Shown here: piece by piece, positions 1 through 64,000 of the stretch | Layout: each line of letters begins with the position of its first letter | Numbering within the stretch: the first letter of the stretch is position 1 | Assembly (NCBI GenBank): GCA_965242865.1 | Contig: CBDETK010000013.1 | Coordinates: forward strand, 5,280,001 to 5,344,000 | Reading direction: 5' to 3' | Source: Candidatus Latescibacterota bacterium | Lineage (GTDB): Bacteria; Latescibacterota; UBA2968; UBA8231 | Length of the DNA: 64,000 bases | Program-made: the position numbers and the translations under genes | The notes under the pieces: generated by a model | Seen by the model: only the letters and a program-made list of their open reading frames with translations | Database searches by the model: none | What the model was told of the DNA's origin: nothing

Positions 1-1928
1 CGGCCCTGAACGTCCTCGCGGGCGAGGGCTGGCGGGATTTCAGGGGCAACCTGCTGATGGGATGGCCGCCTTTGTTCCCCCTGCTGCTGGTGGCCGGCGG
101 CTGGGTCGGCCTCGAGCCACTGACGGTGGGGCGGTGGGTCAATGCCATCGCCTTCGGGCTGACCATCCTCGCCGCGGGGGGCTGGCTGCGCTCGAATCTC
201 CAAGCGCGGTGGCTGGGACTGACCGCCACCGCGACTATCGCGACCTCTCTGCCCTTGACCCATTTCGCGTCGAGCTTCTTGACCGAGCCCCTCTTTGTCC
301 TGTTCACGCTCCTCGCCTTGGTCCAATTGGCATCCTTCCTGCAGCGCGGCGGACGGATGGCCCTGCTGTGGGGCGCGGTTTGTACCGCACTGGCCGCGCA
401 GACCCGCTGGCCGGGCGCGGTGCTGATCGGCGTCGGCGTCCTGCTGCTGCTGGTGCGTCGCGCTCCGCCGCTGGCCGCCCGGTTGAAGCACACCGTCGTC
501 TTTGGCGCGATCTCGTTTCTGCCCTTGCTCGCGGTATTGGCGCACAATTGGGCGGTCACCGGAGACCTGACCCAAGCAACGGGGAACAGAATAGACCCTT
601 CGGGGCAGTCCCTAGCCGAGGGGCTGAACCAGATATATCCATCGTCGGGCCATCCTCAAAGGTGGCGTCCTTCGGGGCAGTCCCTAGCCGAGGGGTTGAG
701 CCAGACTGTCGATGTGTTCCGCGAGTGGGTCGTCCCTTCAAATGCGCCGGACGGGTTTGGTGCTCTCCTGTGGCTGGCGGCTGGGCTAGTTGTGGTCGTG
801 GGGATGGGGATCGGGGTGTGGGGGCACGGCAGGGGCGAGAATAAGGGCAAGGCTCGGCCGGCGGCGCCGCCTTTCGGGTTGGGGCCGGCACTCCCATTCG
901 GGGGATTCGCCCTAGCCTACTCCGTATCCCTAGTCGCTGTCGTGCCCTTCACGGTTTGTCAGGGCATCGACAGCCGCTATCTGCTGCCGATATACGGGCC
1001 GTTGCTGTTGGCGGCGATGGTGCTGCTAGACCGATTCCTATCTATCGAGGCCGCGGGCAGGATGGTTGCCATCCGCTACGGACTAGCGTCCGTCGTCTTG
1101 CTGGCGGCCCTCGCCCACATCGGTTTCTCGGCGCACAGCAGCCTCCGCATTACCGCCAAAGGATATGTGGCCGGGTTCGAAGAGACACACAATAACTCCT
1201 ACTGGGAATCTTCCGAGACCCTGAATTACATCAGGACCCACCTTCGCGAGGGCCGGATTTACAGCAACCACGCCCACCTTGCTTGGTTTTGGGATCGGAC
1301 CGCCGCCTTGGGAAAGCACCAAGATCTCCCGTGGGTCGGGATTCACAACTTGACCGTGCGCATCATGCGAAAGACCGCTGGTGCTGGCGCCCATATCGTT
1401 TGGTTCCAGCATGGAAAGTCTTATTACGACTACGACGCCCTAGACGTCCGCTGCCTGCCTGGGGTGGAACCCGTGGCCGAGCTATCCGATGGCGTGGTGT
1501 TGCGCGTAACGGCGGCCGAACCCTCCGATGCGGAAAGGCTTCGCGCTCGGAAACAACGCCACCTAGAGCAACTCATCCAACAGGCCGGCGAGCCGGTGAT
1601 CCGCGCTAACTGGGACGTGTACCGCAACGGACGCAAGCTGACTTACCTCAAAAAGCCGTGTACACCCGCCGATGTGCAGGCCAAGTTCGTTTTGCACGTC
1701 ATCCCCGTCGATCGGGCCGACCTGCCAGTCTATCGTCAGCGGTACGGCTTTGACAACTTCGACTTCTATTTCGACCCACGCGGCGTACGGCGTGGTATGC
1801 GGCACGGCGACCAGTGTATGGCGATCGCCCATCTGCCCAACTACGCCATCGGCCGCATCCGGGTCGGCCAGTGGATTTCCACTGAGAACCGCACCGTCTG
1901 GGAAGCAGAGTTTGCGCCGGGCCGGTGA
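1..1928 (+). CDS. Polytopic membrane glycosyltransferase-like protein (GT-C/ArnT-PMT-like) with C-terminal extracytoplasmic domain; paralog 1, 5'-truncated by the window
   Basis: The frame is open upstream of the ATG at 57 (ALNVLAGEGWRDFRGNLLMGWPP aligns to paralogs 2/3). Many TM segments; WPPLFP, TEPLF and DSRYLLP motifs typical of GT-C-like proteins. Confidence 0.7.
   Translation, partial: ALNVLAGEGWRDFRGNLLMGWPPLFPLLLVAGGWVGLEPLTVGRWVNAIAFGLTILAAGGWLRSNLQARWLGLTATATIATSLPLTHFASSFLTEPLFVLFTLLALVQLASFLQRGGRMALLWGAVCTALAAQTRWPGAVLIGVGVLLLLVRRAPPLAARLKHTVVFGAISFLPLLAVLAHNWAVTGDLTQATGNRIDPSGQSLAEGLNQIYPSSGHPQRWRPSGQSLAEGLSQTVDVFREWVVPSNAPDGFGALLWLAAGLVVVVGMGIGVWGHGRGENKGKARPAAPPFGLGPALPFGGFALAYSVSLVAVVPFTVCQGIDSRYLLPIYGPLLLAAMVLLDRFLSIEAAGRMVAIRYGLASVVLLAALAHIGFSAHSSLRITAKGYVAGFEETHNNSYWESSETLNYIRTHLREGRIYSNHAHLAWFWDRTAALGKHQDLPWVGIHNLTVRIMRKTAGAGAHIVWFQHGKSYYDYDALDVRCLPGVEPVAELSDGVVLRVTAAEPSDAERLRARKQRHLEQLIQQAGEPVIRANWDVYRNGRKLTYLKKPCTPADVQAKFVLHVIPVDRADLPVYRQRYGFDNFDFYFDPRGVRRGMRHGDQCMAIAHLPNYAIGRIRVGQWISTENRTVWEAEFAPGR
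597..705 (+). repeat. Intragenic direct repeat of ~37 bp, 72-bp period (PSGQSLAEGLNQ / PSGQSLAEGLSQ)
   Basis: ccttcggggcagtccctagccgagggg occurs at 597 and 669. Paralogs 2 and 3 have one copy. Confidence 0.9.
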
Positions 1929-1948
1929 TTGAAAACTTTATGAGATGG

Positions 1949-3925
1949 ATGAAGTCCTCCGCCTCCGAGTGGCTCGCCCGGTGGCGGCGAGATCTCTTCA
2001 GGCTGCTCATCGTCGTCCTCGCCGGGCTGGGCACCGCCCACCTCCTCGTCCGCACCGCCACCTACGGCCCCGCGGTCACCCAAGACTCCTCACGTCTCCT
2101 GTCCACGGCCCTGAACTTTCTCGCCGGAGAGGGCTGGCAGGATTTCAGGGGCAGACCGCTGATCGGCTGGCCGCCCCTGTTCCCCCTGGTGCTGGCGGTC
2201 GGCGGTTGGGTCGGCCTCGATCCGGTGGCGGCAGGTCGGTGGATCAACGCCACCGCCTTCGGGCTGACCATCCTCGCGGCGGGGGGCTGGCTGCGCTCGA
2301 ATCTTAGGTCGCAGTGGCTGGCACTGGCCACCACCGCAACCATCGCGGCCTCTCTGCCCTTGAGCGAGCTCGCGTCCAGCCTCATGACAGACCCCCTCTT
2401 TGTCCTGTTGACGCTCCTCGCCTTGATCCAATTGGCGTCCTTCCTGCATCGCGGCGGGCGGACGCCCTTGCTGCTAGGCGCGGTTTTCACCGCGCTGGCC
2501 GCGCTGACCCGCTATCCGGGCGTGGTGCTGATCGGCGTCGGCGTCCTGCTGGTGCTGGTGCGTCGCACCCCGCCGCTGGCCATCCGATTGAAGCAGGCCA
2601 TCGCATTTGGGGCTGTCTCATCCTTTCCCCTCGCAGGGGTGCTGACGCGCAACTGGGCTATCTCCGGCACCCTGACCGGGCGGCAAAGCCAGTCGGGGCA
2701 GTCCTTGTCCGATTCGCTGAGCCAAGTGGCGGATGTATTCCGGCAGTGGGTGATTCCCCCGAATGCGCTGGACGGGTGGGGGCCGCTCCTGTGGATAGCG
2801 GCCGGGCTGGTGGGGGCCGTGGGGGTGGGGATCGTTGTGTCGGGTCGCGGCATGGGCGGCAAGGCTCGGCCGGCGTCGCCGCTTTTCGGGTTGGGACCGG
2901 CACTCCCATTCGGGGGATTCGCCCTAGCTTACCTCGGATTTATGATCGTCGTGGTGCCCTTCACGGCTTATCAGGGCATTGACAGCCGCTACCTGCTGCC
3001 GGTGTACGGGCCGCTGCTGTTGACGGCGGCGGCGGTGCTGGATCGGTTCCTGTCCATCGCGGCGGCGGGTTGGAGGGCCGCGGCCAAATGGGGGCTGGCG
3101 TCCCTCGTCTTGCTGGGGGCCTTCGCCCACGTCGGCTTTTCGGCGCACGGAAATCTCCGTATTACCGCCAAAGGATATGTAGCCGGATTCGGGACGCTCA
3201 ATGACCCCTATTGGGAACCTTCCGAGACCCTAAATTACATCAGGACCCACCTTCGCGAGGGCCGGATTTACAGCAACAACGCCTATCTTGCTTGGTTTTG
3301 GGGTCGGAACGCCGCCCCGGGAAAGTACCAGCGGCTCCCGTGGGTCGAAATTCACGAGGTGATACCGCACATCATGCGAAAGACCAATGGCAACGGCGCA
3401 CCTATCGTTTGGTTCCAAAATGAAAAGTCTTGGTACGACTACGACGCCTTGGACATCCGCTGCTTGCCCGGGGTGGAACCCGTGGCTGAGCTATCCGATG
3501 GCATGGTATTCCGCGCAACGGCGGCCGAACCCTTCGATGCAGAAAGGCATCGCGCCCGCAAACAACGCTACTTAGACCAACTCCTCCAACAGGCTGGCGA
3601 GCGGGTGGTTCGCTCCAACTGGGACGTGTACCGCAACGGACGCAAGCTGACCTATCTCAAAAAGCCGTGTGCCCCTGCCGATGTGCAGGCCAAGTTCGTT
3701 TTGCGCGTCATCCCGGCCGACCCGGCCGATCTTTCTCGCTCCCGCCAGCGGTACGGCTATGACAACCTCGGCTTCTATTTCGACCGACGCGGCATGAGGC
3801 GCGGCGACCAGTGTATGGCGATTGCTCATCTGCCCGACTATCCCATCGGCCGCATCCGGGTCGGCCAGCGGATTTCCAGAGAGAACCGCACCCTCTGGGA
3901 CGCAGAGTTTTCGCCGGGCCGGTGA
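1949..3925 (+). CDS. Membrane glycosyltransferase-like protein, paralog 2
   Basis: ORF 1925..3925. Start placed at ATG 1949 (MKSSASEWLAR) by similarity to the paralog 3 start MKPSAFEWIAR. Same motifs as paralog 1. Confidence 0.7.
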   Translation: MKSSASEWLARWRRDLFRLLIVVLAGLGTAHLLVRTATYGPAVTQDSSRLLSTALNFLAGEGWQDFRGRPLIGWPPLFPLVLAVGGWVGLDPVAAGRWINATAFGLTILAAGGWLRSNLRSQWLALATTATIAASLPLSELASSLMTDPLFVLLTLLALIQLASFLHRGGRTPLLLGAVFTALAALTRYPGVVLIGVGVLLVLVRRTPPLAIRLKQAIAFGAVSSFPLAGVLTRNWAISGTLTGRQSQSGQSLSDSLSQVADVFRQWVIPPNALDGWGPLLWIAAGLVGAVGVGIVVSGRGMGGKARPASPLFGLGPALPFGGFALAYLGFMIVVVPFTAYQGIDSRYLLPVYGPLLLTAAAVLDRFLSIAAAGWRAAAKWGLASLVLLGAFAHVGFSAHGNLRITAKGYVAGFGTLNDPYWEPSETLNYIRTHLREGRIYSNNAYLAWFWGRNAAPGKYQRLPWVEIHEVIPHIMRKTNGNGAPIVWFQNEKSWYDYDALDIRCLPGVEPVAELSDGMVFRATAAEPFDAERHRARKQRYLDQLLQQAGERVVRSNWDVYRNGRKLTYLKKPCAPADVQAKFVLRVIPADPADLSRSRQRYGYDNLGFYFDRRGMRRGDQCMAIAHLPDYPIGRIRVGQRISRENRTLWDAEFSPGR

Positions 3926-3932
3926 TCAAAAG

Positions 3933-5891
3933 ATGAAGCCCTCCGCATTCGAATGGATCGCCCGGTTCGGGCGCGACCCCTTCGCGCTGCTCAGCGTCGT
4001 CCTCGCCGGGCTAGGCACCGCCCACATCCTCGTCCGCACCGCCACCTATGGCCTAGTGGTCAAAACGGACTCCGTACAGTTCCTGTCCACGGCCATGAAC
4101 TTTCTCGCCGGCGAGGGCTGGCGGAATTTCACGGGCGAACCGCTGGTGGGATGGCCGCCCTTGTTCCCCTTGCTGCTGGCGGCCTTCGGTTGGGTCGGCC
4201 TCGACCCGCTGGAGGCGGGGCGGTGGGTCAACGCCACCGCCTTCGGGCTGACCATCCTCGCCGCAGGGAGTTGGCTGCGTTCGAATCTCCGGGCGCGGTG
4301 GCTGGCACTGGCCGCCACCGCCACCCTCGCAGCCTCCCTGCCCTTGAGCCGTTGGGCGTCCCACTTACGAACCGACTTTCTCTTCGCCCTGTTGACGCTC
4401 CTCGCCTTGGTCCAATTGGCGGCCTTCCTCCGCCGGCGGACAGACGCGCCGCTGGGGTGGGCGGCGGTTTGCACCGCGCTGGCCGCGCTGACCCGCTATC
4501 CGGGCGTGGTCCTAATCGGCGTCGGCATCCTGCTGCTGGGCCCCCTCGCCCGGCCGAAAAAGACCCTCGCCTTTGGCGCGATCTCATCCCTGCCCTTGCT
4601 GGCGGTATTGGGGCATAATTGGGCAGTCGCCGAGACCCTGACGGGGCGATCTGCGAAGGGCTCGGGACAGTCCCTATCGGCTGGGCTGAGCCAAACCGTC
4701 GCGGTGTTCCGCGGGTGGGTCGTCCCCCCCAACGCGCCGGAGGGGGTGGCGTATCTGCTGGGACTGGCGGTCGCCGCAGTCGTCCTCGCTGGCGGGACCG
4801 TAATCCTGCGCATGCTCCGAATGCACCGCGACGACGAAGAGGCCGCGCCGGCATACTTCCGCTTGAGACCAGCACTCCCATTCGCGGTGTTCGCCGTAGG
4901 CTACCTCGGATCCATGGTCGCCGTGGTACCCTTCACGGTTAGGCAGGCCATCGACAGCCGCTATCTGCTGCCGGTGTATGTGCCGCTGCTGTTGGTGGCC
5001 GCGTTGCTACTGGATCGGTTGCTGTCCATCGAGGCGGCGGGTCGGATGGCCGGGGCCAAGTGGGGGCTGGCGTCCCTCGTCTTGCTGGGGGGGCTTGCCC
5101 ACACCGGCTTCTCGATACACAGCAACCTTACCCGCCAAGTATGGAGAGCCGAGGCCTGGGTATACAATGTGTCCCACTGGGAATCTTCCGAGCCCCTGAA
5201 TTATATCAGGACCCACCTTCGCGAGGGCCGGATTTACAGCAACCACGCCCCCCTTGCTTGGTTTTGGGATCGGACCGCCCCCCCAGGAAAGCACCAGTAT
5301 CTCCCGCATAAGATTCACCAAGTGGTACCGCGCATAATGGGGAAGACCGATAGCGATGGAGCCCATATCGTTTGGTTCCAGGATAGAAAGCTTTGGTACC
5401 GCTACGACGCCTTCGATATCCACTGCTTGCCCGGGGTGGAACCCGTGGCCGAGCTATCCAATGGCGTGGTGTTTCGCGTAACGGCGGCGGCCGAACCGTT
5501 CGATGCGGAAAGGCATCGCACCCGGAAACAACGTTACTTAGACCAACTCATCCAACAGGCTGGCGAGTTGGTGGTCCGCTCCAACTGGGACGTGTACCGC
5601 AACGGACGCAAGCTGACGTACCTCAAACAGCCGTGTACACCAGCCGATGTGCAGGCCAAGTTCGTTTTGCACGTCACTCCCGTCGACCCGGCCGACCTGC
5701 CAACCTATCGCCAGCGGTACGGCTTTGACAACTTCGACTTCTATTTCGACCGGCGCGGCGTCCAAGTTGGCGACCAGTGTATAGTGACCGCCCATCTGCC
5801 CAACTACGCCATCCGCCGCATCCGAGTCGGCCAGTGGATTTCCGACGGAAACCGCACCCTCTGGGACGCGGAGTTTGCGCCAAGCCGGTGA
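3933..5891 (+). CDS. Membrane glycosyltransferase-like protein, paralog 3
   Basis: ATG at 3933, just after the paralog 2 stop; collinear with paralogs 1/2, including the C-terminal WDVYRNGRKLTYLK..C...GDQC domain. Confidence 0.7.
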   Translation: MKPSAFEWIARFGRDPFALLSVVLAGLGTAHILVRTATYGLVVKTDSVQFLSTAMNFLAGEGWRNFTGEPLVGWPPLFPLLLAAFGWVGLDPLEAGRWVNATAFGLTILAAGSWLRSNLRARWLALAATATLAASLPLSRWASHLRTDFLFALLTLLALVQLAAFLRRRTDAPLGWAAVCTALAALTRYPGVVLIGVGILLLGPLARPKKTLAFGAISSLPLLAVLGHNWAVAETLTGRSAKGSGQSLSAGLSQTVAVFRGWVVPPNAPEGVAYLLGLAVAAVVLAGGTVILRMLRMHRDDEEAAPAYFRLRPALPFAVFAVGYLGSMVAVVPFTVRQAIDSRYLLPVYVPLLLVAALLLDRLLSIEAAGRMAGAKWGLASLVLLGGLAHTGFSIHSNLTRQVWRAEAWVYNVSHWESSEPLNYIRTHLREGRIYSNHAPLAWFWDRTAPPGKHQYLPHKIHQVVPRIMGKTDSDGAHIVWFQDRKLWYRYDAFDIHCLPGVEPVAELSNGVVFRVTAAAEPFDAERHRTRKQRYLDQLIQQAGELVVRSNWDVYRNGRKLTYLKQPCTPADVQAKFVLHVTPVDPADLPTYRQRYGFDNFDFYFDRRGVQVGDQCIVTAHLPNYAIRRIRVGQWISDGNRTLWDAEFAPSR

Positions 5892-5928
5892 TTACCACGC
5901 CAGAACCCCAACCTAAAGGAGCACCGCC

Positions 5929-7002
5929 ATGGACGAAAAATACACGGTCGCCATCATTGGCTGCGGCCGCCTCGGCCAGCACTACGCCGAAGTCTATCAA
6001 ACCTTGCCCCACACCGAGCTAGTCGCCATCGCCGAATACAACCCCGAGCGGCGTCAAGCCGTTGGCGAGCGATTCGGCGTCCGCGCACTCTATCGGGACG
6101 CGCCGGCCCTCTTCCGGCACATCGTCCCGGACATTGCGGTCGTCGTGCTGCCCGGCCAGTACATCAAGGAGGCCGTCATCGCGGCCGCGCAAGCGGGCGT
6201 CAAGGGCGTCTCCACGGACAAGCCCATTGGGGCTCGCCTGTCCGAGGTCGATGCCATGATCGAGGAATGCGAAAGGCGCGGCGTAGTCTTTGCCGGCGGC
6301 AACCTGCAACGGGCTATGGGCGAGGTGCAAGAAGCCGCCGGCTGGCTGCGGGCGGGCGAGTTCGGCCCATTGCGCGGGGCCAGCGTCCACGGCTGGGGCG
6401 GCGAAATCTCCGGCGGGGGCTGCCAGCACATCGCCGTTTTGCGGCTCTTCACCCAAGCCGAGATCACCCAAGTCATCGCTTGGGGTGCCCCAGCGGAGGC
6501 CCTCGCGCGCGACGACGACGAGGGCCTGATCGTCAACGGGCAATTTTTGCTCAGCAACGGCTTGGTCTGTCCGGTGTTTGGCCGCCCGACGCCCAGCCGC
6601 GGCGTAGCAGTGTGGACCGACGACGCGCTCGTCCGCTGGGATTGGGGACCGCCCGAAATTTTCCAAGGCCGCGACGCGCAGGGGGTTCGCACCCAGCTCG
6701 ACCGCCGCTATACGCCGCTCGCCTACCCCCGCTTCTCCTACCTGGGCACCTCGGTGCTGTCGTTTTTGGATGTCGTGCAAAACGGCGGCCCGCTCTACGT
6801 CTCCGGCCACGACCTGCGCCAAGCGCTCGAAGTGGCCATCGCCGCCAAGTACTCGGCCCTGTGGGGCAATGTGCCGCTCAACCTGCCGCTCGCCGACCGC
6901 TCCCTCGCGCTCTACCCGCGGGCCTATCGCTGGCTCGGCGGCGACCAGTCCGGGCGTCCACAACCCTACGCCGAGGCGCGGGAAGGGACGCTTTTTTCTT
7001 AG
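5929..7002 (+). CDS. Gfo/Idh/MocA family NAD(P)-dependent oxidoreductase
   Basis: N-terminal IIGCGRLG Rossmann motif, DKP (EKP-like) motif, AAGGAG RBS upstream. Confidence 0.85.
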   Translation: MDEKYTVAIIGCGRLGQHYAEVYQTLPHTELVAIAEYNPERRQAVGERFGVRALYRDAPALFRHIVPDIAVVVLPGQYIKEAVIAAAQAGVKGVSTDKPIGARLSEVDAMIEECERRGVVFAGGNLQRAMGEVQEAAGWLRAGEFGPLRGASVHGWGGEISGGGCQHIAVLRLFTQAEITQVIAWGAPAEALARDDDEGLIVNGQFLLSNGLVCPVFGRPTPSRGVAVWTDDALVRWDWGPPEIFQGRDAQGVRTQLDRRYTPLAYPRFSYLGTSVLSFLDVVQNGGPLYVSGHDLRQALEVAIAAKYSALWGNVPLNLPLADRSLALYPRAYRWLGGDQSGRPQPYAEAREGTLFS

Positions 7003-7040
7003 GATGGATTCCGGTTCTCGCTTCCGTTATACTTCGATTT

Positions 7041-7433
7041 ATGCACGCTTACCGATCGTACATTGAGGCTTGGCAAAAGCGTCTGCGCCAAGAGCGGGAA
7101 GCACTCGACCAAGCCGCGCGACAAGCGCGGACGCAGGCCCAAGCCTGCGCTCAGGCTCTGGTCGAGGAGTACGGGGCCGAGCGCGTGCATCTCATCGGCT
7201 CGCTGGCCCGAGGCAGCGGTTTCCACGCGCGCTCGGATATCGACTTGGTCGTCGCGGGCTTGGCACCGGAACGCTACTTTGCGGTGTTAGCCGATGTGGC
7301 CGAGCGAGCGGGCCGCGAGGTCGATTTGATTCTACTTGAGTCGGCAACGCCGGCGTTGCGTCAGTGCGTTGCCAACGAGGGAGTGCTGCTATATGAGCGC
7401 ACAGAAATTCCTGCTGCTGCGGGCGGACATTGA
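7041..7433 (+). CDS. MNT-type nucleotidyltransferase (antitoxin of an MNT-HEPN pair)
   Basis: ATG 7041. VHLIGSLARG..SDIDLVV and EVDLI pol-beta motifs; overlaps the downstream HEPN gene. Confidence 0.85.
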   Translation: MHAYRSYIEAWQKRLRQEREALDQAARQARTQAQACAQALVEEYGAERVHLIGSLARGSGFHARSDIDLVVAGLAPERYFAVLADVAERAGREVDLILLESATPALRQCVANEGVLLYERTEIPAAAGGH

Positions 7434-7880
7434 CCGGGCGCTAGAGCCGCTTGCCGCCGTGGTGGCGGAAGGTCGGGAGATCCTCGAGAAACTCGACGGA
7501 CCGCCCACCACGTGGAACTGCGCGGCATTGGCAGCATCTTACACGACTTCTATACCGGCATGGAACAACTCCTAGAGCACATCGCCAGCGAGCTCGATGG
7601 CGAGATACCTGTCGGCGCTTACTGGCACACGCAGCTTTTGGGCCGGATGACGAGCGAAATAGAAGGGGTGCGCCCGGCCGTCCTCAGCGCAGAACTCGCA
7701 GACGCACTGCGCCCCTACCTGCGCTTCCTCCATCTCTTCAGGAATATATACGGTACGCAATTGCGCTGGGAGTTGTGCCGCGAATTGGCCACTGAGATGG
7801 AAGACGTCTGGGAAAAATTCCACCGAGAGCTGGAAGCGTTCAAAGACCTATTGAAGAGGTTGTACGCCGGCTGTAGTTAG
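7393..7880 (+). pseudogene. HEPN (HepT-like) RNase toxin, frameshifted
   Basis: The N-terminus from ATG 7393 (MSAQKFLLLRADI...) switches frame near 7505-7512 into ELRGIGSILHDFYTG...WH..LL..M...RPAV. The motif reads RFLHLFRNIYG where RFRH would be expected. Confidence 0.75.
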
Positions 7881-7895
7881 CCGCAAACCCGTTTC

Positions 7896-9341
7896 TCAAT
7901 CGAGGCCGGGCAGTGCTACTTCGTCGCCGGTCTGCACCTGCCAAGCGCGAATCCGCTCGCTCAGTTGGCCAATTCGCACGCGCTGCTCGGGCCGGTGGTA
8001 TAGATTTTCCAGCTCGTGGGGGTCGGCGTTCAGGTCGTATAGCTCGCCTTGGCCCTGGCCGTACAGATTGAGCTTCCAGCCATCGGCCGCGACGAGGGTG
8101 CGGAGGGGATGCACCAAGCTGCGGTTCGGCTCGGCTTCGCCGATCGAGGCCGGCGGGTGCCCGTCGGCGCCGCTCCACTCGACAAACACATCGTTGGCCG
8201 CCAAGTCCGAGCGGCCGCGCAGCACCGGCACCCGGCTCTGCCCCTGCAAATGGCCCGGGGCCTCTATCCCCAGCAAATCGAGCAGCGTGGGCAGCAAGTC
8301 GATATGGCTGAACCGGCCACCAATGCGCCGGGGCGGCGCGCCGAGCATGGGTGCGCGCAGCAGCAGCGGCACCTTGATCGACTCCTCGTACATCAGGGTC
8401 TTGCCCAAAATGCCGTGATCGCCCATGAGTTCGCCGTGATCCGACGTAAAAATCACCACGGTATCGTCGGCCTTGCCGCTGTCGTCCAACGCCCGGAGGA
8501 TTTGGGCCACCGAGCGATCCACCAGCGTCACATTGCCCCAATAGCGGGCCATCAGCCCGCGCCAGCCCGCCTCGGTCTGCAAGTCCAACCCGTAGTTTTC
8601 CGAGGCCGAGTAAAAGGCCGCCATCACCCGCACGATCAAGGGCGCGTCGCCCGGCGGGAGCTGCCGAAAGCTCGGCCCGGTCGGCAGCGCCTGCGGGTCG
8701 TAGTAGTCGTTGAGCGGCCCGGTGTGCGGCGGATGCGGCTCCAGATAGCTGACGCACAGCGCGAACGGCGCGTCGCCGCTGCGGCGGATGTACTCTGCGG
8801 CCTGCGCCCCCAAAAACGCCGCCTTAGTGCATTCCTCCGGCATGGAGGCTTGGGCGTGGCGCGAGAACACGCGCTGGCCGAGGCTTTCCGCGTCGGGCGC
8901 GAACCCCTGCTCGACCAAGAAGTGGTGATACGGGCTGAGCACCTCCAGCCGCTCCGGCTCGGAGTAACCACGCCGGTACGAGTCTTCGCTGCCGACCCAC
9001 GTGGCAAAGCCGTGCTGGGGAAAAATCTCATCCCCCAAGTGCCACTTGCCCATAAAGGCCGTCTGGTATTCTGGCGGCAGCATCTCGGCCAAGGTCGGCA
9101 CCTCAGCGGCCAGCGGCACATTGCACGCCGGCACCCCGGCCGCGTGCGGCCACAGCCCGGTCAGCATGGTGGCCCGCGCCGGGCTGCACACCGGCTGGCT
9201 CGCGTACGCGTTTTCAAAGACAAAGCCAGCGGCGGCCAGCGAGTCGAGGGCCGGGGTCTCTATCTGGGCATTGCCGTAGCAGCCCAGCGTATCCACGCGC
9301 TGCTGATCCGTGAAGATGTAAAGGAGGTTGGGGGGTTTCAC
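7896..9341 (-). CDS. Cys-type sulfatase (S1 family)
   Basis: PNLLYIFTDQQR, CSPAR (formylglycine signature), GKWHLG, FTSDHG. Confidence 0.95.
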   Translation of the reverse strand: MKPPNLLYIFTDQQRVDTLGCYGNAQIETPALDSLAAAGFVFENAYASQPVCSPARATMLTGLWPHAAGVPACNVPLAAEVPTLAEMLPPEYQTAFMGKWHLGDEIFPQHGFATWVGSEDSYRRGYSEPERLEVLSPYHHFLVEQGFAPDAESLGQRVFSRHAQASMPEECTKAAFLGAQAAEYIRRSGDAPFALCVSYLEPHPPHTGPLNDYYDPQALPTGPSFRQLPPGDAPLIVRVMAAFYSASENYGLDLQTEAGWRGLMARYWGNVTLVDRSVAQILRALDDSGKADDTVVIFTSDHGELMGDHGILGKTLMYEESIKVPLLLRAPMLGAPPRRIGGRFSHIDLLPTLLDLLGIEAPGHLQGQSRVPVLRGRSDLAANDVFVEWSGADGHPPASIGEAEPNRSLVHPLRTLVAADGWKLNLYGQGQGELYDLNADPHELENLYHRPEQRVRIGQLSERIRAWQVQTGDEVALPGLD

Positions 9342-10390
9342 GGGCGTCCCTCGCGGTTGGCGCGCGAGCGCGGCGTCAGGTCGAAGTAAGTCTGGTGGCC
9401 CGAGAAAAAGCGCGCTAATTCATCGACCATGAGGCGGAAAAAGTGCGGGTACGCGTCGCCGGTGCGCCCGGAAAAGTGCGGGGTCAAAAACACGTTGGGC
9501 AGGCCGATAATCTCGCTGTCGGCCGGGATCGGCTCCGGGTCAAAGACATCGAAGCCGGCCGCAATGTCGCCGCGCTTGAGCCGCTCGATCAGGGCGGCGG
9601 AGTCGAAGATGGGGCCGCGCGAGACATTGACCAAAGCCGCTCCCGCCGGAATGAGCTCCAACTCGCCGCGGCCAATCATGCCCCTAGTCTGCGGGGTCAG
9701 CGGCGCGACGCAGACAATGGCATCGCAGTGCGACAGCACGTTGTCCAGCGACGTTTGCAAAAAGCCCAGCGCCTCGGCCAACTCCGGCGGCAGGTACGGA
9801 TCGCAAACCCACAACTCGACCTCAAAGGGCTGCAACAGCTTCATCAGCCGCCGCCCCAAGTGGCCGCCGCCGATCAACCCCACCCGCTTGCCGGTGAGCA
9901 TGCCGGCCATCGGCTCCATGGTGGAGCGGTCTTGGGTATTCCCCGCGAGGATGCGGCGGAAGAGCGCGCCGGCGTTGCGCATGGCAATTAGGGTCAGGGC
10001 CAAGGCCCACTCGGCCACCGGATAGGACGAGCCATTCGTCGTATCCACGGTGCGGATGCCCCGCGCCCATGCCGCGTCTAGGTCGATGCGCGTGGCAAAG
10101 CGATCGCCTTCCAACTCGCCGATAAAACCCAGTTGCGGGGCGGCTTCCAAAACGGCCGGCCCAATCCTCGGAGCGCCGTGGCAGACGACGAGCGCATCCA
10201 CCGCGTCCATTTCCTGGGCCAACTGCGCGGTGGCCGCGGCGTCTTCGCTGGCGCGGTAAATGTTGCCGCCCTCGCAGGCAAACCACGCCCAGTCGGCCAC
10301 TTGCTCTAGGCGCGTTAGCTCCTCGGGCGGCAGGTAGCCATGGCGCACCCGCTCGCTGCAGGCGATGAGTACTTGCGGACGATTTTCCAT
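9338..10390 (-). CDS. D-isomer-specific 2-hydroxyacid dehydrogenase family
   Basis: GLIGGGHLG, NVSRG, DVFDPEP and TPHFSG motifs. Confidence 0.9.
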   Translation of the reverse strand: MENRPQVLIACSERVRHGYLPPEELTRLEQVADWAWFACEGGNIYRASEDAAATAQLAQEMDAVDALVVCHGAPRIGPAVLEAAPQLGFIGELEGDRFATRIDLDAAWARGIRTVDTTNGSSYPVAEWALALTLIAMRNAGALFRRILAGNTQDRSTMEPMAGMLTGKRVGLIGGGHLGRRLMKLLQPFEVELWVCDPYLPPELAEALGFLQTSLDNVLSHCDAIVCVAPLTPQTRGMIGRGELELIPAGAALVNVSRGPIFDSAALIERLKRGDIAAGFDVFDPEPIPADSEIIGLPNVFLTPHFSGRTGDAYPHFFRLMVDELARFFSGHQTYFDLTPRSRANREGRP

Positions 10391-10415
10391 AGATTTCTCC
10401 TAAATTTAGACCTAG

Positions 10416-12047
10416 CTAAAAGAAGTACCAATACACCGCGCCATACACCAACAGCAATCCCGCCGCTCCCAGCCAGTACACCCGATCCTGCGACCGGCTC
10501 GGCCTCCACGCCCAGTCCCCTTGCTTTGAAAGCACCGGCCCCTCGTCGCCAAACGCAAAGCTAAAGCCAAACAGCAACGCACTCGACGCCGCAAAAACGA
10601 CAAAGGCCGCGTGGAGGAAGTGCATCTCCAAAAAGGCCCAGCCGAGGCCGGCGTCGCCGCAGACGAGCCGGTGGATGGTCGCCGAGTCATTGGCCAGCCA
10701 CAACAAGACGCCCAAGAGCGACCCGGCGATGAGGGTGGCAAAGGCCGCTTTGCGCGTGGGCCGCTGCGACAGGACGCCCCACAAGAAGCAGGCCGCGACC
10801 GCCCCGGGTATGTACGAGGCAAATTTGGCCAGATACTCGTAGAGGAAGCGGAACTGCGGAATGACCACGATCGCCCACAACACCCCGATGGCGACCGCGA
10901 CGCCCGCCAAGACGCGCCCGGCCCACACCAAGCGCTGCTGAGTCGCTGCCGGCCGATAGGGCCGATACCAATCCATGGCAAACAGGCCCGAGGCCGCGCA
11001 AATCTCCGAGTCCAACGAGCTCATCAGGGCCGCGATCAGCCCGGCCAACACCAAGCCCACCAACCCGGTCGGCAGCAGGGTTTGCACCATCGCCGGATAG
11101 AGCTGATCCGGGCTGGCCACTTCGAGCAGCGGCTGCGGCCCCTGCGCCATGACGTACCCTATCAGCCCGGGAATCAAAACGATAAAGACCGCGACCACCT
11201 TGAGCAGCCCGGCCAACAGCCCGCCCATGCGCGCCTCGTGGACGCTGCGGGCCGCCAAGGCGCGCTGCACCATGACGTGACTGGTCGCACCAAAGGCCAA
11301 GGCGTGTACCGTCAGGCCCAGCACCACGCCGGTCCAAGGCACGTTGGGGTGATCGAGCGGCTGCACCAGCGACAGCATGTCCCAATCGCCGGTCCCTTGC
11401 AACGCCTGCATCCGGGCCTCAAAAGCACCCCAGCCTCCCAGATAATCCAAGCCCACATAGAGCATGGCCGCGCCCCCGACCACCAGCAGCAAGCACTGGA
11501 CAAAGTCCGTCAAGATGACGGTGCGCAGCCCCCCGGCCATGGCGTATGGGCCGACCACCAGTGCCAAAATTAGCACCCCCGGCACAATCGACTCAAAGCC
11601 AAAGATCACCTCCATCACCCGCCCGCCGGCGTATAGGGAACCGGGGATGCCGGCAAAGGCAATGGTCACGAGGGTGATAAAAGAAAAGAAGCGGCGGCTT
11701 TCCGGGCCGTAGCGTCGCTCCAAAAACTCCGGGGTGGTGTAAAGCCCCAGCCGCATGTATATCGGCAGGAAAACCGCTCCCATCGCCACGAAGGCCAAGA
11801 CGCCGGCGAGCTGGTAATTGGCGACCGCCAAGCCGACGACAAAGGCCAAGCCCGCTTGGCCGACGAACTGCTCGGCCGAAATGTTGGTGGCAAACAGGGA
11901 CGCGCCGACAAAGGGCCAGCGCATATTGCGTCCCGCGAGAAAAAAGTCGCTCGCGCCGCGGACCCGGCGGCTGCTCGCCACCGCAATGGCGACGACCGAG
12001 ATCAGAAAGGCCGCGATGATCGCCCCATCGAGCGCGGAAATGTTCAT
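10416..12047 (-). CDS. Sodium:solute symporter (SSS/SLC5) family
   Basis: [49 protein letters not shown]; many TM helices. Confidence 0.95.
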
Positions 12048-12072
12048 TGGAACCGCCTAAAGGAGTCAGCAA

Positions 12073-12104
12073 AGCGGTGTCGGCGCGCTTGGGCCGACAC
12101 CGCT
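12073..12104 (-). terminator. 12-bp perfect-stem hairpin after the secreted CBM9-like gene (terminator or mRNA stabiliser)
   Basis: agcggtgtcggc ... gccgacaccgct; only a short U tract on the minus strand. Confidence 0.55.
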
Positions 12105-12115
12105 CGCTTCACCCC

Positions 12116-13045
12116 TCACTCCAACTGGCCCTGCAAGTGGCTCTTGATCCGCCCCCACGAGTTGTCCTGCACGGACGTCGGGCCGTCGGTGCCCAAGCCG
12201 ATCCAGTCGGGCATCTGATCGCCCTTTTGGTCTTGCGCGGCGGCCGATCCCAAGGGCAGTAAGTTGTGCCGGAACGGCGACGCTTCATCCGAGGCCACCG
12301 GCTCGCGGTCGTTGAACTTGGGGCCTATGTGGACCACCTGATTTTCCGCGAACACATGGCGCACACTCTCCTCGGGCGTCGTCGCATAGCTGTCCCACAG
12401 GGCGCAGCGGAACTCCATGGTCCACGTGACATTGGTCGAGCCGTGCCCGGCCCCGGACGGCAGCAGGGTCCAGCCCACCTCGAACCAAGGCGTGGGCTCG
12501 CCGTTGAACACATCCGAGCTCCAGCCGATCGCCGGCAGGTCGATGTATTCGAGTTGGCTGTTGTACGCCACCGGCTGGCCCGGCCCTGGATTGATGCGGA
12601 GGTGGTAGCGTTGGCCATTGAGCACGTGGTCCAAGTTTTCGCCCAAGAAGTCGCCGCCCGAGTGATCGGCATCAAACGTGATCTGGATGATGTCGTCCGA
12701 CCACCAGCGCTTTTGATCGGATTCGAGCAGCTTGAGCGTGTCGTCGGTCACCACCGCATAGAAGTAGAGCCGATTGTCCGGCGGCGCGCTCCACGCCATC
12801 CAGAAGGCCACGTCGATATCGTCGCGCGAAATCTCCTCGCCTTGCTGGCCAAACATCTGCTCGGTGGTGATGGCAAACTCCTCTTGGTCGAGCCAGCCCC
12901 AGTCGTCGGCTTTGCCGTCCATGACCATAGCGGCGGGATCGGGCACTTGCGGATAAAAATACTCGACCCCCACGTGCCCCCAAGCGGTCGCACTGACGAG
13001 GAGCGCCAAGGCCCCTCCCAACAGGATCTGTGCATGCGTTTTCAT
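12116..13045 (-). CDS. Secreted CBM9/DOMON-like protein with C-terminal SWGRIK tail
   Basis: Signal peptide; MDGKADDW, NRLYFYAVVTDD and DDIIQITFDAD resemble CBM9-like domains; paralog of 57080..57985. Confidence 0.6.
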   Translation of the reverse strand: MKTHAQILLGGALALLVSATAWGHVGVEYFYPQVPDPAAMVMDGKADDWGWLDQEEFAITTEQMFGQQGEEISRDDIDVAFWMAWSAPPDNRLYFYAVVTDDTLKLLESDQKRWWSDDIIQITFDADHSGGDFLGENLDHVLNGQRYHLRINPGPGQPVAYNSQLEYIDLPAIGWSSDVFNGEPTPWFEVGWTLLPSGAGHGSTNVTWTMEFRCALWDSYATTPEESVRHVFAENQVVHIGPKFNDREPVASDEASPFRHNLLPLGSAAAQDQKGDQMPDWIGLGTDGPTSVQDNSWGRIKSHLQGQLE

Positions 13046-13142
13046 GCGATTTTCCTCGTTTTAGAGTAAAACAACTCGACAAAAAGCACCTCGCTCGCCT
13101 TGCCAAAGCCCCTCCTTTCTCGGCGCGCAGTGGAAACGCTGG

Positions 13143-14426
13143 TTAATGAGCGCATATCCATCGCAAGCGGTCAAGTGCGTCCTGCTGATTTTCTGGCAAC
13201 CCCTTGAGTACCTTCATCAACCGCTGGACGCTATCCGCGGGATTCGCGACATCGAATGGCAGGCATATCAAGAGCGGGCCATTGAAGAAGCGGTAGTACA
13301 GTTCCGTCGTGAAGCTACGGGTTCGCGGGTAGATCAGCGCCACCGCGTCACACCGGTAGCGCGTACCGTAGGCGTAGAGCTGATACATATCGGCTTGGTC
13401 AATCCCGTGCTTTGAATCGGCACCGGGCACTTCGATGGCTTTCCATTTGGCGTCGAGAATGAACGCGACGCGCCCTCTATCCATGAGCGAGATATCGGGC
13501 TTCATCGTGAATACTTCCTCGCCGTCAATTTCCGCCAACGGCTTTTGCGGACCCTGAGCGACCACGTCGTAGTCTTTCTGGTAACGGCGAAAACTGTGCG
13601 TGACAAAGTCCTCAAACACTTGCTCCATGGGAAACAGCAGCGACAGATTCGCGTGAGGTCCAGAAAACGTGGTTAGTCCCTCGTTGAACAGAAAAAGGCC
13701 GACCCATTGCATCACCCACCCGTAGTGCTGCATGGAGCGGTCAACGTGGTGCTTCTGCCAGTCGGCATATAGGTTGGTCGCTTGCGGAACGTCGGCAAAC
13801 GCCGCGGTCAACTGGCGGAGCAGTTGTCGGTTCGCGCCGCTCCGCACCCCGGCCGCGATCTTGATCAGCGCACTGTGGATCAGGCGATTGGCAGGCCGAT
13901 TGACGCTTAACTCGTCATGCGCGACGTAGAACCGCGCTTGGTTGGTCAAGTTCTCGCGTATTTGCTCGCGAAAGAGGAGCCGTCCCCGGAGGCACAGCAG
14001 GTTCTCCTCCACCGAGACGTAGCGCCGGGCGAGACCGTTGTGGGCGAGCGCGTTCAGGTTGGCGAGAAACTGGCGCACGAAGATGTCGAGCATGGGGAAT
14101 CGCGGCGTGGCGCGAATGCTGCTTTCGGGCAATCCCTTCTCCCCAACCCCCAGCCGACGCCAGCACCGCAGCATCCGCAGGAACGTTTGCCTCGTCTTCT
14201 CGTGGTCGGGGTCTGCTGTGCCGCCGAGGTCGATCTTCGGGAGGATTTCCACTACCATGCCACGCTTCGTGGTGATGACACCAACGTAGTTGCTCGCGGC
14301 CAGGTCGCCATCCCTGCGTTTGAGCACCTTGCCCGCGAACTCCTCTAGATAGGTCACATCCTCCTTGCTCAACGAAGGGCCGACAGCCAATTTCTCGTGC
14401 TCCCGGACCGTGAGGACGCCGCGCAT
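13143..14426 (-). CDS. mcrC: McrC family restriction endonuclease subunit
   Basis: NYVGVI, VEILPKI, LFPMEQVFEDFV, MKPDI...ILDAKWK, DMYQLYAY. The ATG at 14426 overlaps the mcrB stop. Confidence 0.9.
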   Translation of the reverse strand: MRGVLTVREHEKLAVGPSLSKEDVTYLEEFAGKVLKRRDGDLAASNYVGVITTKRGMVVEILPKIDLGGTADPDHEKTRQTFLRMLRCWRRLGVGEKGLPESSIRATPRFPMLDIFVRQFLANLNALAHNGLARRYVSVEENLLCLRGRLLFREQIRENLTNQARFYVAHDELSVNRPANRLIHSALIKIAAGVRSGANRQLLRQLTAAFADVPQATNLYADWQKHHVDRSMQHYGWVMQWVGLFLFNEGLTTFSGPHANLSLLFPMEQVFEDFVTHSFRRYQKDYDVVAQGPQKPLAEIDGEEVFTMKPDISLMDRGRVAFILDAKWKAIEVPGADSKHGIDQADMYQLYAYGTRYRCDAVALIYPRTRSFTTELYYRFFNGPLLICLPFDVANPADSVQRLMKVLKGLPENQQDALDRLRWICAH

Positions 14427-16471
14427 CAGGAGTCTTTCGCGTAGATCTTGCAGTACTGCTCGGAGTCCTTCCATGCCGAGTCGCCGTCAGGCAACCGCTC
14501 GTAAACGGCTTGATCTTCGTCCGCCAAATCCGCCAAATTCAGGCCCTTGACGTTCCTCTTTTTGACAAAGGCGTTATGGCCCAAGATCGCCTTTATCTTC
14601 GTCCAATCGTCGAAGAAGTACTCCTGCAGCAGAGGAAATATCTGGTTCTGGAACGCTTTCGATAACCCACCTATCTCATCCACCTCCAACAGGTATGTGT
14701 GTCCGATCTGGTGCTCCCGATCGAGCAGAACCGCGATGCGTTCATTCATGGTCTCGAGCATCGCCGCGCAATCAATGCCGTCAATGTCTCGGCAAATGCC
14801 CTTGTGTTCCGGGTCCGGCATCATCTCGATAAAGGCGAAGCGTCTTCGCAACGCAGTGTCGAGCAACTGAATGGAGCGGTCTGCCGTGTTCATCGTGCCA
14901 ATAATGTACAAATTGTCCGGGACGCCAAACTCATCTTGCGAATAAGGCAACGTGACGCGGGTCTCGTCCTTTTTGCCGATACGCCGGGAGTCCTCAACCA
15001 GCGTGATTAGCTCGCCGAAGATCTTCGCGATGTTGCCCCGATTTATTTCGTCAATGATCAGAACGAATCCCTCATCCCGTCGATCCTTGGCCGCTTCCAC
15101 GATGCGCTTGAAAATTCCCTCGTGGACCTCGTAGGCGAGATTGTTTTCTCCTCCCAACACGGGCCTAATGCCTTCGATGAAATCCTCGTAGGCGAAGTTC
15201 TGGTGAAAAGTCACCATTGCTATCTGGCCTTGCTCTTTCAATTCATCAAATCGTCCCTTGACCTTTTTGCGGTCTTCACGTTCAATTTCCTCCAAATTTT
15301 TGCCCTCAATAATTGCCAGCGCACGATAGACGGTGTTCCATGTCTTGCCGGTTCCCGGCGGGCCGTAGAGGATCTGGTTGAGCGGGTGTTTTGTTTCCAC
15401 AGAACCATTTTCAGGAGATGGTTCTTCTTCGATCTTTCCGCGGTTTTCCAGCCGATCGAGTAGCTCAAACGTCGAAGCATACGTTTGGCGAAATAAGTCG
15501 ATAGTGGGTTTATGGGCGCGAGAAAACCCAATCCTAGGCGCACTCGCTGATAGTGTTGCTTTTGTCTTGTTTAGCCATAACACATGTAATCGATGCTCCT
15601 CATCGAATTCGCCTTGGTAGTCGTTCTCATAGATGATTCCAATACCGCGGCCCTTCCATTGTCCGGTTCTGACGAGGATGACATCTCCAATTTTCGGTTG
15701 ATCAAGGGGATACTTCTTTTCTTCCCCGGGTCCTCCGGTGTAAACATGATTGTTCGATGTGAAATCGGCCCAATAATCGTCACCGTCGTTATACACATTT
15801 GTACTGACTTGGAAGCAAGTATCTGCATGAACAACCAACTCGCCTGACGATTGTAGATAGGCAAACAAGTTGGCCTCATAGAGATGGCACCCAGGCAATC
15901 CGGTCTTTACTCGGTCAATTAGTTGTCGATAGTGCTCCCAACTGATTTTGTTGGGAACCGAATCAAAGAAACCCAGAGAGTTCGTGTGGTCATCAATGGG
16001 GAAAAAGACTTCAGGATTGATGAGAAAGAGAACTTGTGTCAATTTCGCGGTCGCGACGTTGTCTATCCTCAGCGCACTTTCAAAATCACGGGGGTTGACC
16101 AAGCCGAATCCTGATACAGCATCCCGGAACAATCTCCAAAGCAACGATGGTTCGCCGCGAAAGAGAGCAGTGCGTGCTGGCGGCGTGGGGAATATGAACG
16201 CATTGTCGGAGTCAGGATCAAGCTCCCGACCCATGGCGAAAGTGCTGGCGATACTCGGATATATCCGCCTCCTGCTCGCCGGGGATGAGCTTCGGCTCGC
16301 AAGGGTGTAGAAAAACGACAACGGATCGATGTTCCGCAGCAACGCCGGTTCTCTGTCTCCGCTTCCCCACGGAACCGTCTTCACTCTTTCAATCAAGTAC
16401 TGTTCGCCGCCTTCGGCAATTTTCTCCGCGAGTTCCTTGAACCACGGCACCCAGTCGTATATCTCTTTCAT
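14426..16471 (-). CDS. mcrB: McrB family AAA+ GTPase
   Basis: GPPGTGKT, IIDEINRGN, MNTADRS, ALRRRF, IGHTY, PLLQEYF. Confidence 0.92.
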   Translation of the reverse strand: MKEIYDWVPWFKELAEKIAEGGEQYLIERVKTVPWGSGDREPALLRNIDPLSFFYTLASRSSSPASRRRIYPSIASTFAMGRELDPDSDNAFIFPTPPARTALFRGEPSLLWRLFRDAVSGFGLVNPRDFESALRIDNVATAKLTQVLFLINPEVFFPIDDHTNSLGFFDSVPNKISWEHYRQLIDRVKTGLPGCHLYEANLFAYLQSSGELVVHADTCFQVSTNVYNDGDDYWADFTSNNHVYTGGPGEEKKYPLDQPKIGDVILVRTGQWKGRGIGIIYENDYQGEFDEEHRLHVLWLNKTKATLSASAPRIGFSRAHKPTIDLFRQTYASTFELLDRLENRGKIEEEPSPENGSVETKHPLNQILYGPPGTGKTWNTVYRALAIIEGKNLEEIEREDRKKVKGRFDELKEQGQIAMVTFHQNFAYEDFIEGIRPVLGGENNLAYEVHEGIFKRIVEAAKDRRDEGFVLIIDEINRGNIAKIFGELITLVEDSRRIGKKDETRVTLPYSQDEFGVPDNLYIIGTMNTADRSIQLLDTALRRRFAFIEMMPDPEHKGICRDIDGIDCAAMLETMNERIAVLLDREHQIGHTYLLEVDEIGGLSKAFQNQIFPLLQEYFFDDWTKIKAILGHNAFVKKRNVKGLNLADLADEDQAVYERLPDGDSAWKDSEQYCKIYAKDS

Positions 16472-16521
16472 TGGACTATTTCCTTTTCAATGACAAAAAT
16501 CTCTCGGTTTCGATCTCCGGC

Positions 16522-17322
16522 TCACAAAGCGACTCGATACCGTCTTGGATCGTCAACATTTGGATCAACCGCGATGCGACCAGCGACCAAAGGCTGGAAA
16601 TCCTCGCCGCTCATCGGCTCGTGCTTTTTCCAGCGGCCACGCATTTCAATCAAAACGCGCTGCCTTGACGGCGCGGGCATGGGATTGACGCGCACTACTT
16701 TCGCTGTGTAGTCATTGGGGCCTTCGGCCATCGCCCGGACCAAGTCGCTCACGAGATAGCGCGGCGTCCAGCCGATCATACAGTAGTCCGTCGTCTGGAG
16801 TTGCACGGCCAGCTTGGTCGCCGGATTGGTCAATTCGAGGGTTACGTACAGCTCTTCTTCTGGCTTGAGTTCATCGATCCGCTCTTGAGCCGCTTTACTT
16901 ACCCGTTGCCAACTGTGTAGGAAGAATCGACAGGTAAAATATCCGTCGGCGTCCTTTTCGAGTTTGGGGAATACCTCGTAGGCGTCCGTGACGCGCGTGC
17001 CGCCATTGACCGATAGAATTTCGACAGGAGTCGCGTCCTCCGAGAGATCGAGGCAGCGCAGGTAATCCAAGCGGTCCGGCCTTCCCTTTGCCATGACGCG
17101 ATTCCTGAACAACGCAAACAACTCTGAGGAACGGTAATCGCTATCTAACCAAGGAAAATCGATCAATGGAGAAAATCCAATTTCCCTTTCTGCGCGTTTC
17201 GCACCGCCGATATAGCGGAAGCGATAAAGCGACGGCTCGACATCCAACCTGCCCACCGGAAACCACGGTCGGCCTTCTGTTCTTCTATCCTGCCATGCCA
17301 AGAACAAGGTTTTCGTACTCAT
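16522..17322 (-). CDS. HIRAN-type protein with HipA-N-like N-terminal region
   Basis: ATG 17322 with AAGGAG RBS. LFLAWQD..WFPVGRL..YRFRY..LF..F.NRV..RPD N-terminus; ELTNP..A..IGWTPRYL..VVRVNP C-terminus. Confidence 0.65.
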   Translation of the reverse strand: MSTKTLFLAWQDRRTEGRPWFPVGRLDVEPSLYRFRYIGGAKRAEREIGFSPLIDFPWLDSDYRSSELFALFRNRVMAKGRPDRLDYLRCLDLSEDATPVEILSVNGGTRVTDAYEVFPKLEKDADGYFTCRFFLHSWQRVSKAAQERIDELKPEEELYVTLELTNPATKLAVQLQTTDYCMIGWTPRYLVSDLVRAMAEGPNDYTAKVVRVNPMPAPSRQRVLIEMRGRWKKHEPMSGEDFQPLVAGRIAVDPNVDDPRRYRVAL

Positions 17323-17932
17323 CGAAAAATCTCCTTTAGCTGGTTTATCGAGTAGTTCTCGTCCTAGCGAGGTCGCGTGATCAAAAGATGGTGCCACAAA
17401 TCCCCTCAAGCTATAATCTTGGCGTCGGAGAAGCAGACCCCAATTCTCGTGATGACGATCCGTATTGCCAATCAGCGCATCTAACACCATGTAACTCCGC
17501 AAGAATACGTTTCGCTCGGCTCGCAGCTTCAGGATTGGCAAAAACGCGGTCCATTCCTGCAAAGATATTCGCCAGCGTATGCTGCGATTGGTGGAATTTT
17601 TTCTTGGGATCGTAATCGCCAACGGTCCACCCCAATACTTGGTTGCCGTGATATAACGCCCTGCCGCCGCGGGCAAAAGATTTTGTCGTCGAACCACGCC
17701 CTCCTTCAAACCCTGCCAATTCCACCTTCGCGTGTCTAACTCCGATCACAGACGCAACTTCCGCGGCAATTTTCTCTGACCAGTGTTCCCCGGTGTCTGG
17801 ACGAGGATACTTGAAGAGCCATCTTACTTCGCCATCAGGATCGCGATACCAAAACTTCGTCTTGGTTCCCATATCTTCCCGGTCGATGACCCATTCCGGT
17901 TTCACTTCAACGATGCGATACAGGTCTGCCAT
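17323..17932 (-). pseudogene. HipA/CtkA-like Ser/Thr kinase, frameshifted and C-terminally truncated
   Basis: GTKTKFW, LFKYPR, EHWSEKIA in one frame; LDALIGNTDRHHENWG..APSFDH in another. Extra base near 17493; the frame runs into the next gene soon after SLGRELLD. Confidence 0.75.
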
Positions 17933-17950
17933 AAATGGATAGCTGCTACT

Positions 17951-20900
17951 TCACGCCGCATTTTCGTAATACGGCGACGGCACTGTTGGGTAGGCGCGGA
18001 ACACGTGCCGGAATAGGTCGTCCGTCTTGGTTTTGACTTCGGCTTCCGAGTAATCACCTGTGGGTAAGCCGGTTTCGTCGCTCCACAGGAAATCATAGAT
18101 CGCAACATGGACAGCATCCCGGGTCGCTTGCTTGTCGCGCCACTGGCTCACGCGCAGCTTCTCGGCCTTCAGCGTTTTCAGCAATTTGACGGCGACTTGC
18201 TTGATCCGCTCGCGCTTCGGTGCGCTCAGGTTCGATTTCTGCAACAGATCGAAAATCGCCAGCGACTCCTCGTCCAAGCCCTCGCGGGCCGCCCGACTCT
18301 CCTCCTGATCCAGCTCCTGAACCAAATCGAGTAACTCCTCAAAGGTCTGTTCGATGGTCGGGCGATCTTTCTCGCGGTTGTAGGCCGCGACGATTGCTTC
18401 GTAGCGCTGCTGGAAATCCGTGCGTAGTGGGTTCCGCTCCAGCATGCGCTGGAGTTTCTTTTGTATGGTGTCCTTGAGTTGCTGCACGTCGGTGCGCTGG
18501 CGGGCACTGTGCCTGAACTCCTGCTTGAGCCGCTCAAAGTCAATGCGGCTGATGTCGTAGAGGGACTGTCCGGCCACTGTGCCCGGCTGCACCTCAACCG
18601 CTTCACTCGCCACCTCGTGCAACGCACGGAGGATGTCGCTGATGTCGGCCCGGTCCCGGTCCCGTTGCAGGCTCTTGTAAATGATGTCAATGGCGTCTCG
18701 GTCCGTGCGGTGGTCGTTGACAACGGAGGCGTTGATGCACGCCCGGAACTTCCTGAACACCTCGCGGCACATCACCTCAAAACGCCGGCGGGTCTCGTCG
18801 TTCTCGTTGACGACCTCCTTGCAGGAGACGATGGCGGCGTTGCGCCCAAAGCCAGTTTGGCCGATGACGTCGTCGAGCGGCACACCGCCTCTAGCGAGAA
18901 AATCGCGCATCAGCGCAATCGCCTCGGCCAAGTCGGCAAGCAGGTCCTCTTCCGGCTTGGCAGGGTCCATTGCGTGGCCTTCACCGCCCGGTTCTGCGCC
19001 GGCAAAGGTCGCCAGTGCATGACGCAGATGCTTGAGGATGCCGCAGTAATCCACGATCAGCCCGTTGTTTTTGCCTTCGTTCACTCGGTTGGCGCGGGCA
19101 ATGGCCTGCATCAGCGTGTGTGCCTTGAGCGGCTTGTCGAGGTAGAGCGTGGAGAGGCAGGGCACGTCAAAGCCAGTCAGCCACATGGCGCAGACCATGG
19201 CGATGCGGAACGGATGCGCTGGCTCCTTGAAGGCATCGTCGAGATCCATGCGCTGCTTGTTGCGGAACGCTGGCTCGTCGCGCAGGGACGCGGGCAGTTC
19301 CATGCCCTCCTTGATGAGCCGACGGTGCGGTATAATATCCAAGCCCACCTCGTCGAACTTCTCCACCTCGCCCTGTTCCTCGCTCACCACAACGGCCATG
19401 CGCGTCTCGCGCATCCATGCGATCTGCTTTTCGGTCTGTTCGTCCTGTGTCCGCTCAAGCTCGGCTTCCAGTTCATTGGCGTACTCGTTCCAATAGAACT
19501 CAATCAGCCGGTGCATCCGCACACAGGTGATCTTGTCGATGCAGATCAGCATGGCCTTGCCGGTCTCCCAAGCGGTCGAATAATGCCGCACGAAATCCCG
19601 CGCAATCTGATCGAGCCGCTGTTTAGCAGTGATGACATGGTAGTCTTGTGCAAGTGCCTGCTCCAAGCGCTGCTGCACGTCAATATCGTCGATTTCAAGC
19701 TCCTCTAATTTCGCGGCGATGCGCTCGTTCAGGTCGCCGATGGCCACCTCTAGTTTGTCGCCGCGGGCGTCGTAGTAGAGCGGCACAGTGGCCTCGTCTT
19801 CTACGGCGCGTTGGAAGTCGTAGGTGGAGACGTACTCGCCAAAGACCCGCCGCGTGAGTTCGTCGTCCTTGAACAGCGGCGTCCCGGTGAAGCCGATATA
19901 GCTGGCGTTGGGCAGGGCGGTGTGCATGTTACTCGCGAGCGTACCGTACTGAGTGCGGTGCGCTTCGTCCGAGACGACGATGAGGTCGTCGCGGTCGGTG
20001 TACGCCGCGCTGGGATTCGCGTTGAACTTCTGAATCAGCGAAAAGACGTATGCCTTGTGCTCGGTCAAAAGCTGGCTCAGGTGGCGTCCATCGGACGCTC
20101 GGCAAGGATCGCGGTCGTGATTTACTACATCACAGCCGGCGAAGGTCTTGTAGATTTGGCTGTCGAGGTCGTCGCGGTCGGTTAGCACTAGAAAGGTAAA
20201 ATTGCCGCCTAACTTGCGACGCACCTTGCGGGTGAACATCACCATGGAGTAGCTCTTGCCCGCGCCCTGCGTGTGCCAGAAAACGCCGAGTTTGCCACTG
20301 CGCGTTTTGCGCTGGCGCACGGCTTCAACGGCGCGGTTCACCCCCAAGAACTGGTGGTTGCGAGCGAGGATTTTCCTCGTCGTACCGGACGACTCGTCGA
20401 AGAGGATGAAGTTCTCCACGAGATCCATGAAATCGCGCTTGTCGCAGACGCCCTTGAGCAGCGTCTCCATATCCACGACGCCCGGTTCCTCTTCCTCCAG
20501 CCGCTTCCACTCGTGGAAATGCTCCCACTGGCTGGTGATAGAGCCGATCTTCGCCTGCTCGCCGTTGCCGAACATCACTACTGAGTTGTGGTGAAAGAGA
20601 TAGGGGATGGTGGTTTTGTAATCCGAAAAGTTTTGATCGAAAGCGGCCTTGAGGTTGCGGTGGATGTTCTTGCACTCAATGAACAGCAGGGGCAGGCCGT
20701 TGACAAAGCCCACGATGTCGGCTCGCCGGCGGTAGAGGTCGCCGCGCACCCACAACTCGCGCACACAGAGAAAGCGGTTGTTCTCCGGCGTCTCAAAGTC
20801 AAAGACCTTTAGCCGCTGCCGCACCCGCTCGTCCTTGTCGTTGTGGAAGGTAACCGGGACGCCATCGCGCAGCAGGTCGTATTGCTTGCGGTTGGCGGCG

Positions 20901-21169
20901 ACGAAAGTCTGCGAAGCGGCGGTGGCGGTAATCTGCTGCACGGCGTCGTCATAAGCGGCGTCCGGCAGGCCCGGATTTAGCGAGCGCAGCGTAGCGTGTA
21001 GATGGCGAGTCAGCACTACCTCGCGGTCGGAAGTGCGGCCCAGCAGGCTGGTTGGGCCGAAGTCTTCACTGTTGTAGGCGTAGATGGCTTCCCAGCCGAG
21101 TCGGTGTTCTAAATAATCGGCCGTGGTCTGCTGGACGAGGATGTCTTCAGTGTAGGGCGCGGGGGTCAT
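17951..21169 (-). CDS. hsdR: Type I restriction enzyme R subunit
   Basis: ADIVGFVNGLPLLFIECK nuclease, WHTQGAGKS, DEAHR, GFTGTP, MWLTGFD, QAIARANR. Start at ATG 21169. Confidence 0.95.
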   Translation of the reverse strand: MTPAPYTEDILVQQTTADYLEHRLGWEAIYAYNSEDFGPTSLLGRTSDREVVLTRHLHATLRSLNPGLPDAAYDDAVQQITATAASQTFVAANRKQYDLLRDGVPVTFHNDKDERVRQRLKVFDFETPENNRFLCVRELWVRGDLYRRRADIVGFVNGLPLLFIECKNIHRNLKAAFDQNFSDYKTTIPYLFHHNSVVMFGNGEQAKIGSITSQWEHFHEWKRLEEEEPGVVDMETLLKGVCDKRDFMDLVENFILFDESSGTTRKILARNHQFLGVNRAVEAVRQRKTRSGKLGVFWHTQGAGKSYSMVMFTRKVRRKLGGNFTFLVLTDRDDLDSQIYKTFAGCDVVNHDRDPCRASDGRHLSQLLTEHKAYVFSLIQKFNANPSAAYTDRDDLIVVSDEAHRTQYGTLASNMHTALPNASYIGFTGTPLFKDDELTRRVFGEYVSTYDFQRAVEDEATVPLYYDARGDKLEVAIGDLNERIAAKLEELEIDDIDVQQRLEQALAQDYHVITAKQRLDQIARDFVRHYSTAWETGKAMLICIDKITCVRMHRLIEFYWNEYANELEAELERTQDEQTEKQIAWMRETRMAVVVSEEQGEVEKFDEVGLDIIPHRRLIKEGMELPASLRDEPAFRNKQRMDLDDAFKEPAHPFRIAMVCAMWLTGFDVPCLSTLYLDKPLKAHTLMQAIARANRVNEGKNNGLIVDYCGILKHLRHALATFAGAEPGGEGHAMDPAKPEEDLLADLAEAIALMRDFLARGGVPLDDVIGQTGFGRNAAIVSCKEVVNENDETRRRFEVMCREVFRKFRACINASVVNDHRTDRDAIDIIYKSLQRDRDRADISDILRALHEVASEAVEVQPGTVAGQSLYDISRIDFERLKQEFRHSARQRTDVQQLKDTIQKKLQRMLERNPLRTDFQQRYEAIVAAYNREKDRPTIEQTFEELLDLVQELDQEESRAAREGLDEESLAIFDLLQKSNLSAPKRERIKQVAVKLLKTLKAEKLRVSQWRDKQATRDAVHVAIYDFLWSDETGLPTGDYSEAEVKTKTDDLFRHVFRAYPTVPSPYYENAA

Positions 21170-22448
21170 TGGGGCTGCCAAACGAGTAGGGCTTGCGATC
21201 CTGCGGCGGCACGACCTCCGGTACTTGAATACGACACAGAGGTTTTGTTGTTGGTAGGCTCTTTGTGGGACGGCCAAGATGATAGGCGGAGATAATTTCT
21301 TCCTTTATTAACCCTTTATGACCAGAACGTACAGGAGGCAGCAATCTATCGTTGATGGGATCGCTGAATCGGTCAAAAAGTGTAAAGCCCTTCTCCTCCA
21401 AAATTGTGTGTAGAATATTCCAAGTACATATTCTGAAACCTCCGACAAGGTTGTCTCCACATACAACTACTAGGCAAGCATTCTGCTTCAATGACTCCTT
21501 CACTGCGTCGAATGCATTACTCATGTCGTAAAAATAGCGATGGACAACGGCACAAAGCCGAGGTGTGCTGGTTTTTAATCGCCTCAACTCCGGTATCAAT
21601 GCGAGATCTCTCTCGATAGATTCCTGAGAAACTCGTTCCAATAATTGACCTCGTTCCGTCCCTACGAAGCGTTCCCGAAGGTTGCTCACTTTGAAGGGCA
21701 AGATACCTTCCAACAGGTATAGCTCCAGCTTGAAGTTTCGGAAGTAGTCCTGTGCGTTTATGTAAGGTGGAGAGGTTATAGCATGGGAGTGTCTCTCTAG
21801 GCCATCAAACTGACGACGAGGATCGCAGACATCAGCACAAACAAAACGAAAACGAGTGTTCTCTTGCCGATCGACACCATAGAGTGCTGAAAGCTGTTCC
21901 AATAGTTCAAGGATAATTCGGTTTGGATCGAAATGCCGGCCAGTTCTTGAGCGCCGGGCTTCCTGCGATATGAAAGGTTTTGGGCTGCGCTGATCGGCTC
22001 TGGAGCATAGTCTAACAGCGAGGGTGTAACTGAGAAGGACAGCCCAGCCTTCGGGATTGTTTCTGAGAGGAATAATCTTACTCGCGGCTCTCAATCGCTC
22101 GAACTTGTTAAGAGTACCCCGCGTAAACCAGTAGTCCTTTCTACTCCAATCAACTGGTAGAGGCTCAATGGGTCCCTCTGCCTCCGAGATCCATGCCCTG
22201 CCAAGTCTTAGAGCACGAGTGGGATCGAATCCCTTGATCTTTACTCGACAAAACAATTCTGAGATCGGATTCAGATCAACGCCGGAAACGGGAAGTCCAG
22301 CTTGATTGGCAGCAACGAGGATGGCACCCGATCCGCAGAACGGATCAAAAATAGAATCAGCCTCAGAGGCGTACCGTTGAATCAAGCGTTTGGCTAGCTT
22401 GGACACCATTTTGGCAGGGTAGCGGTCCAGTTTTGTGGGCAATCTCAT
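21147..22448 (-). CDS. DNA amino-methyltransferase (N4-C/N6-A type), third gene of the TIR cassette
   Basis: YPAKM, DPFCGSG (motif I), GVDLNP, TSPPY (motif IV). Confidence 0.85.
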   Translation of the reverse strand: MRLPTKLDRYPAKMVSKLAKRLIQRYASEADSIFDPFCGSGAILVAANQAGLPVSGVDLNPISELFCRVKIKGFDPTRALRLGRAWISEAEGPIEPLPVDWSRKDYWFTRGTLNKFERLRAASKIIPLRNNPEGWAVLLSYTLAVRLCSRADQRSPKPFISQEARRSRTGRHFDPNRIILELLEQLSALYGVDRQENTRFRFVCADVCDPRRQFDGLERHSHAITSPPYINAQDYFRNFKLELYLLEGILPFKVSNLRERFVGTERGQLLERVSQESIERDLALIPELRRLKTSTPRLCAVVHRYFYDMSNAFDAVKESLKQNACLVVVCGDNLVGGFRICTWNILHTILEEKGFTLFDRFSDPINDRLLPPVRSGHKGLIKEEIISAYHLGRPTKSLPTTKPLCRIQVPEVVPPQDRKPYSFGSPNDPRALH

Positions 22449-23401
22449 TTGTCGTCAGCCGTCTTCAGGATCCAAGTCTTACCGAGTCCTCTAGAAAAGA
22501 AAGCATGATTGTGCCGTAGCGGGCCGGCATAGACGATTGCTGGTGGGTCGTCTGATTCCCTGATGTAGTTATAGACACCTAAAGTCTGTGGCTTGGTCCC
22601 GAGTGGACAGATAATCCTCGCAAAATCATCTCTCCTAGACTTTGACTTTCCGAGAACATCTATGAGAGTCTCAGTTGTAGCGTCTGGATCGAGCGCATCG
22701 ATTTTGCGAACTGCTTGTTCGTCAACCAAGGATAGAAGGTCACGGTTGAACTGCTCGGTTCTTCCCGTCCAGCTTGGTTGGTATGGAGGATCTGGCACCG
22801 CTAGGGTCGTCTTCATCGGCTGGATGTGTTCATAGACCGCCAACGCCCGATCACCTTCATACCCCAAGAACATCATCAGGTGAACGGGCCTACTGAGATC
22901 TGGGCACGCAGAAAAACCGGGGATTTGCTGGAGGGAAGCGAGTCCGAATGAGAGAGGAATGTATTGAGAAACTAGATAATCACCTGGCTCACTATACACG
23001 ATGTATAGTCGGCTCCAAAGATTATAGTCATCAAGCCATCTCAGCATCATAAGCAGATGCCGTTTTGTAAAAACGGATATATCAATTACGATAGCACTAT
23101 AGTCTGCACGATCTATAGTACGCCGAAGATGCTGCATGTTATCGCGAAGGCTACTGACCGCATCCGATTCGGTGAACTGGAGAACCGTCACCCGAGAAGC
23201 CATATTCTGAAACTCGGACTCCATGAGGCGATGGTTCCCTTCACGGATAGGGTTAGTGTCATCGTAGTGGAAGAAAACTACTTCGTCCAGCGACCAACTC
23301 TGGACATGGGACAGTAATCCCTTACATCGGTCTTCGTGACTGGAACATGTAACAAGAACTGCTCGATCTGGTAAGTCTCCTAATCTAAGTTGTCGTTTCA
23401 C
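22445..23401 (-). CDS. Uncharacterised alpha/beta protein, second gene of the TIR cassette
   Basis: 318-aa ORF with 4-bp overlaps to both neighbours. Motif-like blocks SHEDRC, DISVFTK, YSEP..Y, FLGYEGDR, PLGTKP. Confidence 0.75.
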   Translation of the reverse strand: MKRQLRLGDLPDRAVLVTCSSHEDRCKGLLSHVQSWSLDEVVFFHYDDTNPIREGNHRLMESEFQNMASRVTVLQFTESDAVSSLRDNMQHLRRTIDRADYSAIVIDISVFTKRHLLMMLRWLDDYNLWSRLYIVYSEPGDYLVSQYIPLSFGLASLQQIPGFSACPDLSRPVHLMMFLGYEGDRALAVYEHIQPMKTTLAVPDPPYQPSWTGRTEQFNRDLLSLVDEQAVRKIDALDPDATTETLIDVLGKSKSRRDDFARIICPLGTKPQTLGVYNYIRESDDPPAIVYAGPLRHNHAFFSRGLGKTWILKTADDK

Positions 23402-25683
23402 TCGCGGCCTCCCGGTGGAAAGGGTAGATTGCCTTGCACCTCTCTGGGTTTCGCTACTCCGGGTTTCTCTACAGTGTTCTTTAATTCTCGAATCGCTTGA
23501 GCCCTCTTACCAGGCTGAAGTAAACGCTGCAAGTGCCTGCATTTTACGTTAGTTCTCCAGCGGAGTCGTGGACTGATCTGGAGAACAGGCGCGTAAACTC
23601 GACAGATATTGAATTCCGTGGGTTGAGGATCGGACCCGTGTTTCGGCTTGAATGCAGGACGCCCCTCCTTAGTCTGAAACACTCCTTCTCTCTCCCCGAC
23701 TGCGAGGATGCGCTTCAGCATCTTCATTGTGTCTTCTTCCAACATCTCAGGGTCCTTTATCGTTAGACGCGCCGCTTCCGGTTCGCTTGTATGCTTGAGT
23801 AATTTATGCCTCAAACAATCACCGAGGTCTAGTAGGAAATACTTAAGCTCTTCGCCATGTCGCTCTACATTTTTGCTAAGTGTAGTAAGGTTGTGTTGAG
23901 AGACGATATGGACAGCCTGGGATTGTTGCTCTGGTGGGAGAATAAGAACGCCTTGAGGAGGAGGATCAGCTTTGAATGTAAGATGATAGCCCACACTCAA
24001 AAACTCTTGAAAATAGCGGATTACTCCAGATCCCAAAAGTGCAAGTTCTTTGAACCCTGCGAACCGTTTCTCAGCATGGCGTCCGGGCCTTCCAATAAGG
24101 ACCCGATAGGTCGCTGCTTCACCATAGTACGTTTTCTTTTCGCGTTGCTTTTCGTTTGGTAAATTCTCAAATTCCTCAAGAGTGATCTTATGGAGCTTTA
24201 CCACTTCTGCTAACCACAAGGACTCATCGACTTCGGAATCGCGGAAACGAGGAAGGAGTTTATCCACATCAACCGACTGAGAGCTTTCAAGCTTAGCCAT
24301 GTTTGATACGATATGGCTCAGTAGTTCATAATAGGCTTTTCGTTCAGCCGGGACTTCGACGTTGTAAACTAATGGCACTCTTGTATAGTCGTGAATCTCT
24401 TGTAGATCCTGACCTGTCGTGGTTCCCGGTATATCTTCACTAGCAAGTTTCTTGGCAATTTTGATTGAGATATGCGGAGGACCAAGTTTGAGCAGACTAT
24501 TGACTATTCGCCTCTGATAGGGGAAGAGATTCTCATACTCGTCAAGCAAAACAACGAACATCGACTTTTCGAGCGACGGAGTGTGGTGGCGTACTAAAGA
24601 TATGACACGTTTTAGTTGCTCCAGATCAAGAGTAGCTATCGGGACCGAGGCGGAGTCCCCATAAATGAACCTACGGCGAATGAAATCAGCTAGCTTTTTG
24701 TGCATATCTGAGAGTTTGATTTGCAGTTCGACGAACGAGATAGCCTTATGCCCATTGGAATCGAACAGCAGTTCGTCCGCCGCTTCGCAGAAGTTCCGTT
24801 CGACAAGTCGGTCATGATTGATCAAGGCGTGCTCAACGCAGTACACCAGTTCCGATAACAGACTCTCCGTTATCTGTAGATACAGTTCTTGTGCAGCCAC
24901 GTCTCTGAGGACGGCGGTGTGAATAGTTGAATCTAGGTGTTCGTCCTCAAGAGGGACTCCCGCATTGCAGATTGCCCCGCGGGTGAGCTTCAAGTAAAAA
25001 CCGAAGCGTTGAGGTGCGTCTTCTTCGCCGGGGCTCCGTTGTAGAAAATTACGAGCGCGTAAAGACAGCAAGAGCATTGACTTACCTGTACCTCTCGATC
25101 CTTCGAGAATGCACGGTTTCATGTCCTCAAGTGCTCCGACTTTTATCGCGTCTGGTAAAGCGAAGGTCTTTGCGTAGAGTTCGGGCTGATACTCGAAGAA
25201 TTCAGCTCTAAGATGGCGGAAGGGATTTTTTGAATTGGGAGTAAAAGCCTCGGCAACCAAAGACGAGGTTGTCTGTTCGCTGAATAGTACGTCGCAGATG
25301 CCTTCCACTAACTTCCTTAGGGATTCTTGGTCGCTTTGTATCAGCTTCCCATACACCTTAAGACCAAGTATAGGTGGTATCGGTGTATCGTCTAGACGGA
25401 CGACAATACATTTCCCACCAGATTGAGAAACTTGGTTCCAAACTGCGGCATCGATTTCAAGGTTCTGCCAATTCGCGCCAGCGGTGTGCTTGGAGAAGAG
25501 AATAATGACTACAGCGGCATCTGCGATTCCATCGTTCATAAAGGCAATGGCGTTGTCCCCAAGACTAAGGTCTTGGGTGTCGATCTTAGTCTCATGGCCG
25601 GCATTGCGCAGATGCTCTGCCAACTCTGTTGCAATTTCCTCATCTGGGGTGGCATGTGAAATGAAGATATGCTTGATACTCAT
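23398..25683 (-). CDS. TIR domain fused to a P-loop NTPase (STAND/ORC-CDC6-like)
   Basis: N-terminal IFISHA...LFS...WQNLE TIR with Glu at the catalytic position; NPF..LRAE, Walker A GSRGTGKS, Walker B VLLDEYEN; AAGGAG RBS. Confidence 0.85.
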   Translation of the reverse strand: MSIKHIFISHATPDEEIATELAEHLRNAGHETKIDTQDLSLGDNAIAFMNDGIADAAVVIILFSKHTAGANWQNLEIDAAVWNQVSQSGGKCIVVRLDDTPIPPILGLKVYGKLIQSDQESLRKLVEGICDVLFSEQTTSSLVAEAFTPNSKNPFRHLRAEFFEYQPELYAKTFALPDAIKVGALEDMKPCILEGSRGTGKSMLLLSLRARNFLQRSPGEEDAPQRFGFYLKLTRGAICNAGVPLEDEHLDSTIHTAVLRDVAAQELYLQITESLLSELVYCVEHALINHDRLVERNFCEAADELLFDSNGHKAISFVELQIKLSDMHKKLADFIRRRFIYGDSASVPIATLDLEQLKRVISLVRHHTPSLEKSMFVVLLDEYENLFPYQRRIVNSLLKLGPPHISIKIAKKLASEDIPGTTTGQDLQEIHDYTRVPLVYNVEVPAERKAYYELLSHIVSNMAKLESSQSVDVDKLLPRFRDSEVDESLWLAEVVKLHKITLEEFENLPNEKQREKKTYYGEAATYRVLIGRPGRHAEKRFAGFKELALLGSGVIRYFQEFLSVGYHLTFKADPPPQGVLILPPEQQSQAVHIVSQHNLTTLSKNVERHGEELKYFLLDLGDCLRHKLLKHTSEPEAARLTIKDPEMLEEDTMKMLKRILAVGEREGVFQTKEGRPAFKPKHGSDPQPTEFNICRVYAPVLQISPRLRWRTNVKCRHLQRLLQPGKRAQAIRELKNTVEKPGVAKPREVQGNLPFPPGGRE

Positions 25684-25779
25684 ACTCTGTCAGACTCCTT
25701 ACCTTTCGTAGTAAGCGGTTTCATAACTAGCGTCGGGCCGCCTCAAGGAGCGTCCAACACCTTCGCGTTGACGCATTTT

Positions 25780-26952
25780 TCATCGGACGCGACGCTTTTG
25801 ATTCAACGTTTTTTCTGCGCATAACGAACCGAATCCGGCTACCAAACGCGGCAGAAGCAGGTCGCGGGCTTGGGTGAGTTGTAATATTCCCTGCTTCAAA
25901 CAACGCACTTGCCGAATAATATCGCCAGCCAATCTCCGAAACTCGAAAACCAAAGACTCCGCTGGGACGATAATATCCATCTGACGAAATCTTCCCTTGC
26001 TTATTTCGGGATACGTCGTACCCTTCGCGTTGCTTCGGATCTCGGAGACCCGACTCATCAGGTTAAAAAGCAGGAACATCCTCATCGCCTCATCGTGAGG
26101 AATGATATTGATAAATCCTTGATTAGTACAGGATTCAACATCCATAAGCGCGAAAAACCCCACGGATGCCCGGCTCGTCATCAGGATAGTGTTCGCCGGA
26201 ACCAGTTGTGCAGACGATTCACGAAGTCCTTTCTCGGTAATCTTGCGTTCCGAGTCAAGTAGGACCAAGCAGTCGTTTCTGGTAACGTCTGTTGGAACGA
26301 CCCAAGTGATGTCGCCTTCCCAATACTCTGCCACTCTGGTGGATGGAGTGCCACCTCCAACAGTATCACATACGTCGGCTATTTTTTTCTTTTCCCACCC
26401 CTCCGGCACACCGTCCTCGACCTTGATGTGCTCATGGCCGGGGAAGCGAAGGTGAACAAACCATTCCTTATAGAGCAGCCGCGCCGCCTGCTCCAGTAAC
26501 TGAATCCGCCGCCGATTGTTCTCTATCAGGTCGTCGTAAGCGGAAAGGATGGAGGCAACGCGCTTTTGCTCGCATAGAACAGGCACTTCAAGCGAAAGCG
26601 TGTCTAATACATTGCGATTCAGCGTCGGAACAGACACGCCGCCGTTGAAGCGTTCAAGATGTAGAGTTTGGAGTTTATAGTAAACGAACTGTGGGTCATT
26701 GCCCTTGAAGTCTCTGACCCAGAGTACCGTATTGTGAGGCCAGTATGGTTGGTTGATGTACTGAACTCGTCCTAGAGTGCCGGACCTTCCTGTCACAACC
26801 CCCGGAGGTTCCACCTTGGCTTCACTGTGAAAACCGATCACACTGTGGGATCCGAGAACCGGAACATCGCCATCGTCCATCTGGGACTTAGGCAGGTCGA
26901 ACCCTCTCTGTAGAGTCACAAAGTCCTTAAATAGAAGACGCTTCCTGTTCAT
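25780..26952 (-). CDS. hsdS: Type I R-M specificity subunit
   Basis: Two TRDs with conserved EQKRVASILSAYDDLIENNRRRI, VPEGWE, GGGTPS and ARDLLLPRL. Start at ATG 26952. Confidence 0.93.
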   Translation of the reverse strand: MNRKRLLFKDFVTLQRGFDLPKSQMDDGDVPVLGSHSVIGFHSEAKVEPPGVVTGRSGTLGRVQYINQPYWPHNTVLWVRDFKGNDPQFVYYKLQTLHLERFNGGVSVPTLNRNVLDTLSLEVPVLCEQKRVASILSAYDDLIENNRRRIQLLEQAARLLYKEWFVHLRFPGHEHIKVEDGVPEGWEKKKIADVCDTVGGGTPSTRVAEYWEGDITWVVPTDVTRNDCLVLLDSERKITEKGLRESSAQLVPANTILMTSRASVGFFALMDVESCTNQGFINIIPHDEAMRMFLLFNLMSRVSEIRSNAKGTTYPEISKGRFRQMDIIVPAESLVFEFRRLAGDIIRQVRCLKQGILQLTQARDLLLPRLVAGFGSLCAEKTLNQKRRVR

Positions 26953-27001
26953 TCTCTGGCCTCGATCTGTTTGTACAAAACCCACCTGCAGCACTGTTTG
27001 C

Positions 27002-27193
27002 CTACTCCTCGTACATCTTAGGATCCGGTTCAATCTCAATGACCTCGCCTTTTTCCATAACCACTACCCCGGTCTTGTGCTGATGGGCAACCTTATGTGC
27101 GCGTCTGGCGGCCCGGTGTAGCGCGTTAAGGACATCCTGCGTTTCCTTATCGTCATATTGCGAGGCAGGGGTATCTCGGTTTTGTTCAGTCAC
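27002..27193 (-). CDS. Small protein, probable partner/antitoxin of the zeta-like kinase
   Basis: 63 aa, overlaps the upstream gene. ALHRAARRA...GVVVMEKGEVIEI pattern typical of partners of this ATPase family. Confidence 0.65.
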   Translation of the reverse strand: MTEQNRDTPASQYDDKETQDVLNALHRAARRAHKVAHQHKTGVVVMEKGEVIEIEPDPKMYEE

Positions 27194-27714
27194 AGGTTTT
27201 CTCCCTTATCAATCAATGTAGGAATACGGCCGCTATTATCAAACCGCTGCCAATAATCGACGATGGGGCGGTACGTATTCTGAAAATTCTGCAACCCGCT
27301 CGCAAAGCGGCGGCGAATAACATCCGGTGGAACGTAGTGGCCGCCTTGCCTCACGCGCAATTCAACCCGCTTGATCGCTTCTTCCGGCGTTGCCAGCGAC
27401 AGAAATATCAGCTTGACCGCATACCCGTCGCCGCGCCAGCGCGGGATCATCCGAGCATAGCCGAGACCAGACAAGGTCGTTTCAAAGGCAAAACTTCTTC
27501 GCTGCTGCACGTGATTTTTAATCTCTTCCAACATCAGCCGACCGGCGCGAAAAAGAGCGGCGTCCGGCTGAAAGGGGGACAAACCCGTTGCGATCAAGTC
27601 GGCGTTGACAAAGGCGGGACATTGCGCCTCGTGCGGCAAATGCTCCAGTGCAAAGGTCGTTTTCCCCGCACCATTGGGTCCGGCGATGATAATGATTTTC
27701 CGGTCCGCGTCCAT
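27190..27714 (-). CDS. Zeta-toxin-like / AAA_33 P-loop kinase
   Basis: IAGPNGAGKTTF, FVNADLIA, FAFETTLSG, RVRQGGH.VP. ATG 27714. Confidence 0.85.
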   Translation of the reverse strand: MDADRKIIIIAGPNGAGKTTFALEHLPHEAQCPAFVNADLIATGLSPFQPDAALFRAGRLMLEEIKNHVQQRRSFAFETTLSGLGYARMIPRWRGDGYAVKLIFLSLATPEEAIKRVELRVRQGGHYVPPDVIRRRFASGLQNFQNTYRPIVDYWQRFDNSGRIPTLIDKGENL

Positions 27715-27718
27715 CGCC

Positions 27719-29806
27719 TCATATCCCCAACGTCTTGAAGTTATGCTTGATGGTTGCCGCCAGCGTCGCCGCCTCTGCGTCAAGCCCGTCCAGTTCCTCG
27801 TGAATTTCGCGCAGAGCCTCCCTAAAGTCGAAGTCCTCGTCCTCCTCTTCGGGCGCGATCCCCACGTAGCGACCCGGAGTCAAGCTCCAATCGTTGGCCT
27901 CAATCTCGGCGCGATCCACCAGCTTAACCAGCCCTTCCACATCGCGCAGTTCAGCGTCTGGAAAACGCTCGGTGAGCCAGTGGGCCTCCTGATAGAAGTA
28001 GCGCACCTGCTTGAGTTGCTCAACGGCGCACTGGCGGGCCTCGTCGGCGGCCCTACAGGCGCGAGTGACGCCGCGGGCGTCATAGACGGCACTGGACTTG
28101 GCGTCGCATTCCTCCGCGCAAATCTCGATGAGGTGGGTAGCCAGCTTGTACAGGTGCTCGGTCTGTCTGGCAAGATCGCGGCTACGCTCGGCCAGCGAGG
28201 CGAGGCCATCAACCCTCGGCTTCATCGTGCCGCTGTTAATTTTCTGCCCGGCCCAAGCCTCCCGCTGCGCGGAGATTGCCTTTTGGAAAGCGTCCCCATC
28301 CGCCTCAAACTCGCGCAGGGCGTTCGCCAACTTCTCGGACGCCTCGGCATGGGCGTCTTCTGCATCCAGCGTATTGAGAAAGGGAACCAGCACATCCCGT
28401 AGGCTGTTGAGCGAGATTAGAAAATTCGGCAGGCCAATGCTAAAACATCCCTTCCCCTCGTCGAGAGCACGGTCGCAATAGCGCGACACCAACTCGACAA
28501 AACGCTCCCTCTCGCCCCGGTAGAGCCAGACGATAGCCAGCAAGTTCTGCTGCTGTTCGGGGCTGAAGTCGCAGATTTTGCGCGTCACTTGGCGGTACAC
28601 AGTGCGGGCGTCGATCATCAGCACCTTGTCGCGGTGCGCCTCGGGCTTGCTGCGGTTGAAAAACCACAGCTCGCACGGCACGGTGCGGGTGTAGAAGAAA
28701 TTGTTGCGAATGGCGATCATCGCGTCCACATCGCCGCTCTCCACCAGTTTCCGCCGCACCTGCGCCTCGCTACCACCAGCACTAGACGCCTGCGACGACA
28801 TCACAAAGCCGGCCCGGCCCCGCTCGTTCAGATAGCTGTAGAAGTAGCTAATCCAGACGTAGTTGCCGTTGCTGACTTTGCCCTGCTTGTTGACGCCAGG
28901 CAGGCCAAACGGCAAGCGCGGATCAACCTTCACCTTGTCGGCGTCAATCTCATCCACATTAAAGGGCGGATTGGCCATGAGGTAGTCGGCCCGCCCCACC
29001 AGTTCGTGCGGATCCTCATAGTACGTAATGGCCTGCTGGATGTCGCCTTCGAGTCCGTGGACAGCGAGATTCATCTTGGCGAGGTGGATGGTGGTGGCGT
29101 TTTTCTCCAAGCCGCGAAACGTGAGCCGCTCGGTGGGACTTTGGCCGTGCTCCTCTACGGTGCGGGCACTCTGTACGAACATGCCACCGGAACCACACGC
29201 CGGGTCCAGCACCGTGCCGCGCTGCGGGTCGAGCACATGGGCGATTAGCGACACCAGCGACACGGGCGTGAAAAACTCCCCGCCGTCGTGGGCCTTCTGA
29301 TCGGCGAACTGCGTCAGGAAGTACTCGTAGATGCGGCCGAAGACATCGCCGGAGACCTGCTTCAACTCGTCCGGGTTGAGCGTCCGCAGGAGTTGGCCGA
29401 GGACGGCACTGTCCAATTCCCGGTATTCGCTCTTGGGCAGAACGCCGCGCAGGTTATCGTAGTCATCTTCAATGGACTCCATGGCCGCGATGATAGCCCC
29501 GGCCCGATCCGCTCCATCGGGCAAGGCGACGAGGTAGTCAAACTGCGCTTCGGGCCGGAGAAAAATAGCACTCTTTTGCGAGAAATCTCCTTTGGTAAGT
29601 CCCCGCCTTATGCCGTCGCGAATGGGCAGATTATCCTCGATGCCGGGCTTGACGGCCAGATAGCGGCTGTAGGCGTGACGTAGAAAGACCAGTCCCATCA
29701 CCGGCAAAAAGTACTCGTTGCTGGCGTGACTGGTATTGGCGCGGAGCGTATCTGCCGCGCTCCAGAGGCGTCTTTCAATAGCTTCAATATGTTCGAGTTG
29801 CGACAT
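27719..29806 (-). CDS. hsdM: Type I R-M methyltransferase subunit
   Basis: LWSAADTLR, GRIYEYFL, GEFFTP, DPACGSGGMF, ANPPFN, WSLTPGRYVG. Confidence 0.95.
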   Translation of the reverse strand: MSQLEHIEAIERRLWSAADTLRANTSHASNEYFLPVMGLVFLRHAYSRYLAVKPGIEDNLPIRDGIRRGLTKGDFSQKSAIFLRPEAQFDYLVALPDGADRAGAIIAAMESIEDDYDNLRGVLPKSEYRELDSAVLGQLLRTLNPDELKQVSGDVFGRIYEYFLTQFADQKAHDGGEFFTPVSLVSLIAHVLDPQRGTVLDPACGSGGMFVQSARTVEEHGQSPTERLTFRGLEKNATTIHLAKMNLAVHGLEGDIQQAITYYEDPHELVGRADYLMANPPFNVDEIDADKVKVDPRLPFGLPGVNKQGKVSNGNYVWISYFYSYLNERGRAGFVMSSQASSAGGSEAQVRRKLVESGDVDAMIAIRNNFFYTRTVPCELWFFNRSKPEAHRDKVLMIDARTVYRQVTRKICDFSPEQQQNLLAIVWLYRGERERFVELVSRYCDRALDEGKGCFSIGLPNFLISLNSLRDVLVPFLNTLDAEDAHAEASEKLANALREFEADGDAFQKAISAQREAWAGQKINSGTMKPRVDGLASLAERSRDLARQTEHLYKLATHLIEICAEECDAKSSAVYDARGVTRACRAADEARQCAVEQLKQVRYFYQEAHWLTERFPDAELRDVEGLVKLVDRAEIEANDWSLTPGRYVGIAPEEEDEDFDFREALREIHEELDGLDAEAATLAATIKHNFKTLGI

Positions 29807-29829
29807 ACCCATCCCGCAGTAAAAGGGGC

Positions 29830-29862
29830 TTACATGCTCCCCGCAATCAGATACCTGATCAT
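29830..29862 (-). pseudogene. Probable vapC remnant (MIRYLIAGSM*)
   Basis: The ATG overlaps the vapB stop (TGATG). MIRYL resembles the VapC start M.RY.LDTN, but the ORF stops after 10 codons. Confidence 0.45.
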
Positions 29863-30098
29863 CACAGTTTTTCCCGCTGTCCATCGGCTGGCTGACCCCG
29901 TGCAGACATAAAATCATCTGAAACACCGGGGCCGTTGAACCACTCAGCCCAACTCTCGCCAGCAGGCGTGATAACGCGCTTTGACCCTATCGCGACGATA
30001 TCGACCTCTCGCACCGATTCCGGCAGCTCGACGGCTTTGGGCAGCCGCACCGCTTGGCTCTTGTTGCTCATAAAAACTTTCGTGTGTGCTGTTGCCAT
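29862..30098 (-). CDS. vapB: VapB/AbrB-MazE family antitoxin
   Basis: TKVFMSNKSQAVRLPK...W.EWF.G.GVSDDFM..R.QP; GAGG RBS. Confidence 0.88.
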   Translation of the reverse strand: MATAHTKVFMSNKSQAVRLPKAVELPESVREVDIVAIGSKRVITPAGESWAEWFNGPGVSDDFMSARGQPADGQREKL

Positions 30099-30131
30099 GC
30101 TATAACCTCGCTTCGGTATGGTATGCTAGTC

Positions 30132-30206
30132 CCTACCCGCATACATCTTGGGATAATGAATGACATCCGGTGAACGTGGTGGCCGCCTTGCCTCACGCGC
30201 AATTCA
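30132..30206 (-). repeat. Relic copy of the zeta-like module
   Basis: 30158-30206 nearly matches 27315-27364 (inside the zeta-like gene); 30132-30154 resembles 27001-27024 (3' end of the partner gene). Confidence 0.8.
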
Positions 30207-30213
30207 GCTACCC

Positions 30214-31680
30214 CTACAGCCCCACCGCAAACACCTTCGCCCGCGCCAGATGCAGGCGAACGGCTACCTGCTTACCGCGCAGGGCCGACAAATCGCTGCG
30301 GCCCCGCCACGTCGCCACCCCAGCCAACTCGTCGCCGGCCAGCGCGTCCGCCTCGGCGAGCCCGAAGCCCGCGATGGCCTGCACCGGCGCAGCCGGCGAA
30401 GCGGGCGGCTCAACCAGCTCGGCCTTGATCCAACCGCCTTCCTTTTGCGTCTGGAAGTTGAGCGTCAGCGTGCGGCCCTCGCACGCGCGCTCGACCAGCG
30501 TTACGCGGCCCTCCACCGGCGCTTCGAGCGCGACCAGCCGATCTCGCTGCCAAGTGGCCCAACGCCATTCGGCCGGCCGGCCCGGGTCGTGCCGCTCGCC
30601 CCAGTCGTGCAAGTCGTACTGCCCCACGAACATCACGCCCCACGTATCCGAGTCGAGCGCGACCAGTTCCGGGAAGGCAAACATCATGCCGTACCCTTCG
30701 GGATCCGAGGAGATGATGGGCTTGCGCTCGGGCCGGCTCCACAGCAAGCCGTCGCGGCTCGTCGCCAACTGCACATCGACCGTGGCTGTCCAGCGATGGT
30801 ACATAGCGGGGAACATCAGGTGGAAGCCGCCGTGGGGATAGCGGCAATAGCCGGCCGCGTACACGTCGTCGTCAATGGGGTCTTGCGGGTCCGCGCCGAA
30901 TACCGGGCGCGGCTGCGACCACTGGCCAAACTCCGCGCCCTCGGTGCGGCGCACGATGCGGCGGCGCTGCTGCTGGCCGCGCAAATAGGCTACATACCGC
31001 CCGGCTGCCGCGTCGTACGCGGCGATGTTGTGGCTGTCGAGTCCGGTGCGGCCCACGTTCAAAAGCGGCTCCTCCAAGAAGGTCCACCGCTTGCCGTCGG
31101 GCGACACCGCGCCTTTGAGCAAGCCGACGAAATATAGCGCGGCCGCCCGCTGCTCGGGCGTGTAACCGGCCTCCTGCATGGCGCGGCGAATGGCCCACTT
31201 GCGCTCCCGCGTCATCCCGGGCACCGCCACGCCCTCGTGATAGGCAATCGCATCGCGGGCCATGGCCTTGTACCGAGCCTCCGGCGGAGCCACCGGATCG
31301 ACAAACACAGATTGCAGCCCAAAGTCGCCAAAGGGAAAGAGCAAGTTGTTGGCCGTGCGGCCGCCGTACGCTTGCAAATGCAAGGCCGGGCGTTGCCAAC
31401 AAAAGCCATCGGCACTCTCGGCGTACGCAATGAAGGGGGCCTCGCTAGCGCCGCGGGCGATGTACCACATCTTCAGCACCCCGCCATCGCTGAGGACGAC
31501 TTGGGGCGTCAAGCCGCCGGCTTCCCAAGGGTGCGCCGGCTCGATAAAGACCGGCGATTTACGCGCCTCCTGGACGGCCAAGCACACGCCGACCGGCGGG
31601 TCTTGCACCCAGGCTTGGCCACCTTGGATGCCGGCTTGACCGGCCCACACGCCGTACCAGTCGAGAAAGGGCTGGAGCAT
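30214..31680 (-). CDS. Hypothetical protein, glycosidase-like beta-propeller
   Basis: Repeated Asp-box-like motifs AESADG..W, VSPDG..W, TSRDG..W; LKMWY. Confidence 0.6.
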   Translation of the reverse strand: MLQPFLDWYGVWAGQAGIQGGQAWVQDPPVGVCLAVQEARKSPVFIEPAHPWEAGGLTPQVVLSDGGVLKMWYIARGASEAPFIAYAESADGFCWQRPALHLQAYGGRTANNLLFPFGDFGLQSVFVDPVAPPEARYKAMARDAIAYHEGVAVPGMTRERKWAIRRAMQEAGYTPEQRAAALYFVGLLKGAVSPDGKRWTFLEEPLLNVGRTGLDSHNIAAYDAAAGRYVAYLRGQQQRRRIVRRTEGAEFGQWSQPRPVFGADPQDPIDDDVYAAGYCRYPHGGFHLMFPAMYHRWTATVDVQLATSRDGLLWSRPERKPIISSDPEGYGMMFAFPELVALDSDTWGVMFVGQYDLHDWGERHDPGRPAEWRWATWQRDRLVALEAPVEGRVTLVERACEGRTLTLNFQTQKEGGWIKAELVEPPASPAAPVQAIAGFGLAEADALAGDELAGVATWRGRSDLSALRGKQVAVRLHLARAKVFAVGL

Positions 31681-31683
31681 GGC

Positions 31684-32346
31684 CTAGGTCGGCCAGTTCT
31701 GATGGGCCAACAGGCGCAAGCGGTCGGCTTCGCTGAGGTGCTTTTTGATTGCGCCGGCGAACTCTTCCAACGTCTGCTCCACCGTGGCGTCGGACGTGTC
31801 GAGGGCGAATTTCTTGCGGATGAGCGAGTCGCGGTATTCCTCCTCAAAGCGCTGCAACACGAGTTCGATGTCCTTTTCCTGCACTACTGGCCGCTCGTGC
31901 GGCTGGTCGCGCATGCGCTGGGCAATGACTTGGGGCCGCGCCCGCAACAGCACGAGCACTGTGTCGGGCGCGTGCTGCATGATCTCCTCGTCGAGGGCGC
32001 GAGCCAGCGCGGCGCGATCGGCGTACTCGCCGCGACCGCCGTAGCCGTAGTACAGAGGCGCGTACACGGCCTCTTCAATGTGAAAACCCACCAAGTTGTG
32101 GTCTGGGTCGCTGTAGAAGGCGGGGTGGAAGTGATAGTGCATCATGTAGCGCTGGAACATCTCCTTCAGCCGCGGGCTGAGAGCCAGCAACTGCTCCTGC
32201 TCCTCTACGGGAAACTCGTTGCACGGCAGGCTGAAGTGGTCGTGGAAGGTGCGCGACGAGCCCAAGGTGCGCTCGATCCAACCGACGATGGCGTGGGCCA
32301 AGGTCGTCTTACCGGCGTATTCGCAACCTACGAGAATCAATCTCAT
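31684..32346 (-). CDS. Nucleoside-monophosphate-kinase-like P-loop protein
   Basis: LILVGCEYAGKTT; LVLLRARP..I..R; GGAG RBS. Confidence 0.6.
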   Translation of the reverse strand: MRLILVGCEYAGKTTLAHAIVGWIERTLGSSRTFHDHFSLPCNEFPVEEQEQLLALSPRLKEMFQRYMMHYHFHPAFYSDPDHNLVGFHIEEAVYAPLYYGYGGRGEYADRAALARALDEEIMQHAPDTVLVLLRARPQVIAQRMRDQPHERPVVQEKDIELVLQRFEEEYRDSLIRKKFALDTSDATVEQTLEEFAGAIKKHLSEADRLRLLAHQNWPT

Positions 32347-32429
32347 GGTCCGTTCTCCTGCGCGGGGGGATGGTTTCGGGTGATGATTCTATCAATATAG
32401 GGTCAAGGGCGATCCGGTCCTAAGACATC

Positions 32430-32458
32430 GAGGACAGGCACGGGGGCCTGTCCTCTAC
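32430..32458 (-). repeat. GTAG-family REP-like palindrome
   Basis: Minus strand reads GTAGaggacaggcccccgtgcctgtcctc (10-bp stem); a related copy lies at 54108. Confidence 0.7.
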
Positions 32459-32464
32459 GGTTGC

Positions 32465-32604
32465 GACGCTTGCCCCACGTAAATGGGGGGGACGTTCCGC
32501 ATGGTTCGATTATGACGCTTGCCCCACGTAAACGGGGGGGACGTTCCGCATGGTTCGATTATGACGCTTGCCCCACGTAAACGGGGGGGACGTTTCGCAT
32601 GGTT
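32465..32604. repeat. Tandem repeat, 49-bp unit x ~2.9
   Basis: Units start at 32465, 32514 and 32563 (gacgcttgccccacgtaaa[c/t]gggggggacgttccgcatggtt...), each with a C-run/G-run hairpin. Confidence 0.92.
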
Positions 32605-32635
32605 ATATCGCACGGAATGGCCAGCGGCTGCAAGG

Positions 32636-33862
32636 TTATCGCCTCTGCATCACGACGATGCGATTGGAATTGGTGCCGCGCTCGTTGTTGTCAACGCCCC
32701 AGATATTCGCAGTCTTGGTAAAGGTCTGTTGGTTGATTACCACGCAGACCGGCTCCCACGCCGTCTCTTGCGCCACTTCCGCGACCACGCGATCGAGCAA
32801 CAGCGACCCCCGGCGGATTTCGCCTACCTCAAAGGCAAACACCCCGCCGGGGCGCGTAATCGACGCCACGCTTTGCAACGCGCCGCGCACCAGCGCCTTC
32901 CACTCGGCGAGCTTGCGCGTTTGCGTAATGCGAATGGCAGCGGGATCGACGCCCGCGAACCAGCAGCGCATCCAGTTGTCCTCTTTGTAGTTGACGATGT
33001 CCATAAAGGGCGGCGAGGTCACCGCGAGCACCACCGGCGGGCCGCTGTACTCAAAGGGCGCGTCAACCGCTTGTTGAAAAAATCCCCGGCTGCGTCCTTG
33101 GGGAGCGCATGCCTGAGCATCCCGCAACAGCACCCGCGTCTTGCGGAGAATCAACTGCGCCACATCGCGGTATTCGGGCCGCTGACCGCGCCGTGCGTTG
33201 ATCTTGCGCTGGCTCGCAATGGACGCGGCTTGATTGGGCGGCAGCGTATAGACCGAGAAAAACCCCTTGGAATGCCCGGTCAGGCGATTGATGGCCACCA
33301 TCTGAATCCAGCAATCGACCGCGTCGGCCCGCCCGCTGGCGCGACGCTCGGCCAGATAGGCGCGCAGCCGACAGAGCTGATTGAGCGTGCGCTCGTCAAA
33401 AAACACCTCAAAGTCGGCGGGATGCTCGGTTGGTTCGTCCAAAGCCAAGCATTCGAGCCGTGCGGCAACCTCGGGCAGCGCTGGCGGCGTCAACCGCGCT
33501 TCCACCAGAACGCGAGACAGGGGATTGACGTCGTTGCCCAGCGCGTCCCGGCCGAGCAAGGCCGCTTCGAGCAGGGTCGTCCCGCGCCCCATAAACGGAT
33601 CGAACACCACGTCGCCCGGGTCCGTCAGCCGCTCGATGAAAAAGCGCGGCAACTGAGGCTTAAAACACGCCCGATAGGAAATCTCGTGCAGGGAGTGTGC
33701 GGCGCGCTGCTTGGACGTCCAGAACTCATTGACGAATACCGGGATGCCGTCGCGTTCTTCGACGACCGTCTCTTTGCCGAATGCCCGCCATTCCGCCAGT
33801 TCGCATTTGAACTCGTCGAGCGTCAGCCGATCCCTGCTGCCGAAAGGAAGCTGGTCCTGCAT
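32636..33862 (-). CDS. DNA amino-methyltransferase
   Basis: SYRACFKP, DPFMGRGTT, GNDVNP, VTSPPF. Confidence 0.88.
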   Translation of the reverse strand: MQDQLPFGSRDRLTLDEFKCELAEWRAFGKETVVEERDGIPVFVNEFWTSKQRAAHSLHEISYRACFKPQLPRFFIERLTDPGDVVFDPFMGRGTTLLEAALLGRDALGNDVNPLSRVLVEARLTPPALPEVAARLECLALDEPTEHPADFEVFFDERTLNQLCRLRAYLAERRASGRADAVDCWIQMVAINRLTGHSKGFFSVYTLPPNQAASIASQRKINARRGQRPEYRDVAQLILRKTRVLLRDAQACAPQGRSRGFFQQAVDAPFEYSGPPVVLAVTSPPFMDIVNYKEDNWMRCWFAGVDPAAIRITQTRKLAEWKALVRGALQSVASITRPGGVFAFEVGEIRRGSLLLDRVVAEVAQETAWEPVCVVINQQTFTKTANIWGVDNNERGTNSNRIVVMQRR

Positions 33863-33863
33863 T

Positions 33864-34343
33864 TCACGTTCTCAGCAATCTAAGCGCATTAGATCGAGAT
33901 ATTTTCGTTCCAGCACCGAGCATTCCTCGCTCATACCAAGAGCGAACGGTCGCCTCGGGTATCTTCCATACAGGTATCTTGGGAAATTCCGCGACATCGC
34001 CAACGAAGTACCCCTCGATTTCGGACAACTTGGCCATGAAACCATCTTCGTCGAATTTGCGACCCGAACCGACCATGTAGCTGGGACAGAAATATATCCC
34101 GCTGCTCGTTATGGACCGCACTTCCCATTTTTGGCCGTTTTCGTCGATTAAATCAAAGCCCGCCCCTTCACTCGGTGAGAGGGTTCCTTTCACAATCTCG
34201 CGACAGATACGTCGTTCAAGGATGAATGAAACGCGACGTCCGTCGGTGAAGTATTGCTGTACTTCGCTACGAGTAAGGTGTAAGGATTGGGCGGCACTCT
34301 CCAAGTCCCACTCCAAGACACCTACTCGCTCAACCGCAGCCAT
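33864..34343 (-). CDS. Small candidate restriction endonuclease (PD-(D/E)xK-like)
   Basis: Directly upstream of the MTase, lower GC; E...GFDL...WEVRS pattern; ATG 34343 with GGAG RBS. Confidence 0.5.
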   Translation of the reverse strand: MAAVERVGVLEWDLESAAQSLHLTRSEVQQYFTDGRRVSFILERRICREIVKGTLSPSEGAGFDLIDENGQKWEVRSITSSGIYFCPSYMVGSGRKFDEDGFMAKLSEIEGYFVGDVAEFPKIPVWKIPEATVRSWYERGMLGAGTKISRSNALRLLRT

Positions 34344-34435
34344 GTGAATTTCTCCGCTCATATAGCAATCTACATCACTCAATACATTCAAAGGGGGGAT
34401 GGAATACATACGTTTGTCTAAACATGCAATAAAAT

Positions 34436-34842
34436 ATAACGAATGATCGGATCGGAGTACACTTTCACCTGAACTCAGTGGTCCCCTTCATCGGTCTCGA
34501 TCTAGACGGGACAACCGCTCCCAATCCTCCGGGCGAAACCCCTCCTTAGGCGGTTGTATCCCATACTTGCGCATCCGATACCGCAGCTCTGTACTCAGCG
34601 ACGCTGGCGACGGGCATATCCTGCCAGTCCTCTGAATCCGGTCGATATTGCCAAGCGTCGAGGGTGGGATTGTGCGGATGGTCCCAGCGCAACGTGGCCG
34701 CGCCATCGCCGGCTTCCGCGACCCAGTTCGTCGGGGCCAAGGGGCGAAAAACTAGCGGCTGGTTGTTGGCGGGCTCGTAGTCCGTGGCGGCGGATGGCAA
34801 TGTCCCGCTCAAGCCGAGCAGAACCGTCAGGGTCACCATCAC
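34436..34842 (-). pseudogene. Mosaic of gene fragments (signal peptide, FN3-like piece, Fis-HTH-like piece, paralog of 36080..36790)
   Basis: LLGLSGTLPSAATD resembles LLGLSWALPATATD; APTNWVAEAGDGAATLRWD; LRYRMRKYGI; IETDEGDH*VQVKVYSDP resembles VETTEGDTLVRVKVYSDP. Confidence 0.6.
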
Positions 34843-34852
34843 CGGCCAGCCG

Positions 34853-36080
34853 CTAGTACGACGGATGAGTGAAACTGAAAGACTGACCTGCGATCACGTC
34901 CTCCGAGCCGCTGGCCGACGGACGGGGAAAACTAAAATACTGGCCTATGACCGCGGATCGGGAAGTGCTCAACGCGGCAAACGCAGGCATGAGGTCCGCA
35001 TCGTTGTCGAGCAGCGTCACCGTCGCCTGTCGCGTCGTACCGGCGGCCACTCCCGAAAGCAGACGCCCAAACGACAGCGTCACCGTCTCGTCGGCAATAT
35101 CGGTGTCCTCGTTGGCCGTCAGCGTAAACGACTGCGACGACGTGCCAGCGGCAAACGACACCCACACCGTGCCATCCGTCAGCCCCGCCACCGCCGACAC
35201 CACCACCGGAATGTGCAGCGTCTGCGCTGGTGCTGGCGACAGCGACACCGTGATGGACGCGCCAGTGCCCCCTTCCGTCGCTTGGTAGGACACGGCCCCA
35301 AACGACGCGGTCCCCGACCAAGCCTGCGGCATCGTCGAGTGCGAGGCCGACGCCCCCGCGCCAGTGCTATTGACCGCCTGTACCGCAAACTCGTAGAGCA
35401 CCCCATTGGTCAGTCCTGTAACCGTACTATCGCGGGCCGTGCTGCCGCCCAACACAGGGGACCAACCCGGCCAGCCATGCCCCGAATTAGCTACCCGCCA
35501 TTGAACTTCATAGCGGGTCACTGGCGAGCCATTGGCCGAAGCCGCATCCCATCCCAAGACCACCCGACCATCCCCCGGCGAGGGCACAAAATTCGGGGGC
35601 GCACCCGGCACCCCGGCGCGCACCGGCGCGGTCTCCATGCTCGTCGCGGTATTGCCCCCGCCGAGGGCGTCGCGATAGGATTTGAGCAGTGCTCGCAACG
35701 CCCAGCCCACCTGAGCAACCGGCGGCGTGTAGCTCGCAGACGCCTCGTCCGACGCCGCTGAATAGCCGCTCGAAATCGCGCAATGTGTAACTGGTATCGG
35801 GATCAGGATACGTCCCGTTGTCGTTGGAGCCGTGGGGCCGGTCGTGCTCGTGATAGTCACATACTTCAGGACTTGTGGGACTACCACAGTCCATGCGACT
35901 CATAGGCCGTTCCGCCATCGCATTCTGAAAGGTGACCAGCACCACGTCTAGCGTGCAGGGAAATGTCGTGCCGGGCACAAGAGACGCCCGACCCGTAATC
36001 GCCGAACCGCGAGCCCCCACCACAGACGCACTGAGCGTCTGGATCAAGAGGATAGCCAGCAATGCGTATTGAGTGTACAT
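34853..36080 (-). pseudogene. Degraded secreted FN3/Calx-beta-like surface protein
   Basis: ATG 36080 overlaps the upstream stop; signal peptide, then a frame change into FN3 (PGAP..PGDGRVVLGW..NGSPVTRYEVQW..LTNGVLYEFAVQAVN) and Calx-beta-like (ATEGG..DETVTLSF..VTLLDND) segments. Confidence 0.65.
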
Positions 36081-36790
36081 CAGTGAACCTCCTTCTTGAC
36101 TTGACCCCAAGACGACGACGCGGTGCCCGTGGGCACCAACAGGTCTTCATACTTTACCTTGCGGCCCTCTAAGACCGCCCACAGGAGGCGTACGTCGTTA
36201 ATGAATACGGGGTAGATCCCCCAATTACAGCCATAGCAGCCGTAGTTCTCAAAAAACACACAATCCCGACTATTATCCCGCCTAAAGATGAACGAGTAAG
36301 TATTCGGATCGGAATACACTTTCACCCGAACCAAGGTGTCCCCTTCGGTGGTCTCGACAGGGTAGCCAGCGTCGTTGGCCCCATCAAAGCGAAACACAGA
36401 CCGCTCGCCCTCGGCGGTGCGCTCCATCAGGTGCGTACCCTTCCAGCGCAGCTTCTTGCCAGCGATGAAGTGCGGGGGAGCTGGCGGCCAGTTGTCGGGC
36501 ATATCGCTGAGCACGTAATACGTCTTGCCAGCGATGACCTCCGTGCCCCGCACCGTGATGGTGAACTTGGGGAGTTGGGTAGATTCATCGATATCTGACC
36601 ATTGAGAGTACGCGGGATACCGCTCAACAATATCTTGCTGATTGTCTAGATCATTGTACTCGTGGCCGTAGGTCCACGAATTGCCCACGGCCAGCGGCAG
36701 ATAGGCCGCCGCCGCGTCGTCCGTGGCGGTGGCTGGCAGTGCCCAACTCAGGCCGAGCAGCACTGCCAAAAGCAAGAGAATCTTCTTCAT
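36080..36790 (-). CDS. Secreted protein with C-terminal SWGQVK tail
   Basis: MKKILLLL signal peptide, YLPLAVGNSWTY motif, AAGGAG RBS. Confidence 0.75.
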   Translation of the reverse strand: MKKILLLLAVLLGLSWALPATATDDAAAAYLPLAVGNSWTYGHEYNDLDNQQDIVERYPAYSQWSDIDESTQLPKFTITVRGTEVIAGKTYYVLSDMPDNWPPAPPHFIAGKKLRWKGTHLMERTAEGERSVFRFDGANDAGYPVETTEGDTLVRVKVYSDPNTYSFIFRRDNSRDCVFFENYGCYGCNWGIYPVFINDVRLLWAVLEGRKVKYEDLLVPTGTASSSWGQVKKEVH

Positions 36791-36923
36791 TGCCATGATG
36801 CGTCTCCTTCGTGAGAGATGAGAAATCCGTTCCATCGGCGAGCGACCAGACAGAGACGGGAAGGGAATGGTGATTACCAATATACCTAGTGCGGCCTCCT
36901 TTTCCGCACCGGCTCCGACTATA

Positions 36924-36941
36924 ATGCACATTTCGTGCCAA
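36924..36941 (-). promoter_or_regulatory. Sigma-54 (-24/-12) promoter
   Basis: Minus strand TTGGCACGAAATGTGCAT gives GG-N10-GC with TGGCACG, about 130 bp upstream of the 36790 start. Confidence 0.75.
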
Positions 36942-37012
36942 CGAGCCGACCACGCACAAAAAAAATCCTTCAGGATTACCCTAAAGGATTGAAAAAACAG
37001 GAGCTTAAAAAA

Positions 37013-37030
37013 TGTAGAAGTTTTTCTACA
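37013..37030. promoter_or_regulatory. Palindromic candidate enhancer (bEBP) site
   Basis: TGTAGAA-GTTT-TTCTACA, about 70-90 bp upstream of the -24 box in an AT-rich tract. Confidence 0.5.
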
Positions 37031-37206
37031 CTCCGTCGCTCAACCGTCGCTACTCGTCTTGTTAAATAATTTTTTGTTCCTATTGAACAACCTTCTATTC
37101 ACTTAAACAACGTTTTGTTTATCGGCATACACCCTTCCCAAGCCGCCGCCCCAAGCAGCTGTGGTCAACCCGGCCCGTGCCGCCAACCGCAGGATAGCAC
37201 CTCTCC

Positions 37207-38206
37207 TCATTGAACGAGCAGCATCTTGCGGGTGGCCTGCTGCCCCCCGGCGTCTAGCCGCGCAATATACACCCCACTGCTGACGACTTGGCCGTGAGCA
37301 TCGCGCCCATCCCAAGCCGTCTGATAGGTTCCCGCCGGCCGCATGCCTTCTACCAAAGTAGCTACCAACTGGCCGTGGGTGTTGAACACTTGCAGCGACA
37401 CCGCCGATAGCTGCTGGAGAGTAAAGCCGATGTGCGTGGCGTGATTGAAGGGATTGGGGTAATCAACCAAACGCGACCTTGGCTGTCAGAGAAGATCATC
37501 CCGAAACGGCCCAAGTACGACGTCCACCGCGTCCCATCAAAGGAGAGCAAGCTACTCCATGTCCGTTCCCCGAAGTCGTCCACGAGCACGTCAAACTCAA
37601 GAACCGCCCAGAGTGTGCCGGATCGATCCACCGCGATGTTGGTAACTCGGACGTGATCAAAAGTGCCCTGTATCGGATGGAACACTGGTTCTAGTTCTAT
37701 AGGGTGCCACCAAGCCTGCCCGTCAAAACGCGATTGCTGGTTGGTCGCGTAGGTCCACCAAGGCTCGCTATCAACGATCCCCATATCAAGGTCGTCTACC
37801 GCTGGCCATCGAACCGGCTCAAACCCGTTGAAGTCCCCACCCACACATTGCCCGACGGGTCTGCCGCCAAGGCCGAAATCTCTCCAGTCGCATAGCTGAT
37901 CGTCGATTGTCCACCCGCACTGTCCCGGACGACGACCTCCACCACCGTCAGCCGTGTACCCGTGCCCGTGCCGATCACGGCCGAGACCGGGGCCTCCATC
38001 GGACTGGGTAGCCCCACACCTACCACCAGCGGCGTACTGAGCAGCCGCTGCTGCGAGCCATCCGGCGTGTACAGGGTCACCTGCTGGGTTTCTTGCCCCG
38101 AAAGCCCAATAGGCAACAACAGCAACAGCACCAAACAGCCGCTCGTCGGACCAGCGAGCCTCGGCCTAAATCGGATAGGAGATGAGGAAGGGCGTACACC
38201 ACTCAT
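37207..38206 (-). pseudogene. Fragmented secreted beta-propeller protein with FlgD-Ig/T9SS-like C-terminal domain
   Basis: Three frames: signal peptide plus LAADPSGNVWVGT..GLSRFDG (TAG at the expected W); IAVDRSGTLW..FDG..W; YPNPFN..WDGRD..G..VSSGVY...KMLLVQ. Confidence 0.7.
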
Positions 38207-38286
38207 AACACGACCTCCGTTACACGGGGAATGAGATACATACGTCCACTCAATACAGGACGGGTTAATAGAGCTGTCTTTTCTTA

Positions 38287-38403
38287 TATAGCAGTCCTAA
38301 ATGACTTGAAAGCATGGAATGTTCATCGGCCCTGTTTTTTGCCTACGAGTCGTCATTCCCGCGAACGCGGGAATCCAGTCTTGAAGGATGTAGGATTGCT
38401 ATA
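38287..38403. mobile_element. MITE (~117 bp) with 13-bp terminal inverted repeats and internal palindrome
   Basis: Begins TATAGCAGTCCTA and ends TAGGATTGCTATA; contains gtcattcccgcgaacgcgggaatcca. A second, partial copy is at 56574-56666. Confidence 0.85.
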
Positions 38404-38724
38404 CAAAGTGGTGCCCTCGGCCAATACCTGGGACGCGAATGAAGACGGAGCTTTTTGCCAATAGGCCAGTTCGGCGGGAGTGTACACGACAACATCCAAG
38501 GGACAATCAATGTCTTCGAGTAGGCGGCGCGTTTCAAGGGCGCGTTCCAACGGAGGCAAATCCGTCTGCCAGACGACGAGTAAATCCAAATCGCTGTCCC
38601 ATTGGCTACGACCCGTAGCATGAGAACCGAATAGAACGATCCGCTCAAAGGGGTAGGCGCGGACGAGAGCCTCTACGACGAGATCGAGCGTTTGGTTGGT
38701 CTTTTTGATCGGCTCTGGGGTCAT
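38353..38724 (-). CDS. MNT-type nucleotidyltransferase, orphan; C-terminus derived from the MITE
   Basis: IVLFGSHATG..DSDLDLLVV, PLDVVVYTP.E, EG..LY; the tail YSNPTSFKTGFPRSRE is encoded by the MITE. Confidence 0.8.
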   Translation of the reverse strand: MTPEPIKKTNQTLDLVVEALVRAYPFERIVLFGSHATGRSQWDSDLDLLVVWQTDLPPLERALETRRLLEDIDCPLDVVVYTPAELAYWQKAPSSFASQVLAEGTTLYSNPTSFKTGFPRSRE

Positions 38725-38765
38725 AGTGTGCAATCTAAAGAAGCAACCTATTAAATCCAAACTCC

Positions 38766-40715
38766 TCACCCGTGCAGAATCGGATGCCCGTTGCCGGTAA
38801 AAAACGCCACGTCAACGAGAAAAGAGAGGCCGACGCCGAGAAAGTAGCCGACGATTAGGCCGATGAAAAACGGCGCGGCTTTGCGGTATAGCTCAATGCC
38901 GCCAAAGCGCATGATCAAGCTCTTGGCCGCCCACGCCACAAAAATCGCCGCGGCTTGGTTCCGCACCATCCAAACCGCAGAGATGGCCAAGCCCACCGGA
39001 TGCAGGGGCCACCACGGGAAGCGATACTGCATAAACGTCAAAACCGCCATAGCCACCGCGCCAATGCCAAAAAAGCCCAACTTTTGCGCGTGCAAGTCGG
39101 CCGGAGTTTTGATTTTGGCCATCACGTCGCCAAAGGCCATCACGCCCGCGCCAGAGGAAACGCGAAAAATCCACGAGTTGAAGTTGGAAGCCCCCTGCTC
39201 GTAGGCCATGGCGATGAGATTGGTCAGGGAAATTGCGAAGGATAGGACCACGGCCAAGGCAATGGCCAAGACAAAGCCGCGGCGGGCAATGCGCCGGCTG
39301 TGCTGTAGCTTGGCGGCGTGCGCGGCCGAGGGCATGAAGATGGACTGCACGTCGCCAAAAAAGGAATAAGTCAGCCCCAAGGCCGCCAAACCCGTCGGCG
39401 AAATGGCACTAGTGCCCAGCGTCATCATCGTCATGGCCTGACTGACGACCGGCGTGGTGAGGTAGAACGCGCCCGTTTGGACCACCAAGCGCGTAATGCC
39501 CAAATAGGCGATGAGGACGCCGGCTAAAAAGAACGCGGCCACCGACCATTCCATACCGGCTTTGTGCAGCCAAGCGAGCATGTAGAGCGTGCCCAGCAAA
39601 AGGCCCAGCACGGCGGCGCGATAGGACATTAGCTCGCCGCGGTCGTCAATCGGGTAGGCTGGGTTCCACGCCTTGCGGAACACATCCTTGAGGTGGTCGC
39701 GCGCCATCCACAGCCCCCACAGCACCAGCACCACAAACGCCCCCCAGCACTGCCACGACGTCGAAGGCAGCCCCCAAACGAACTTATCCGCGTCGGTGAC
39801 GCCGAGGCCAAAGCGATTGAACAACCCCTCCTCGAGCAGCGTCAGCAAAAAGAAGAACCAGATACTGAAGGTGACGTTGAGGTTGGCGAAGTACATGAAG
39901 CCGACGACCGGGAAGTAGAAGCGAATGTTGATGGTCGGAAAGCCGGGCGCGATTTGGATGGGGTGCTGCCACGCGATCGCGGGGAAAAAGTGAAAGAAAA
40001 AGCCGACGATGTTCCACAACACGATGCCCAGCGGCAGGGCCGCACCCGCCCAGAAGGCTTTGCGGTACAGGATCGCTGGCAGCCGGCGGTCGGCATCGGC
40101 GACGAGGGCTTGCGGCACCTCCATCAGGGGGTAGGCCAATCGCTCGCGCTCGACCCACTGCTTGCGCAGGATGACCACCACACAGAAGCAGACCCAGTAC
40201 AAAGTCCACAGAAAGCTCAACCACCAAAACAGCGGCATGGCCCAAGCGGCCAGCAAGGTGCCCCAAGGCGTGGGTTCGCCGAGGGGCAGCCCCTCGAAAA
40301 ACCAAGTCATGGCCAACCCGTCGTTGGATGGCAGCAGCCAAGCGGGCAGGTAGGGCAGCACGTAAGTGCCCCATTGATTCTCTGCAGACGCAAAGTAGTA
40401 GGGAGTCGTCGGGATCGCGAGGAAGTAGCCGATGAGGAACACCGGGATGCCCGTACAGACCAACCCCATGACGACGACCGTGATCATTTCGGCTGGGCGC
40501 AGGGCCCAGTTGGGCTGGACGGTCTTGAGCAGGGCGTTGGCGAAGATCAGGGCGACAAAGAGAAACCCCACCCCAATCGGAAAGAAGGACCAAGTCATCT
40601 CGGACGACCCAAAGGTCCAAATCGAGTGCGGCCCCCCCAAGCTGATCAACGCCACCACGGCGCAGCCCACGAGCACGGACCGCCCGGTGACGCCGGTTGC
40701 CGGATGGCTCGACAC
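38766..40715 (-). CDS. Polytopic membrane protein, DUF6785/DUF6784-like (putative transporter), paralog A
   Basis: RKQWVERERLAYPL, FPWWPLHPVG, RFGG..LYRKA.PFFIGLI; many TM helices. Confidence 0.7.
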   Translation of the reverse strand: MSSHPATGVTGRSVLVGCAVVALISLGGPHSIWTFGSSEMTWSFFPIGVGFLFVALIFANALLKTVQPNWALRPAEMITVVVMGLVCTGIPVFLIGYFLAIPTTPYYFASAENQWGTYVLPYLPAWLLPSNDGLAMTWFFEGLPLGEPTPWGTLLAAWAMPLFWWLSFLWTLYWVCFCVVVILRKQWVERERLAYPLMEVPQALVADADRRLPAILYRKAFWAGAALPLGIVLWNIVGFFFHFFPAIAWQHPIQIAPGFPTINIRFYFPVVGFMYFANLNVTFSIWFFFLLTLLEEGLFNRFGLGVTDADKFVWGLPSTSWQCWGAFVVLVLWGLWMARDHLKDVFRKAWNPAYPIDDRGELMSYRAAVLGLLLGTLYMLAWLHKAGMEWSVAAFFLAGVLIAYLGITRLVVQTGAFYLTTPVVSQAMTMMTLGTSAISPTGLAALGLTYSFFGDVQSIFMPSAAHAAKLQHSRRIARRGFVLAIALAVVLSFAISLTNLIAMAYEQGASNFNSWIFRVSSGAGVMAFGDVMAKIKTPADLHAQKLGFFGIGAVAMAVLTFMQYRFPWWPLHPVGLAISAVWMVRNQAAAIFVAWAAKSLIMRFGGIELYRKAAPFFIGLIVGYFLGVGLSFLVDVAFFTGNGHPILHG

Positions 40716-40721
40716 GCGGCC

Positions 40722-42719
40722 TCAGCCGTGCAGGATGGGGTGGCCGTTGCCGGGGAAGAACACCATATCGACGATAAACGAGATCCCCACGCCAAAGAAG
40801 TGCCCGAGAATCAGGCCGATGAAAAACGGCGCGGCCTTGCGGTATAGCTCAATGCCGCCAAAGCGCATGATCAGGCTCTTGGCCGCCCACGCCACAAAAA
40901 TCGCCGGGGCTTGGTTCCGCACCATCCAGATCGCGGAAATGGCCAAGCCCACCGGATGCAAAGGCCACCACGGGAAGCGATACTGCATAAACGTCAAAAC
41001 CGCCATGGCCGCGGCGCCAATGCCGAAAAAGCCCAACTTTTGCGCGTGGAAATCGGCCGGGGTTTTTATCTTGGTCAGCGCGTCGTCAAAGGAGCGCACG
41101 CCCGCGCCCGAGGAGACGCGGAAAAACCAAGAGTTGAAGTTGGACGCTCCCTGCTCGTAGGCCATGGCAATGACGTACACAATGGCCGCGACAAAGCCGA
41201 CCACTAGGGCCAGCGCAATGGCCAAGCACAAGCCGCGGCGGCTCATGCGCATGGCGTCGTGCAGGCGGGCGGCATGGGCGGCCGACGGCATGAAAATAGA
41301 CTGCACGTCGCTGAAGAACCCATAGCTCATCCCCAAGGCCGCCAAACCCGTCGGCGAAATCGCACTCGTGCCAAAGGTCATCATGGTCATGGCTTGGCTG
41401 ACTACGGGCGTCGTCAGGTAAAAGACGCCGGCCTGCACCACCAAGCGGGTGATGCCCAAGTAGGCAATGAGCACGCCGCCCAAGAAAACCGCGGCCACCG
41501 ACCATTCCATGCCGGCTTTGTTGAGCCACGCCAGCATATAGACGACCCCGACCACTAGGCCGACGACCGCGCTGCGATAGGACATTAGCTCGCGGCTGTC
41601 GTCAACCGGATGGGCGGGATTCCACGCTTTGCGCGCCACGTCCTTGAGGTGATCGCGCGCCATCCACAGCCCCCACAGCACCAGCACCACAAACGCTCCC
41701 CAGCACTGCCAAGACGTCGAGGGCAAGCCCCACACGAAGTTGTCCGCCTCGGTGACGCCCACGCCAAAGCGGTTGAACAGCCCCTCTTCGACCAGCAGCA
41801 ACAAAAAGAAGAACCAGATACTGAAGGTGACGTTGAGGTTGGCGAAGTACATGAAGCCGACGACCGGGAAGTAGAAGCGAATGTTGATCGCGGGAAAGCC
41901 GTGCGCGATTTGGATCGGATGGTTCCATTCGATCGTGGGAAAAAAGTGGAAGAAAAAGCCGACGATGTTCCACAACACAATGCACAAGGGAATCGCCGCT
42001 CCCAGCCAAAACACCTTGTTGCGCAAGACGGCCGGCACCCGCGCCGGGCCATCGGCGTCCGCCACCAAGGCTTGCGGCACCTCCATCAGGGGATAGGCCA
42101 GCCGCTCGCGCTCGACCCACTGCTTGCGCAAGATGACGACCCAGCAAAAACACACCGCGTACAAGGTCCATATAAAGCTCAGCCACCAAAACAGCGGCAT
42201 GGCCCACGCATCGAGCAAGGTGCCCCAAGGCATCGGCTCCCCCAAGGGCAGCCCCTCAAAGAACCAAGTCATGGCTAACCCGTCGTTGCTCGGCAACAGC
42301 CACGTCGGCAGGTAAGGCAACACGTAGGTTGCCCACTGGTTTTCAGCGGAGGCAAAGTAGTAGGGCGTGGTGGGAATCGACAGCACGTAGCCCATCATGA
42401 AGATGGGGATGCCGGTCGTCACCAAGCCCATGACCACGACCGTGATCATCTCGGCCGGCCGCAAGGCCCAGCCCGGATGGATCGTCTTGAGCAGGATGTT
42501 GAGCAGGATGAGGCAGCAGAACGAAAAGCCGACCGCAATCGGAAAGAACGACCACGTGATTTCGGACGACCCCAAGACCCAAATGGCGTAGGGCGCGCCC
42601 AAACACACCACTAGGACTTGGACGACGCCGAGCACCAATGAGCGGAGCGTGAGGCCGCTGGCCGCGCCTTGGCGCGTAGGTGTTTCTCGCTGGGTACGGG
42701 CCGCAGTCGGCGACGTCAT
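40722..42719 (-). CDS. Polytopic membrane protein, DUF6785/DUF6784-like, paralog B
   Basis: Collinear with paralog A and highly similar to it. Confidence 0.7.
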   Translation of the reverse strand: MTSPTAARTQRETPTRQGAASGLTLRSLVLGVVQVLVVCLGAPYAIWVLGSSEITWSFFPIAVGFSFCCLILLNILLKTIHPGWALRPAEMITVVVMGLVTTGIPIFMMGYVLSIPTTPYYFASAENQWATYVLPYLPTWLLPSNDGLAMTWFFEGLPLGEPMPWGTLLDAWAMPLFWWLSFIWTLYAVCFCWVVILRKQWVERERLAYPLMEVPQALVADADGPARVPAVLRNKVFWLGAAIPLCIVLWNIVGFFFHFFPTIEWNHPIQIAHGFPAINIRFYFPVVGFMYFANLNVTFSIWFFFLLLLVEEGLFNRFGVGVTEADNFVWGLPSTSWQCWGAFVVLVLWGLWMARDHLKDVARKAWNPAHPVDDSRELMSYRSAVVGLVVGVVYMLAWLNKAGMEWSVAAVFLGGVLIAYLGITRLVVQAGVFYLTTPVVSQAMTMMTFGTSAISPTGLAALGMSYGFFSDVQSIFMPSAAHAARLHDAMRMSRRGLCLAIALALVVGFVAAIVYVIAMAYEQGASNFNSWFFRVSSGAGVRSFDDALTKIKTPADFHAQKLGFFGIGAAAMAVLTFMQYRFPWWPLHPVGLAISAIWMVRNQAPAIFVAWAAKSLIMRFGGIELYRKAAPFFIGLILGHFFGVGISFIVDMVFFPGNGHPILHG

Positions 42720-42720
42720 C

Positions 42721-44319
42721 CTACAACCCGGCCGCGTGACGCCCGGCCGCCGGATCGCCGGCCGCGTAGTACGTGCCCGCGTCCGCCCACAGCATCACCG
42801 GCGTGGCGATCGGGCCTTTGCGGGCCTCGACTTGGTGCCCGCGCCGCGCCAGCTCGCCCCGGACCTGCGCGTCAACAGCCGCGCTGATGGCCAGCGAGCC
42901 TGCCTGAAGGAACGTCTGCTCGCGCACCGGGTTGGGATCAAACGAGTCCTCGTGGTGGTCCGTGGCAAAGCGCGGCGCGACGACCGCCTCGGCCGGTCGC
43001 ATCCCAAACTCCACAACGTCGAGCAAAACATTCAAGGTGGCCTGATCTTGCAGGTCGCCGCCGGCCACGCTGATGGCCAACACGGGCGCGCCATCTTTGA
43101 GCACCAGCGTAGGCGTCAGGGTGATGCGGGGCCGCTTGCCCGGCGCGATGCAGTTGGGGTGCCCGGCGGTTGTGTTGAGGCTGCGCAGGCGGTTGCCATA
43201 AGAGACGCCCGTGCTACCGCTGCCGCCCGCGTGATAGACATTCGCGCTCGGCGTGGCCGACACGACCATGCCCCAGCGGTCGGCCACCACGCACGTAGTT
43301 GTGCCGCCGACCCCGGGCCGGAACGCGCCCCCCTCCTGCACCGCCCTCATGCCGAGCGGGTCGCCGGGGCGGGCGTCCAGCGCCGCTCGGCCCATGTCGA
43401 TTAGGGGCCGCCGGAGCTGGGTGTAGTCGTCGGACAGCAGCGCGTCCATGGGCACATCTGCGAACAGGGGGTCGCCGTAGTGTGCGTCGCGGTCGGCCAA
43501 GGCCAGCTTCATGGCTTCGACCACCGCGTGGACGTAGTCGGCCGAGCAATGCCCCATGCTTTTGAGATCAAACCCTTCGAGCAGGCGCAGCGCTTGGCAC
43601 AGATAAGGGCCTTGGGTCCACGGGCCGCACTTGTACACTTGGTAGCCCCGGTAATCGACCGCCACCGGCTCTTCGATCAAGGTCTTATGGGCGGCCAAGT
43701 CCGCCCGGCGCAAGAACCCGCCCTGCTCCACGTAAAACGCCTCTAGGTCTTCGGCTACATCGCCGCGGTCAGCACTGCGACCGTAGAAGTGATCGCTGGC
43801 CGCTTGCAGCTTCTCCACGCGATTGCCCGCCGCCCGGTGCTCTTGCTCAACCAAGCGTCGCAGCGTCCGCGCCAAGCGGGGGTGCCACGCCTCCTCGCCT
43901 TGGTCGAGCAGGGCCAAGGTCGGCGCGACAATCTCGGCAAAGCTCTGCGTACCGTAGTGCTGCAACAGGGTAATGCACAAATCCACGACCGCGGGCACCG
44001 GGGCCATCTTGATGTCGTGGTTCGGGATGCCGTGCTCCAAGTACCAAGCAATGGCGGCTGGCGATCGCGGCGCCCGCCCTTGGCCGGACAGCGACTTGAC
44101 TGTGTGCCCGTCCCATATAAGCACCGGCACTTCCCCGCCGATGGAGCAATCCCCGTGGTCGGTGACGTTGAGCGCGAGGATCGCGCCGGCCGTGGCGTCG
44201 GCCGCATTGCCGCCGTGGCCGAGGATTTCAAGGCCCGCGGCTACCGCCCCGGCACCACCGGCCGCAATGACGCCGGTCTTGCTCTCGGCGTGCCAGCCGA
44301 TCTGATTTACCCTAGTCAT
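42721..44319 (-). CDS. ggt: Gamma-glutamyltransferase family Ntn-hydrolase
   Basis: GGNAADA, IGGE, GTTTCVVADRWG (Thr nucleophile), PGKRPRITLTP, GGD.Q.Q, APRF. Confidence 0.85.
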   Translation of the reverse strand: MTRVNQIGWHAESKTGVIAAGGAGAVAAGLEILGHGGNAADATAGAILALNVTDHGDCSIGGEVPVLIWDGHTVKSLSGQGRAPRSPAAIAWYLEHGIPNHDIKMAPVPAVVDLCITLLQHYGTQSFAEIVAPTLALLDQGEEAWHPRLARTLRRLVEQEHRAAGNRVEKLQAASDHFYGRSADRGDVAEDLEAFYVEQGGFLRRADLAAHKTLIEEPVAVDYRGYQVYKCGPWTQGPYLCQALRLLEGFDLKSMGHCSADYVHAVVEAMKLALADRDAHYGDPLFADVPMDALLSDDYTQLRRPLIDMGRAALDARPGDPLGMRAVQEGGAFRPGVGGTTTCVVADRWGMVVSATPSANVYHAGGSGSTGVSYGNRLRSLNTTAGHPNCIAPGKRPRITLTPTLVLKDGAPVLAISVAGGDLQDQATLNVLLDVVEFGMRPAEAVVAPRFATDHHEDSFDPNPVREQTFLQAGSLAISAAVDAQVRGELARRGHQVEARKGPIATPVMLWADAGTYYAAGDPAAGRHAAGL

Positions 44320-44429
44320 CTGTTTCTCCTTGTCAAAAAAAGATAGGCCGCGTTTAATATCGCTTTGCGAGGGCGGTCTGTCGAGATGGCGGTGGGGGCG
44401 CGATACTCTTTATCCCAAGAGGATACCCG

Positions 44430-46208
44430 ATGAAACTGCTACATTACCTAGAGCTCCAAAACTTCAAGTGTTTTGGCGACGCGCAGCGCATCGCGCTGGA
44501 TCATCCGTCCGTGCTCATCGGCCCCAACAACTGCGGCAAGACAACCGCCATACAGGCCATCGCACTCTGGTCACAGGCCGTCAAGACCTGGTTAGACAGC
44601 AAGGGAAAAGCACCGCCCAAGGGGCGGACATCGACCGCAATTAACCGGCTCAACATCGTCTCGGTCCCCGTGCAGCGTACGCGCTACTTCTGGCACAACA
44701 TGGCCGTACGCACCGGCAACCGCGACATCTATTTTCAAATTACGCTGGGCGTCTTATACGAGCGTAACGTCGAGCCTGTCACTATGCGATTTCGCAATCA
44801 GGGCAACGAGTTGGTGTACTGCACACCGGACGAGGCGACCCTCGCACGGCCCGAACTCATCGAAACGGCAGCCGGATTCAATGTTAAGTTGCTATATCCA
44901 ATGTCGGGCCTCGACACCGAAGAAGCCGTTTTACAGCCCGGGCGCATCGATGTATTGCTCGGTCAGGGCCAAACGGCGCAAGTGCTCCGCAACCTCTGCC
45001 TAATCGTCTGCCAAAACGCGCCCGAAGATTGGCAAAAGATCGTCGATCTAATGAAGCGTTTGTTCTCAGTCGATCTCGGCAATCCGCAGGAGACCTCGCG
45101 GGGCAGCATTGACCTCTTCTATCGGCAGCCTCACGTCAAGGATCGGTTGGACCTGTCGCTCGTGGGACGCGGATTCCAGCAGATGCTCCTGATCGTTGCG
45201 TACCTGTATTCAGGTCGGCGTACCGTCCTCCTAATCGACGAGCCCGACGCGCACCTCGAAATCCTGCGCCAAAAACAGATCTACGTGTTGTTGCGCGAAA
45301 TCGCCGTTGAGCGCGAGTCGCAGATCATCCTCGCCACCCATTCGGAGGTCGTCTTAGAGGAAGCACGCGATCACAACCTCATCCTGCTGTTGCCGGGACG
45401 AGCCGACGATCTCGCGGCAAAGCAAGACATCCTCAACGCGCTCAAACACTACGGGACCGAACATTACATTCGGGCACGGCAGCGGGGCTACGTGCTCTAC
45501 GTGGAAGGAAGCACAGATGCCGACATCCTGCGGGCGTTGGCAAAGCAACTGAATCACGCGGCAGAAAGCGTTTGGGACGAGCGCGTCAACGCATTCTATG
45601 TGAAAAACACCTTCCCGACTGCCAGCTTGAACTCAGAACTCGAGCGCGTGGAAGGTGGCTTCGATGCGACGCCTAAGCAGCACTTCTTCGCTTTACAGCC
45701 CATGGTGCCCAACCTAAGAGGATTGGCGATCCTCGATAACGATGGTCATCAGCGGAAAGACTCGGATGATGGAGGGCTTCAGATCGCCTACTGGCGTCGC
45801 TATGAAGTGGAGAACTACTTTATCACGCCGGACGTATTGCGAAAGTACGTCGCCGAACAATACCAAGATCTACCGCTCTTTGACAAGACCGACGATGTCC
45901 TCAGCGCATTGATCCAAGAACGCGTTTTTGACGGTAGCCAAAGCGATTTCACTACCTGGCGCGATGCAAACGAGGGTGCCAAACGGCTCTTGTGGGAAGC
46001 GCGAACCGAGCGATTGAAGCTAAGCGACTTTGCCGAGGAGTTCTTTCGGCGGCTCGCGCAAAAGCTCGGCCACGCCATGTTGCTCAGAAAGGGTGAACTC
46101 CATCGCTTGGTCCACTTCGTCGATCCCGCCACAATCCCCCAAGAGGTGAGCGAAAAACTCGACTTGCTACAAAAACTCTTTGAGCAAGCGAACCGAGAGC
46201 CTGAGTGA
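44430..46208 (+). CDS. ABC-type ATPase fused to TOPRIM (OLD/PARIS-like)
   Basis: LQNFKCF, GPNNCGKTT, LLIDEPDAHL, ATHS, then YVEGSTD, LDND and YEVENY. Confidence 0.8.
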   Translation: MKLLHYLELQNFKCFGDAQRIALDHPSVLIGPNNCGKTTAIQAIALWSQAVKTWLDSKGKAPPKGRTSTAINRLNIVSVPVQRTRYFWHNMAVRTGNRDIYFQITLGVLYERNVEPVTMRFRNQGNELVYCTPDEATLARPELIETAAGFNVKLLYPMSGLDTEEAVLQPGRIDVLLGQGQTAQVLRNLCLIVCQNAPEDWQKIVDLMKRLFSVDLGNPQETSRGSIDLFYRQPHVKDRLDLSLVGRGFQQMLLIVAYLYSGRRTVLLIDEPDAHLEILRQKQIYVLLREIAVERESQIILATHSEVVLEEARDHNLILLLPGRADDLAAKQDILNALKHYGTEHYIRARQRGYVLYVEGSTDADILRALAKQLNHAAESVWDERVNAFYVKNTFPTASLNSELERVEGGFDATPKQHFFALQPMVPNLRGLAILDNDGHQRKDSDDGGLQIAYWRRYEVENYFITPDVLRKYVAEQYQDLPLFDKTDDVLSALIQERVFDGSQSDFTTWRDANEGAKRLLWEARTERLKLSDFAEEFFRRLAQKLGHAMLLRKGELHRLVHFVDPATIPQEVSEKLDLLQKLFEQANREPE

Positions 46209-46235
46209 GGAATAGCGCGTCCCCGTGCGATGGCC

Positions 46236-47057
46236 CTATTCGGCGAGCCGCCCAATCGGCTTGCGCGGGCCGACCAAGATCATCCGGCCCCAGGTGTTGT
46301 CGTCGTCGCCGTTGCCGTAGATCATGAAGTGGCCGCCATACGCACCGCCGTCCGGGTCGGTGTGGACGATTTCCATGCCGTATTCGTCGCCCACTTGCGG
46401 CGGCTGCCAGCGAGGGTCGCTTTGGCCAAAGGTCGGCACCATTTCGACGCGAGCTTCCAAGACGAAATCGGCCGCGCTCCGGCCCCAAGGATCCATGCGG
46501 ACGACGTAATCGCAAGCGGCCTCGGGGATCGGCTCTTCGAGGTAGCTTTGGCCGGGGGCTCCGTGCCGCCACCACGCGTTTCGCCGGGCTGGCTGGGGAT
46601 CGGCGATAAAGCAAAAGGCGTTGTCGCCTTGGCCGAAGCGCTCGTTGGCCCGGTCGCGCGGGCCTTCCATAAACCAGCAAATCGCATCCTTGAAATACCA
46701 GCGCTTGTCGGCCGGGTCGGGGTCGTCGAGATCGTTGACATTGTCCCAGACCTCGGCCCCTAAGTAGAAGTGGTGCGCGTCCCAAGCAATGTAGTAGCGG
46801 GCGCGCAAGTCGTCTTTGAGGGGCGGCTCGTCGCCGTGGTCCGTGAGGCGATTGCGCGCCCCGCGATCGAGGCGGTAGAAGCCGGCCTCGCTGATGCGGC
46901 GCATGTCCCAGACGCCGTCGTTGTGGGCGCGGTCCTTCCACTCGGCGAGATCGCCGTCAATCGTCGGCGCCGTCTCCAACAAGGGGACGTTGATGTTCAC
47001 GTCCGCATGCGCGGCCGAGGCCGCGAGCAACATCGCACAGATAGCAAAGGGCAGCAT
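46236..47057 (-). CDS. Secreted CBM9-like sugar-binding protein
   Basis: Signal peptide; APTIDGDLAEW, YIAWD..FYLGAEVWD, KDAI. Confidence 0.65.
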   Translation of the reverse strand: MLPFAICAMLLAASAAHADVNINVPLLETAPTIDGDLAEWKDRAHNDGVWDMRRISEAGFYRLDRGARNRLTDHGDEPPLKDDLRARYYIAWDAHHFYLGAEVWDNVNDLDDPDPADKRWYFKDAICWFMEGPRDRANERFGQGDNAFCFIADPQPARRNAWWRHGAPGQSYLEEPIPEAACDYVVRMDPWGRSAADFVLEARVEMVPTFGQSDPRWQPPQVGDEYGMEIVHTDPDGGAYGGHFMIYGNGDDDNTWGRMILVGPRKPIGRLAE

Positions 47058-47068
47058 GAGTAGTCTCC

Positions 47069-47815
47069 TCAGCGGTAGTCTTCGGCTCGGTCCGCCGGCA
47101 CAAAGCCCACCGTCTGGCGAGCGTGCTCCAAGTCGCGGTAGCCCCATTTATTATCCGAGTTGACGAAGAAGGTGTCGAAGGGCAAATCGAGGGGGGCGGC
47201 AAGGCATTTTTCGATCATCTGCACGGCGTCGCGCTGGCTACACCAGACGCAGTATTCGCGGGACTGGGTCGGGCGGTCTTCTCGATTGACGCGGCCAAAG
47301 CGCAGGCAGAACACAGACATGCCGTGGGCTACGGCGTATTCGCGGGCCAGCTCTTCGCCCCACACCTTGCTCGCCGCGTACAGGCCCGTGGGCCGCAGGG
47401 GCGATTGCACCGTCAGCATGGGCCACGCAGCCGGTACTTGGTCGTACTCGCCGGCCAAAAGCTCCTTGTATGGAGAAAGCGCCGCGTACCCACCCATGAC
47501 CGACCCGCTGCTGGCAAAGAGGACGCGGCGCACTCCGGCCTCGCACGCCGCAGCGAAAACATGGCCGGTGCCCTGCAAATTGGCGCGGAAAATCGCCGAC
47601 AGGTCGTTGTCGATGTGGGCGGCGAGGTGGACGACCGCATCTACCCCGGCAAAGGCCGGCCGAATGGCGTTGAGATCGGCGATGTCGGCCCGGTGGCAGT
47701 CGATCGCGGACAGGGCGCGGCGATTGAGGGCGCGCAGGGTATAGTGCCGGCCGAGGCGGGCGACCGCGGCTGCGCCGATCAGGCCGGTGGCCCCGGTGAT
47801 GAGGACGGTTTGCAT
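47069..47815 (-). CDS. NAD-dependent epimerase/dehydratase (uronate-dehydrogenase-like SDR)
   Basis: ITGATGLIG, VVHLAA, FASS, YAASK. Confidence 0.88.
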   Translation of the reverse strand: MQTVLITGATGLIGAAAVARLGRHYTLRALNRRALSAIDCHRADIADLNAIRPAFAGVDAVVHLAAHIDNDLSAIFRANLQGTGHVFAAACEAGVRRVLFASSGSVMGGYAALSPYKELLAGEYDQVPAAWPMLTVQSPLRPTGLYAASKVWGEELAREYAVAHGMSVFCLRFGRVNREDRPTQSREYCVWCSQRDAVQMIEKCLAAPLDLPFDTFFVNSDNKWGYRDLEHARQTVGFVPADRAEDYR

Positions 47816-47825
47816 GGCGCGCCCC

Positions 47826-49406
47826 TTACATGCCCCACACGTGGATCGCGAGGCCATTGGTCGCGGACTCGCGGCGGTGGAATACCTTTTCTGCCCAAGG
47901 GCTGTCGCCCCGGTCAAAGATCACCAGATGCCCGGCCTCGGCCGCACACCGATCCACATAAGCGGCTGTTTGCTCGACCCCCTCGGCCACGGTCTGCGCC
48001 AAGCTCTTGTGGAGGATTTTGCACTCGACCGCGAACCGGCGCGTCTGCGCCCCCTGCGGCCACAGCAGCAGCAAATCCGTGCGCCGCCGGCCCAAGCCAT
48101 ACTCGCGCTCAATGCGGCCGCCGCTGTTGACGACCCGCTGCAAAAACGCCTGCAACAGAAGCTGCGGCCCGGCTTCCTTGTACTCAAATCGCTCCACCCA
48201 ATGCTCGGAGTGCTCGCGGAAAAACTCCTGAAACGCCGACAGCAACTTGCCCAAGTCCAAGCCGCCAGCGGCATCCACATACCAAGCCGTCTCCTGCACC
48301 AGCCCGGACTGGGCGGCCCGGGTCAGTTCCCGCGGCACCACTTCCGCATAGATAGGGTTGGCCATGCGCGGCGGATCATCGCCGGCGATCAGCCCCAAGT
48401 CGCGGACGTATTCGAGGTCGCGGCTGGAAAAGTCGCGCTCGTCGCCGCCGCTGAGCAGCGGCTCGACCACGCGCCGCACGCGCTCCTCTTGCAACTTGTC
48501 GGCCAACTGGTCCAGATGAGGCTCGCGGTGCAGGATGAGTTGCTCCCCAGCCGCGGCAATGGCCGCTTCGGCGATCGGCTGGTTGCGGTCGCGGCCGCGC
48601 GGGTTCCTGAAGCAGGCTTCGTCGGCGAGGGCGTTGACCAACCACGGCTGGCCTTGGGACTGGGTCCACACCCGTTCCAAAGCGGCTGGCTCAAACGCCT
48701 GCCCCGTCTCTGCGGTGTGCTGGGCCAGCAACGCGACGGTCTCCTCTTGGGAAAAATCGCCCAGTCGCAGGGAGACCGCTTTGATATTGAAGGCGCTGCC
48801 GCCGGTGATGATCTCGGGCTCAGACCGAGCGTGGATGCGGTAGTCGCGCACATCGCGGACGCCGCACAACACCACGCTCTGCGGAAAGCCGGCCGGGCGC
48901 ATGTCGTAGCCGGCGCGCACCTGCCGCAGCACGGACACGAGCGTATCGCCCACCAGCGAGTCGATCTCGTCGAGCAACAGCACCAATGGCGTTGGATCGG
49001 CGGCCGCCCAGCGGCTGAGAACCTGCTGGAGGGCGTCGTCGGGACCGGACCGCTGCAAAACGTCGAACCAGACCTCCTCGACAAATTCGTCGCCCACCGC
49101 CTGCCGGGCGCGCAACGCCAGTTGGCTGAGGATCGCCCGCATGGCGCGCTGGGTGTCCTCGCGCCCGGCCTGCCCGACCTCGACGTTGGCGTACACGCAG
49201 CGATACGCCCCTTCGCGGCCGCTATTGAGCAGGTCGCGCAACGCGAGCAGGGCCGAGGTCTTGCCCGTCTGCCGCGGCGCGTGCAACACAAAGTACTTTT
49301 TGTCCTGGATTAGGCCGAGCACTGCGCCGAGGTTTAGCCGCTCTAGGAGGGGAACGCAGTAATGGTCTGCGGGCACCACCGGGCCGGTGGTATTAAATGA
49401 ACGCAT
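47826..49406 (-). CDS. AAA-like ATPase with C-terminal PD-(D/E)xK nuclease, paralog A
   Basis: FNTTGP, APRQTGKTS, LLLDEID, RTDL...VECK, EQ..Y. Confidence 0.8.
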   Translation of the reverse strand: MRSFNTTGPVVPADHYCVPLLERLNLGAVLGLIQDKKYFVLHAPRQTGKTSALLALRDLLNSGREGAYRCVYANVEVGQAGREDTQRAMRAILSQLALRARQAVGDEFVEEVWFDVLQRSGPDDALQQVLSRWAAADPTPLVLLLDEIDSLVGDTLVSVLRQVRAGYDMRPAGFPQSVVLCGVRDVRDYRIHARSEPEIITGGSAFNIKAVSLRLGDFSQEETVALLAQHTAETGQAFEPAALERVWTQSQGQPWLVNALADEACFRNPRGRDRNQPIAEAAIAAAGEQLILHREPHLDQLADKLQEERVRRVVEPLLSGGDERDFSSRDLEYVRDLGLIAGDDPPRMANPIYAEVVPRELTRAAQSGLVQETAWYVDAAGGLDLGKLLSAFQEFFREHSEHWVERFEYKEAGPQLLLQAFLQRVVNSGGRIEREYGLGRRRTDLLLLWPQGAQTRRFAVECKILHKSLAQTVAEGVEQTAAYVDRCAAEAGHLVIFDRGDSPWAEKVFHRRESATNGLAIHVWGM

Positions 49407-49531
49407 GAGGGTTCTAAGCAGGTTGCTGGGGCTGGGCGTGTCTGATGTATAAACCAACTCGCTTAACATGGCAAGCTCCCATCCCGCCGCGCGGATTGTC
49501 GGCAAGGGGTGGTTTGGCTAATATAAACCCC

Positions 49532-50806
49532 GTGCAATCCGCGAAAAAACTACTAATTCCATTATGTATGAGCCTCCTCGTCGCCTGCGGGGGCGACGAC
49601 CGCCCTCGGCCCGGCGAGCCGACCGAGGTGGTGTTGTGGGAGTTCGGGGGCGTCCCGGGCCTGCGCGTCTGGGTGCAGCAAGCCGTGGCCGACTTCAACG
49701 CCGAGCGCAACGACATCCAAATCGAGCTGGAATTCCGCGATTGGGCGACCCAGCGCGAGAGCCTGATCAGCACCACCATCGTCGGCGATGGGCCGGATAT
49801 TGTGCGCGTCCATCACAAGTACTCGGTCGAGTTCGGCGAGTTGGGGGGATTGTACGCGCTGGAGAATTTCCCGGACTTTCCCCAAGTCAAGGAGCGCGTC
49901 CTCGACAATGTTTGGGAGCTGGTCGAATACGACGACCAGCACTACGGCCTGCCGGTGACCATGCTGCCCTTTGTGCTGGCGGTCAATACCGACATCATGG
50001 CGCGGCTGGGACTCGAAGTCCCCCAAACGTGGGACGAGATGCTGGCCCTCGGCCCAAAATTCGCCGGCACCGGGATCGATCCTTTTACCATGCCCGGGGG
50101 CGTCAACCTCGACACGGCCTACCGCTTCCTGCCGCTGCTGTACAAAGCGGGCGGGCGCGTCTTTAACGAAGATTGGTCGACCGCGGCCTTTAACGGCCCG
50201 GCCGGGTTGGCCGCGCTGGAGTTTTTAGTCGAGATGAAGGTCAAGGGCTATTTGCCGGCCGGCAGCGCGGCCTATCGCTTTGACGAAAACGCCGCGCACT
50301 GGTCAACGGGCAAGGCGGCCCTGTCGATTGAGGGGCCGTGGTGGCAGGACATCGTCCACGGCAACTACGGCTTCGACCTGAACAATCTGGCACTGGCGCA
50401 AATCCCCGCGCCGGCAGCGCGTATTGGGCCGCATCCTGCGCGGACGTTGCTCGACGTAATCATGATTGCCATAACGGGCTATACCCAAGTTCCCAATGAA
50501 GCGTGGGAAGTGGTCAAGGCACTCAACTTGGACCATCCGGTCTGGCGCAATCCCAACCCCACTATGGGCGGTATTCCCACGCTCAAGGCGGCCTATGCCG
50601 AAGGCGTGCAGTCCGACTATATCGACTTGGACCAGCTCGCGCTTGCCGGGGCCAATGGGCTGGGCTGGCCCGGGCATCCGGCCATTACCCAAGTCCAGCG
50701 GCACATTGCCGACGCGGTCAATATGGCCCTGACCGGCGCACTAAGCCCCAAGGAGGCGTTGGACTTGGCGGCCGAGGAAGTCAATGAGGTGTTGAGTGAT
50801 TACTAG
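49532..50806 (+). CDS. Carbohydrate ABC transporter substrate-binding lipoprotein
   Basis: Lipobox LVAC, GPDI, YGLP, GKAAL.IEGPW; start (GTG 49532) is approximate. Confidence 0.88.
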   Translation: MQSAKKLLIPLCMSLLVACGGDDRPRPGEPTEVVLWEFGGVPGLRVWVQQAVADFNAERNDIQIELEFRDWATQRESLISTTIVGDGPDIVRVHHKYSVEFGELGGLYALENFPDFPQVKERVLDNVWELVEYDDQHYGLPVTMLPFVLAVNTDIMARLGLEVPQTWDEMLALGPKFAGTGIDPFTMPGGVNLDTAYRFLPLLYKAGGRVFNEDWSTAAFNGPAGLAALEFLVEMKVKGYLPAGSAAYRFDENAAHWSTGKAALSIEGPWWQDIVHGNYGFDLNNLALAQIPAPAARIGPHPARTLLDVIMIAITGYTQVPNEAWEVVKALNLDHPVWRNPNPTMGGIPTLKAAYAEGVQSDYIDLDQLALAGANGLGWPGHPAITQVQRHIADAVNMALTGALSPKEALDLAAEEVNEVLSDY

Positions 50807-51689
50807 AAAAAACTTGACGCCTTATTACTTTTTGCTGCCGGCCCTGCTGGTCTTGGCGGTGGTCATCCTCTACCCGGTGTTCAGCAATCTGATCATGAGC
50901 CTGCACAAGGTGAAGCTCTTTCGCGGAGCCGGCGACGAGTTCATCGGCCTGACCCACTACGCCAAGCTCCTCGGCAGCCGCACCTTTGTCAACAGCATCT
51001 GGAGTTCGGTGCGCTTTACGCTCTACTCCCTGCCCCTGGCCTTCGTCTTGGGCTTGGGCATGGCCTTGATTTTCAACGAGATTCGCAAGTATCGGCCGGT
51101 CTTTACCGGGTTTTTGCTCATCCCTTGGGCCATCGCCCCGGTCGTAACCGGCTATATGTGGCGCTGGCTCTTCCACGACAGCTTTGGGCTGGTCAATCAC
51201 CTGTTGTTGAGCCTCGGCTTCATCGACGCCAATATCCCTTGGCTGGCGCAGCCGGACGCGGCCCTCGGCGCGGTGGTGGTGGCCAATGTTTGGCGCTTCA
51301 TGCCTTACATCACCATCATGCTGCTGGCGGGTTTGCAGGGGGTTTCGGCTGAGCTGTACGAGGCCGCGCACGTCGATGGGGCCAATGTGTTCGCGCGCTT
51401 CTTCCACGTGACCCTGCCCCAGCTCAAACACGTGATCGGCGTAGTCTTTCTCTTCGCCACGATTTGGATGGTCAACGACTTTGCCCTGATCTTCATAATG
51501 ACCGAGGGCGGCCCGGCCAAGGCCACGCAGGTGGTGCCGATCACGGTCTATCGCATCGCCTTCGAGCACCTGCGGCTCGGCAAGGGCGCGGCCGCGGCCC
51601 TCATCCTGCTGCTCTTTTTGCTGGCCATGAGCATCGTCTTCATCCGCGTGCTCTTCCGCGAGGAGAAGCGAGGGGCGGATGCGCGTTAA
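50796..51689 (+). CDS. Carbohydrate ABC transporter permease
   Basis: FIGL..Y; EAA loop ELYEAAHVDGA; T.GGP. Confidence 0.92.
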   Translation: MITRKNLTPYYFLLPALLVLAVVILYPVFSNLIMSLHKVKLFRGAGDEFIGLTHYAKLLGSRTFVNSIWSSVRFTLYSLPLAFVLGLGMALIFNEIRKYRPVFTGFLLIPWAIAPVVTGYMWRWLFHDSFGLVNHLLLSLGFIDANIPWLAQPDAALGAVVVANVWRFMPYITIMLLAGLQGVSAELYEAAHVDGANVFARFFHVTLPQLKHVIGVVFLFATIWMVNDFALIFIMTEGGPAKATQVVPITVYRIAFEHLRLGKGAAAALILLLFLLAMSIVFIRVLFREEKRGADAR

Positions 51690-52518
51690 AACCCAAGCGA
51701 CGCTCCGCGCCTATCTCGCCTACGGCCTAGGCTCCGTCTTTGTGCTCGCGCTGGTGATGCCCCTGATCTGGGTGGTGACCACGTCCATGCGCCCCCTGTC
51801 CGAGATGACGCAGACGCCCCCCTTAGTCTTTCCGCGCTCCCTCACCTTGAACGCCTACGTCGAGATGTGGGACACTGGGCCGTTTGTCAAATACTTTGCC
51901 AACAGCGTGGCGATTTCCCTTTCGACCGCCCTCATTGCCCTCGCGTTTAGCGTCTGCGCGGCCTACGCCTTTGCCCGCTTCCGCTTTCGCGGCAACACCT
52001 TGTTGCTAATGATAGTGGTGATGTCGCAAATGCTGCCCGGCTCGTCGATCCTCATCCCGCTCTTTCAGGTGATTCGCTCGCTCGGCTTGCTCGACACGCA
52101 CGTGGGCATGGTGCTGATCTACACGGGCTTTGCCATCCCCTTTTGCACTTGGCTGCTCAACGGCTATTTTCGCGCCATCCCCACCGACCTGGAGCAGGCC
52201 GCGCTCATCGATGGCTGCAATCGCCTCCAACTGCTCTACCGCATCGTCTTGCCGCTGGCCGCGCCGGCAATCGTAGCGGTGGGGACCTTTGCGTTTTTGC
52301 TTTCGTGGAATGAATTCTTGTTCGCCTTTGTGTTCACCAAGTCCCAAGCCCTGACCATTCCGGTGGGGCTGCGCGCCGCGTTTTTGGGGCAATACGTCAA
52401 CAAATACGACCAGCTGTTCGCCGCGTCGCTGATCTTTAGCCTGCCGCCCATCGCGCTCTTCGTGGGATTGCAACGCTACTTTGTGCAGGGACTGACGGCT
52501 GGGGCTGTCAAGGGATAA
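51679..52518 (+). CDS. Carbohydrate ABC transporter permease
   Basis: AAYAFARF.F.G, LEQAALIDG, WNEFLFA, GLTAGAVKG. Confidence 0.92.
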   Translation: MRVKTQATLRAYLAYGLGSVFVLALVMPLIWVVTTSMRPLSEMTQTPPLVFPRSLTLNAYVEMWDTGPFVKYFANSVAISLSTALIALAFSVCAAYAFARFRFRGNTLLLMIVVMSQMLPGSSILIPLFQVIRSLGLLDTHVGMVLIYTGFAIPFCTWLLNGYFRAIPTDLEQAALIDGCNRLQLLYRIVLPLAAPAIVAVGTFAFLLSWNEFLFAFVFTKSQALTIPVGLRAAFLGQYVNKYDQLFAASLIFSLPPIALFVGLQRYFVQGLTAGAVKG

Positions 52519-52530
52519 GGAGTCTTCGCT

Positions 52531-54105
52531 ATGCGTTTTTTTAATACGAGCGGTCCGGTCGTCGCCGACGATCACTACTGCATCCCGCCGTTGGAGCGGC
52601 TAAACCTTGCCGAGGTGCGCCGGCTCATCCGCGACAAACGCTACTTCATTCTGCATGCGCCGAGGCAGACGGGCAAGACCTCGGCTCTGCTGGCTCTGCG
52701 CGACCTGCTCAACGCCGAAGGGAGCTACGGCTGCGTGTACGTCAACATCGAGGGGGGACAGGCCGGGCGAGAGAATGTGGAACAGGTGATGCGCACCATC
52801 TTGGGCGAACTGACCTCTTGGGCGAGCTCGACGCTGGGCGACGAGTTTTTGGATTCCATCTGGCTCGATATTTTGGCTAACTATGGTCCGCACAGCGCGT
52901 TGCGCGAGGCCCTGACGCGCTGGTCGGCGGCGGCACCAAAGCCGCTGGTGCTGCTGATCGACGAAATCGATGCCCTGATCGGGGATTCGCTGCTGTCGGT
53001 GCTGCGTCAGTTGCGGGCGGGCTACGTGCGTCGGCCTGGAGCGTTTCCCCAGAGCGTGGTGTTGTGCGGGGTGCGCGACGTGCGCGATTACCGCATTCAA
53101 TCGACGGTCGAGAACGCGATCATTGCCGGCGGCAGTGCGTTCAACATCAAGGCGCGGTCGCTGCGTCTGGGCGACTTTTCCCGCGAAGAGGTGTCCACCT
53201 TGCTCGGTCAGCACACTGAAGAGACCGGCCAAGCGTTTACCGCCGAGGCACTGGAGACGGTCTGGACGCAGACCCAAGGGCAGCCGTGGCTGGTCAACGC
53301 GCTGGCCGACGAAGCCTGCTTTTACGGCGTCGCCCAAGATCGCCAGCACCCGGTCGCGGCCGAGGCCATTCTCGCCGCGCAAGAGCAACTCATCCTGCGG
53401 CGCGAGACCCATCTCGACCAGTTGGCCGATAAGCTCAAGGAGGAACGGGTGCGCCGGGTGGTCGAGCCGTTGCTGAGCGGCGGCGAGCAGCGCCGCTTTG
53501 TGGACCGCGATTTGGAGTACGTGCGCGATCTGGGGTTGGTCGCGCAAGATCGTCCACTCCGCATTGCCAATCCGATTTACGCCGAGGTCGTGCCGCGCGA
53601 ACTGACGTGGGTCGTGCAAGAGGAGTTCGATCAAGAAACCGCGTGGTACGTGGATAGCGAAGGAGGTTTGGATGTGGGCGCACTGCTGTCGGCGTTCCAA
53701 GCATTCTTCCGCGAGCACTCCGAGCACTGGGTCGAGCGGTTCGAGTACAAGGAAGCCGGGCCGCAGCTTCTGCTGCAAGCCTTTTTGCAGCGCATCGTCA
53801 ACAGCGGCGGTCGCATCGAGCGCGAATACGGCTTGGGTCGGATGCGGACGGATTTGCTCATTGTATGGCCGCACGGGGAGCAGACGCGCCGGTTCGTGGT
53901 CGAGTGCAAGGTGCTGCACCAGAGCTTGGAGCAGACCATGGCCGAAGGGGTGGAACAGACCGCCGGATACGTCGATCGCTGTGGGGCCGAGGCCGGTCAT
54001 CTGGTGATTTTCGACCGCCGCGAAGGTCGGCGTTGGGCGGACAAAATATTTCGCGACCACCGCACCGCAGCCAGCGGAGTAGAAATCGAGATTTGGGGAA
54101 TGTAA
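52531..54105 (+). CDS. AAA-like ATPase with C-terminal PD-(D/E)xK nuclease, paralog B
   Basis: Collinear with 47826..49406; AAGGAG RBS. Confidence 0.8.
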   Translation: MRFFNTSGPVVADDHYCIPPLERLNLAEVRRLIRDKRYFILHAPRQTGKTSALLALRDLLNAEGSYGCVYVNIEGGQAGRENVEQVMRTILGELTSWASSTLGDEFLDSIWLDILANYGPHSALREALTRWSAAAPKPLVLLIDEIDALIGDSLLSVLRQLRAGYVRRPGAFPQSVVLCGVRDVRDYRIQSTVENAIIAGGSAFNIKARSLRLGDFSREEVSTLLGQHTEETGQAFTAEALETVWTQTQGQPWLVNALADEACFYGVAQDRQHPVAAEAILAAQEQLILRRETHLDQLADKLKEERVRRVVEPLLSGGEQRRFVDRDLEYVRDLGLVAQDRPLRIANPIYAEVVPRELTWVVQEEFDQETAWYVDSEGGLDVGALLSAFQAFFREHSEHWVERFEYKEAGPQLLLQAFLQRIVNSGGRIEREYGLGRMRTDLLIVWPHGEQTRRFVVECKVLHQSLEQTMAEGVEQTAGYVDRCGAEAGHLVIFDRREGRRWADKIFRDHRTAASGVEIEIWGM

Positions 54106-54107
54106 CC

Positions 54108-54143
54108 GTAGGGCCGGCCCCCGTCGGCCCCCGTGCCGGCCCC
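54108..54143 (+). repeat. GTAG-family REP-like palindrome with internal duplication
   Basis: GTAGggccggcccccgt-cggcccccgt-gccggccc, directly after the stop codon. Confidence 0.65.
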
Positions 54144-54179
54144 CGTCATTTGTATGTTGCGGTCGGGTTTCCGATTGGC

Positions 54180-54231
54180 CACTCCCGCGAAAGAACGTTG
54201 CCCCGTGTTTTGACCCGGGGCGGGAATCCAG
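54180..54231 (+). repeat. ATTCCC/GGGAAT-type palindrome interrupted by a second hairpin
   Basis: cactcccgcgaaag ... ccccgtgttttgacccgggg ... cgggaatccag; same family as the MITE core at 38352. Confidence 0.55.
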
Positions 54232-54243
54232 ACAGACAACCTA

Positions 54244-56565
54244 ATGCCTTGGGTTAATCGCTCCTCTCTGCTGTATCCCCGCCTGCTCACCACCCTGTGG
54301 AGCGGCGGCGCGGTGCTCTGGCTGGCCGGCGCGCTCTCAGCCGAGTCGCTCCGCTTTGACGCGGCCCGTGAGTGGCAAACGTGGCCCTTGCCGCTGGGCA
54401 TTGTCGCGCTCGACGACGCTGGAGTCATCCGCCCGGTCGAAATCCGCAAAAACCCCGACCCGGTGCGCGATGCTGTCGCCTTTGGCGGCGGGATTCACGC
54501 GGCCGGTTCCAACGCGCTGGCCGCCGCGCGGGCCATAGACGGAAACCGGCAAACCGGCTGGCGTCCCAACTGGGCCGACGCTGTGGACGACTGGTGGATC
54601 GAAATCGACTTGGGCCGAGCCGTGGCCGCGCGCCGAGTAGCACTGACCTTTTTGGCAGGGGCGTCGCCGTGCGCGCTGTTCGACGTGTTGCTTTCCACTG
54701 GGGAGCCAGCCATCGACGTAGTTGGCAATCCCATTGCAGGCAGCCTCGTGTACCGCGTACAGGAACGCTTCAAGGAAAACCAACGGCCGCAGGTCGCGCT
54801 GGAGCTAGACCCGGTGCGCGACCCGTTTGTGCAATTCATTCGCGTCGAAATGCTCGACTGTGGGGCGGACACCGCGCTGGCCGAGGTCGCGGTCGAAGCT
54901 GTCGGCGATAACCTCGCCTTGGGGCTGGCGGACAAGGGCGGGGGCTTGGAGCTCATCGTCGATATAGATGGCTTTGGCGACGCCGCGTCGTTTGCCAACG
55001 TGCGACCGCTGGCCGACGGCCGCTTTTCCCTGTGGACGGAAAACCGCCGCATCAACCGCTCGGTGGATGTGATCTCGCGCATGACGTTGGACTTGGGCGC
55101 GGTCTTTTGGGTGGATTTAGTGCGGATCGTCGGGGACTTTTTGTCGCGGCCCGGGCAATTCCGCTTCAACTTCGACCGCTACGAGGTGCTGACCGCCGAT
55201 GGGTCGCTGGCGCCCGATGGCACGCGGATATGGCACCGGCAATTCGCCGGCCAAGCCACCACGTCCAATCGCCAGCTCGGGATCGCCAACCACCACTTCG
55301 CTCCGTTGGTGACGCGCTACGTGCGAGTCGAATGGGTGTTTTGGGACGCGGCCTGCGCGGCCGCTTGCGTGGGGTGCGGCATTGTGCCGCCCTGCCAGTT
55401 TTGGGGCGGCACGCGCGAGTTGCAGGTCTTTGGCGAAGGCTATCCCCAGCGGGTGGTGTTGCCCTCGCCCCTCATCGACTTGGGCGGCGACAAACAGGTC
55501 CACGCAATCGGCTGGCAGGCCGACGCGCCCGCTAAGACGCGGGTGGAGGTCCGCAGCCGCACTGGCAATGACCTGCAAATGGACATCACGTACCACGACA
55601 AAAACGGCCGGGTCGTTTCCGAGCGAAAGTACAACAAGCTCATCCCGTCCTTTAAGGGCCGGATCGACACCGCGCTTTCCCCGGGGGCCGATTGGAGTCC
55701 GTGGAGCAAGCTGTACTTGCAGCCGGGCGAACCGTTCGCGTCGCCCTCGCCGCGCCGCTACGCCGAATTGGAGGTCGCCTTGGTGTCTGAGCGGCCGGCT
55801 GCGGGGGCGGCCTTGGATTGGCTGGAGCTCGAGTTCGGCGACCCAGTGGCGCACGCGGTGGTCGGGGAGATTTTTCCGGTCGAGGTGCCGCCGGGGGAGC
55901 GGACCGAGTTTGCCTATTACATTCGCCCGCAGCAGGTGGCCGGTCGCGGCTTTGACCGCTTGGCGGTGGAAAGCTCCGCGCCGATTAAGTTTGTGGCGGT
56001 GTTGGTGGAGGGCGAAGCGGTGGAAGCAACGGCCGAGCGCACGGCCGAAGGGATGACTGTCGCCTTGGCCGCGCCGGTCAAGAGCCGCCAACTCGTGGAG
56101 TTGCGTTTTGCCGGGACTGTGTTTGTCGATGCCACGCGCTTTGACGCCTTTATCGCCCAAGGCCCGGTGCGGCAGCGAGTGGAAGCCGGCGATGCGTCCG
56201 CCGCAGTCGCCAGCAGCACCAATGCGGTGCGATTGCCCGTGGGAGCGCGGCTGTTGGCCAACGTGTCCATGGGGCCGCTGGTGCTGACCCCCAACGGCGA
56301 CGGGATCAACGACGCCCTGCAAGTGGAGTTCGACTTGGTCAATATCTTGGCCGCCCGCTCGATCGGCCTGCGGATTTTCGATTTGGCGGGGCGGTTGGTG
56401 TGGGTGCGGGCCGAGGAGGGCCGGGCCGGAGGGCGGGCTTGGGCTTGGGATGGCCGAGGGCAGTGGGGTGCGCCGGTGAGGCCGGGGCTGTACATCGCAG
56501 AATTGCGCGTTGAGGGGGACGAGCAAAGCTACGGTCGGCGGCGCGTGGTCGCGGTGGCGTACTAG
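54244..56565 (+). CDS. Secreted protein with discoidin-like regions and FlgD/T9SS-like C-terminal domain
   Basis: Hydrophobic N-terminus; AIDG...W...WWIEIDLG; WSPWS; LTPNGDGIND..IFDLAGRLV..WDGR..PGLY...AVAY. Confidence 0.7.
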   Translation: MPWVNRSSLLYPRLLTTLWSGGAVLWLAGALSAESLRFDAAREWQTWPLPLGIVALDDAGVIRPVEIRKNPDPVRDAVAFGGGIHAAGSNALAAARAIDGNRQTGWRPNWADAVDDWWIEIDLGRAVAARRVALTFLAGASPCALFDVLLSTGEPAIDVVGNPIAGSLVYRVQERFKENQRPQVALELDPVRDPFVQFIRVEMLDCGADTALAEVAVEAVGDNLALGLADKGGGLELIVDIDGFGDAASFANVRPLADGRFSLWTENRRINRSVDVISRMTLDLGAVFWVDLVRIVGDFLSRPGQFRFNFDRYEVLTADGSLAPDGTRIWHRQFAGQATTSNRQLGIANHHFAPLVTRYVRVEWVFWDAACAAACVGCGIVPPCQFWGGTRELQVFGEGYPQRVVLPSPLIDLGGDKQVHAIGWQADAPAKTRVEVRSRTGNDLQMDITYHDKNGRVVSERKYNKLIPSFKGRIDTALSPGADWSPWSKLYLQPGEPFASPSPRRYAELEVALVSERPAAGAALDWLELEFGDPVAHAVVGEIFPVEVPPGERTEFAYYIRPQQVAGRGFDRLAVESSAPIKFVAVLVEGEAVEATAERTAEGMTVALAAPVKSRQLVELRFAGTVFVDATRFDAFIAQGPVRQRVEAGDASAAVASSTNAVRLPVGARLLANVSMGPLVLTPNGDGINDALQVEFDLVNILAARSIGLRIFDLAGRLVWVRAEEGRAGGRAWAWDGRGQWGAPVRPGLYIAELRVEGDEQSYGRRRVVAVAY

Positions 56566-56573
56566 TGCTTTTG

Positions 56574-56666
56574 TGGATTCCCGTTTTCACGGGAATGACC
56601 CCTCCTAGCCAAAAAAGACGGCGTCGATGAACATTCCATGTTTTCAAGTCACTTAGGACTGCTATA
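56574..56666 (-). mobile_element. Partial MITE copy (one terminal repeat)
   Basis: Reverse complement tatagcagtcctaagtgacttgaaaacatggaatgttcatcg...gtcattcccgtgaaaacgggaatcca aligns to 38287-38377. Confidence 0.8.
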
Positions 56667-56902
56667 ATCGCGCTAACCTGCCGATCGGTTGAGGCACCGA
56701 ATTCACGGCCAACCTCGTCGGCTGCAAGGTACTCACCCGGCAAAGACGCAGTCAAGCGCGTACCGGGGAATCGGGACCGTTCAATCTGCTCGCGCCGATT
56801 GCGACAGCCGAGCCGCGACGCGCCTCCTCTGACGGCCGATTGCAAGACTGTAAATAGCTATTTGTAAACGGTTTATTGCTTTTATCATTCCTCGCGCCGT
56901 AC

Positions 56903-56953
56903 TGACTGGCCAGTCAAAAAAGACTTGAAGTTTTTGCGCCAGCGTCATAAATT
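56903..56953 (+). promoter_or_regulatory. Candidate sigma-70 promoter with upstream perfect palindrome
   Basis: TGACTGGCCAGTCA at 56903-56916; TTGAAG(56925)-17 bp-TAAATT(56948). Confidence 0.45.
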
Positions 56954-57079
56954 ACCGCCCTCGCTAACCTGTGTAATTAGGTTGATTCACAAGCGGCGCG
57001 GAGCGCGTCTTTCCGCGCCCATCCTACCGTCTCCCTGCGGCCAAAGGGCGCAGCAGAGACATGAACGAGAGGAGATCTC

Positions 57080-57985
57080 ATGCACTATAAAGCAGTTCTC
57101 AGCACCATAGCCCTCGGCACTGTGCTGCTAGCAGGTTTCGTGGCTCCGGTAGCGGCATACGAAAACTGCAACGGCGTTGGCTACTTTGCCCTGCAGGTGC
57201 CAACCCCAGCAGCCATGAACCCCGATGGCGACGACAGCGACTGGGCGTGGTACGATCCCGACTTCATCATCGGTCGCGACCAACTGTGCGACGTGATCGG
57301 GGAAGGCGAGTTTCCAGCGCGCAGCGACCTCGACATCGCTCACCACGTTGGCTGGACGCCCGAGCCGGACAATCGTCTCTACGTCTTTACGCGCGTCGTT
57401 GATGACACCCTGAACGCGGACGTCACCGAGCCGAACGATGGTTGGCACGACGACGACCTCGAGCTGATTCTGGATCCCGATCACGGGGTGTGGACCGAGG
57501 CACCAGACGCCCTCCGCACCGGACACCAGCAGTGGACCTTTCACTACGCTCGCCCCGGCGGCTACCCCCTCGTGTCTTTTCTGCGCTGGAACCAGCCGGC
57601 CGAGATGCAGTGGGGGCCCGAATCGGGCGCAGTAGAGGGGGCGGTCGTGGTCTCGCCAGCGGGGGCCGGGCACTTGTCCACCGACGTGACAGTGAACTAC
57701 GAGGTTCGCATGGAGGCCTACGACCCGTACCAGCCGGATGGCCGCGACGCAAGCGTCCGCTGGGTCTTTGAAGCAGGCCAGACGATTGGTATGTCCCTGA
57801 GCCTCAATGAGGCCGACAGTGGAGGGCGCACCCACCAGATCACGACGCACATCCAAAACGGCGGTGCCCATAGTTCGGAGTTCTCTTCCGAGTTCACCTT
57901 GCTCAGCACCGATGAGTATGCCGCTGCTACGACCACGTCCGTCGAGGGGAGTAGCTGGGGCGCAGTGAAAGCGTTGATGCGGTAA
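57080..57985 (+). CDS. Secreted CBM9/DOMON-like protein with C-terminal SWGAVK tail
   Basis: GAGGAG RBS, signal peptide; paralog of 12116..13045 (QVP.PAAM..DG...DW, PDNRLY, DDTL, GAGH.ST.VT). Confidence 0.7.
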   Translation: MHYKAVLSTIALGTVLLAGFVAPVAAYENCNGVGYFALQVPTPAAMNPDGDDSDWAWYDPDFIIGRDQLCDVIGEGEFPARSDLDIAHHVGWTPEPDNRLYVFTRVVDDTLNADVTEPNDGWHDDDLELILDPDHGVWTEAPDALRTGHQQWTFHYARPGGYPLVSFLRWNQPAEMQWGPESGAVEGAVVVSPAGAGHLSTDVTVNYEVRMEAYDPYQPDGRDASVRWVFEAGQTIGMSLSLNEADSGGRTHQITTHIQNGGAHSSEFSSEFTLLSTDEYAAATTTSVEGSSWGAVKALMR

Positions 57986-58012
57986 GCAGGAAGCCGTCAT
58001 TTTTTGTTGCCC

Positions 58013-58048
58013 AAGGAGGGAGGACCGTCCTCCCTCCTTAATTTTTTT
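58013..58048 (+). terminator. Rho-independent terminator
   Basis: aaggagggagga-ccg-tcctccctcctt followed by aattttttt. Confidence 0.8.
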
Positions 58049-58088
58049 ACTTTTCTAAACCCATCCCGACCGGCGTGGAGAGCTCGTT

Positions 58089-58811
58089 TTGCGAGTGCTT
58101 TGTACCTGCCTACTGATCTTGGTTGCGTCCGGCTGTGGGCGCTACTTCCCCGGGCCTCTCCAGCCCAAACCCGGGGCCGAGCAGGGCGAACACATGGTGG
58201 TCCACGACGACGGATCCGTAGCGTACGTCTTTGAGCGGCTCGATATCGCGCTCCGCCCGATGACGGACGCCGAGCTCAACCGCAACTTTGCCACGACGTC
58301 GGCCAACGGAGCACAATCCACCAACCCCTTCACCTTTGGCGACTGGACCCCTCCGGGCGAGTCATTTACGCCCCAGCGATTCACCGTATTCCTGCTTAGG
58401 GTCAAGAACTATGCGTATCCTAAGGTCAAGATCGATCCGTCGCGGATTGAGTTGCAGTCCGCCAGCGAGCGTTTGTACAAGCCCCTGACATTTCTCGAAA
58501 TCAGTGAATACTACCGGGCGTATGCGTTGGCTTGGGCCGGAAACTACTATGCGCGCATGCGCGAGCGCGAGGATCTGCTGCGTCTCCATCTGTATGCCGA
58601 CGAGATGATTTTCAGTGGCCAAGAGTACGAAGGCTTTCTCGTATTTCCGCCCATGCCCCCGGACGTGACCGAGTTGTCCGTTCAAATCAACGATGTGGCC
58701 GTGCGCTTCAACTACGCGGACGAGCCGGTGGAGACCCTAGTGCTGACCTACGGCTTCCAACGCGACGTCTTTAGGGGCTACCAGCCACCCGCCGCCGTTT
58801 CGGCACGCTGA
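58089..58811 (+). CDS. Hypothetical lipoprotein
   Basis: Lipobox ASGC after a hydrophobic stretch; TTG start. Confidence 0.7.
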   Translation: MRVLCTCLLILVASGCGRYFPGPLQPKPGAEQGEHMVVHDDGSVAYVFERLDIALRPMTDAELNRNFATTSANGAQSTNPFTFGDWTPPGESFTPQRFTVFLLRVKNYAYPKVKIDPSRIELQSASERLYKPLTFLEISEYYRAYALAWAGNYYARMREREDLLRLHLYADEMIFSGQEYEGFLVFPPMPPDVTELSVQINDVAVRFNYADEPVETLVLTYGFQRDVFRGYQPPAAVSAR

Positions 58812-58812
58812 C

Positions 58813-60678
58813 GTGCCCCGTACAGCCATCCCGCTGGTCCTGACGTTCCTCCTGAGCATTGATGCGGGCGGCCAGATCGAGACCGTGCGGATTGGACAGG
58901 GGGGCGACCCGTGGCAGAGCGTGGAGCTCGTGGCTGCGGGGGCGCAGGTTGCGGCCGACTCGCTGCGGCCGGCCGGCTTCACAGCCGATGAGAACATTGT
59001 GGCCGCCGTGCGCTGGACGGATGTCGGCACAGGCCCGGACGAGTTCATCCCCGAGGGCGGAGCGCGGGTGTGGGCGCGCGTTGCCGACGGTCAGCCAAAC
59101 GGCGTTCTCGTCGATGGCAACCCCAACACTTCCACTGGAGAGCGATTTCAGATTCCCGGCCAGTCTCAGGATGGCCGGATCTTCGTCTTCGATTTAGGGG
59201 CCTCGTTTCCCGTCGAGCAGATAGCCTTCTATCCCAACCCGGCCGATAGCACCGCCTTCCTGCGGGCCTACGAGGTCAAGGTCAGCGACGGGCGCTCTTT
59301 TGGCGCGGGCGAGCGGCCGATTTACGAGACCTTGGCCCGGGTCGAGATTTCCAACGAGGTTCGCACGGAGGCCGAGTTTCCACGGCAGCTCGTGCGATAC
59401 ATCCGCTTGGAAACGCTGGAACCCAATCCCTTTGACATCGCCGAGATGGAGGTGTTTGGCCGGGGGTTTGTCCCCCGCGCTCAGTACGTCTCCGACTTCA
59501 TTCGCTTTGACGGGGGAGAGCGCAACTTTGGTCGCCTGACGGTCCACGCGACCCGCGTGTCGACCGAGCCTGCCGCCGCTGCGGACGAGCCCGTGCAGGC
59601 CGTGCTCCAAGTGCGAGCGGGGCACGACACTTCGCCCGAATCCTATTTTCAGATCGATCTCGAAACCGGCAGTGAGACCGAGATCGCAGAGGAGGCGTAC
59701 CAAAACCTCATCGACCGCGAGCGCACGACCCGATACGATGCCGCAAACTGGAGTGCGTGGTCCAATCCGGTGGCGATCGATTCGACCGGCTCCTACGAGA
59801 TCAGCCTCGACTTTCTGCCGATGCCGAGGCCCTTCTTCCAGTTCCGATTTTTCTTTGAGGGCACTGCGACCGACGTGATCCGAATCGATGCGCTGGAGTT
59901 CACCCACTCGGCGCCCCTCGCTCAAGCGACAAGAGCCGAGGTCGCCCTCGTCGGCGATCCCTTCCCCCAGACCGGCGTGGCCACCGTCGCTACCGGGCAG
60001 CCCGCGACCTTTGAGTACGCCTTGGCGGCGGAGTTGTCCGGCGACGAGGGATTCGATGGGTTGCGGATCGCAACGCTGGGGACTGCTCAGTTGGAATCGG
60101 TGTTGATCGGCCAAGAACGCGAGCCAGTGGTCGTCGATAGCGTCGCTTTTGACGAGCAGGGCCTGTCGTTCTTCTTCCCGAGCCGCCGGATCACGGCCGC
60201 GAGCAACGCCACGCTCTTTGTGCGGTTTACAGCAACGCCCCTGCGCTACACGACCCTGTTCCAAGGTTGGCTCCTAGATTCAGCGGGTGCGGTTCCGCAG
60301 CGGGTGGCACCCGGGGATGCCACCAATCTGCTCGGCACAAATTCCGTGGTCGTCTTTGGTTCGCTGGGCGCCCCCCTGAGCCGATTCACTCTGGGGGCTG
60401 GGGTCGTGACGCCCAATGGGGATGGGCGGAACGACGACTTGGTGCTGCAGTACGACCTCGTATTTCTCATCGAACCAGCGCGCGTAGGCATTACCATGCA
60501 CGATCTAGCGGGTCGGCTCGTTCACACCTTTCTGCAGGAGGAGCAGGCGGCAGGCAGCTACCTAGCGCGATGGAGCAAATCCCACAACCTGCCGCCGGGG
60601 CACTACATCGTCCGCCTGCGCGTCGAAACGCAGGCCGAGACGGTTGAACGCCTCCGAATCGTGGCGGTGTCCTACTGA
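58813..60678 (+). CDS. Secreted protein with FlgD/T9SS-like C-terminal domain
   Basis: Signal peptide; FDLG, EMEVFG.G, WSAWS, VTPNGDGRND, DLAGRLV, PPG.Y, VAVSY. Confidence 0.72.
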   Translation: MPRTAIPLVLTFLLSIDAGGQIETVRIGQGGDPWQSVELVAAGAQVAADSLRPAGFTADENIVAAVRWTDVGTGPDEFIPEGGARVWARVADGQPNGVLVDGNPNTSTGERFQIPGQSQDGRIFVFDLGASFPVEQIAFYPNPADSTAFLRAYEVKVSDGRSFGAGERPIYETLARVEISNEVRTEAEFPRQLVRYIRLETLEPNPFDIAEMEVFGRGFVPRAQYVSDFIRFDGGERNFGRLTVHATRVSTEPAAAADEPVQAVLQVRAGHDTSPESYFQIDLETGSETEIAEEAYQNLIDRERTTRYDAANWSAWSNPVAIDSTGSYEISLDFLPMPRPFFQFRFFFEGTATDVIRIDALEFTHSAPLAQATRAEVALVGDPFPQTGVATVATGQPATFEYALAAELSGDEGFDGLRIATLGTAQLESVLIGQEREPVVVDSVAFDEQGLSFFFPSRRITAASNATLFVRFTATPLRYTTLFQGWLLDSAGAVPQRVAPGDATNLLGTNSVVVFGSLGAPLSRFTLGAGVVTPNGDGRNDDLVLQYDLVFLIEPARVGITMHDLAGRLVHTFLQEEQAAGSYLARWSKSHNLPPGHYIVRLRVETQAETVERLRIVAVSY

Positions 60679-60697
60679 GCGCGGGCAAGGGGAGAGT

Positions 60698-62767
60698 ATG
60701 CACACGCGCACCATGCTTATCGCAGGGTTCCTGCTGGTCGCGACCGCTGTTGCGGCCTACGGTCAGCGCCGCGTCGTGCAAATCGGCGGGGCGGCCGGGG
60801 ATTTCTCGTGGTCCGAGGTGCGCCAAGAGGGCGTCGCCCTCGACGACACGACCGCTCCGGGTGCATTGCAGCCCAGAGAGCTGCGGCCCTGGGAAAACGT
60901 CATGGTCGGACCCGGGCTTTTCGCCAACATATTCGGCCTGGCTTGGGCCGAAGGACAGACTACGGGCAAAGCCTTTGGTTTCGCGGCCGGCGTTGACCCG
61001 CGGTTCTGGCACGGTGGGTACAGCCGCGAGGAGGCCGTGATCATCGACGGCGATCCCGAGACGGCGATTTCGCTGCGTCAGCTCATCGGCGAGGGGCCGG
61101 TCGAAGTCTTCAACCAAGTTCTGCGCCTGCAGGAAGAGGTTTGGACCTTTGACTTGGTCTTGGAGACGCCGATCAACCGAATTTTGTTCTTCCCGCGGCA
61201 ATCGGGCGTTGACAAGCGCGGCATCCCCAACAAGCAGGGATCGCCGCGGGCCTATCGCCTTTCCATCCAGAATGAGGCAGAGGAATTCCTGCTCGAAGGC
61301 TCTGAGCCGATTCCCAAGCGGACGCTCGCCACCGTCATCGAGGAAACCAAGTCCAACACCAAAAGCCAAGTCGATGTCAGCTTTCCGCTGCAACCGGCCC
61401 GATTCATCCGCCTCGACCTGAGTTTGGCGGACCAGTTCTACAGCATGGCCGAATTCCAAGTCTATGGCGAGGGCGTCCCAACCAACGTGCGCTATGTTTC
61501 CACCGCCATTCCCCTCGGCGAGCCGGTCAATTTCGGCGAGATTACCTATTCCTTCCGCCCGCTTCGGCGCGACCAGGCAGCGGACGCGCTCATCGGCGAT
61601 CCCGAAGGGGCCGCCCGGCTGCTCCTCGAAGTGCGCTCCGGCATCGACGAAACGCCCCGGGCGTACTACGTCGTAGATGACTTCGGGCGCGACCGGGAAG
61701 TGACGCAGACGGAATGGCAGCGCGCCGCGCTGCCCCGGCGGGAGAGTCTCGCCGTCCGCTATCCCAATCAGCGCAGCGTCGTCCTCGACGACGAGACCAA
61801 CTGGTCGCCGTGGTCTTCGCCCTATCGCTCGTCCGGTCAGTTGAACCGCTCCCCGGATGGGCGGCCGTATTTGCAGTTTCGGGCGACGTTCCTGACCGAC
61901 GATGTGCTGTCCATCGGTCGGCTCGATTCACTCCGGTTCGAGGTCTCGCCCTTGCTCGCCTCGGCACTCGTCGGCGAGGTTTCCCTCGCGGAGGCGCAGC
62001 CGACGGCCCGGACGACCGAGGCGCAGCCGGCGGAATTCCCCATCGGCGAGCGCCGTTGGTTGCACTTCGACATCGCGGCCGACTTTGCCAGCGATTCACA
62101 GGGATTTGATGCGGTGCGATTGACGGTGCCTTTTGGCACTCGCTTTGCGGGGCTGAAGATGGGCGATGGGGACCTCGTCTCGGTGACGCCCGACAGCGTG
62201 TGGCCCGAGGACGGAATCGCTCGCGATGGCCAGCTTTTCATCTCCTTTGCCGCCAACCGGGTGTCGCGCACTCAGGATCGCCCGGTCCGCGTCGAGCTCG
62301 AATCCTCCCTCTTTACCTCTTCCACGATCTTCGCGGCCGAGGTCATCGACGCTGCCAGCGACAACCTGCCCCAGTCGGTGAACGGGGGGAACGCGCGAGA
62401 CGAGGTCGCCACAAACAGCCTACAGGTCTTCTCGGACGATGCGCGGACGACCGTGCTTGATGGGGTCCGCTTGGCCCCGCCGGTGCTGACGCCGAATGGG
62501 GACCGGGTGAACGACGAAATCCGCGTCGAGTTCAGCGTCCTGTTCGTGGACGAAGCCGAGGTGACCGTACAGATCTACGATGTTGCCGGGCGCTATGTGG
62601 CGGTTCTGCCGGCGGCAAACCGGGGGCGATCGGCCCAGCAGGTGTCGTGGGACGGGCGCGACGACGACCGCAACTTGGTTCCGCCCGGCCTGTATCTGCT
62701 GCAGATCGAAGTGCATACCCAAAGGGAAACCGCCCGGCGCCTGCTAACCGTGCCCGTCGTTTACTAA
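60698..62767 (+). CDS. Secreted protein with FlgD/T9SS-like C-terminal domain
   Basis: ATG 60698 with GGAG RBS; EFQVYGEG, WSPWS, LTPNGDRVND, WDGRD, PPGLY, VPVVY. Confidence 0.75.
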   Translation: MHTRTMLIAGFLLVATAVAAYGQRRVVQIGGAAGDFSWSEVRQEGVALDDTTAPGALQPRELRPWENVMVGPGLFANIFGLAWAEGQTTGKAFGFAAGVDPRFWHGGYSREEAVIIDGDPETAISLRQLIGEGPVEVFNQVLRLQEEVWTFDLVLETPINRILFFPRQSGVDKRGIPNKQGSPRAYRLSIQNEAEEFLLEGSEPIPKRTLATVIEETKSNTKSQVDVSFPLQPARFIRLDLSLADQFYSMAEFQVYGEGVPTNVRYVSTAIPLGEPVNFGEITYSFRPLRRDQAADALIGDPEGAARLLLEVRSGIDETPRAYYVVDDFGRDREVTQTEWQRAALPRRESLAVRYPNQRSVVLDDETNWSPWSSPYRSSGQLNRSPDGRPYLQFRATFLTDDVLSIGRLDSLRFEVSPLLASALVGEVSLAEAQPTARTTEAQPAEFPIGERRWLHFDIAADFASDSQGFDAVRLTVPFGTRFAGLKMGDGDLVSVTPDSVWPEDGIARDGQLFISFAANRVSRTQDRPVRVELESSLFTSSTIFAAEVIDAASDNLPQSVNGGNARDEVATNSLQVFSDDARTTVLDGVRLAPPVLTPNGDRVNDEIRVEFSVLFVDEAEVTVQIYDVAGRYVAVLPAANRGRSAQQVSWDGRDDDRNLVPPGLYLLQIEVHTQRETARRLLTVPVVY

Positions 62768-62778
62768 GGACCAATGCT

Positions 62779-64000
62779 ATGAAGAAAACGATCTGTAGTG
62801 CCCTAGCCGCGTGGCTGCTTTCTGAGCCGGCCGTGGCCGATGAGTTGCGCTTTGAGCGGCTCAGCGACTGGCGGCAGTGGACCAGCCCGACCGGGGCCAT
62901 TCAGTTGCGGCAAGACGGAAAAGTCGAGTTGGGGTGGTACGGAATGGACACCGATCCAATGGACGACATGGCGCTGTTTTCGCATCCCACCCGGAAAAGT
63001 GGCGAAGTCTTTGGGGGGCTGACGGCCCAGTCGAACGACCGCGACGCCCGCTTTCTCGCCGATAACGACCGCACCACGTGGTGGCAGCCCGCCGCCGGGG
63101 CCGATCCCGACAATGCTTGGCTCCACATTGACTTGGGACGCGTCGTCCTGCTCAAGGAGATCCGCTTAGTCTTTCCAGACACGCTCGGCCTGCGCCCCTT
63201 CCGCGATTTTTCGGTTTTTGTCAGCGAAGGCTCCACCGTGTCTTCGTCTGCGGATGTCTGGCGATTCCAGCGCGTCTTTACGACCGCCGAGCCCAATGAA
63301 TTGGGCGAGATCGTCATTCCCCTGTCGATTGAAGATTTCGGCACCATTGCGACCGGCGAAAATCTGATGACCGGCAAGACGCTGGACTTCATGCCCGTCC
63401 ACTACGTCCGCTTCCTCCCCCACGAGGTCGGAGAAGGCGCGGCACTAGCCGAGATCGAGCTAACCGCGGTCGGCGAGAATATCGCCTTGACGACCTTTGA
63501 GCGCGGGGGGACGATTCGCTCGGGGCTCAAAAAAGTGGAAGAAATCCGCGATGGCACCGTGGACAATGCTTGGCCCGTGATTTCCAATACGCTCAATCGC
63601 TTCTGGCAGGATGGCGGGATGTGGTTTGAGTGGGATTTGGGGGCCCTCTTCCACGTCAGCCGGATCGTGTTCTACCAGTGGCCGCCCGATCAGCTCGGTC
63701 GGACGACCTTTGGCATCGGCGGAACCAACACCGGCTACAACTTGGAGATGACAGACGGGACGCCGATCGCCCGGGACGATCCATTCCGCAGCCCATTCGA
63801 CTACACGCGCGTTTCGCTGGTTGACAACAGCCGGGCCCCGGGACGCTACGTCTTTGACCACCCGCTCGCCGATCGGGTCGGCCGCTATTTGTTCTGGAAC
63901 CACCGGGACCTCGAGGACCGCAGAGTTGGATACATCATGCTCGAAGTATTCATCTATTCGGCGGGCTACCCGGCCCAAGCGGCCTTGACCTCGGACTTCA
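62779..64000 (+). CDS. Secreted protein, paralog of 54244..56565; 3'-truncated by the window and absent from the ORF track
   Basis: ATG 62779 gives MKKTICSALAAWLLSEPAVADELRFERLSDWRQW (compare AESLRFDAAREWQTW); WLHIDLGR, AEIELTAVGENIAL. Confidence 0.75.
   Translation, partial: MKKTICSALAAWLLSEPAVADELRFERLSDWRQWTSPTGAIQLRQDGKVELGWYGMDTDPMDDMALFSHPTRKSGEVFGGLTAQSNDRDARFLADNDRTTWWQPAAGADPDNAWLHIDLGRVVLLKEIRLVFPDTLGLRPFRDFSVFVSEGSTVSSSADVWRFQRVFTTAEPNELGEIVIPLSIEDFGTIATGENLMTGKTLDFMPVHYVRFLPHEVGEGAALAEIELTAVGENIALTTFERGGTIRSGLKKVEEIRDGTVDNAWPVISNTLNRFWQDGGMWFEWDLGALFHVSRIVFYQWPPDQLGRTTFGIGGTNTGYNLEMTDGTPIARDDPFRSPFDYTRVSLVDNSRAPGRYVFDHPLADRVGRYLFWNHRDLEDRRVGYIMLEVFIYSAGYPAQAALTSDF

What the first reader, a model, noticed from the sequence alone, without database searches (positions are those of the whole stretch)
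21147..25683. Candidate new defence system: TIR-NTPase + unknown protein + DNA methyltransferase nested between hsdS and hsdR
Seen: three translationally coupled genes (4-bp overlaps), visibly lower in GC than their flanks, splitting a Type I R-M operon. Gene 1 has a TIR domain with Glu at the catalytic position (WQNLE) fused to an NTPase with intact Walker A/B. Gene 2 has no family I can name. Gene 3 is an intact amino-MTase with no cognate endonuclease. Established: bacterial TIR domains act as NADases or signal synthases in Thoeris/CBASS; STAND NTPases act as phage sensors (Avs); PrrC sits between hsdS and hsdR of EcoprrI and fires when the R-M enzyme is inhibited. Inference: either a back-up abortive module guarding the Type I enzyme, or a methylation-based self/non-self system whose effector is NAD depletion rather than DNA cleavage. 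I know of no named system with this composition.
Basis: partly seen in the sequence, partly recalled or inferred. Interest (0 to 1): 0.9.

Follow-up and report, generated by a model that had tools for sequence, protein, structure and literature searches.

The report
TIR-ATPase, tandem-CARF, methylase defence cassette
Three tightly linked genes inserted in a Type I restriction operon form a self-contained, widely transferred cassette, probably for anti-phage defence, whose middle "unknown" gene is a CARF-type nucleotide sensor predicted to bind the TIR-ATPase.

Summary
Three minus-strand genes with 4-bp overlaps and low GC lie between hsdS and hsdR.

- **Gene 1:** a TIR domain with a conserved catalytic-position Glu (E76), fused to an ORC-CDC6-like AAA+ ATPase (Pfam PF24389).
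- **Gene 2:** not family-less. It matches PADLOC's CARF6 models over its full length and folds (pLDDT 94) into two Rossmann-like halves, the first CARF-like.
- **Gene 3:** an amino-methyltransferase with DPFCGSG and SPPY motifs.

The same ATPase–CARF6–MTase order recurs in 25 of 26 loci from about ten bacterial and archaeal lineages. Type I genes flank it only in close relatives, so the PrrC-like "guard" idea is not supported.

The ATPase+CARF6 pair is the core of a larger modular family:
- The same genome holds a second copy with a C5 methylase and an HD-CE effector.
- Relatives carry PRTase-CE, kinase or DUF1156 partners.
- Two loci fuse the ATPase and CARF6 into one protein.
- A co-fold supports binding (ipSAE 0.80, best control 0.00).

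My reading is a methylation-linked system in which the ATPase–CARF6 switch fires a TIR NADase. It looks like a TIR variant of a family that has been catalogued computationally but not tested experimentally. The two key papers could not be read.

The parts
23398..25683 (-). Gene 1: TIR + ORC-CDC6-like AAA+ ATPase, 761 aa (P0001)
   Evidence: ORF. Pfam TIR_2 at 6-126 (1.3e-20) and PF24389 at 153-708 (9.7e-49). Homologues in all 26 loci.
25306..25668 (-). TIR domain (residues 6-126). The W72-x-x-x-E76 stretch has its Glu codon at 25456-25458.
   Evidence: aligned to solved bacterial TIR domains. The Glu is kept in 21 of 22 aligned homologues.
23560..25227 (-). ORC-CDC6-like ATPase region (residues 153-708). 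Walker A codons are at 25078-25101; Walker B (V377-E382) at 24538-24555.
   Evidence: PF24389 covers 1-566 of 571 profile positions. G195, G198, G200, K201 and D381 are invariant in 32 homologues.
22445..23401 (-). Gene 2: tandem Rossmann-like, CARF6-clade protein, 318 aa (P0002). N-terminal half about residues 14-142 (22976-23362); C-terminal half about residues 173-313 (22463-22885).
   Evidence: PADLOC CARF6 models, best 1e-26. AF2 pLDDT 94.4. Foldseek matches to CARF domains. Predicted to bind gene 1.
21147..22448 (-). Gene 3: amino-methyltransferase, 433 aa (P0003). Motif I DPFCGSG at 22326-22346; motif IV SPPY at 21762-21773. The tail after about residue 400 is unique to this window and runs into hsdR.
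   Evidence: PF01555 4.1e-12. PADLOC MTase_II 8.5e-22. Motifs invariant in 25 of 25. Tail identity 0.10.
21216..25720 (-). Extent of the mobile cassette, as defined by DNA homology to other genomes
   Evidence: blastn: L001 matches 21216-25719 at 89% identity; L002 matches only 21266-25720 at 82%.
25780..27039 (-). hsdS (upstream flank, context only)
   Evidence: PF01420 1.1e-37. PADLOC Specificity_I 1.2e-103.
17951..21169 (-). hsdR (downstream flank, context only). The start is taken as the ATG at 21169.
   Evidence: HSDR_N, SWI2_SNF2, ResIII, T1R_D3-like and T1RH-like_C. N-terminus read.
27719..29926 (-). hsdM (context only)
   Evidence: PF02384 1.5e-74. PADLOC MTase_I 7.1e-256.

Best explanation
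The triplet is an autonomous, horizontally mobile three-gene cassette, most likely for anti-phage defence. It is the TIR-effector version of a larger modular family. The constant core of that family is an ORC/Cdc6-like AAA+ ATPase plus a tandem-CARF (CARF6) protein. The core usually comes with its own DNA methyltransferase and an exchangeable effector aimed at nucleotides. Its position between hsdS and hsdR is an insertion into a known hot spot for embedded defence genes, not a functional dependence on the Type I enzyme.

Proposed working, with the status of each step:
(1) The SPPY methylase marks the host's DNA (inferred).
(2) The ATPase and the CARF6 protein form a complex (predicted by co-fold and by natural fusions, not shown).
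(3) The complex acts as the sensor or switch. It reads an infection cue tied to DNA modification. The cue is either unmodified incoming DNA read through the ATPase, or a nucleotide ligand held in the CARF pocket (inferred).
(4) ATP-dependent assembly brings the N-terminal TIR domains together. They hydrolyse NAD+ and abort the infection (inferred from the conserved Glu and from how TIR NADases are known to work).

The TIR occupies the effector slot. It is not a signal generator for CARF6.
For: Unit: ATPase-CARF6-MTase occur in the same order and on the same strand in 25 of 26 loci from about ten bacterial and archaeal lineages. TIR is present in 24 of 26: 21 by tblastn and 3 by Pfam. No fourth gene recurs, and no Pfam family is found in more than 2 of 114 flanking proteins.

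Core pair: in 20 loci of the window's own phylum, CARF6 lies directly after, or is fused to, an ORC-CDC6-like ATPase in 18. Two of these (L067, L068) are single-protein fusions.

Co-fold of ATPase residues 141-761 with CARF6: ipSAE median 0.80, best of 3 controls 0.00. The runs share at least 76% of contacts and the partner's pLDDT is at least 82. That mark was reached by 58 of 80 solved complexes and 2 of 110 mismatched pairs; my own alignments were used, so these counts hold only roughly.

Effector slot: HD-CE sits in the genome's second system. PRTase-CE, a fused kinase domain, DruA and a DUF1156 protein occur in relatives.

Methylase: unrelated families fill the same role, amino-MTase here and C5 in 5 sister loci.

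CARF: full-length PADLOC CARF6 match and Foldseek probability 1.0 to Csm6, Cam1 and ring-nuclease CARF domains. The family-wide near-invariant residues E23, R25, D107, G180, E182, P266, G268 and K270 lie after the first and fourth strands of each half and outside the predicted ATPase interface.

Defence context: McrBC and PDC-M03 lie next door. BREX, Avs4, Hma, HEC-06 and Type IIG/III genes appear among the flanks of other loci. Distribution is patchy, 18 of 168 genomes in the phylum. IS elements break the ATPase gene in L004 and L010. Embedding of defence genes in Type I operons is a documented pattern (passages of bioRxiv 10.1101/2024.01.29.577857).
Against: No experiment exists: no phage test, no NAD+ measurement, no methylome. 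The methylase target (DNA, RNA or a small molecule) is not shown. Apart from N-terminal motif-I matches to a putative modification methylase and DNA N4-cytosine methylases, its PDB sequence matches include tRNA m2G enzymes. The methylase shows no hypervariable target-recognition part: its central insert has mean identity 0.51 against 0.59-0.66 for the rest. That is unusual for a classical restriction-type self/non-self marker. No DNA-binding domain was demonstrated in the ATPase; outside the TIR, PDB profile hits are P-loop level only. Three ATPase-CARF6 loci (L060, L061, L065) have no adjacent methylase, and L026 lacks both the TIR signature and the methylase. The second half of gene 2 is only marginally CARF-like by sequence (Card1, E 0.03). 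The co-fold score is a model's confidence, not a measurement of binding.
Confidence: 0.6

Rival explanations
1. Methylome-derived danger signal. The cassette's methylase marks host DNA. When a phage degrades the chromosome, methylated (deoxy)nucleotides are released. They bind the tandem-CARF pocket, which switches on the ATPase-TIR NADase.
For: The CARF fold is a nucleotide-binding sensor, and the conserved residues sit at the canonical loop positions. The methylase is conserved over its whole length with no hypervariable specificity part. The effectors in sister systems target nucleotides. A precedent exists: PUA-Cal-HAD senses m6-dAMP from Dam-methylated host DNA (abstract and passages of bioRxiv 10.64898/2026.01.15.699771).
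Against: No ligand is known. ORC/Cdc6-type ATPases usually act on DNA. Methylases of different chemistry (C5 and amino) would each need a matching pocket, and I did not test for co-variation.
Confidence: 0.17
2. Thoeris-like signalling. The TIR makes a cyclic ADP-ribose-type messenger that the CARF6 protein receives.
For: The TIR is closest to bacterial TIRs (7uxr, TcpB, AbTIR). There are weak ThsB matches (PF08937, 21.1 bits against a cut-off of 21.2). CARF is a messenger-binding fold.
Against: CARF6 is kept, next to the same ATPase, in systems with no TIR at all (HD-CE, PRTase-CE and kinase versions). CARF6 carries no effector domain of its own (318 aa, two Rossmann-like halves). No ThsA-like partner is present.
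Confidence: 0.08
3. PrrC-like guard. The cassette is held silent by the Type I enzyme and fires when a phage anti-restriction protein inhibits that enzyme.
For: In this window it lies between hsdS and hsdR, co-oriented, and hsdR's start overlaps gene 3. The same nesting is seen in a relative of another genus (L056). PrrC is the textbook precedent (passages).
Against: By tblastn with the window's subunits, Type I genes flank the cassette in 1 of 26 loci, with an hsdR fragment upstream in one more. The nested copies share 77-89% DNA identity and so may be a single inherited event. In L001 hsdR and hsdM are mostly deleted but the cassette is intact. There is no ABC-ATPase and no anticodon-nuclease domain.
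Confidence: 0.06
4. Ancillary module of Type III CRISPR-Cas. CARF6 senses cyclic oligoadenylate made by Cas10 elsewhere in the genome.
For: CARF domains are the classical cOA sensors. The window's genome has a full-length Csm1/Cas10 about 500 kb away (536 bits).
Against: Only 5 of 18 CARF6-bearing genomes in the phylum have a Csm1 match, and two of those five matches are partial; both other carriers of the TIR version lack one (lists compared by me; Cmr2 was searched only in the window's own genome). RAMP genes appear in 2 of 114 flanking proteins.
Confidence: 0.04
5. A selfish addiction module rather than a defence system. The methylase acts as antidote and the TIR-ATPase as poison, stabilising the island that carries them.
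For: The organisation resembles restriction-modification. Inheritance is horizontal, distribution is patchy, and IS insertions inactivate some copies.
Against: This does not exclude defence, since most restriction systems are both. The flanks are rich in defence genes. Only one distant plasmid hit and no phage hit were found.
Confidence: 0.05

Closest known systems
ORC-CDC6-like ATPase systems with 'conflict effector' domains (Pfam PF24389 with PF24390 PRTase-CE and PF24391 HD-CE). From recall, the names come from Nicastro, Burroughs, Iyer and Aravind, NAR 2023, which I could not read.
   Same: Gene 1's ATPase matches PF24389 over its full length. The same genome and its relatives carry ATPase+CARF6 pairs with HD-CE or PRTase-CE and a methylase.
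   Different: Here the effector is a TIR domain fused to the ATPase, and the methylase is an SPPY amino-MTase placed downstream. I could not check whether this TIR version, or the CARF6 partner, is described in that paper.
CARF superfamily, clade CARF6 (PADLOC-DB models PDLC01911-01923). The clade name goes back to Makarova et al., NAR 2020, which is not held and is recalled only.
   Same: Full-length profile match. The first half has a CARF-like fold.
   Different: No effector domain is fused and there is no link to Type III CRISPR loci. It consists of two tandem Rossmann-like halves in one chain and is partnered with an AAA+ ATPase.
Thoeris (ThsB TIR + ThsA)
   Same: A bacterial TIR with the conserved Glu, and a Rossmann-type nucleotide sensor in the same operon.
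   Different: There is no ThsA. The sensor has no effector. The sensor persists in TIR-less sister systems, so the TIR is more likely the effector.
PrrC in EcoprrI (a guard embedded in a Type I R-M operon)
   Same: Position between hsdS and hsdR, in the same orientation.
   Different: No ABC-ATPase or anticodon nuclease. The cassette is mostly found outside Type I operons.
BREX and BREX-related systems (BrxC or DUF499 ORC/Cdc6-type ATPase + PglX or DUF1156 methylase)
   Same: An ORC/Cdc6-type ATPase paired with a DNA methylase, with no recognisable nuclease. A DUF1156 protein occurs in sister loci L066 and L073 (Pfam run on L066 only; L073 by size and jackhmmer likeness).
   Different: No PglZ, BrxL, BrxA or BrxB, and no BrxC or DUF499 profile match. 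It has TIR and CARF6 instead.
PUA-Calcineurin-CE-HAD (bioRxiv 10.64898/2026.01.15.699771; abstract and passages read)
   Same: A nucleotide-depleting effector controlled by a small-ligand sensor, with a link to the methylome.
   Different: The protein families are unrelated. That system relies on the host's Dam, whereas this cassette brings its own methylase. The likeness is a working analogy only.

Membership tests
CARF superfamily (CARF6 clade) | Full-length match to the clade's sequence profiles | tested here: met
   PDLC01917 at 1e-26, residues 14-311 against profile 16-299 of 308. Nine CARF6 models match at E <= 3.6e-8.
CARF superfamily (CARF6 clade) | Rossmann-like CARF fold | tested here: met
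   The pLDDT 94.4 model gives Foldseek probability 1.0 to Csm6 (E 4.5e-4), Cam1 and the Sis0455/Sso2081 ring nucleases over about 140 residues. The second half is only marginal (Card1, E 0.03).
CARF superfamily (CARF6 clade) | Binds a cyclic oligonucleotide or other nucleotide ligand | not testable with these tools
   Only the position of the conserved residues after strands 1 and 4 of each half is known.
CARF superfamily (CARF6 clade) | Genomic link to Type III CRISPR-Cas (typical of many CARF clades, not of all) | tested here: not met
   5 of 18 CARF6-bearing genomes have a Csm1 match. RAMP genes appear in 2 of 114 flanking proteins.
TIR NAD+-cleaving enzymes | TIR domain with Glu at the catalytic position | tested here: met
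   TIR_2 at 1.3e-20. E76 aligns with the Glu of W-x-x-x-E in 7uxr, TcpB and PdTIR and is kept in 21 of 22 homologues. That this Glu is the catalytic one is recalled from the literature.
TIR NAD+-cleaving enzymes | NAD+ hydrolysis or cyclisation | not testable with these tools
   Needs an enzyme assay.
Thoeris | ThsA-type partner (SIR2 or Macro with a SLOG sensor) | tested here: not met
   No such domain in genes 1-3. ThsB-type matches are below or at threshold (PF08937, 21.1 bits against 21.2).
ORC-CDC6-like ATPase / conflict-effector systems | PF24389 ATPase with intact Walker A and B | tested here: met
   9.7e-49 over 1-566 of 571 profile positions. Motifs invariant.
ORC-CDC6-like ATPase / conflict-effector systems | Operon partners: a nucleotide-directed effector and a methylase | tested here: met
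   TIR here. HD-CE with a C5 MTase in L033 and 4 more loci; PRTase-CE with an amino-MTase in L069 (and, by size and position, L070 and L072); PRTase-CE with a weak MTS-type methyltransferase in L071.
ORC-CDC6-like ATPase / conflict-effector systems | Definition as given in the source paper | not tested
   Nicastro et al. 2023 (PMC10681802) is not held.
PrrC-type guard of Type I R-M | Embedded between the hsd genes | tested here: met
PrrC-type guard of Type I R-M | ABC-type ATPase plus anticodon nuclease, and near-exclusive association with Type I operons | tested here: not met
   No such domains. hsd flanks in 1 of 26 loci plus one hsdR fragment.
STAND / Avs NTPases | NACHT or NB-ARC core with a C-terminal repeat or sensor domain | tested here: not met
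   No NACHT hit for P0001. Only sub-threshold P-loop-level NACHT hits in two homologues. No repeats found.
BREX | BrxC/PglY, PglX and PglZ | tested here: not met
   No BrxC, PglX or PglZ model matches genes 1-3.
Type II restriction-modification | Amino-MTase motifs I and IV | tested here: met
   DPFCGSG and TSPPY. PADLOC MTase_II at 8.5e-22.
Type II restriction-modification | A cognate endonuclease | tested here: not met
   No nuclease family found in genes 1 or 2.

The most novel reading that the evidence does not exclude
The cassette makes its own danger signal. Its dedicated methylase marks the chromosome so that phage-driven DNA breakdown releases methylated nucleotides. The tandem-CARF pocket binds these and licenses the ORC-like ATPase to assemble a TIR NADase. 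That would make CARF6 the first CARF-type sensor of modified mononucleotides, in a system independent of CRISPR and of cyclic-oligonucleotide synthases.
Probability: 0.15. Interest if true: 0.85.

Novelty: new variant of a known kind. Interest (0 to 1): 0.58.

Why it matters
- **CARF outside CRISPR.** CARF sensors are known almost only as receivers of CRISPR-made cyclic oligoadenylates. Here a CARF-type protein is wired to an ORC-like ATPase, a private methylase and interchangeable nucleotide-destroying effectors, in bacteria and archaea alike and without a visible signal synthase.
- **Immune logic.** Working out what the pocket binds and what the methylase marks would show whether this is a restriction-like system that kills by NAD+ loss instead of DNA cutting, or a sensor of methylome-derived danger signals.
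- **Tractability.** The cassette is small (4.5 kb) and its three proteins are 60% or more identical to the window's in about half of the 26 loci (L001-L011, L013), which makes it a practical model.
- **Embedding.** It adds a clear case showing that embedding in a Type I operon need not mean functional dependence on that operon.

Tried and rejected
- **First AF2 model.** I replaced it with a 105-sequence alignment (pLDDT 94).
- **Foldseek whole-length hits.** The matches to the C-terminal domains of cation-chloride transporters were set aside. Their rmsd is 17-18 Å, and they only reflect two tandem Rossmann-like halves.
- **Weak PADLOC hits.** Matches to PDC-S66, bSEFIR, RT-TIR, mad8 and mad2 cover only the TIR, the P-loop or motif I, so they were not taken as membership.
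- **Promoter and terminator scan.** It gave no more sites than shuffled sequence and says nothing about operon structure.
- **Mobile elements.** The plasmid search gave one distant hit (22% identity, Spirosoma, annotated hypothetical). The phage search gave none.
- **Protein Atlas.** It returned only unnamed clusters for gene 2, and PF24389 clusters for the C-terminal part of gene 1.
- **Literature.** Searches for the triplet found no paper in the held library that describes TIR-ATPase + CARF + methylase. That library lacks Makarova et al. 2020 and Nicastro et al. 2023, so this is not evidence that the system is unpublished.
- **Gene calling.** Genes in the fetched loci were called with a crude longest-ORF rule. 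In high-GC loci it sometimes picked an antisense ORF over gene 2. Where that happened I relied on tblastn or jackhmmer hits instead.
- **Rows left out of alignments.** L004, L008 and L010 (ATPase interrupted by insertions), L013 (split hit) and L020 (cut by the contig end) were left out of the gene 1 alignment. L007 (split hit) and L026 (no methylase) were left out of the gene 3 alignment.
- **Duplicate locus.** L055 appears to be the same locus as L001. It is counted once in the 26-locus set and once in the 20-locus set. These two sets are reported separately.

Full report
**What is there.** All the genes discussed lie on the minus strand.
- The order is hsdM (27719-29926), hsdS (25780-27039), gene 1 (23398-25683, 761 aa), gene 2 (22445-23401, 318 aa), gene 3 (21147-22448, 433 aa) and hsdR.
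- hsdR's longest ORF starts at 21277, but its likely start is the ATG at 21169 (MTPAPYTEDIL..., read). Gene 3's last 23 nt therefore overlap hsdR.
- Genes 1/2 and 2/3 each overlap by 4 nt.
- GC is 0.45-0.51 across the three genes, against 0.58-0.62 in hsdR and hsdM and up to 0.68 outside the island.
- The Type I subunits carry their expected domains.
- Downstream lie a PDC-M03A/B-like gene and McrBC, so the region is a defence island.

**The three proteins.**
- Gene 1 has TIR_2 at residues 6-126 (E 1.3e-20) followed by PF24389 'ORC-CDC6-like' over 153-708, covering 1-566 of 571 profile positions (E 9.7e-49).
It aligns with the W-x-x-x-E stretch of solved bacterial TIR domains 7uxr, TcpB and PdTIR. 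That this Glu is the catalytic one is recalled from the literature.
- Gene 2 has no Pfam or NCBIfam match. It does match nine PADLOC 'CARF6--CARF_CARF_CARF' models, the best at 1e-26 and full length.
- Gene 3 matches amino-methyltransferase models through its N-terminal motif I region (PF01555 4.1e-12; PADLOC MTase_II 8.5e-22). It has DPFCGSG at 35-41 and TSPPY at 225-229. The motif order is therefore I, a roughly 165-residue insert, then IV.
- An SPPY motif is more typical of N4-cytosine than N6-adenine enzymes. This rule is recalled and was not tested here.

**The triplet is a conserved unit.**
- Gene 2 has 450 relatives at E <= 1e-3 in the large protein collection. The top 120 are 58-97% identical, mostly about 316 aa long (a few are shorter, down to 273 aa), and carry no informative name.
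- A scan of one genome per species found 26 loci. The sources include Latescibacterota, Nitrospirales, Vicinamibacterales, Bryobacterales, Holophagales, Verrucomicrobiae, Hydrogenedentota, Brocadiia, Planctomycetes, Spirochaetia and, among archaea, Methanoregula, a Methanobacteriota MAG and Nitrosopumilus.
- tblastn with the window's proteins shows ATPase, CARF6 and methylase in the same order and on the same strand in 25 of 26 loci.
- The exception is L026 (Nitrosopumilus), which has no methylase homologue. It lies beside an AlwI-like endonuclease and a C5 methylase.
- The TIR is found in 21 loci by tblastn and in 3 archaeal loci by Pfam. L020 is cut by its contig end, and L026 has no TIR signature.
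- Identities of the three proteins to the window fall together from locus to locus, from about 90% down to about 30%, as expected for co-inheritance.
- E76 is kept in 21 of 22 aligned sequences, and the Walker A motif and the DE of Walker B in 22 of 22. D35-S40 and TSPPY are invariant in 25 of 25.
- All-against-all clustering of the genes in the 26 loci finds no fourth recurrent gene. No Pfam family occurs in more than 2 of 114 flanking proteins.
- The flanks mix housekeeping genes with BREX, Avs4, Hma, HEC-06, Type IIG/III and PDC-S02 genes.

**The Type I context is not conserved.**
- Only L001 shows hsdS next to the cassette, and L019 has an hsdR fragment 4 kb upstream. In L019 the genes in between are YgjP, a CAP12/Pycsar-type TIR and a ThsA-Macro protein.
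- DNA comparison shows that L001 holds the same island at the same chromosomal place. The cassette there is 89% identical over window 21216-25719. Its hsdR, hsdM and McrBC are mostly gone, yet the cassette is intact.
- L056, from another genus of the same family, has hsdM, hsdS, the cassette (with two insertions of about 1.5 kb), 4 kb of other genes, and then hsdR.
- L002 shares only 21266-25720 with the window. These limits define the mobile unit.
- Gene 3's tail beyond about residue 400 is unique to the window (identity 0.10).
- Embedding of defence genes inside Type I operons, almost always co-oriented, is a documented general pattern (abstract and passages of bioRxiv 10.1101/2024.01.29.577857). 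The position therefore supports a defence role but does not show dependence on the Type I enzyme.

**Gene 2 is a tandem CARF-like protein that probably binds the ATPase.**
- A profile search of 1.84 billion representatives found 1574 relatives at E <= 1e-3, 521 at 1e-10 and 80 at 1e-30.
- With a 105-sequence alignment the AF2 model reached pLDDT 94.4 and pTM 0.93. It shows two alpha/beta halves, at about residues 14-142 and 173-313.
- Foldseek matches about 140 residues to CARF domains with probability 1.0: Csm6 at E 4.5e-4, then Cam1, Can2 and the ring nucleases Sis0455 and Sso2081.
- The family profile's best PDB sequence hit is the Card1 CARF domain, against the second half, at a marginal E of 0.03.
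- The family-wide near-invariant residues are E23, R25, D107, Y136, G153, L175, G180, E182, R185, P195, P266, G268, K270 and G275.
- Most of these follow the first and fourth strands of each half, which is where CARF domains hold their ligand. This link is an inference and from recalled CARF anatomy.
- A co-fold of ATPase residues 141-761 with gene 2 gave ipSAE scores of 0.71, 0.80 and 0.82 (median 0.80), against 0.00 for the best of 3 controls. The runs share at least 76% of contacts and the partner's pLDDT is at least 82. That mark was reached by 58 of 80 solved complexes and 2 of 110 mismatched pairs; because my own alignments were used, these counts hold only roughly.
- The predicted interface uses ATPase residues 229-242, 318-342 and 601-611 and CARF6 residues 152-173 and 184-196. 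It leaves the putative pocket residues free.
- The score supports binding but does not show it.

**The pair is the core of a modular family.**
- The window's own genome has a second set about 3.1 Mb away, all co-oriented: C5 methylase (PF00145, 5.5e-66), HD-CE (PF24391, 1.3e-20), a 588-aa ORC-CDC6-like ATPase without TIR (PF24389, 4.6e-100) and a CARF6 protein.
- In the phylum, 18 of 168 genomes carry a CARF6 gene, including 4 of 30 other genomes of the same genus. This is a patchy distribution.
- I examined 20 loci (L033 and L055-L073). CARF6 lies directly after, or is fused to, an ORC-CDC6-like ATPase in 18 of them. L057 has no ATPase and L064 is cut by its contig end.
- The architectures seen are:
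  - TIR-ATPase, CARF6, amino-MTase: 2 loci.
  - C5-MTase, HD-CE, ATPase, CARF6: 5 loci.
  - Amino-MTase, PRTase-CE (PF24390, 3.7e-69), ATPase, CARF6: 3 loci, one with ThyX next in line.
  - Amino-MTase, ATPase, CARF6 and a DUF1156 protein of about 990 aa: 2 loci.
  - Amino-MTase and an ATPase-CARF6 fusion protein: 2 loci (L067, 1218 aa; L068, 1122 aa).
  - An ATPase with a fused kinase domain, plus CARF6: 3 loci, with a DruA neighbour confirmed by Pfam in L060 only.
  - PRTase-CE, ATPase, CARF6 and a weak MTS-type methyltransferase: 1 locus.
- A methylase is adjacent in 14 of the 20 loci, or 15 counting the weak one.
- Pfam was run on one representative of each type, not on every locus.

**What this says about mechanism.**
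- CARF6 stays with the ATPase whether the effector is TIR, HD-CE, PRTase-CE or a kinase. The TIR therefore sits in the effector slot and is unlikely to be a signal maker for CARF6. This argues against a Thoeris-like circuit.
- Methylases of unrelated families fill the same operon role. The modification itself therefore seems to matter.
- Two versions remain open. In the first, the ATPase-CARF6 complex reads unmodified foreign DNA, as a restriction system does. In the second, CARF6 binds a nucleotide released during infection, possibly a methylated one. The second follows the precedent of PUA-Cal-HAD, which senses m6-dAMP from degraded Dam-methylated DNA (abstract and passages of bioRxiv 10.64898/2026.01.15.699771).
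- The methylase has no hypervariable specificity region: its insert has mean identity 0.51 against 0.59-0.66 elsewhere. This fits the second version slightly better but is weak evidence.
- A role as a Type III CRISPR accessory is unlikely. The own genome does have a Csm1/Cas10. However, only 5 of 18 CARF6-bearing genomes in the phylum have a Csm1 match, and both other carriers of the TIR version lack one. Cmr2 was searched only in the own genome.

**Comparison with what is known.**
- No PADLOC system model covers the triplet.
- Pfam's PF24389, PF24390 and PF24391 are consecutive accessions. The '-CE' names mean 'conflict effector', according to the preprint read, which cites Nicastro et al. 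2023 for them.
- From recall of that paper's abstract, it describes HD-CE, PRTase-CE and Calcineurin-CE effectors in many predicted immune systems. I could not open it, nor Makarova et al. 2020, which defined the CARF clades.
- An Aravind-lab paper that I could search mentions Orc/Cdc6 proteins fused to TIR, but in neighbourhoods with a second Orc/Cdc6 protein and a KAP NTPase, not this triplet (passages of PMC10853773).
- The BREX survey (passages of PMC12839542) contains no occurrence of 'TIR'.
- I therefore file the triplet as a new variant of a family that has been catalogued computationally but not tested experimentally. The caveat is that the unread papers may already show it.

**Verdict.** The 'unknown' gene is a CARF-type sensor. 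Interest is moderate to high rather than exceptional, because the building blocks and sister architectures already have library models.

Noticed in passing
window 27190-27783 (-): A 197-aa ORF with Zeta_toxin (8.2e-10) and AAA_33 matches lies between hsdM and hsdS. It is a second gene embedded in the same Type I operon. The DNA is conserved in L001 (window 27005-27714 at 85% identity).
   Followed up: partly
window 16522-17709 (-) and 13143-16471 (-): Just downstream of hsdR is a 395-aa protein matching both PADLOC PDC-M03A and PDC-M03B models, with weak HipA_C and HIRAN hits. McrB (14426-16471) and McrC (13143-14474) follow.
   Followed up: partly
L033 6607-11319 (own genome, G000:C13, about 2138600-2143320): A second ATPase+CARF6 system in the same genome: C5 methylase, HD-CE, a TIR-less ORC-CDC6-like ATPase and CARF6. 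A 1263-aa SIR2-TPR protein and an AAA_15/AbiEii-like ATPase lie nearby.
   Followed up: yes
L067 6220-9876 and L068 6506-9874: Single proteins of 1218 and 1122 aa that join the ORC-CDC6-like ATPase and the CARF6 protein. Each is preceded by an amino-methyltransferase.
   Followed up: partly
L004 7543-9246, L010 7258-8892, L008 about 7550-8470, L056 7570-9015 and about 10170-11730: The cassette is broken or split by insertions in several genomes. ISL3 transposases sit inside the ATPase gene in L004 and L010. L008 has an insert with an unnamed 283-aa ORF. L056 has two inserts of about 1.5 kb, one encoding a UPF0236-like protein.
   Followed up: partly
L069 8049-9029 (-); similar-sized gene at L072 9755-10702: A ThyX-type thymidylate synthase gene (PF02511, 1.4e-51) follows CARF6 in the PRTase-CE version of the system and overlaps its end. 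The L072 gene was not scanned.
   Followed up: no
L060 10128-13870, L061 5042-9945, L065 9151-13191: ATPase-CARF6 pairs in which the ATPase carries an N-terminal protein-kinase-like domain. In L060 a Druantia DruA protein (PF14236, 1.2e-115) lies next to it. No methylase is adjacent.
   Followed up: partly
L026 7774-14029: The Nitrosopumilus copy has an N-terminal domain without the TIR signature and no cassette methylase. An AlwI-like endonuclease and a C5 methylase lie directly downstream.
   Followed up: partly
G000:C13:4777206-4779509: The window's genome encodes a full-length Csm1/Cas10 (536 bits), so a Type III-A CRISPR system lies about 500 kb from the window.
   Followed up: partly
L001 12214-13722: In the closest relative, the place of hsdR is taken by a 502-aa Schlafen AlbA_2 / HATPase_c_4 / Fic-like_C protein. 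A gene of the same length lies upstream on the other strand.
   Followed up: no
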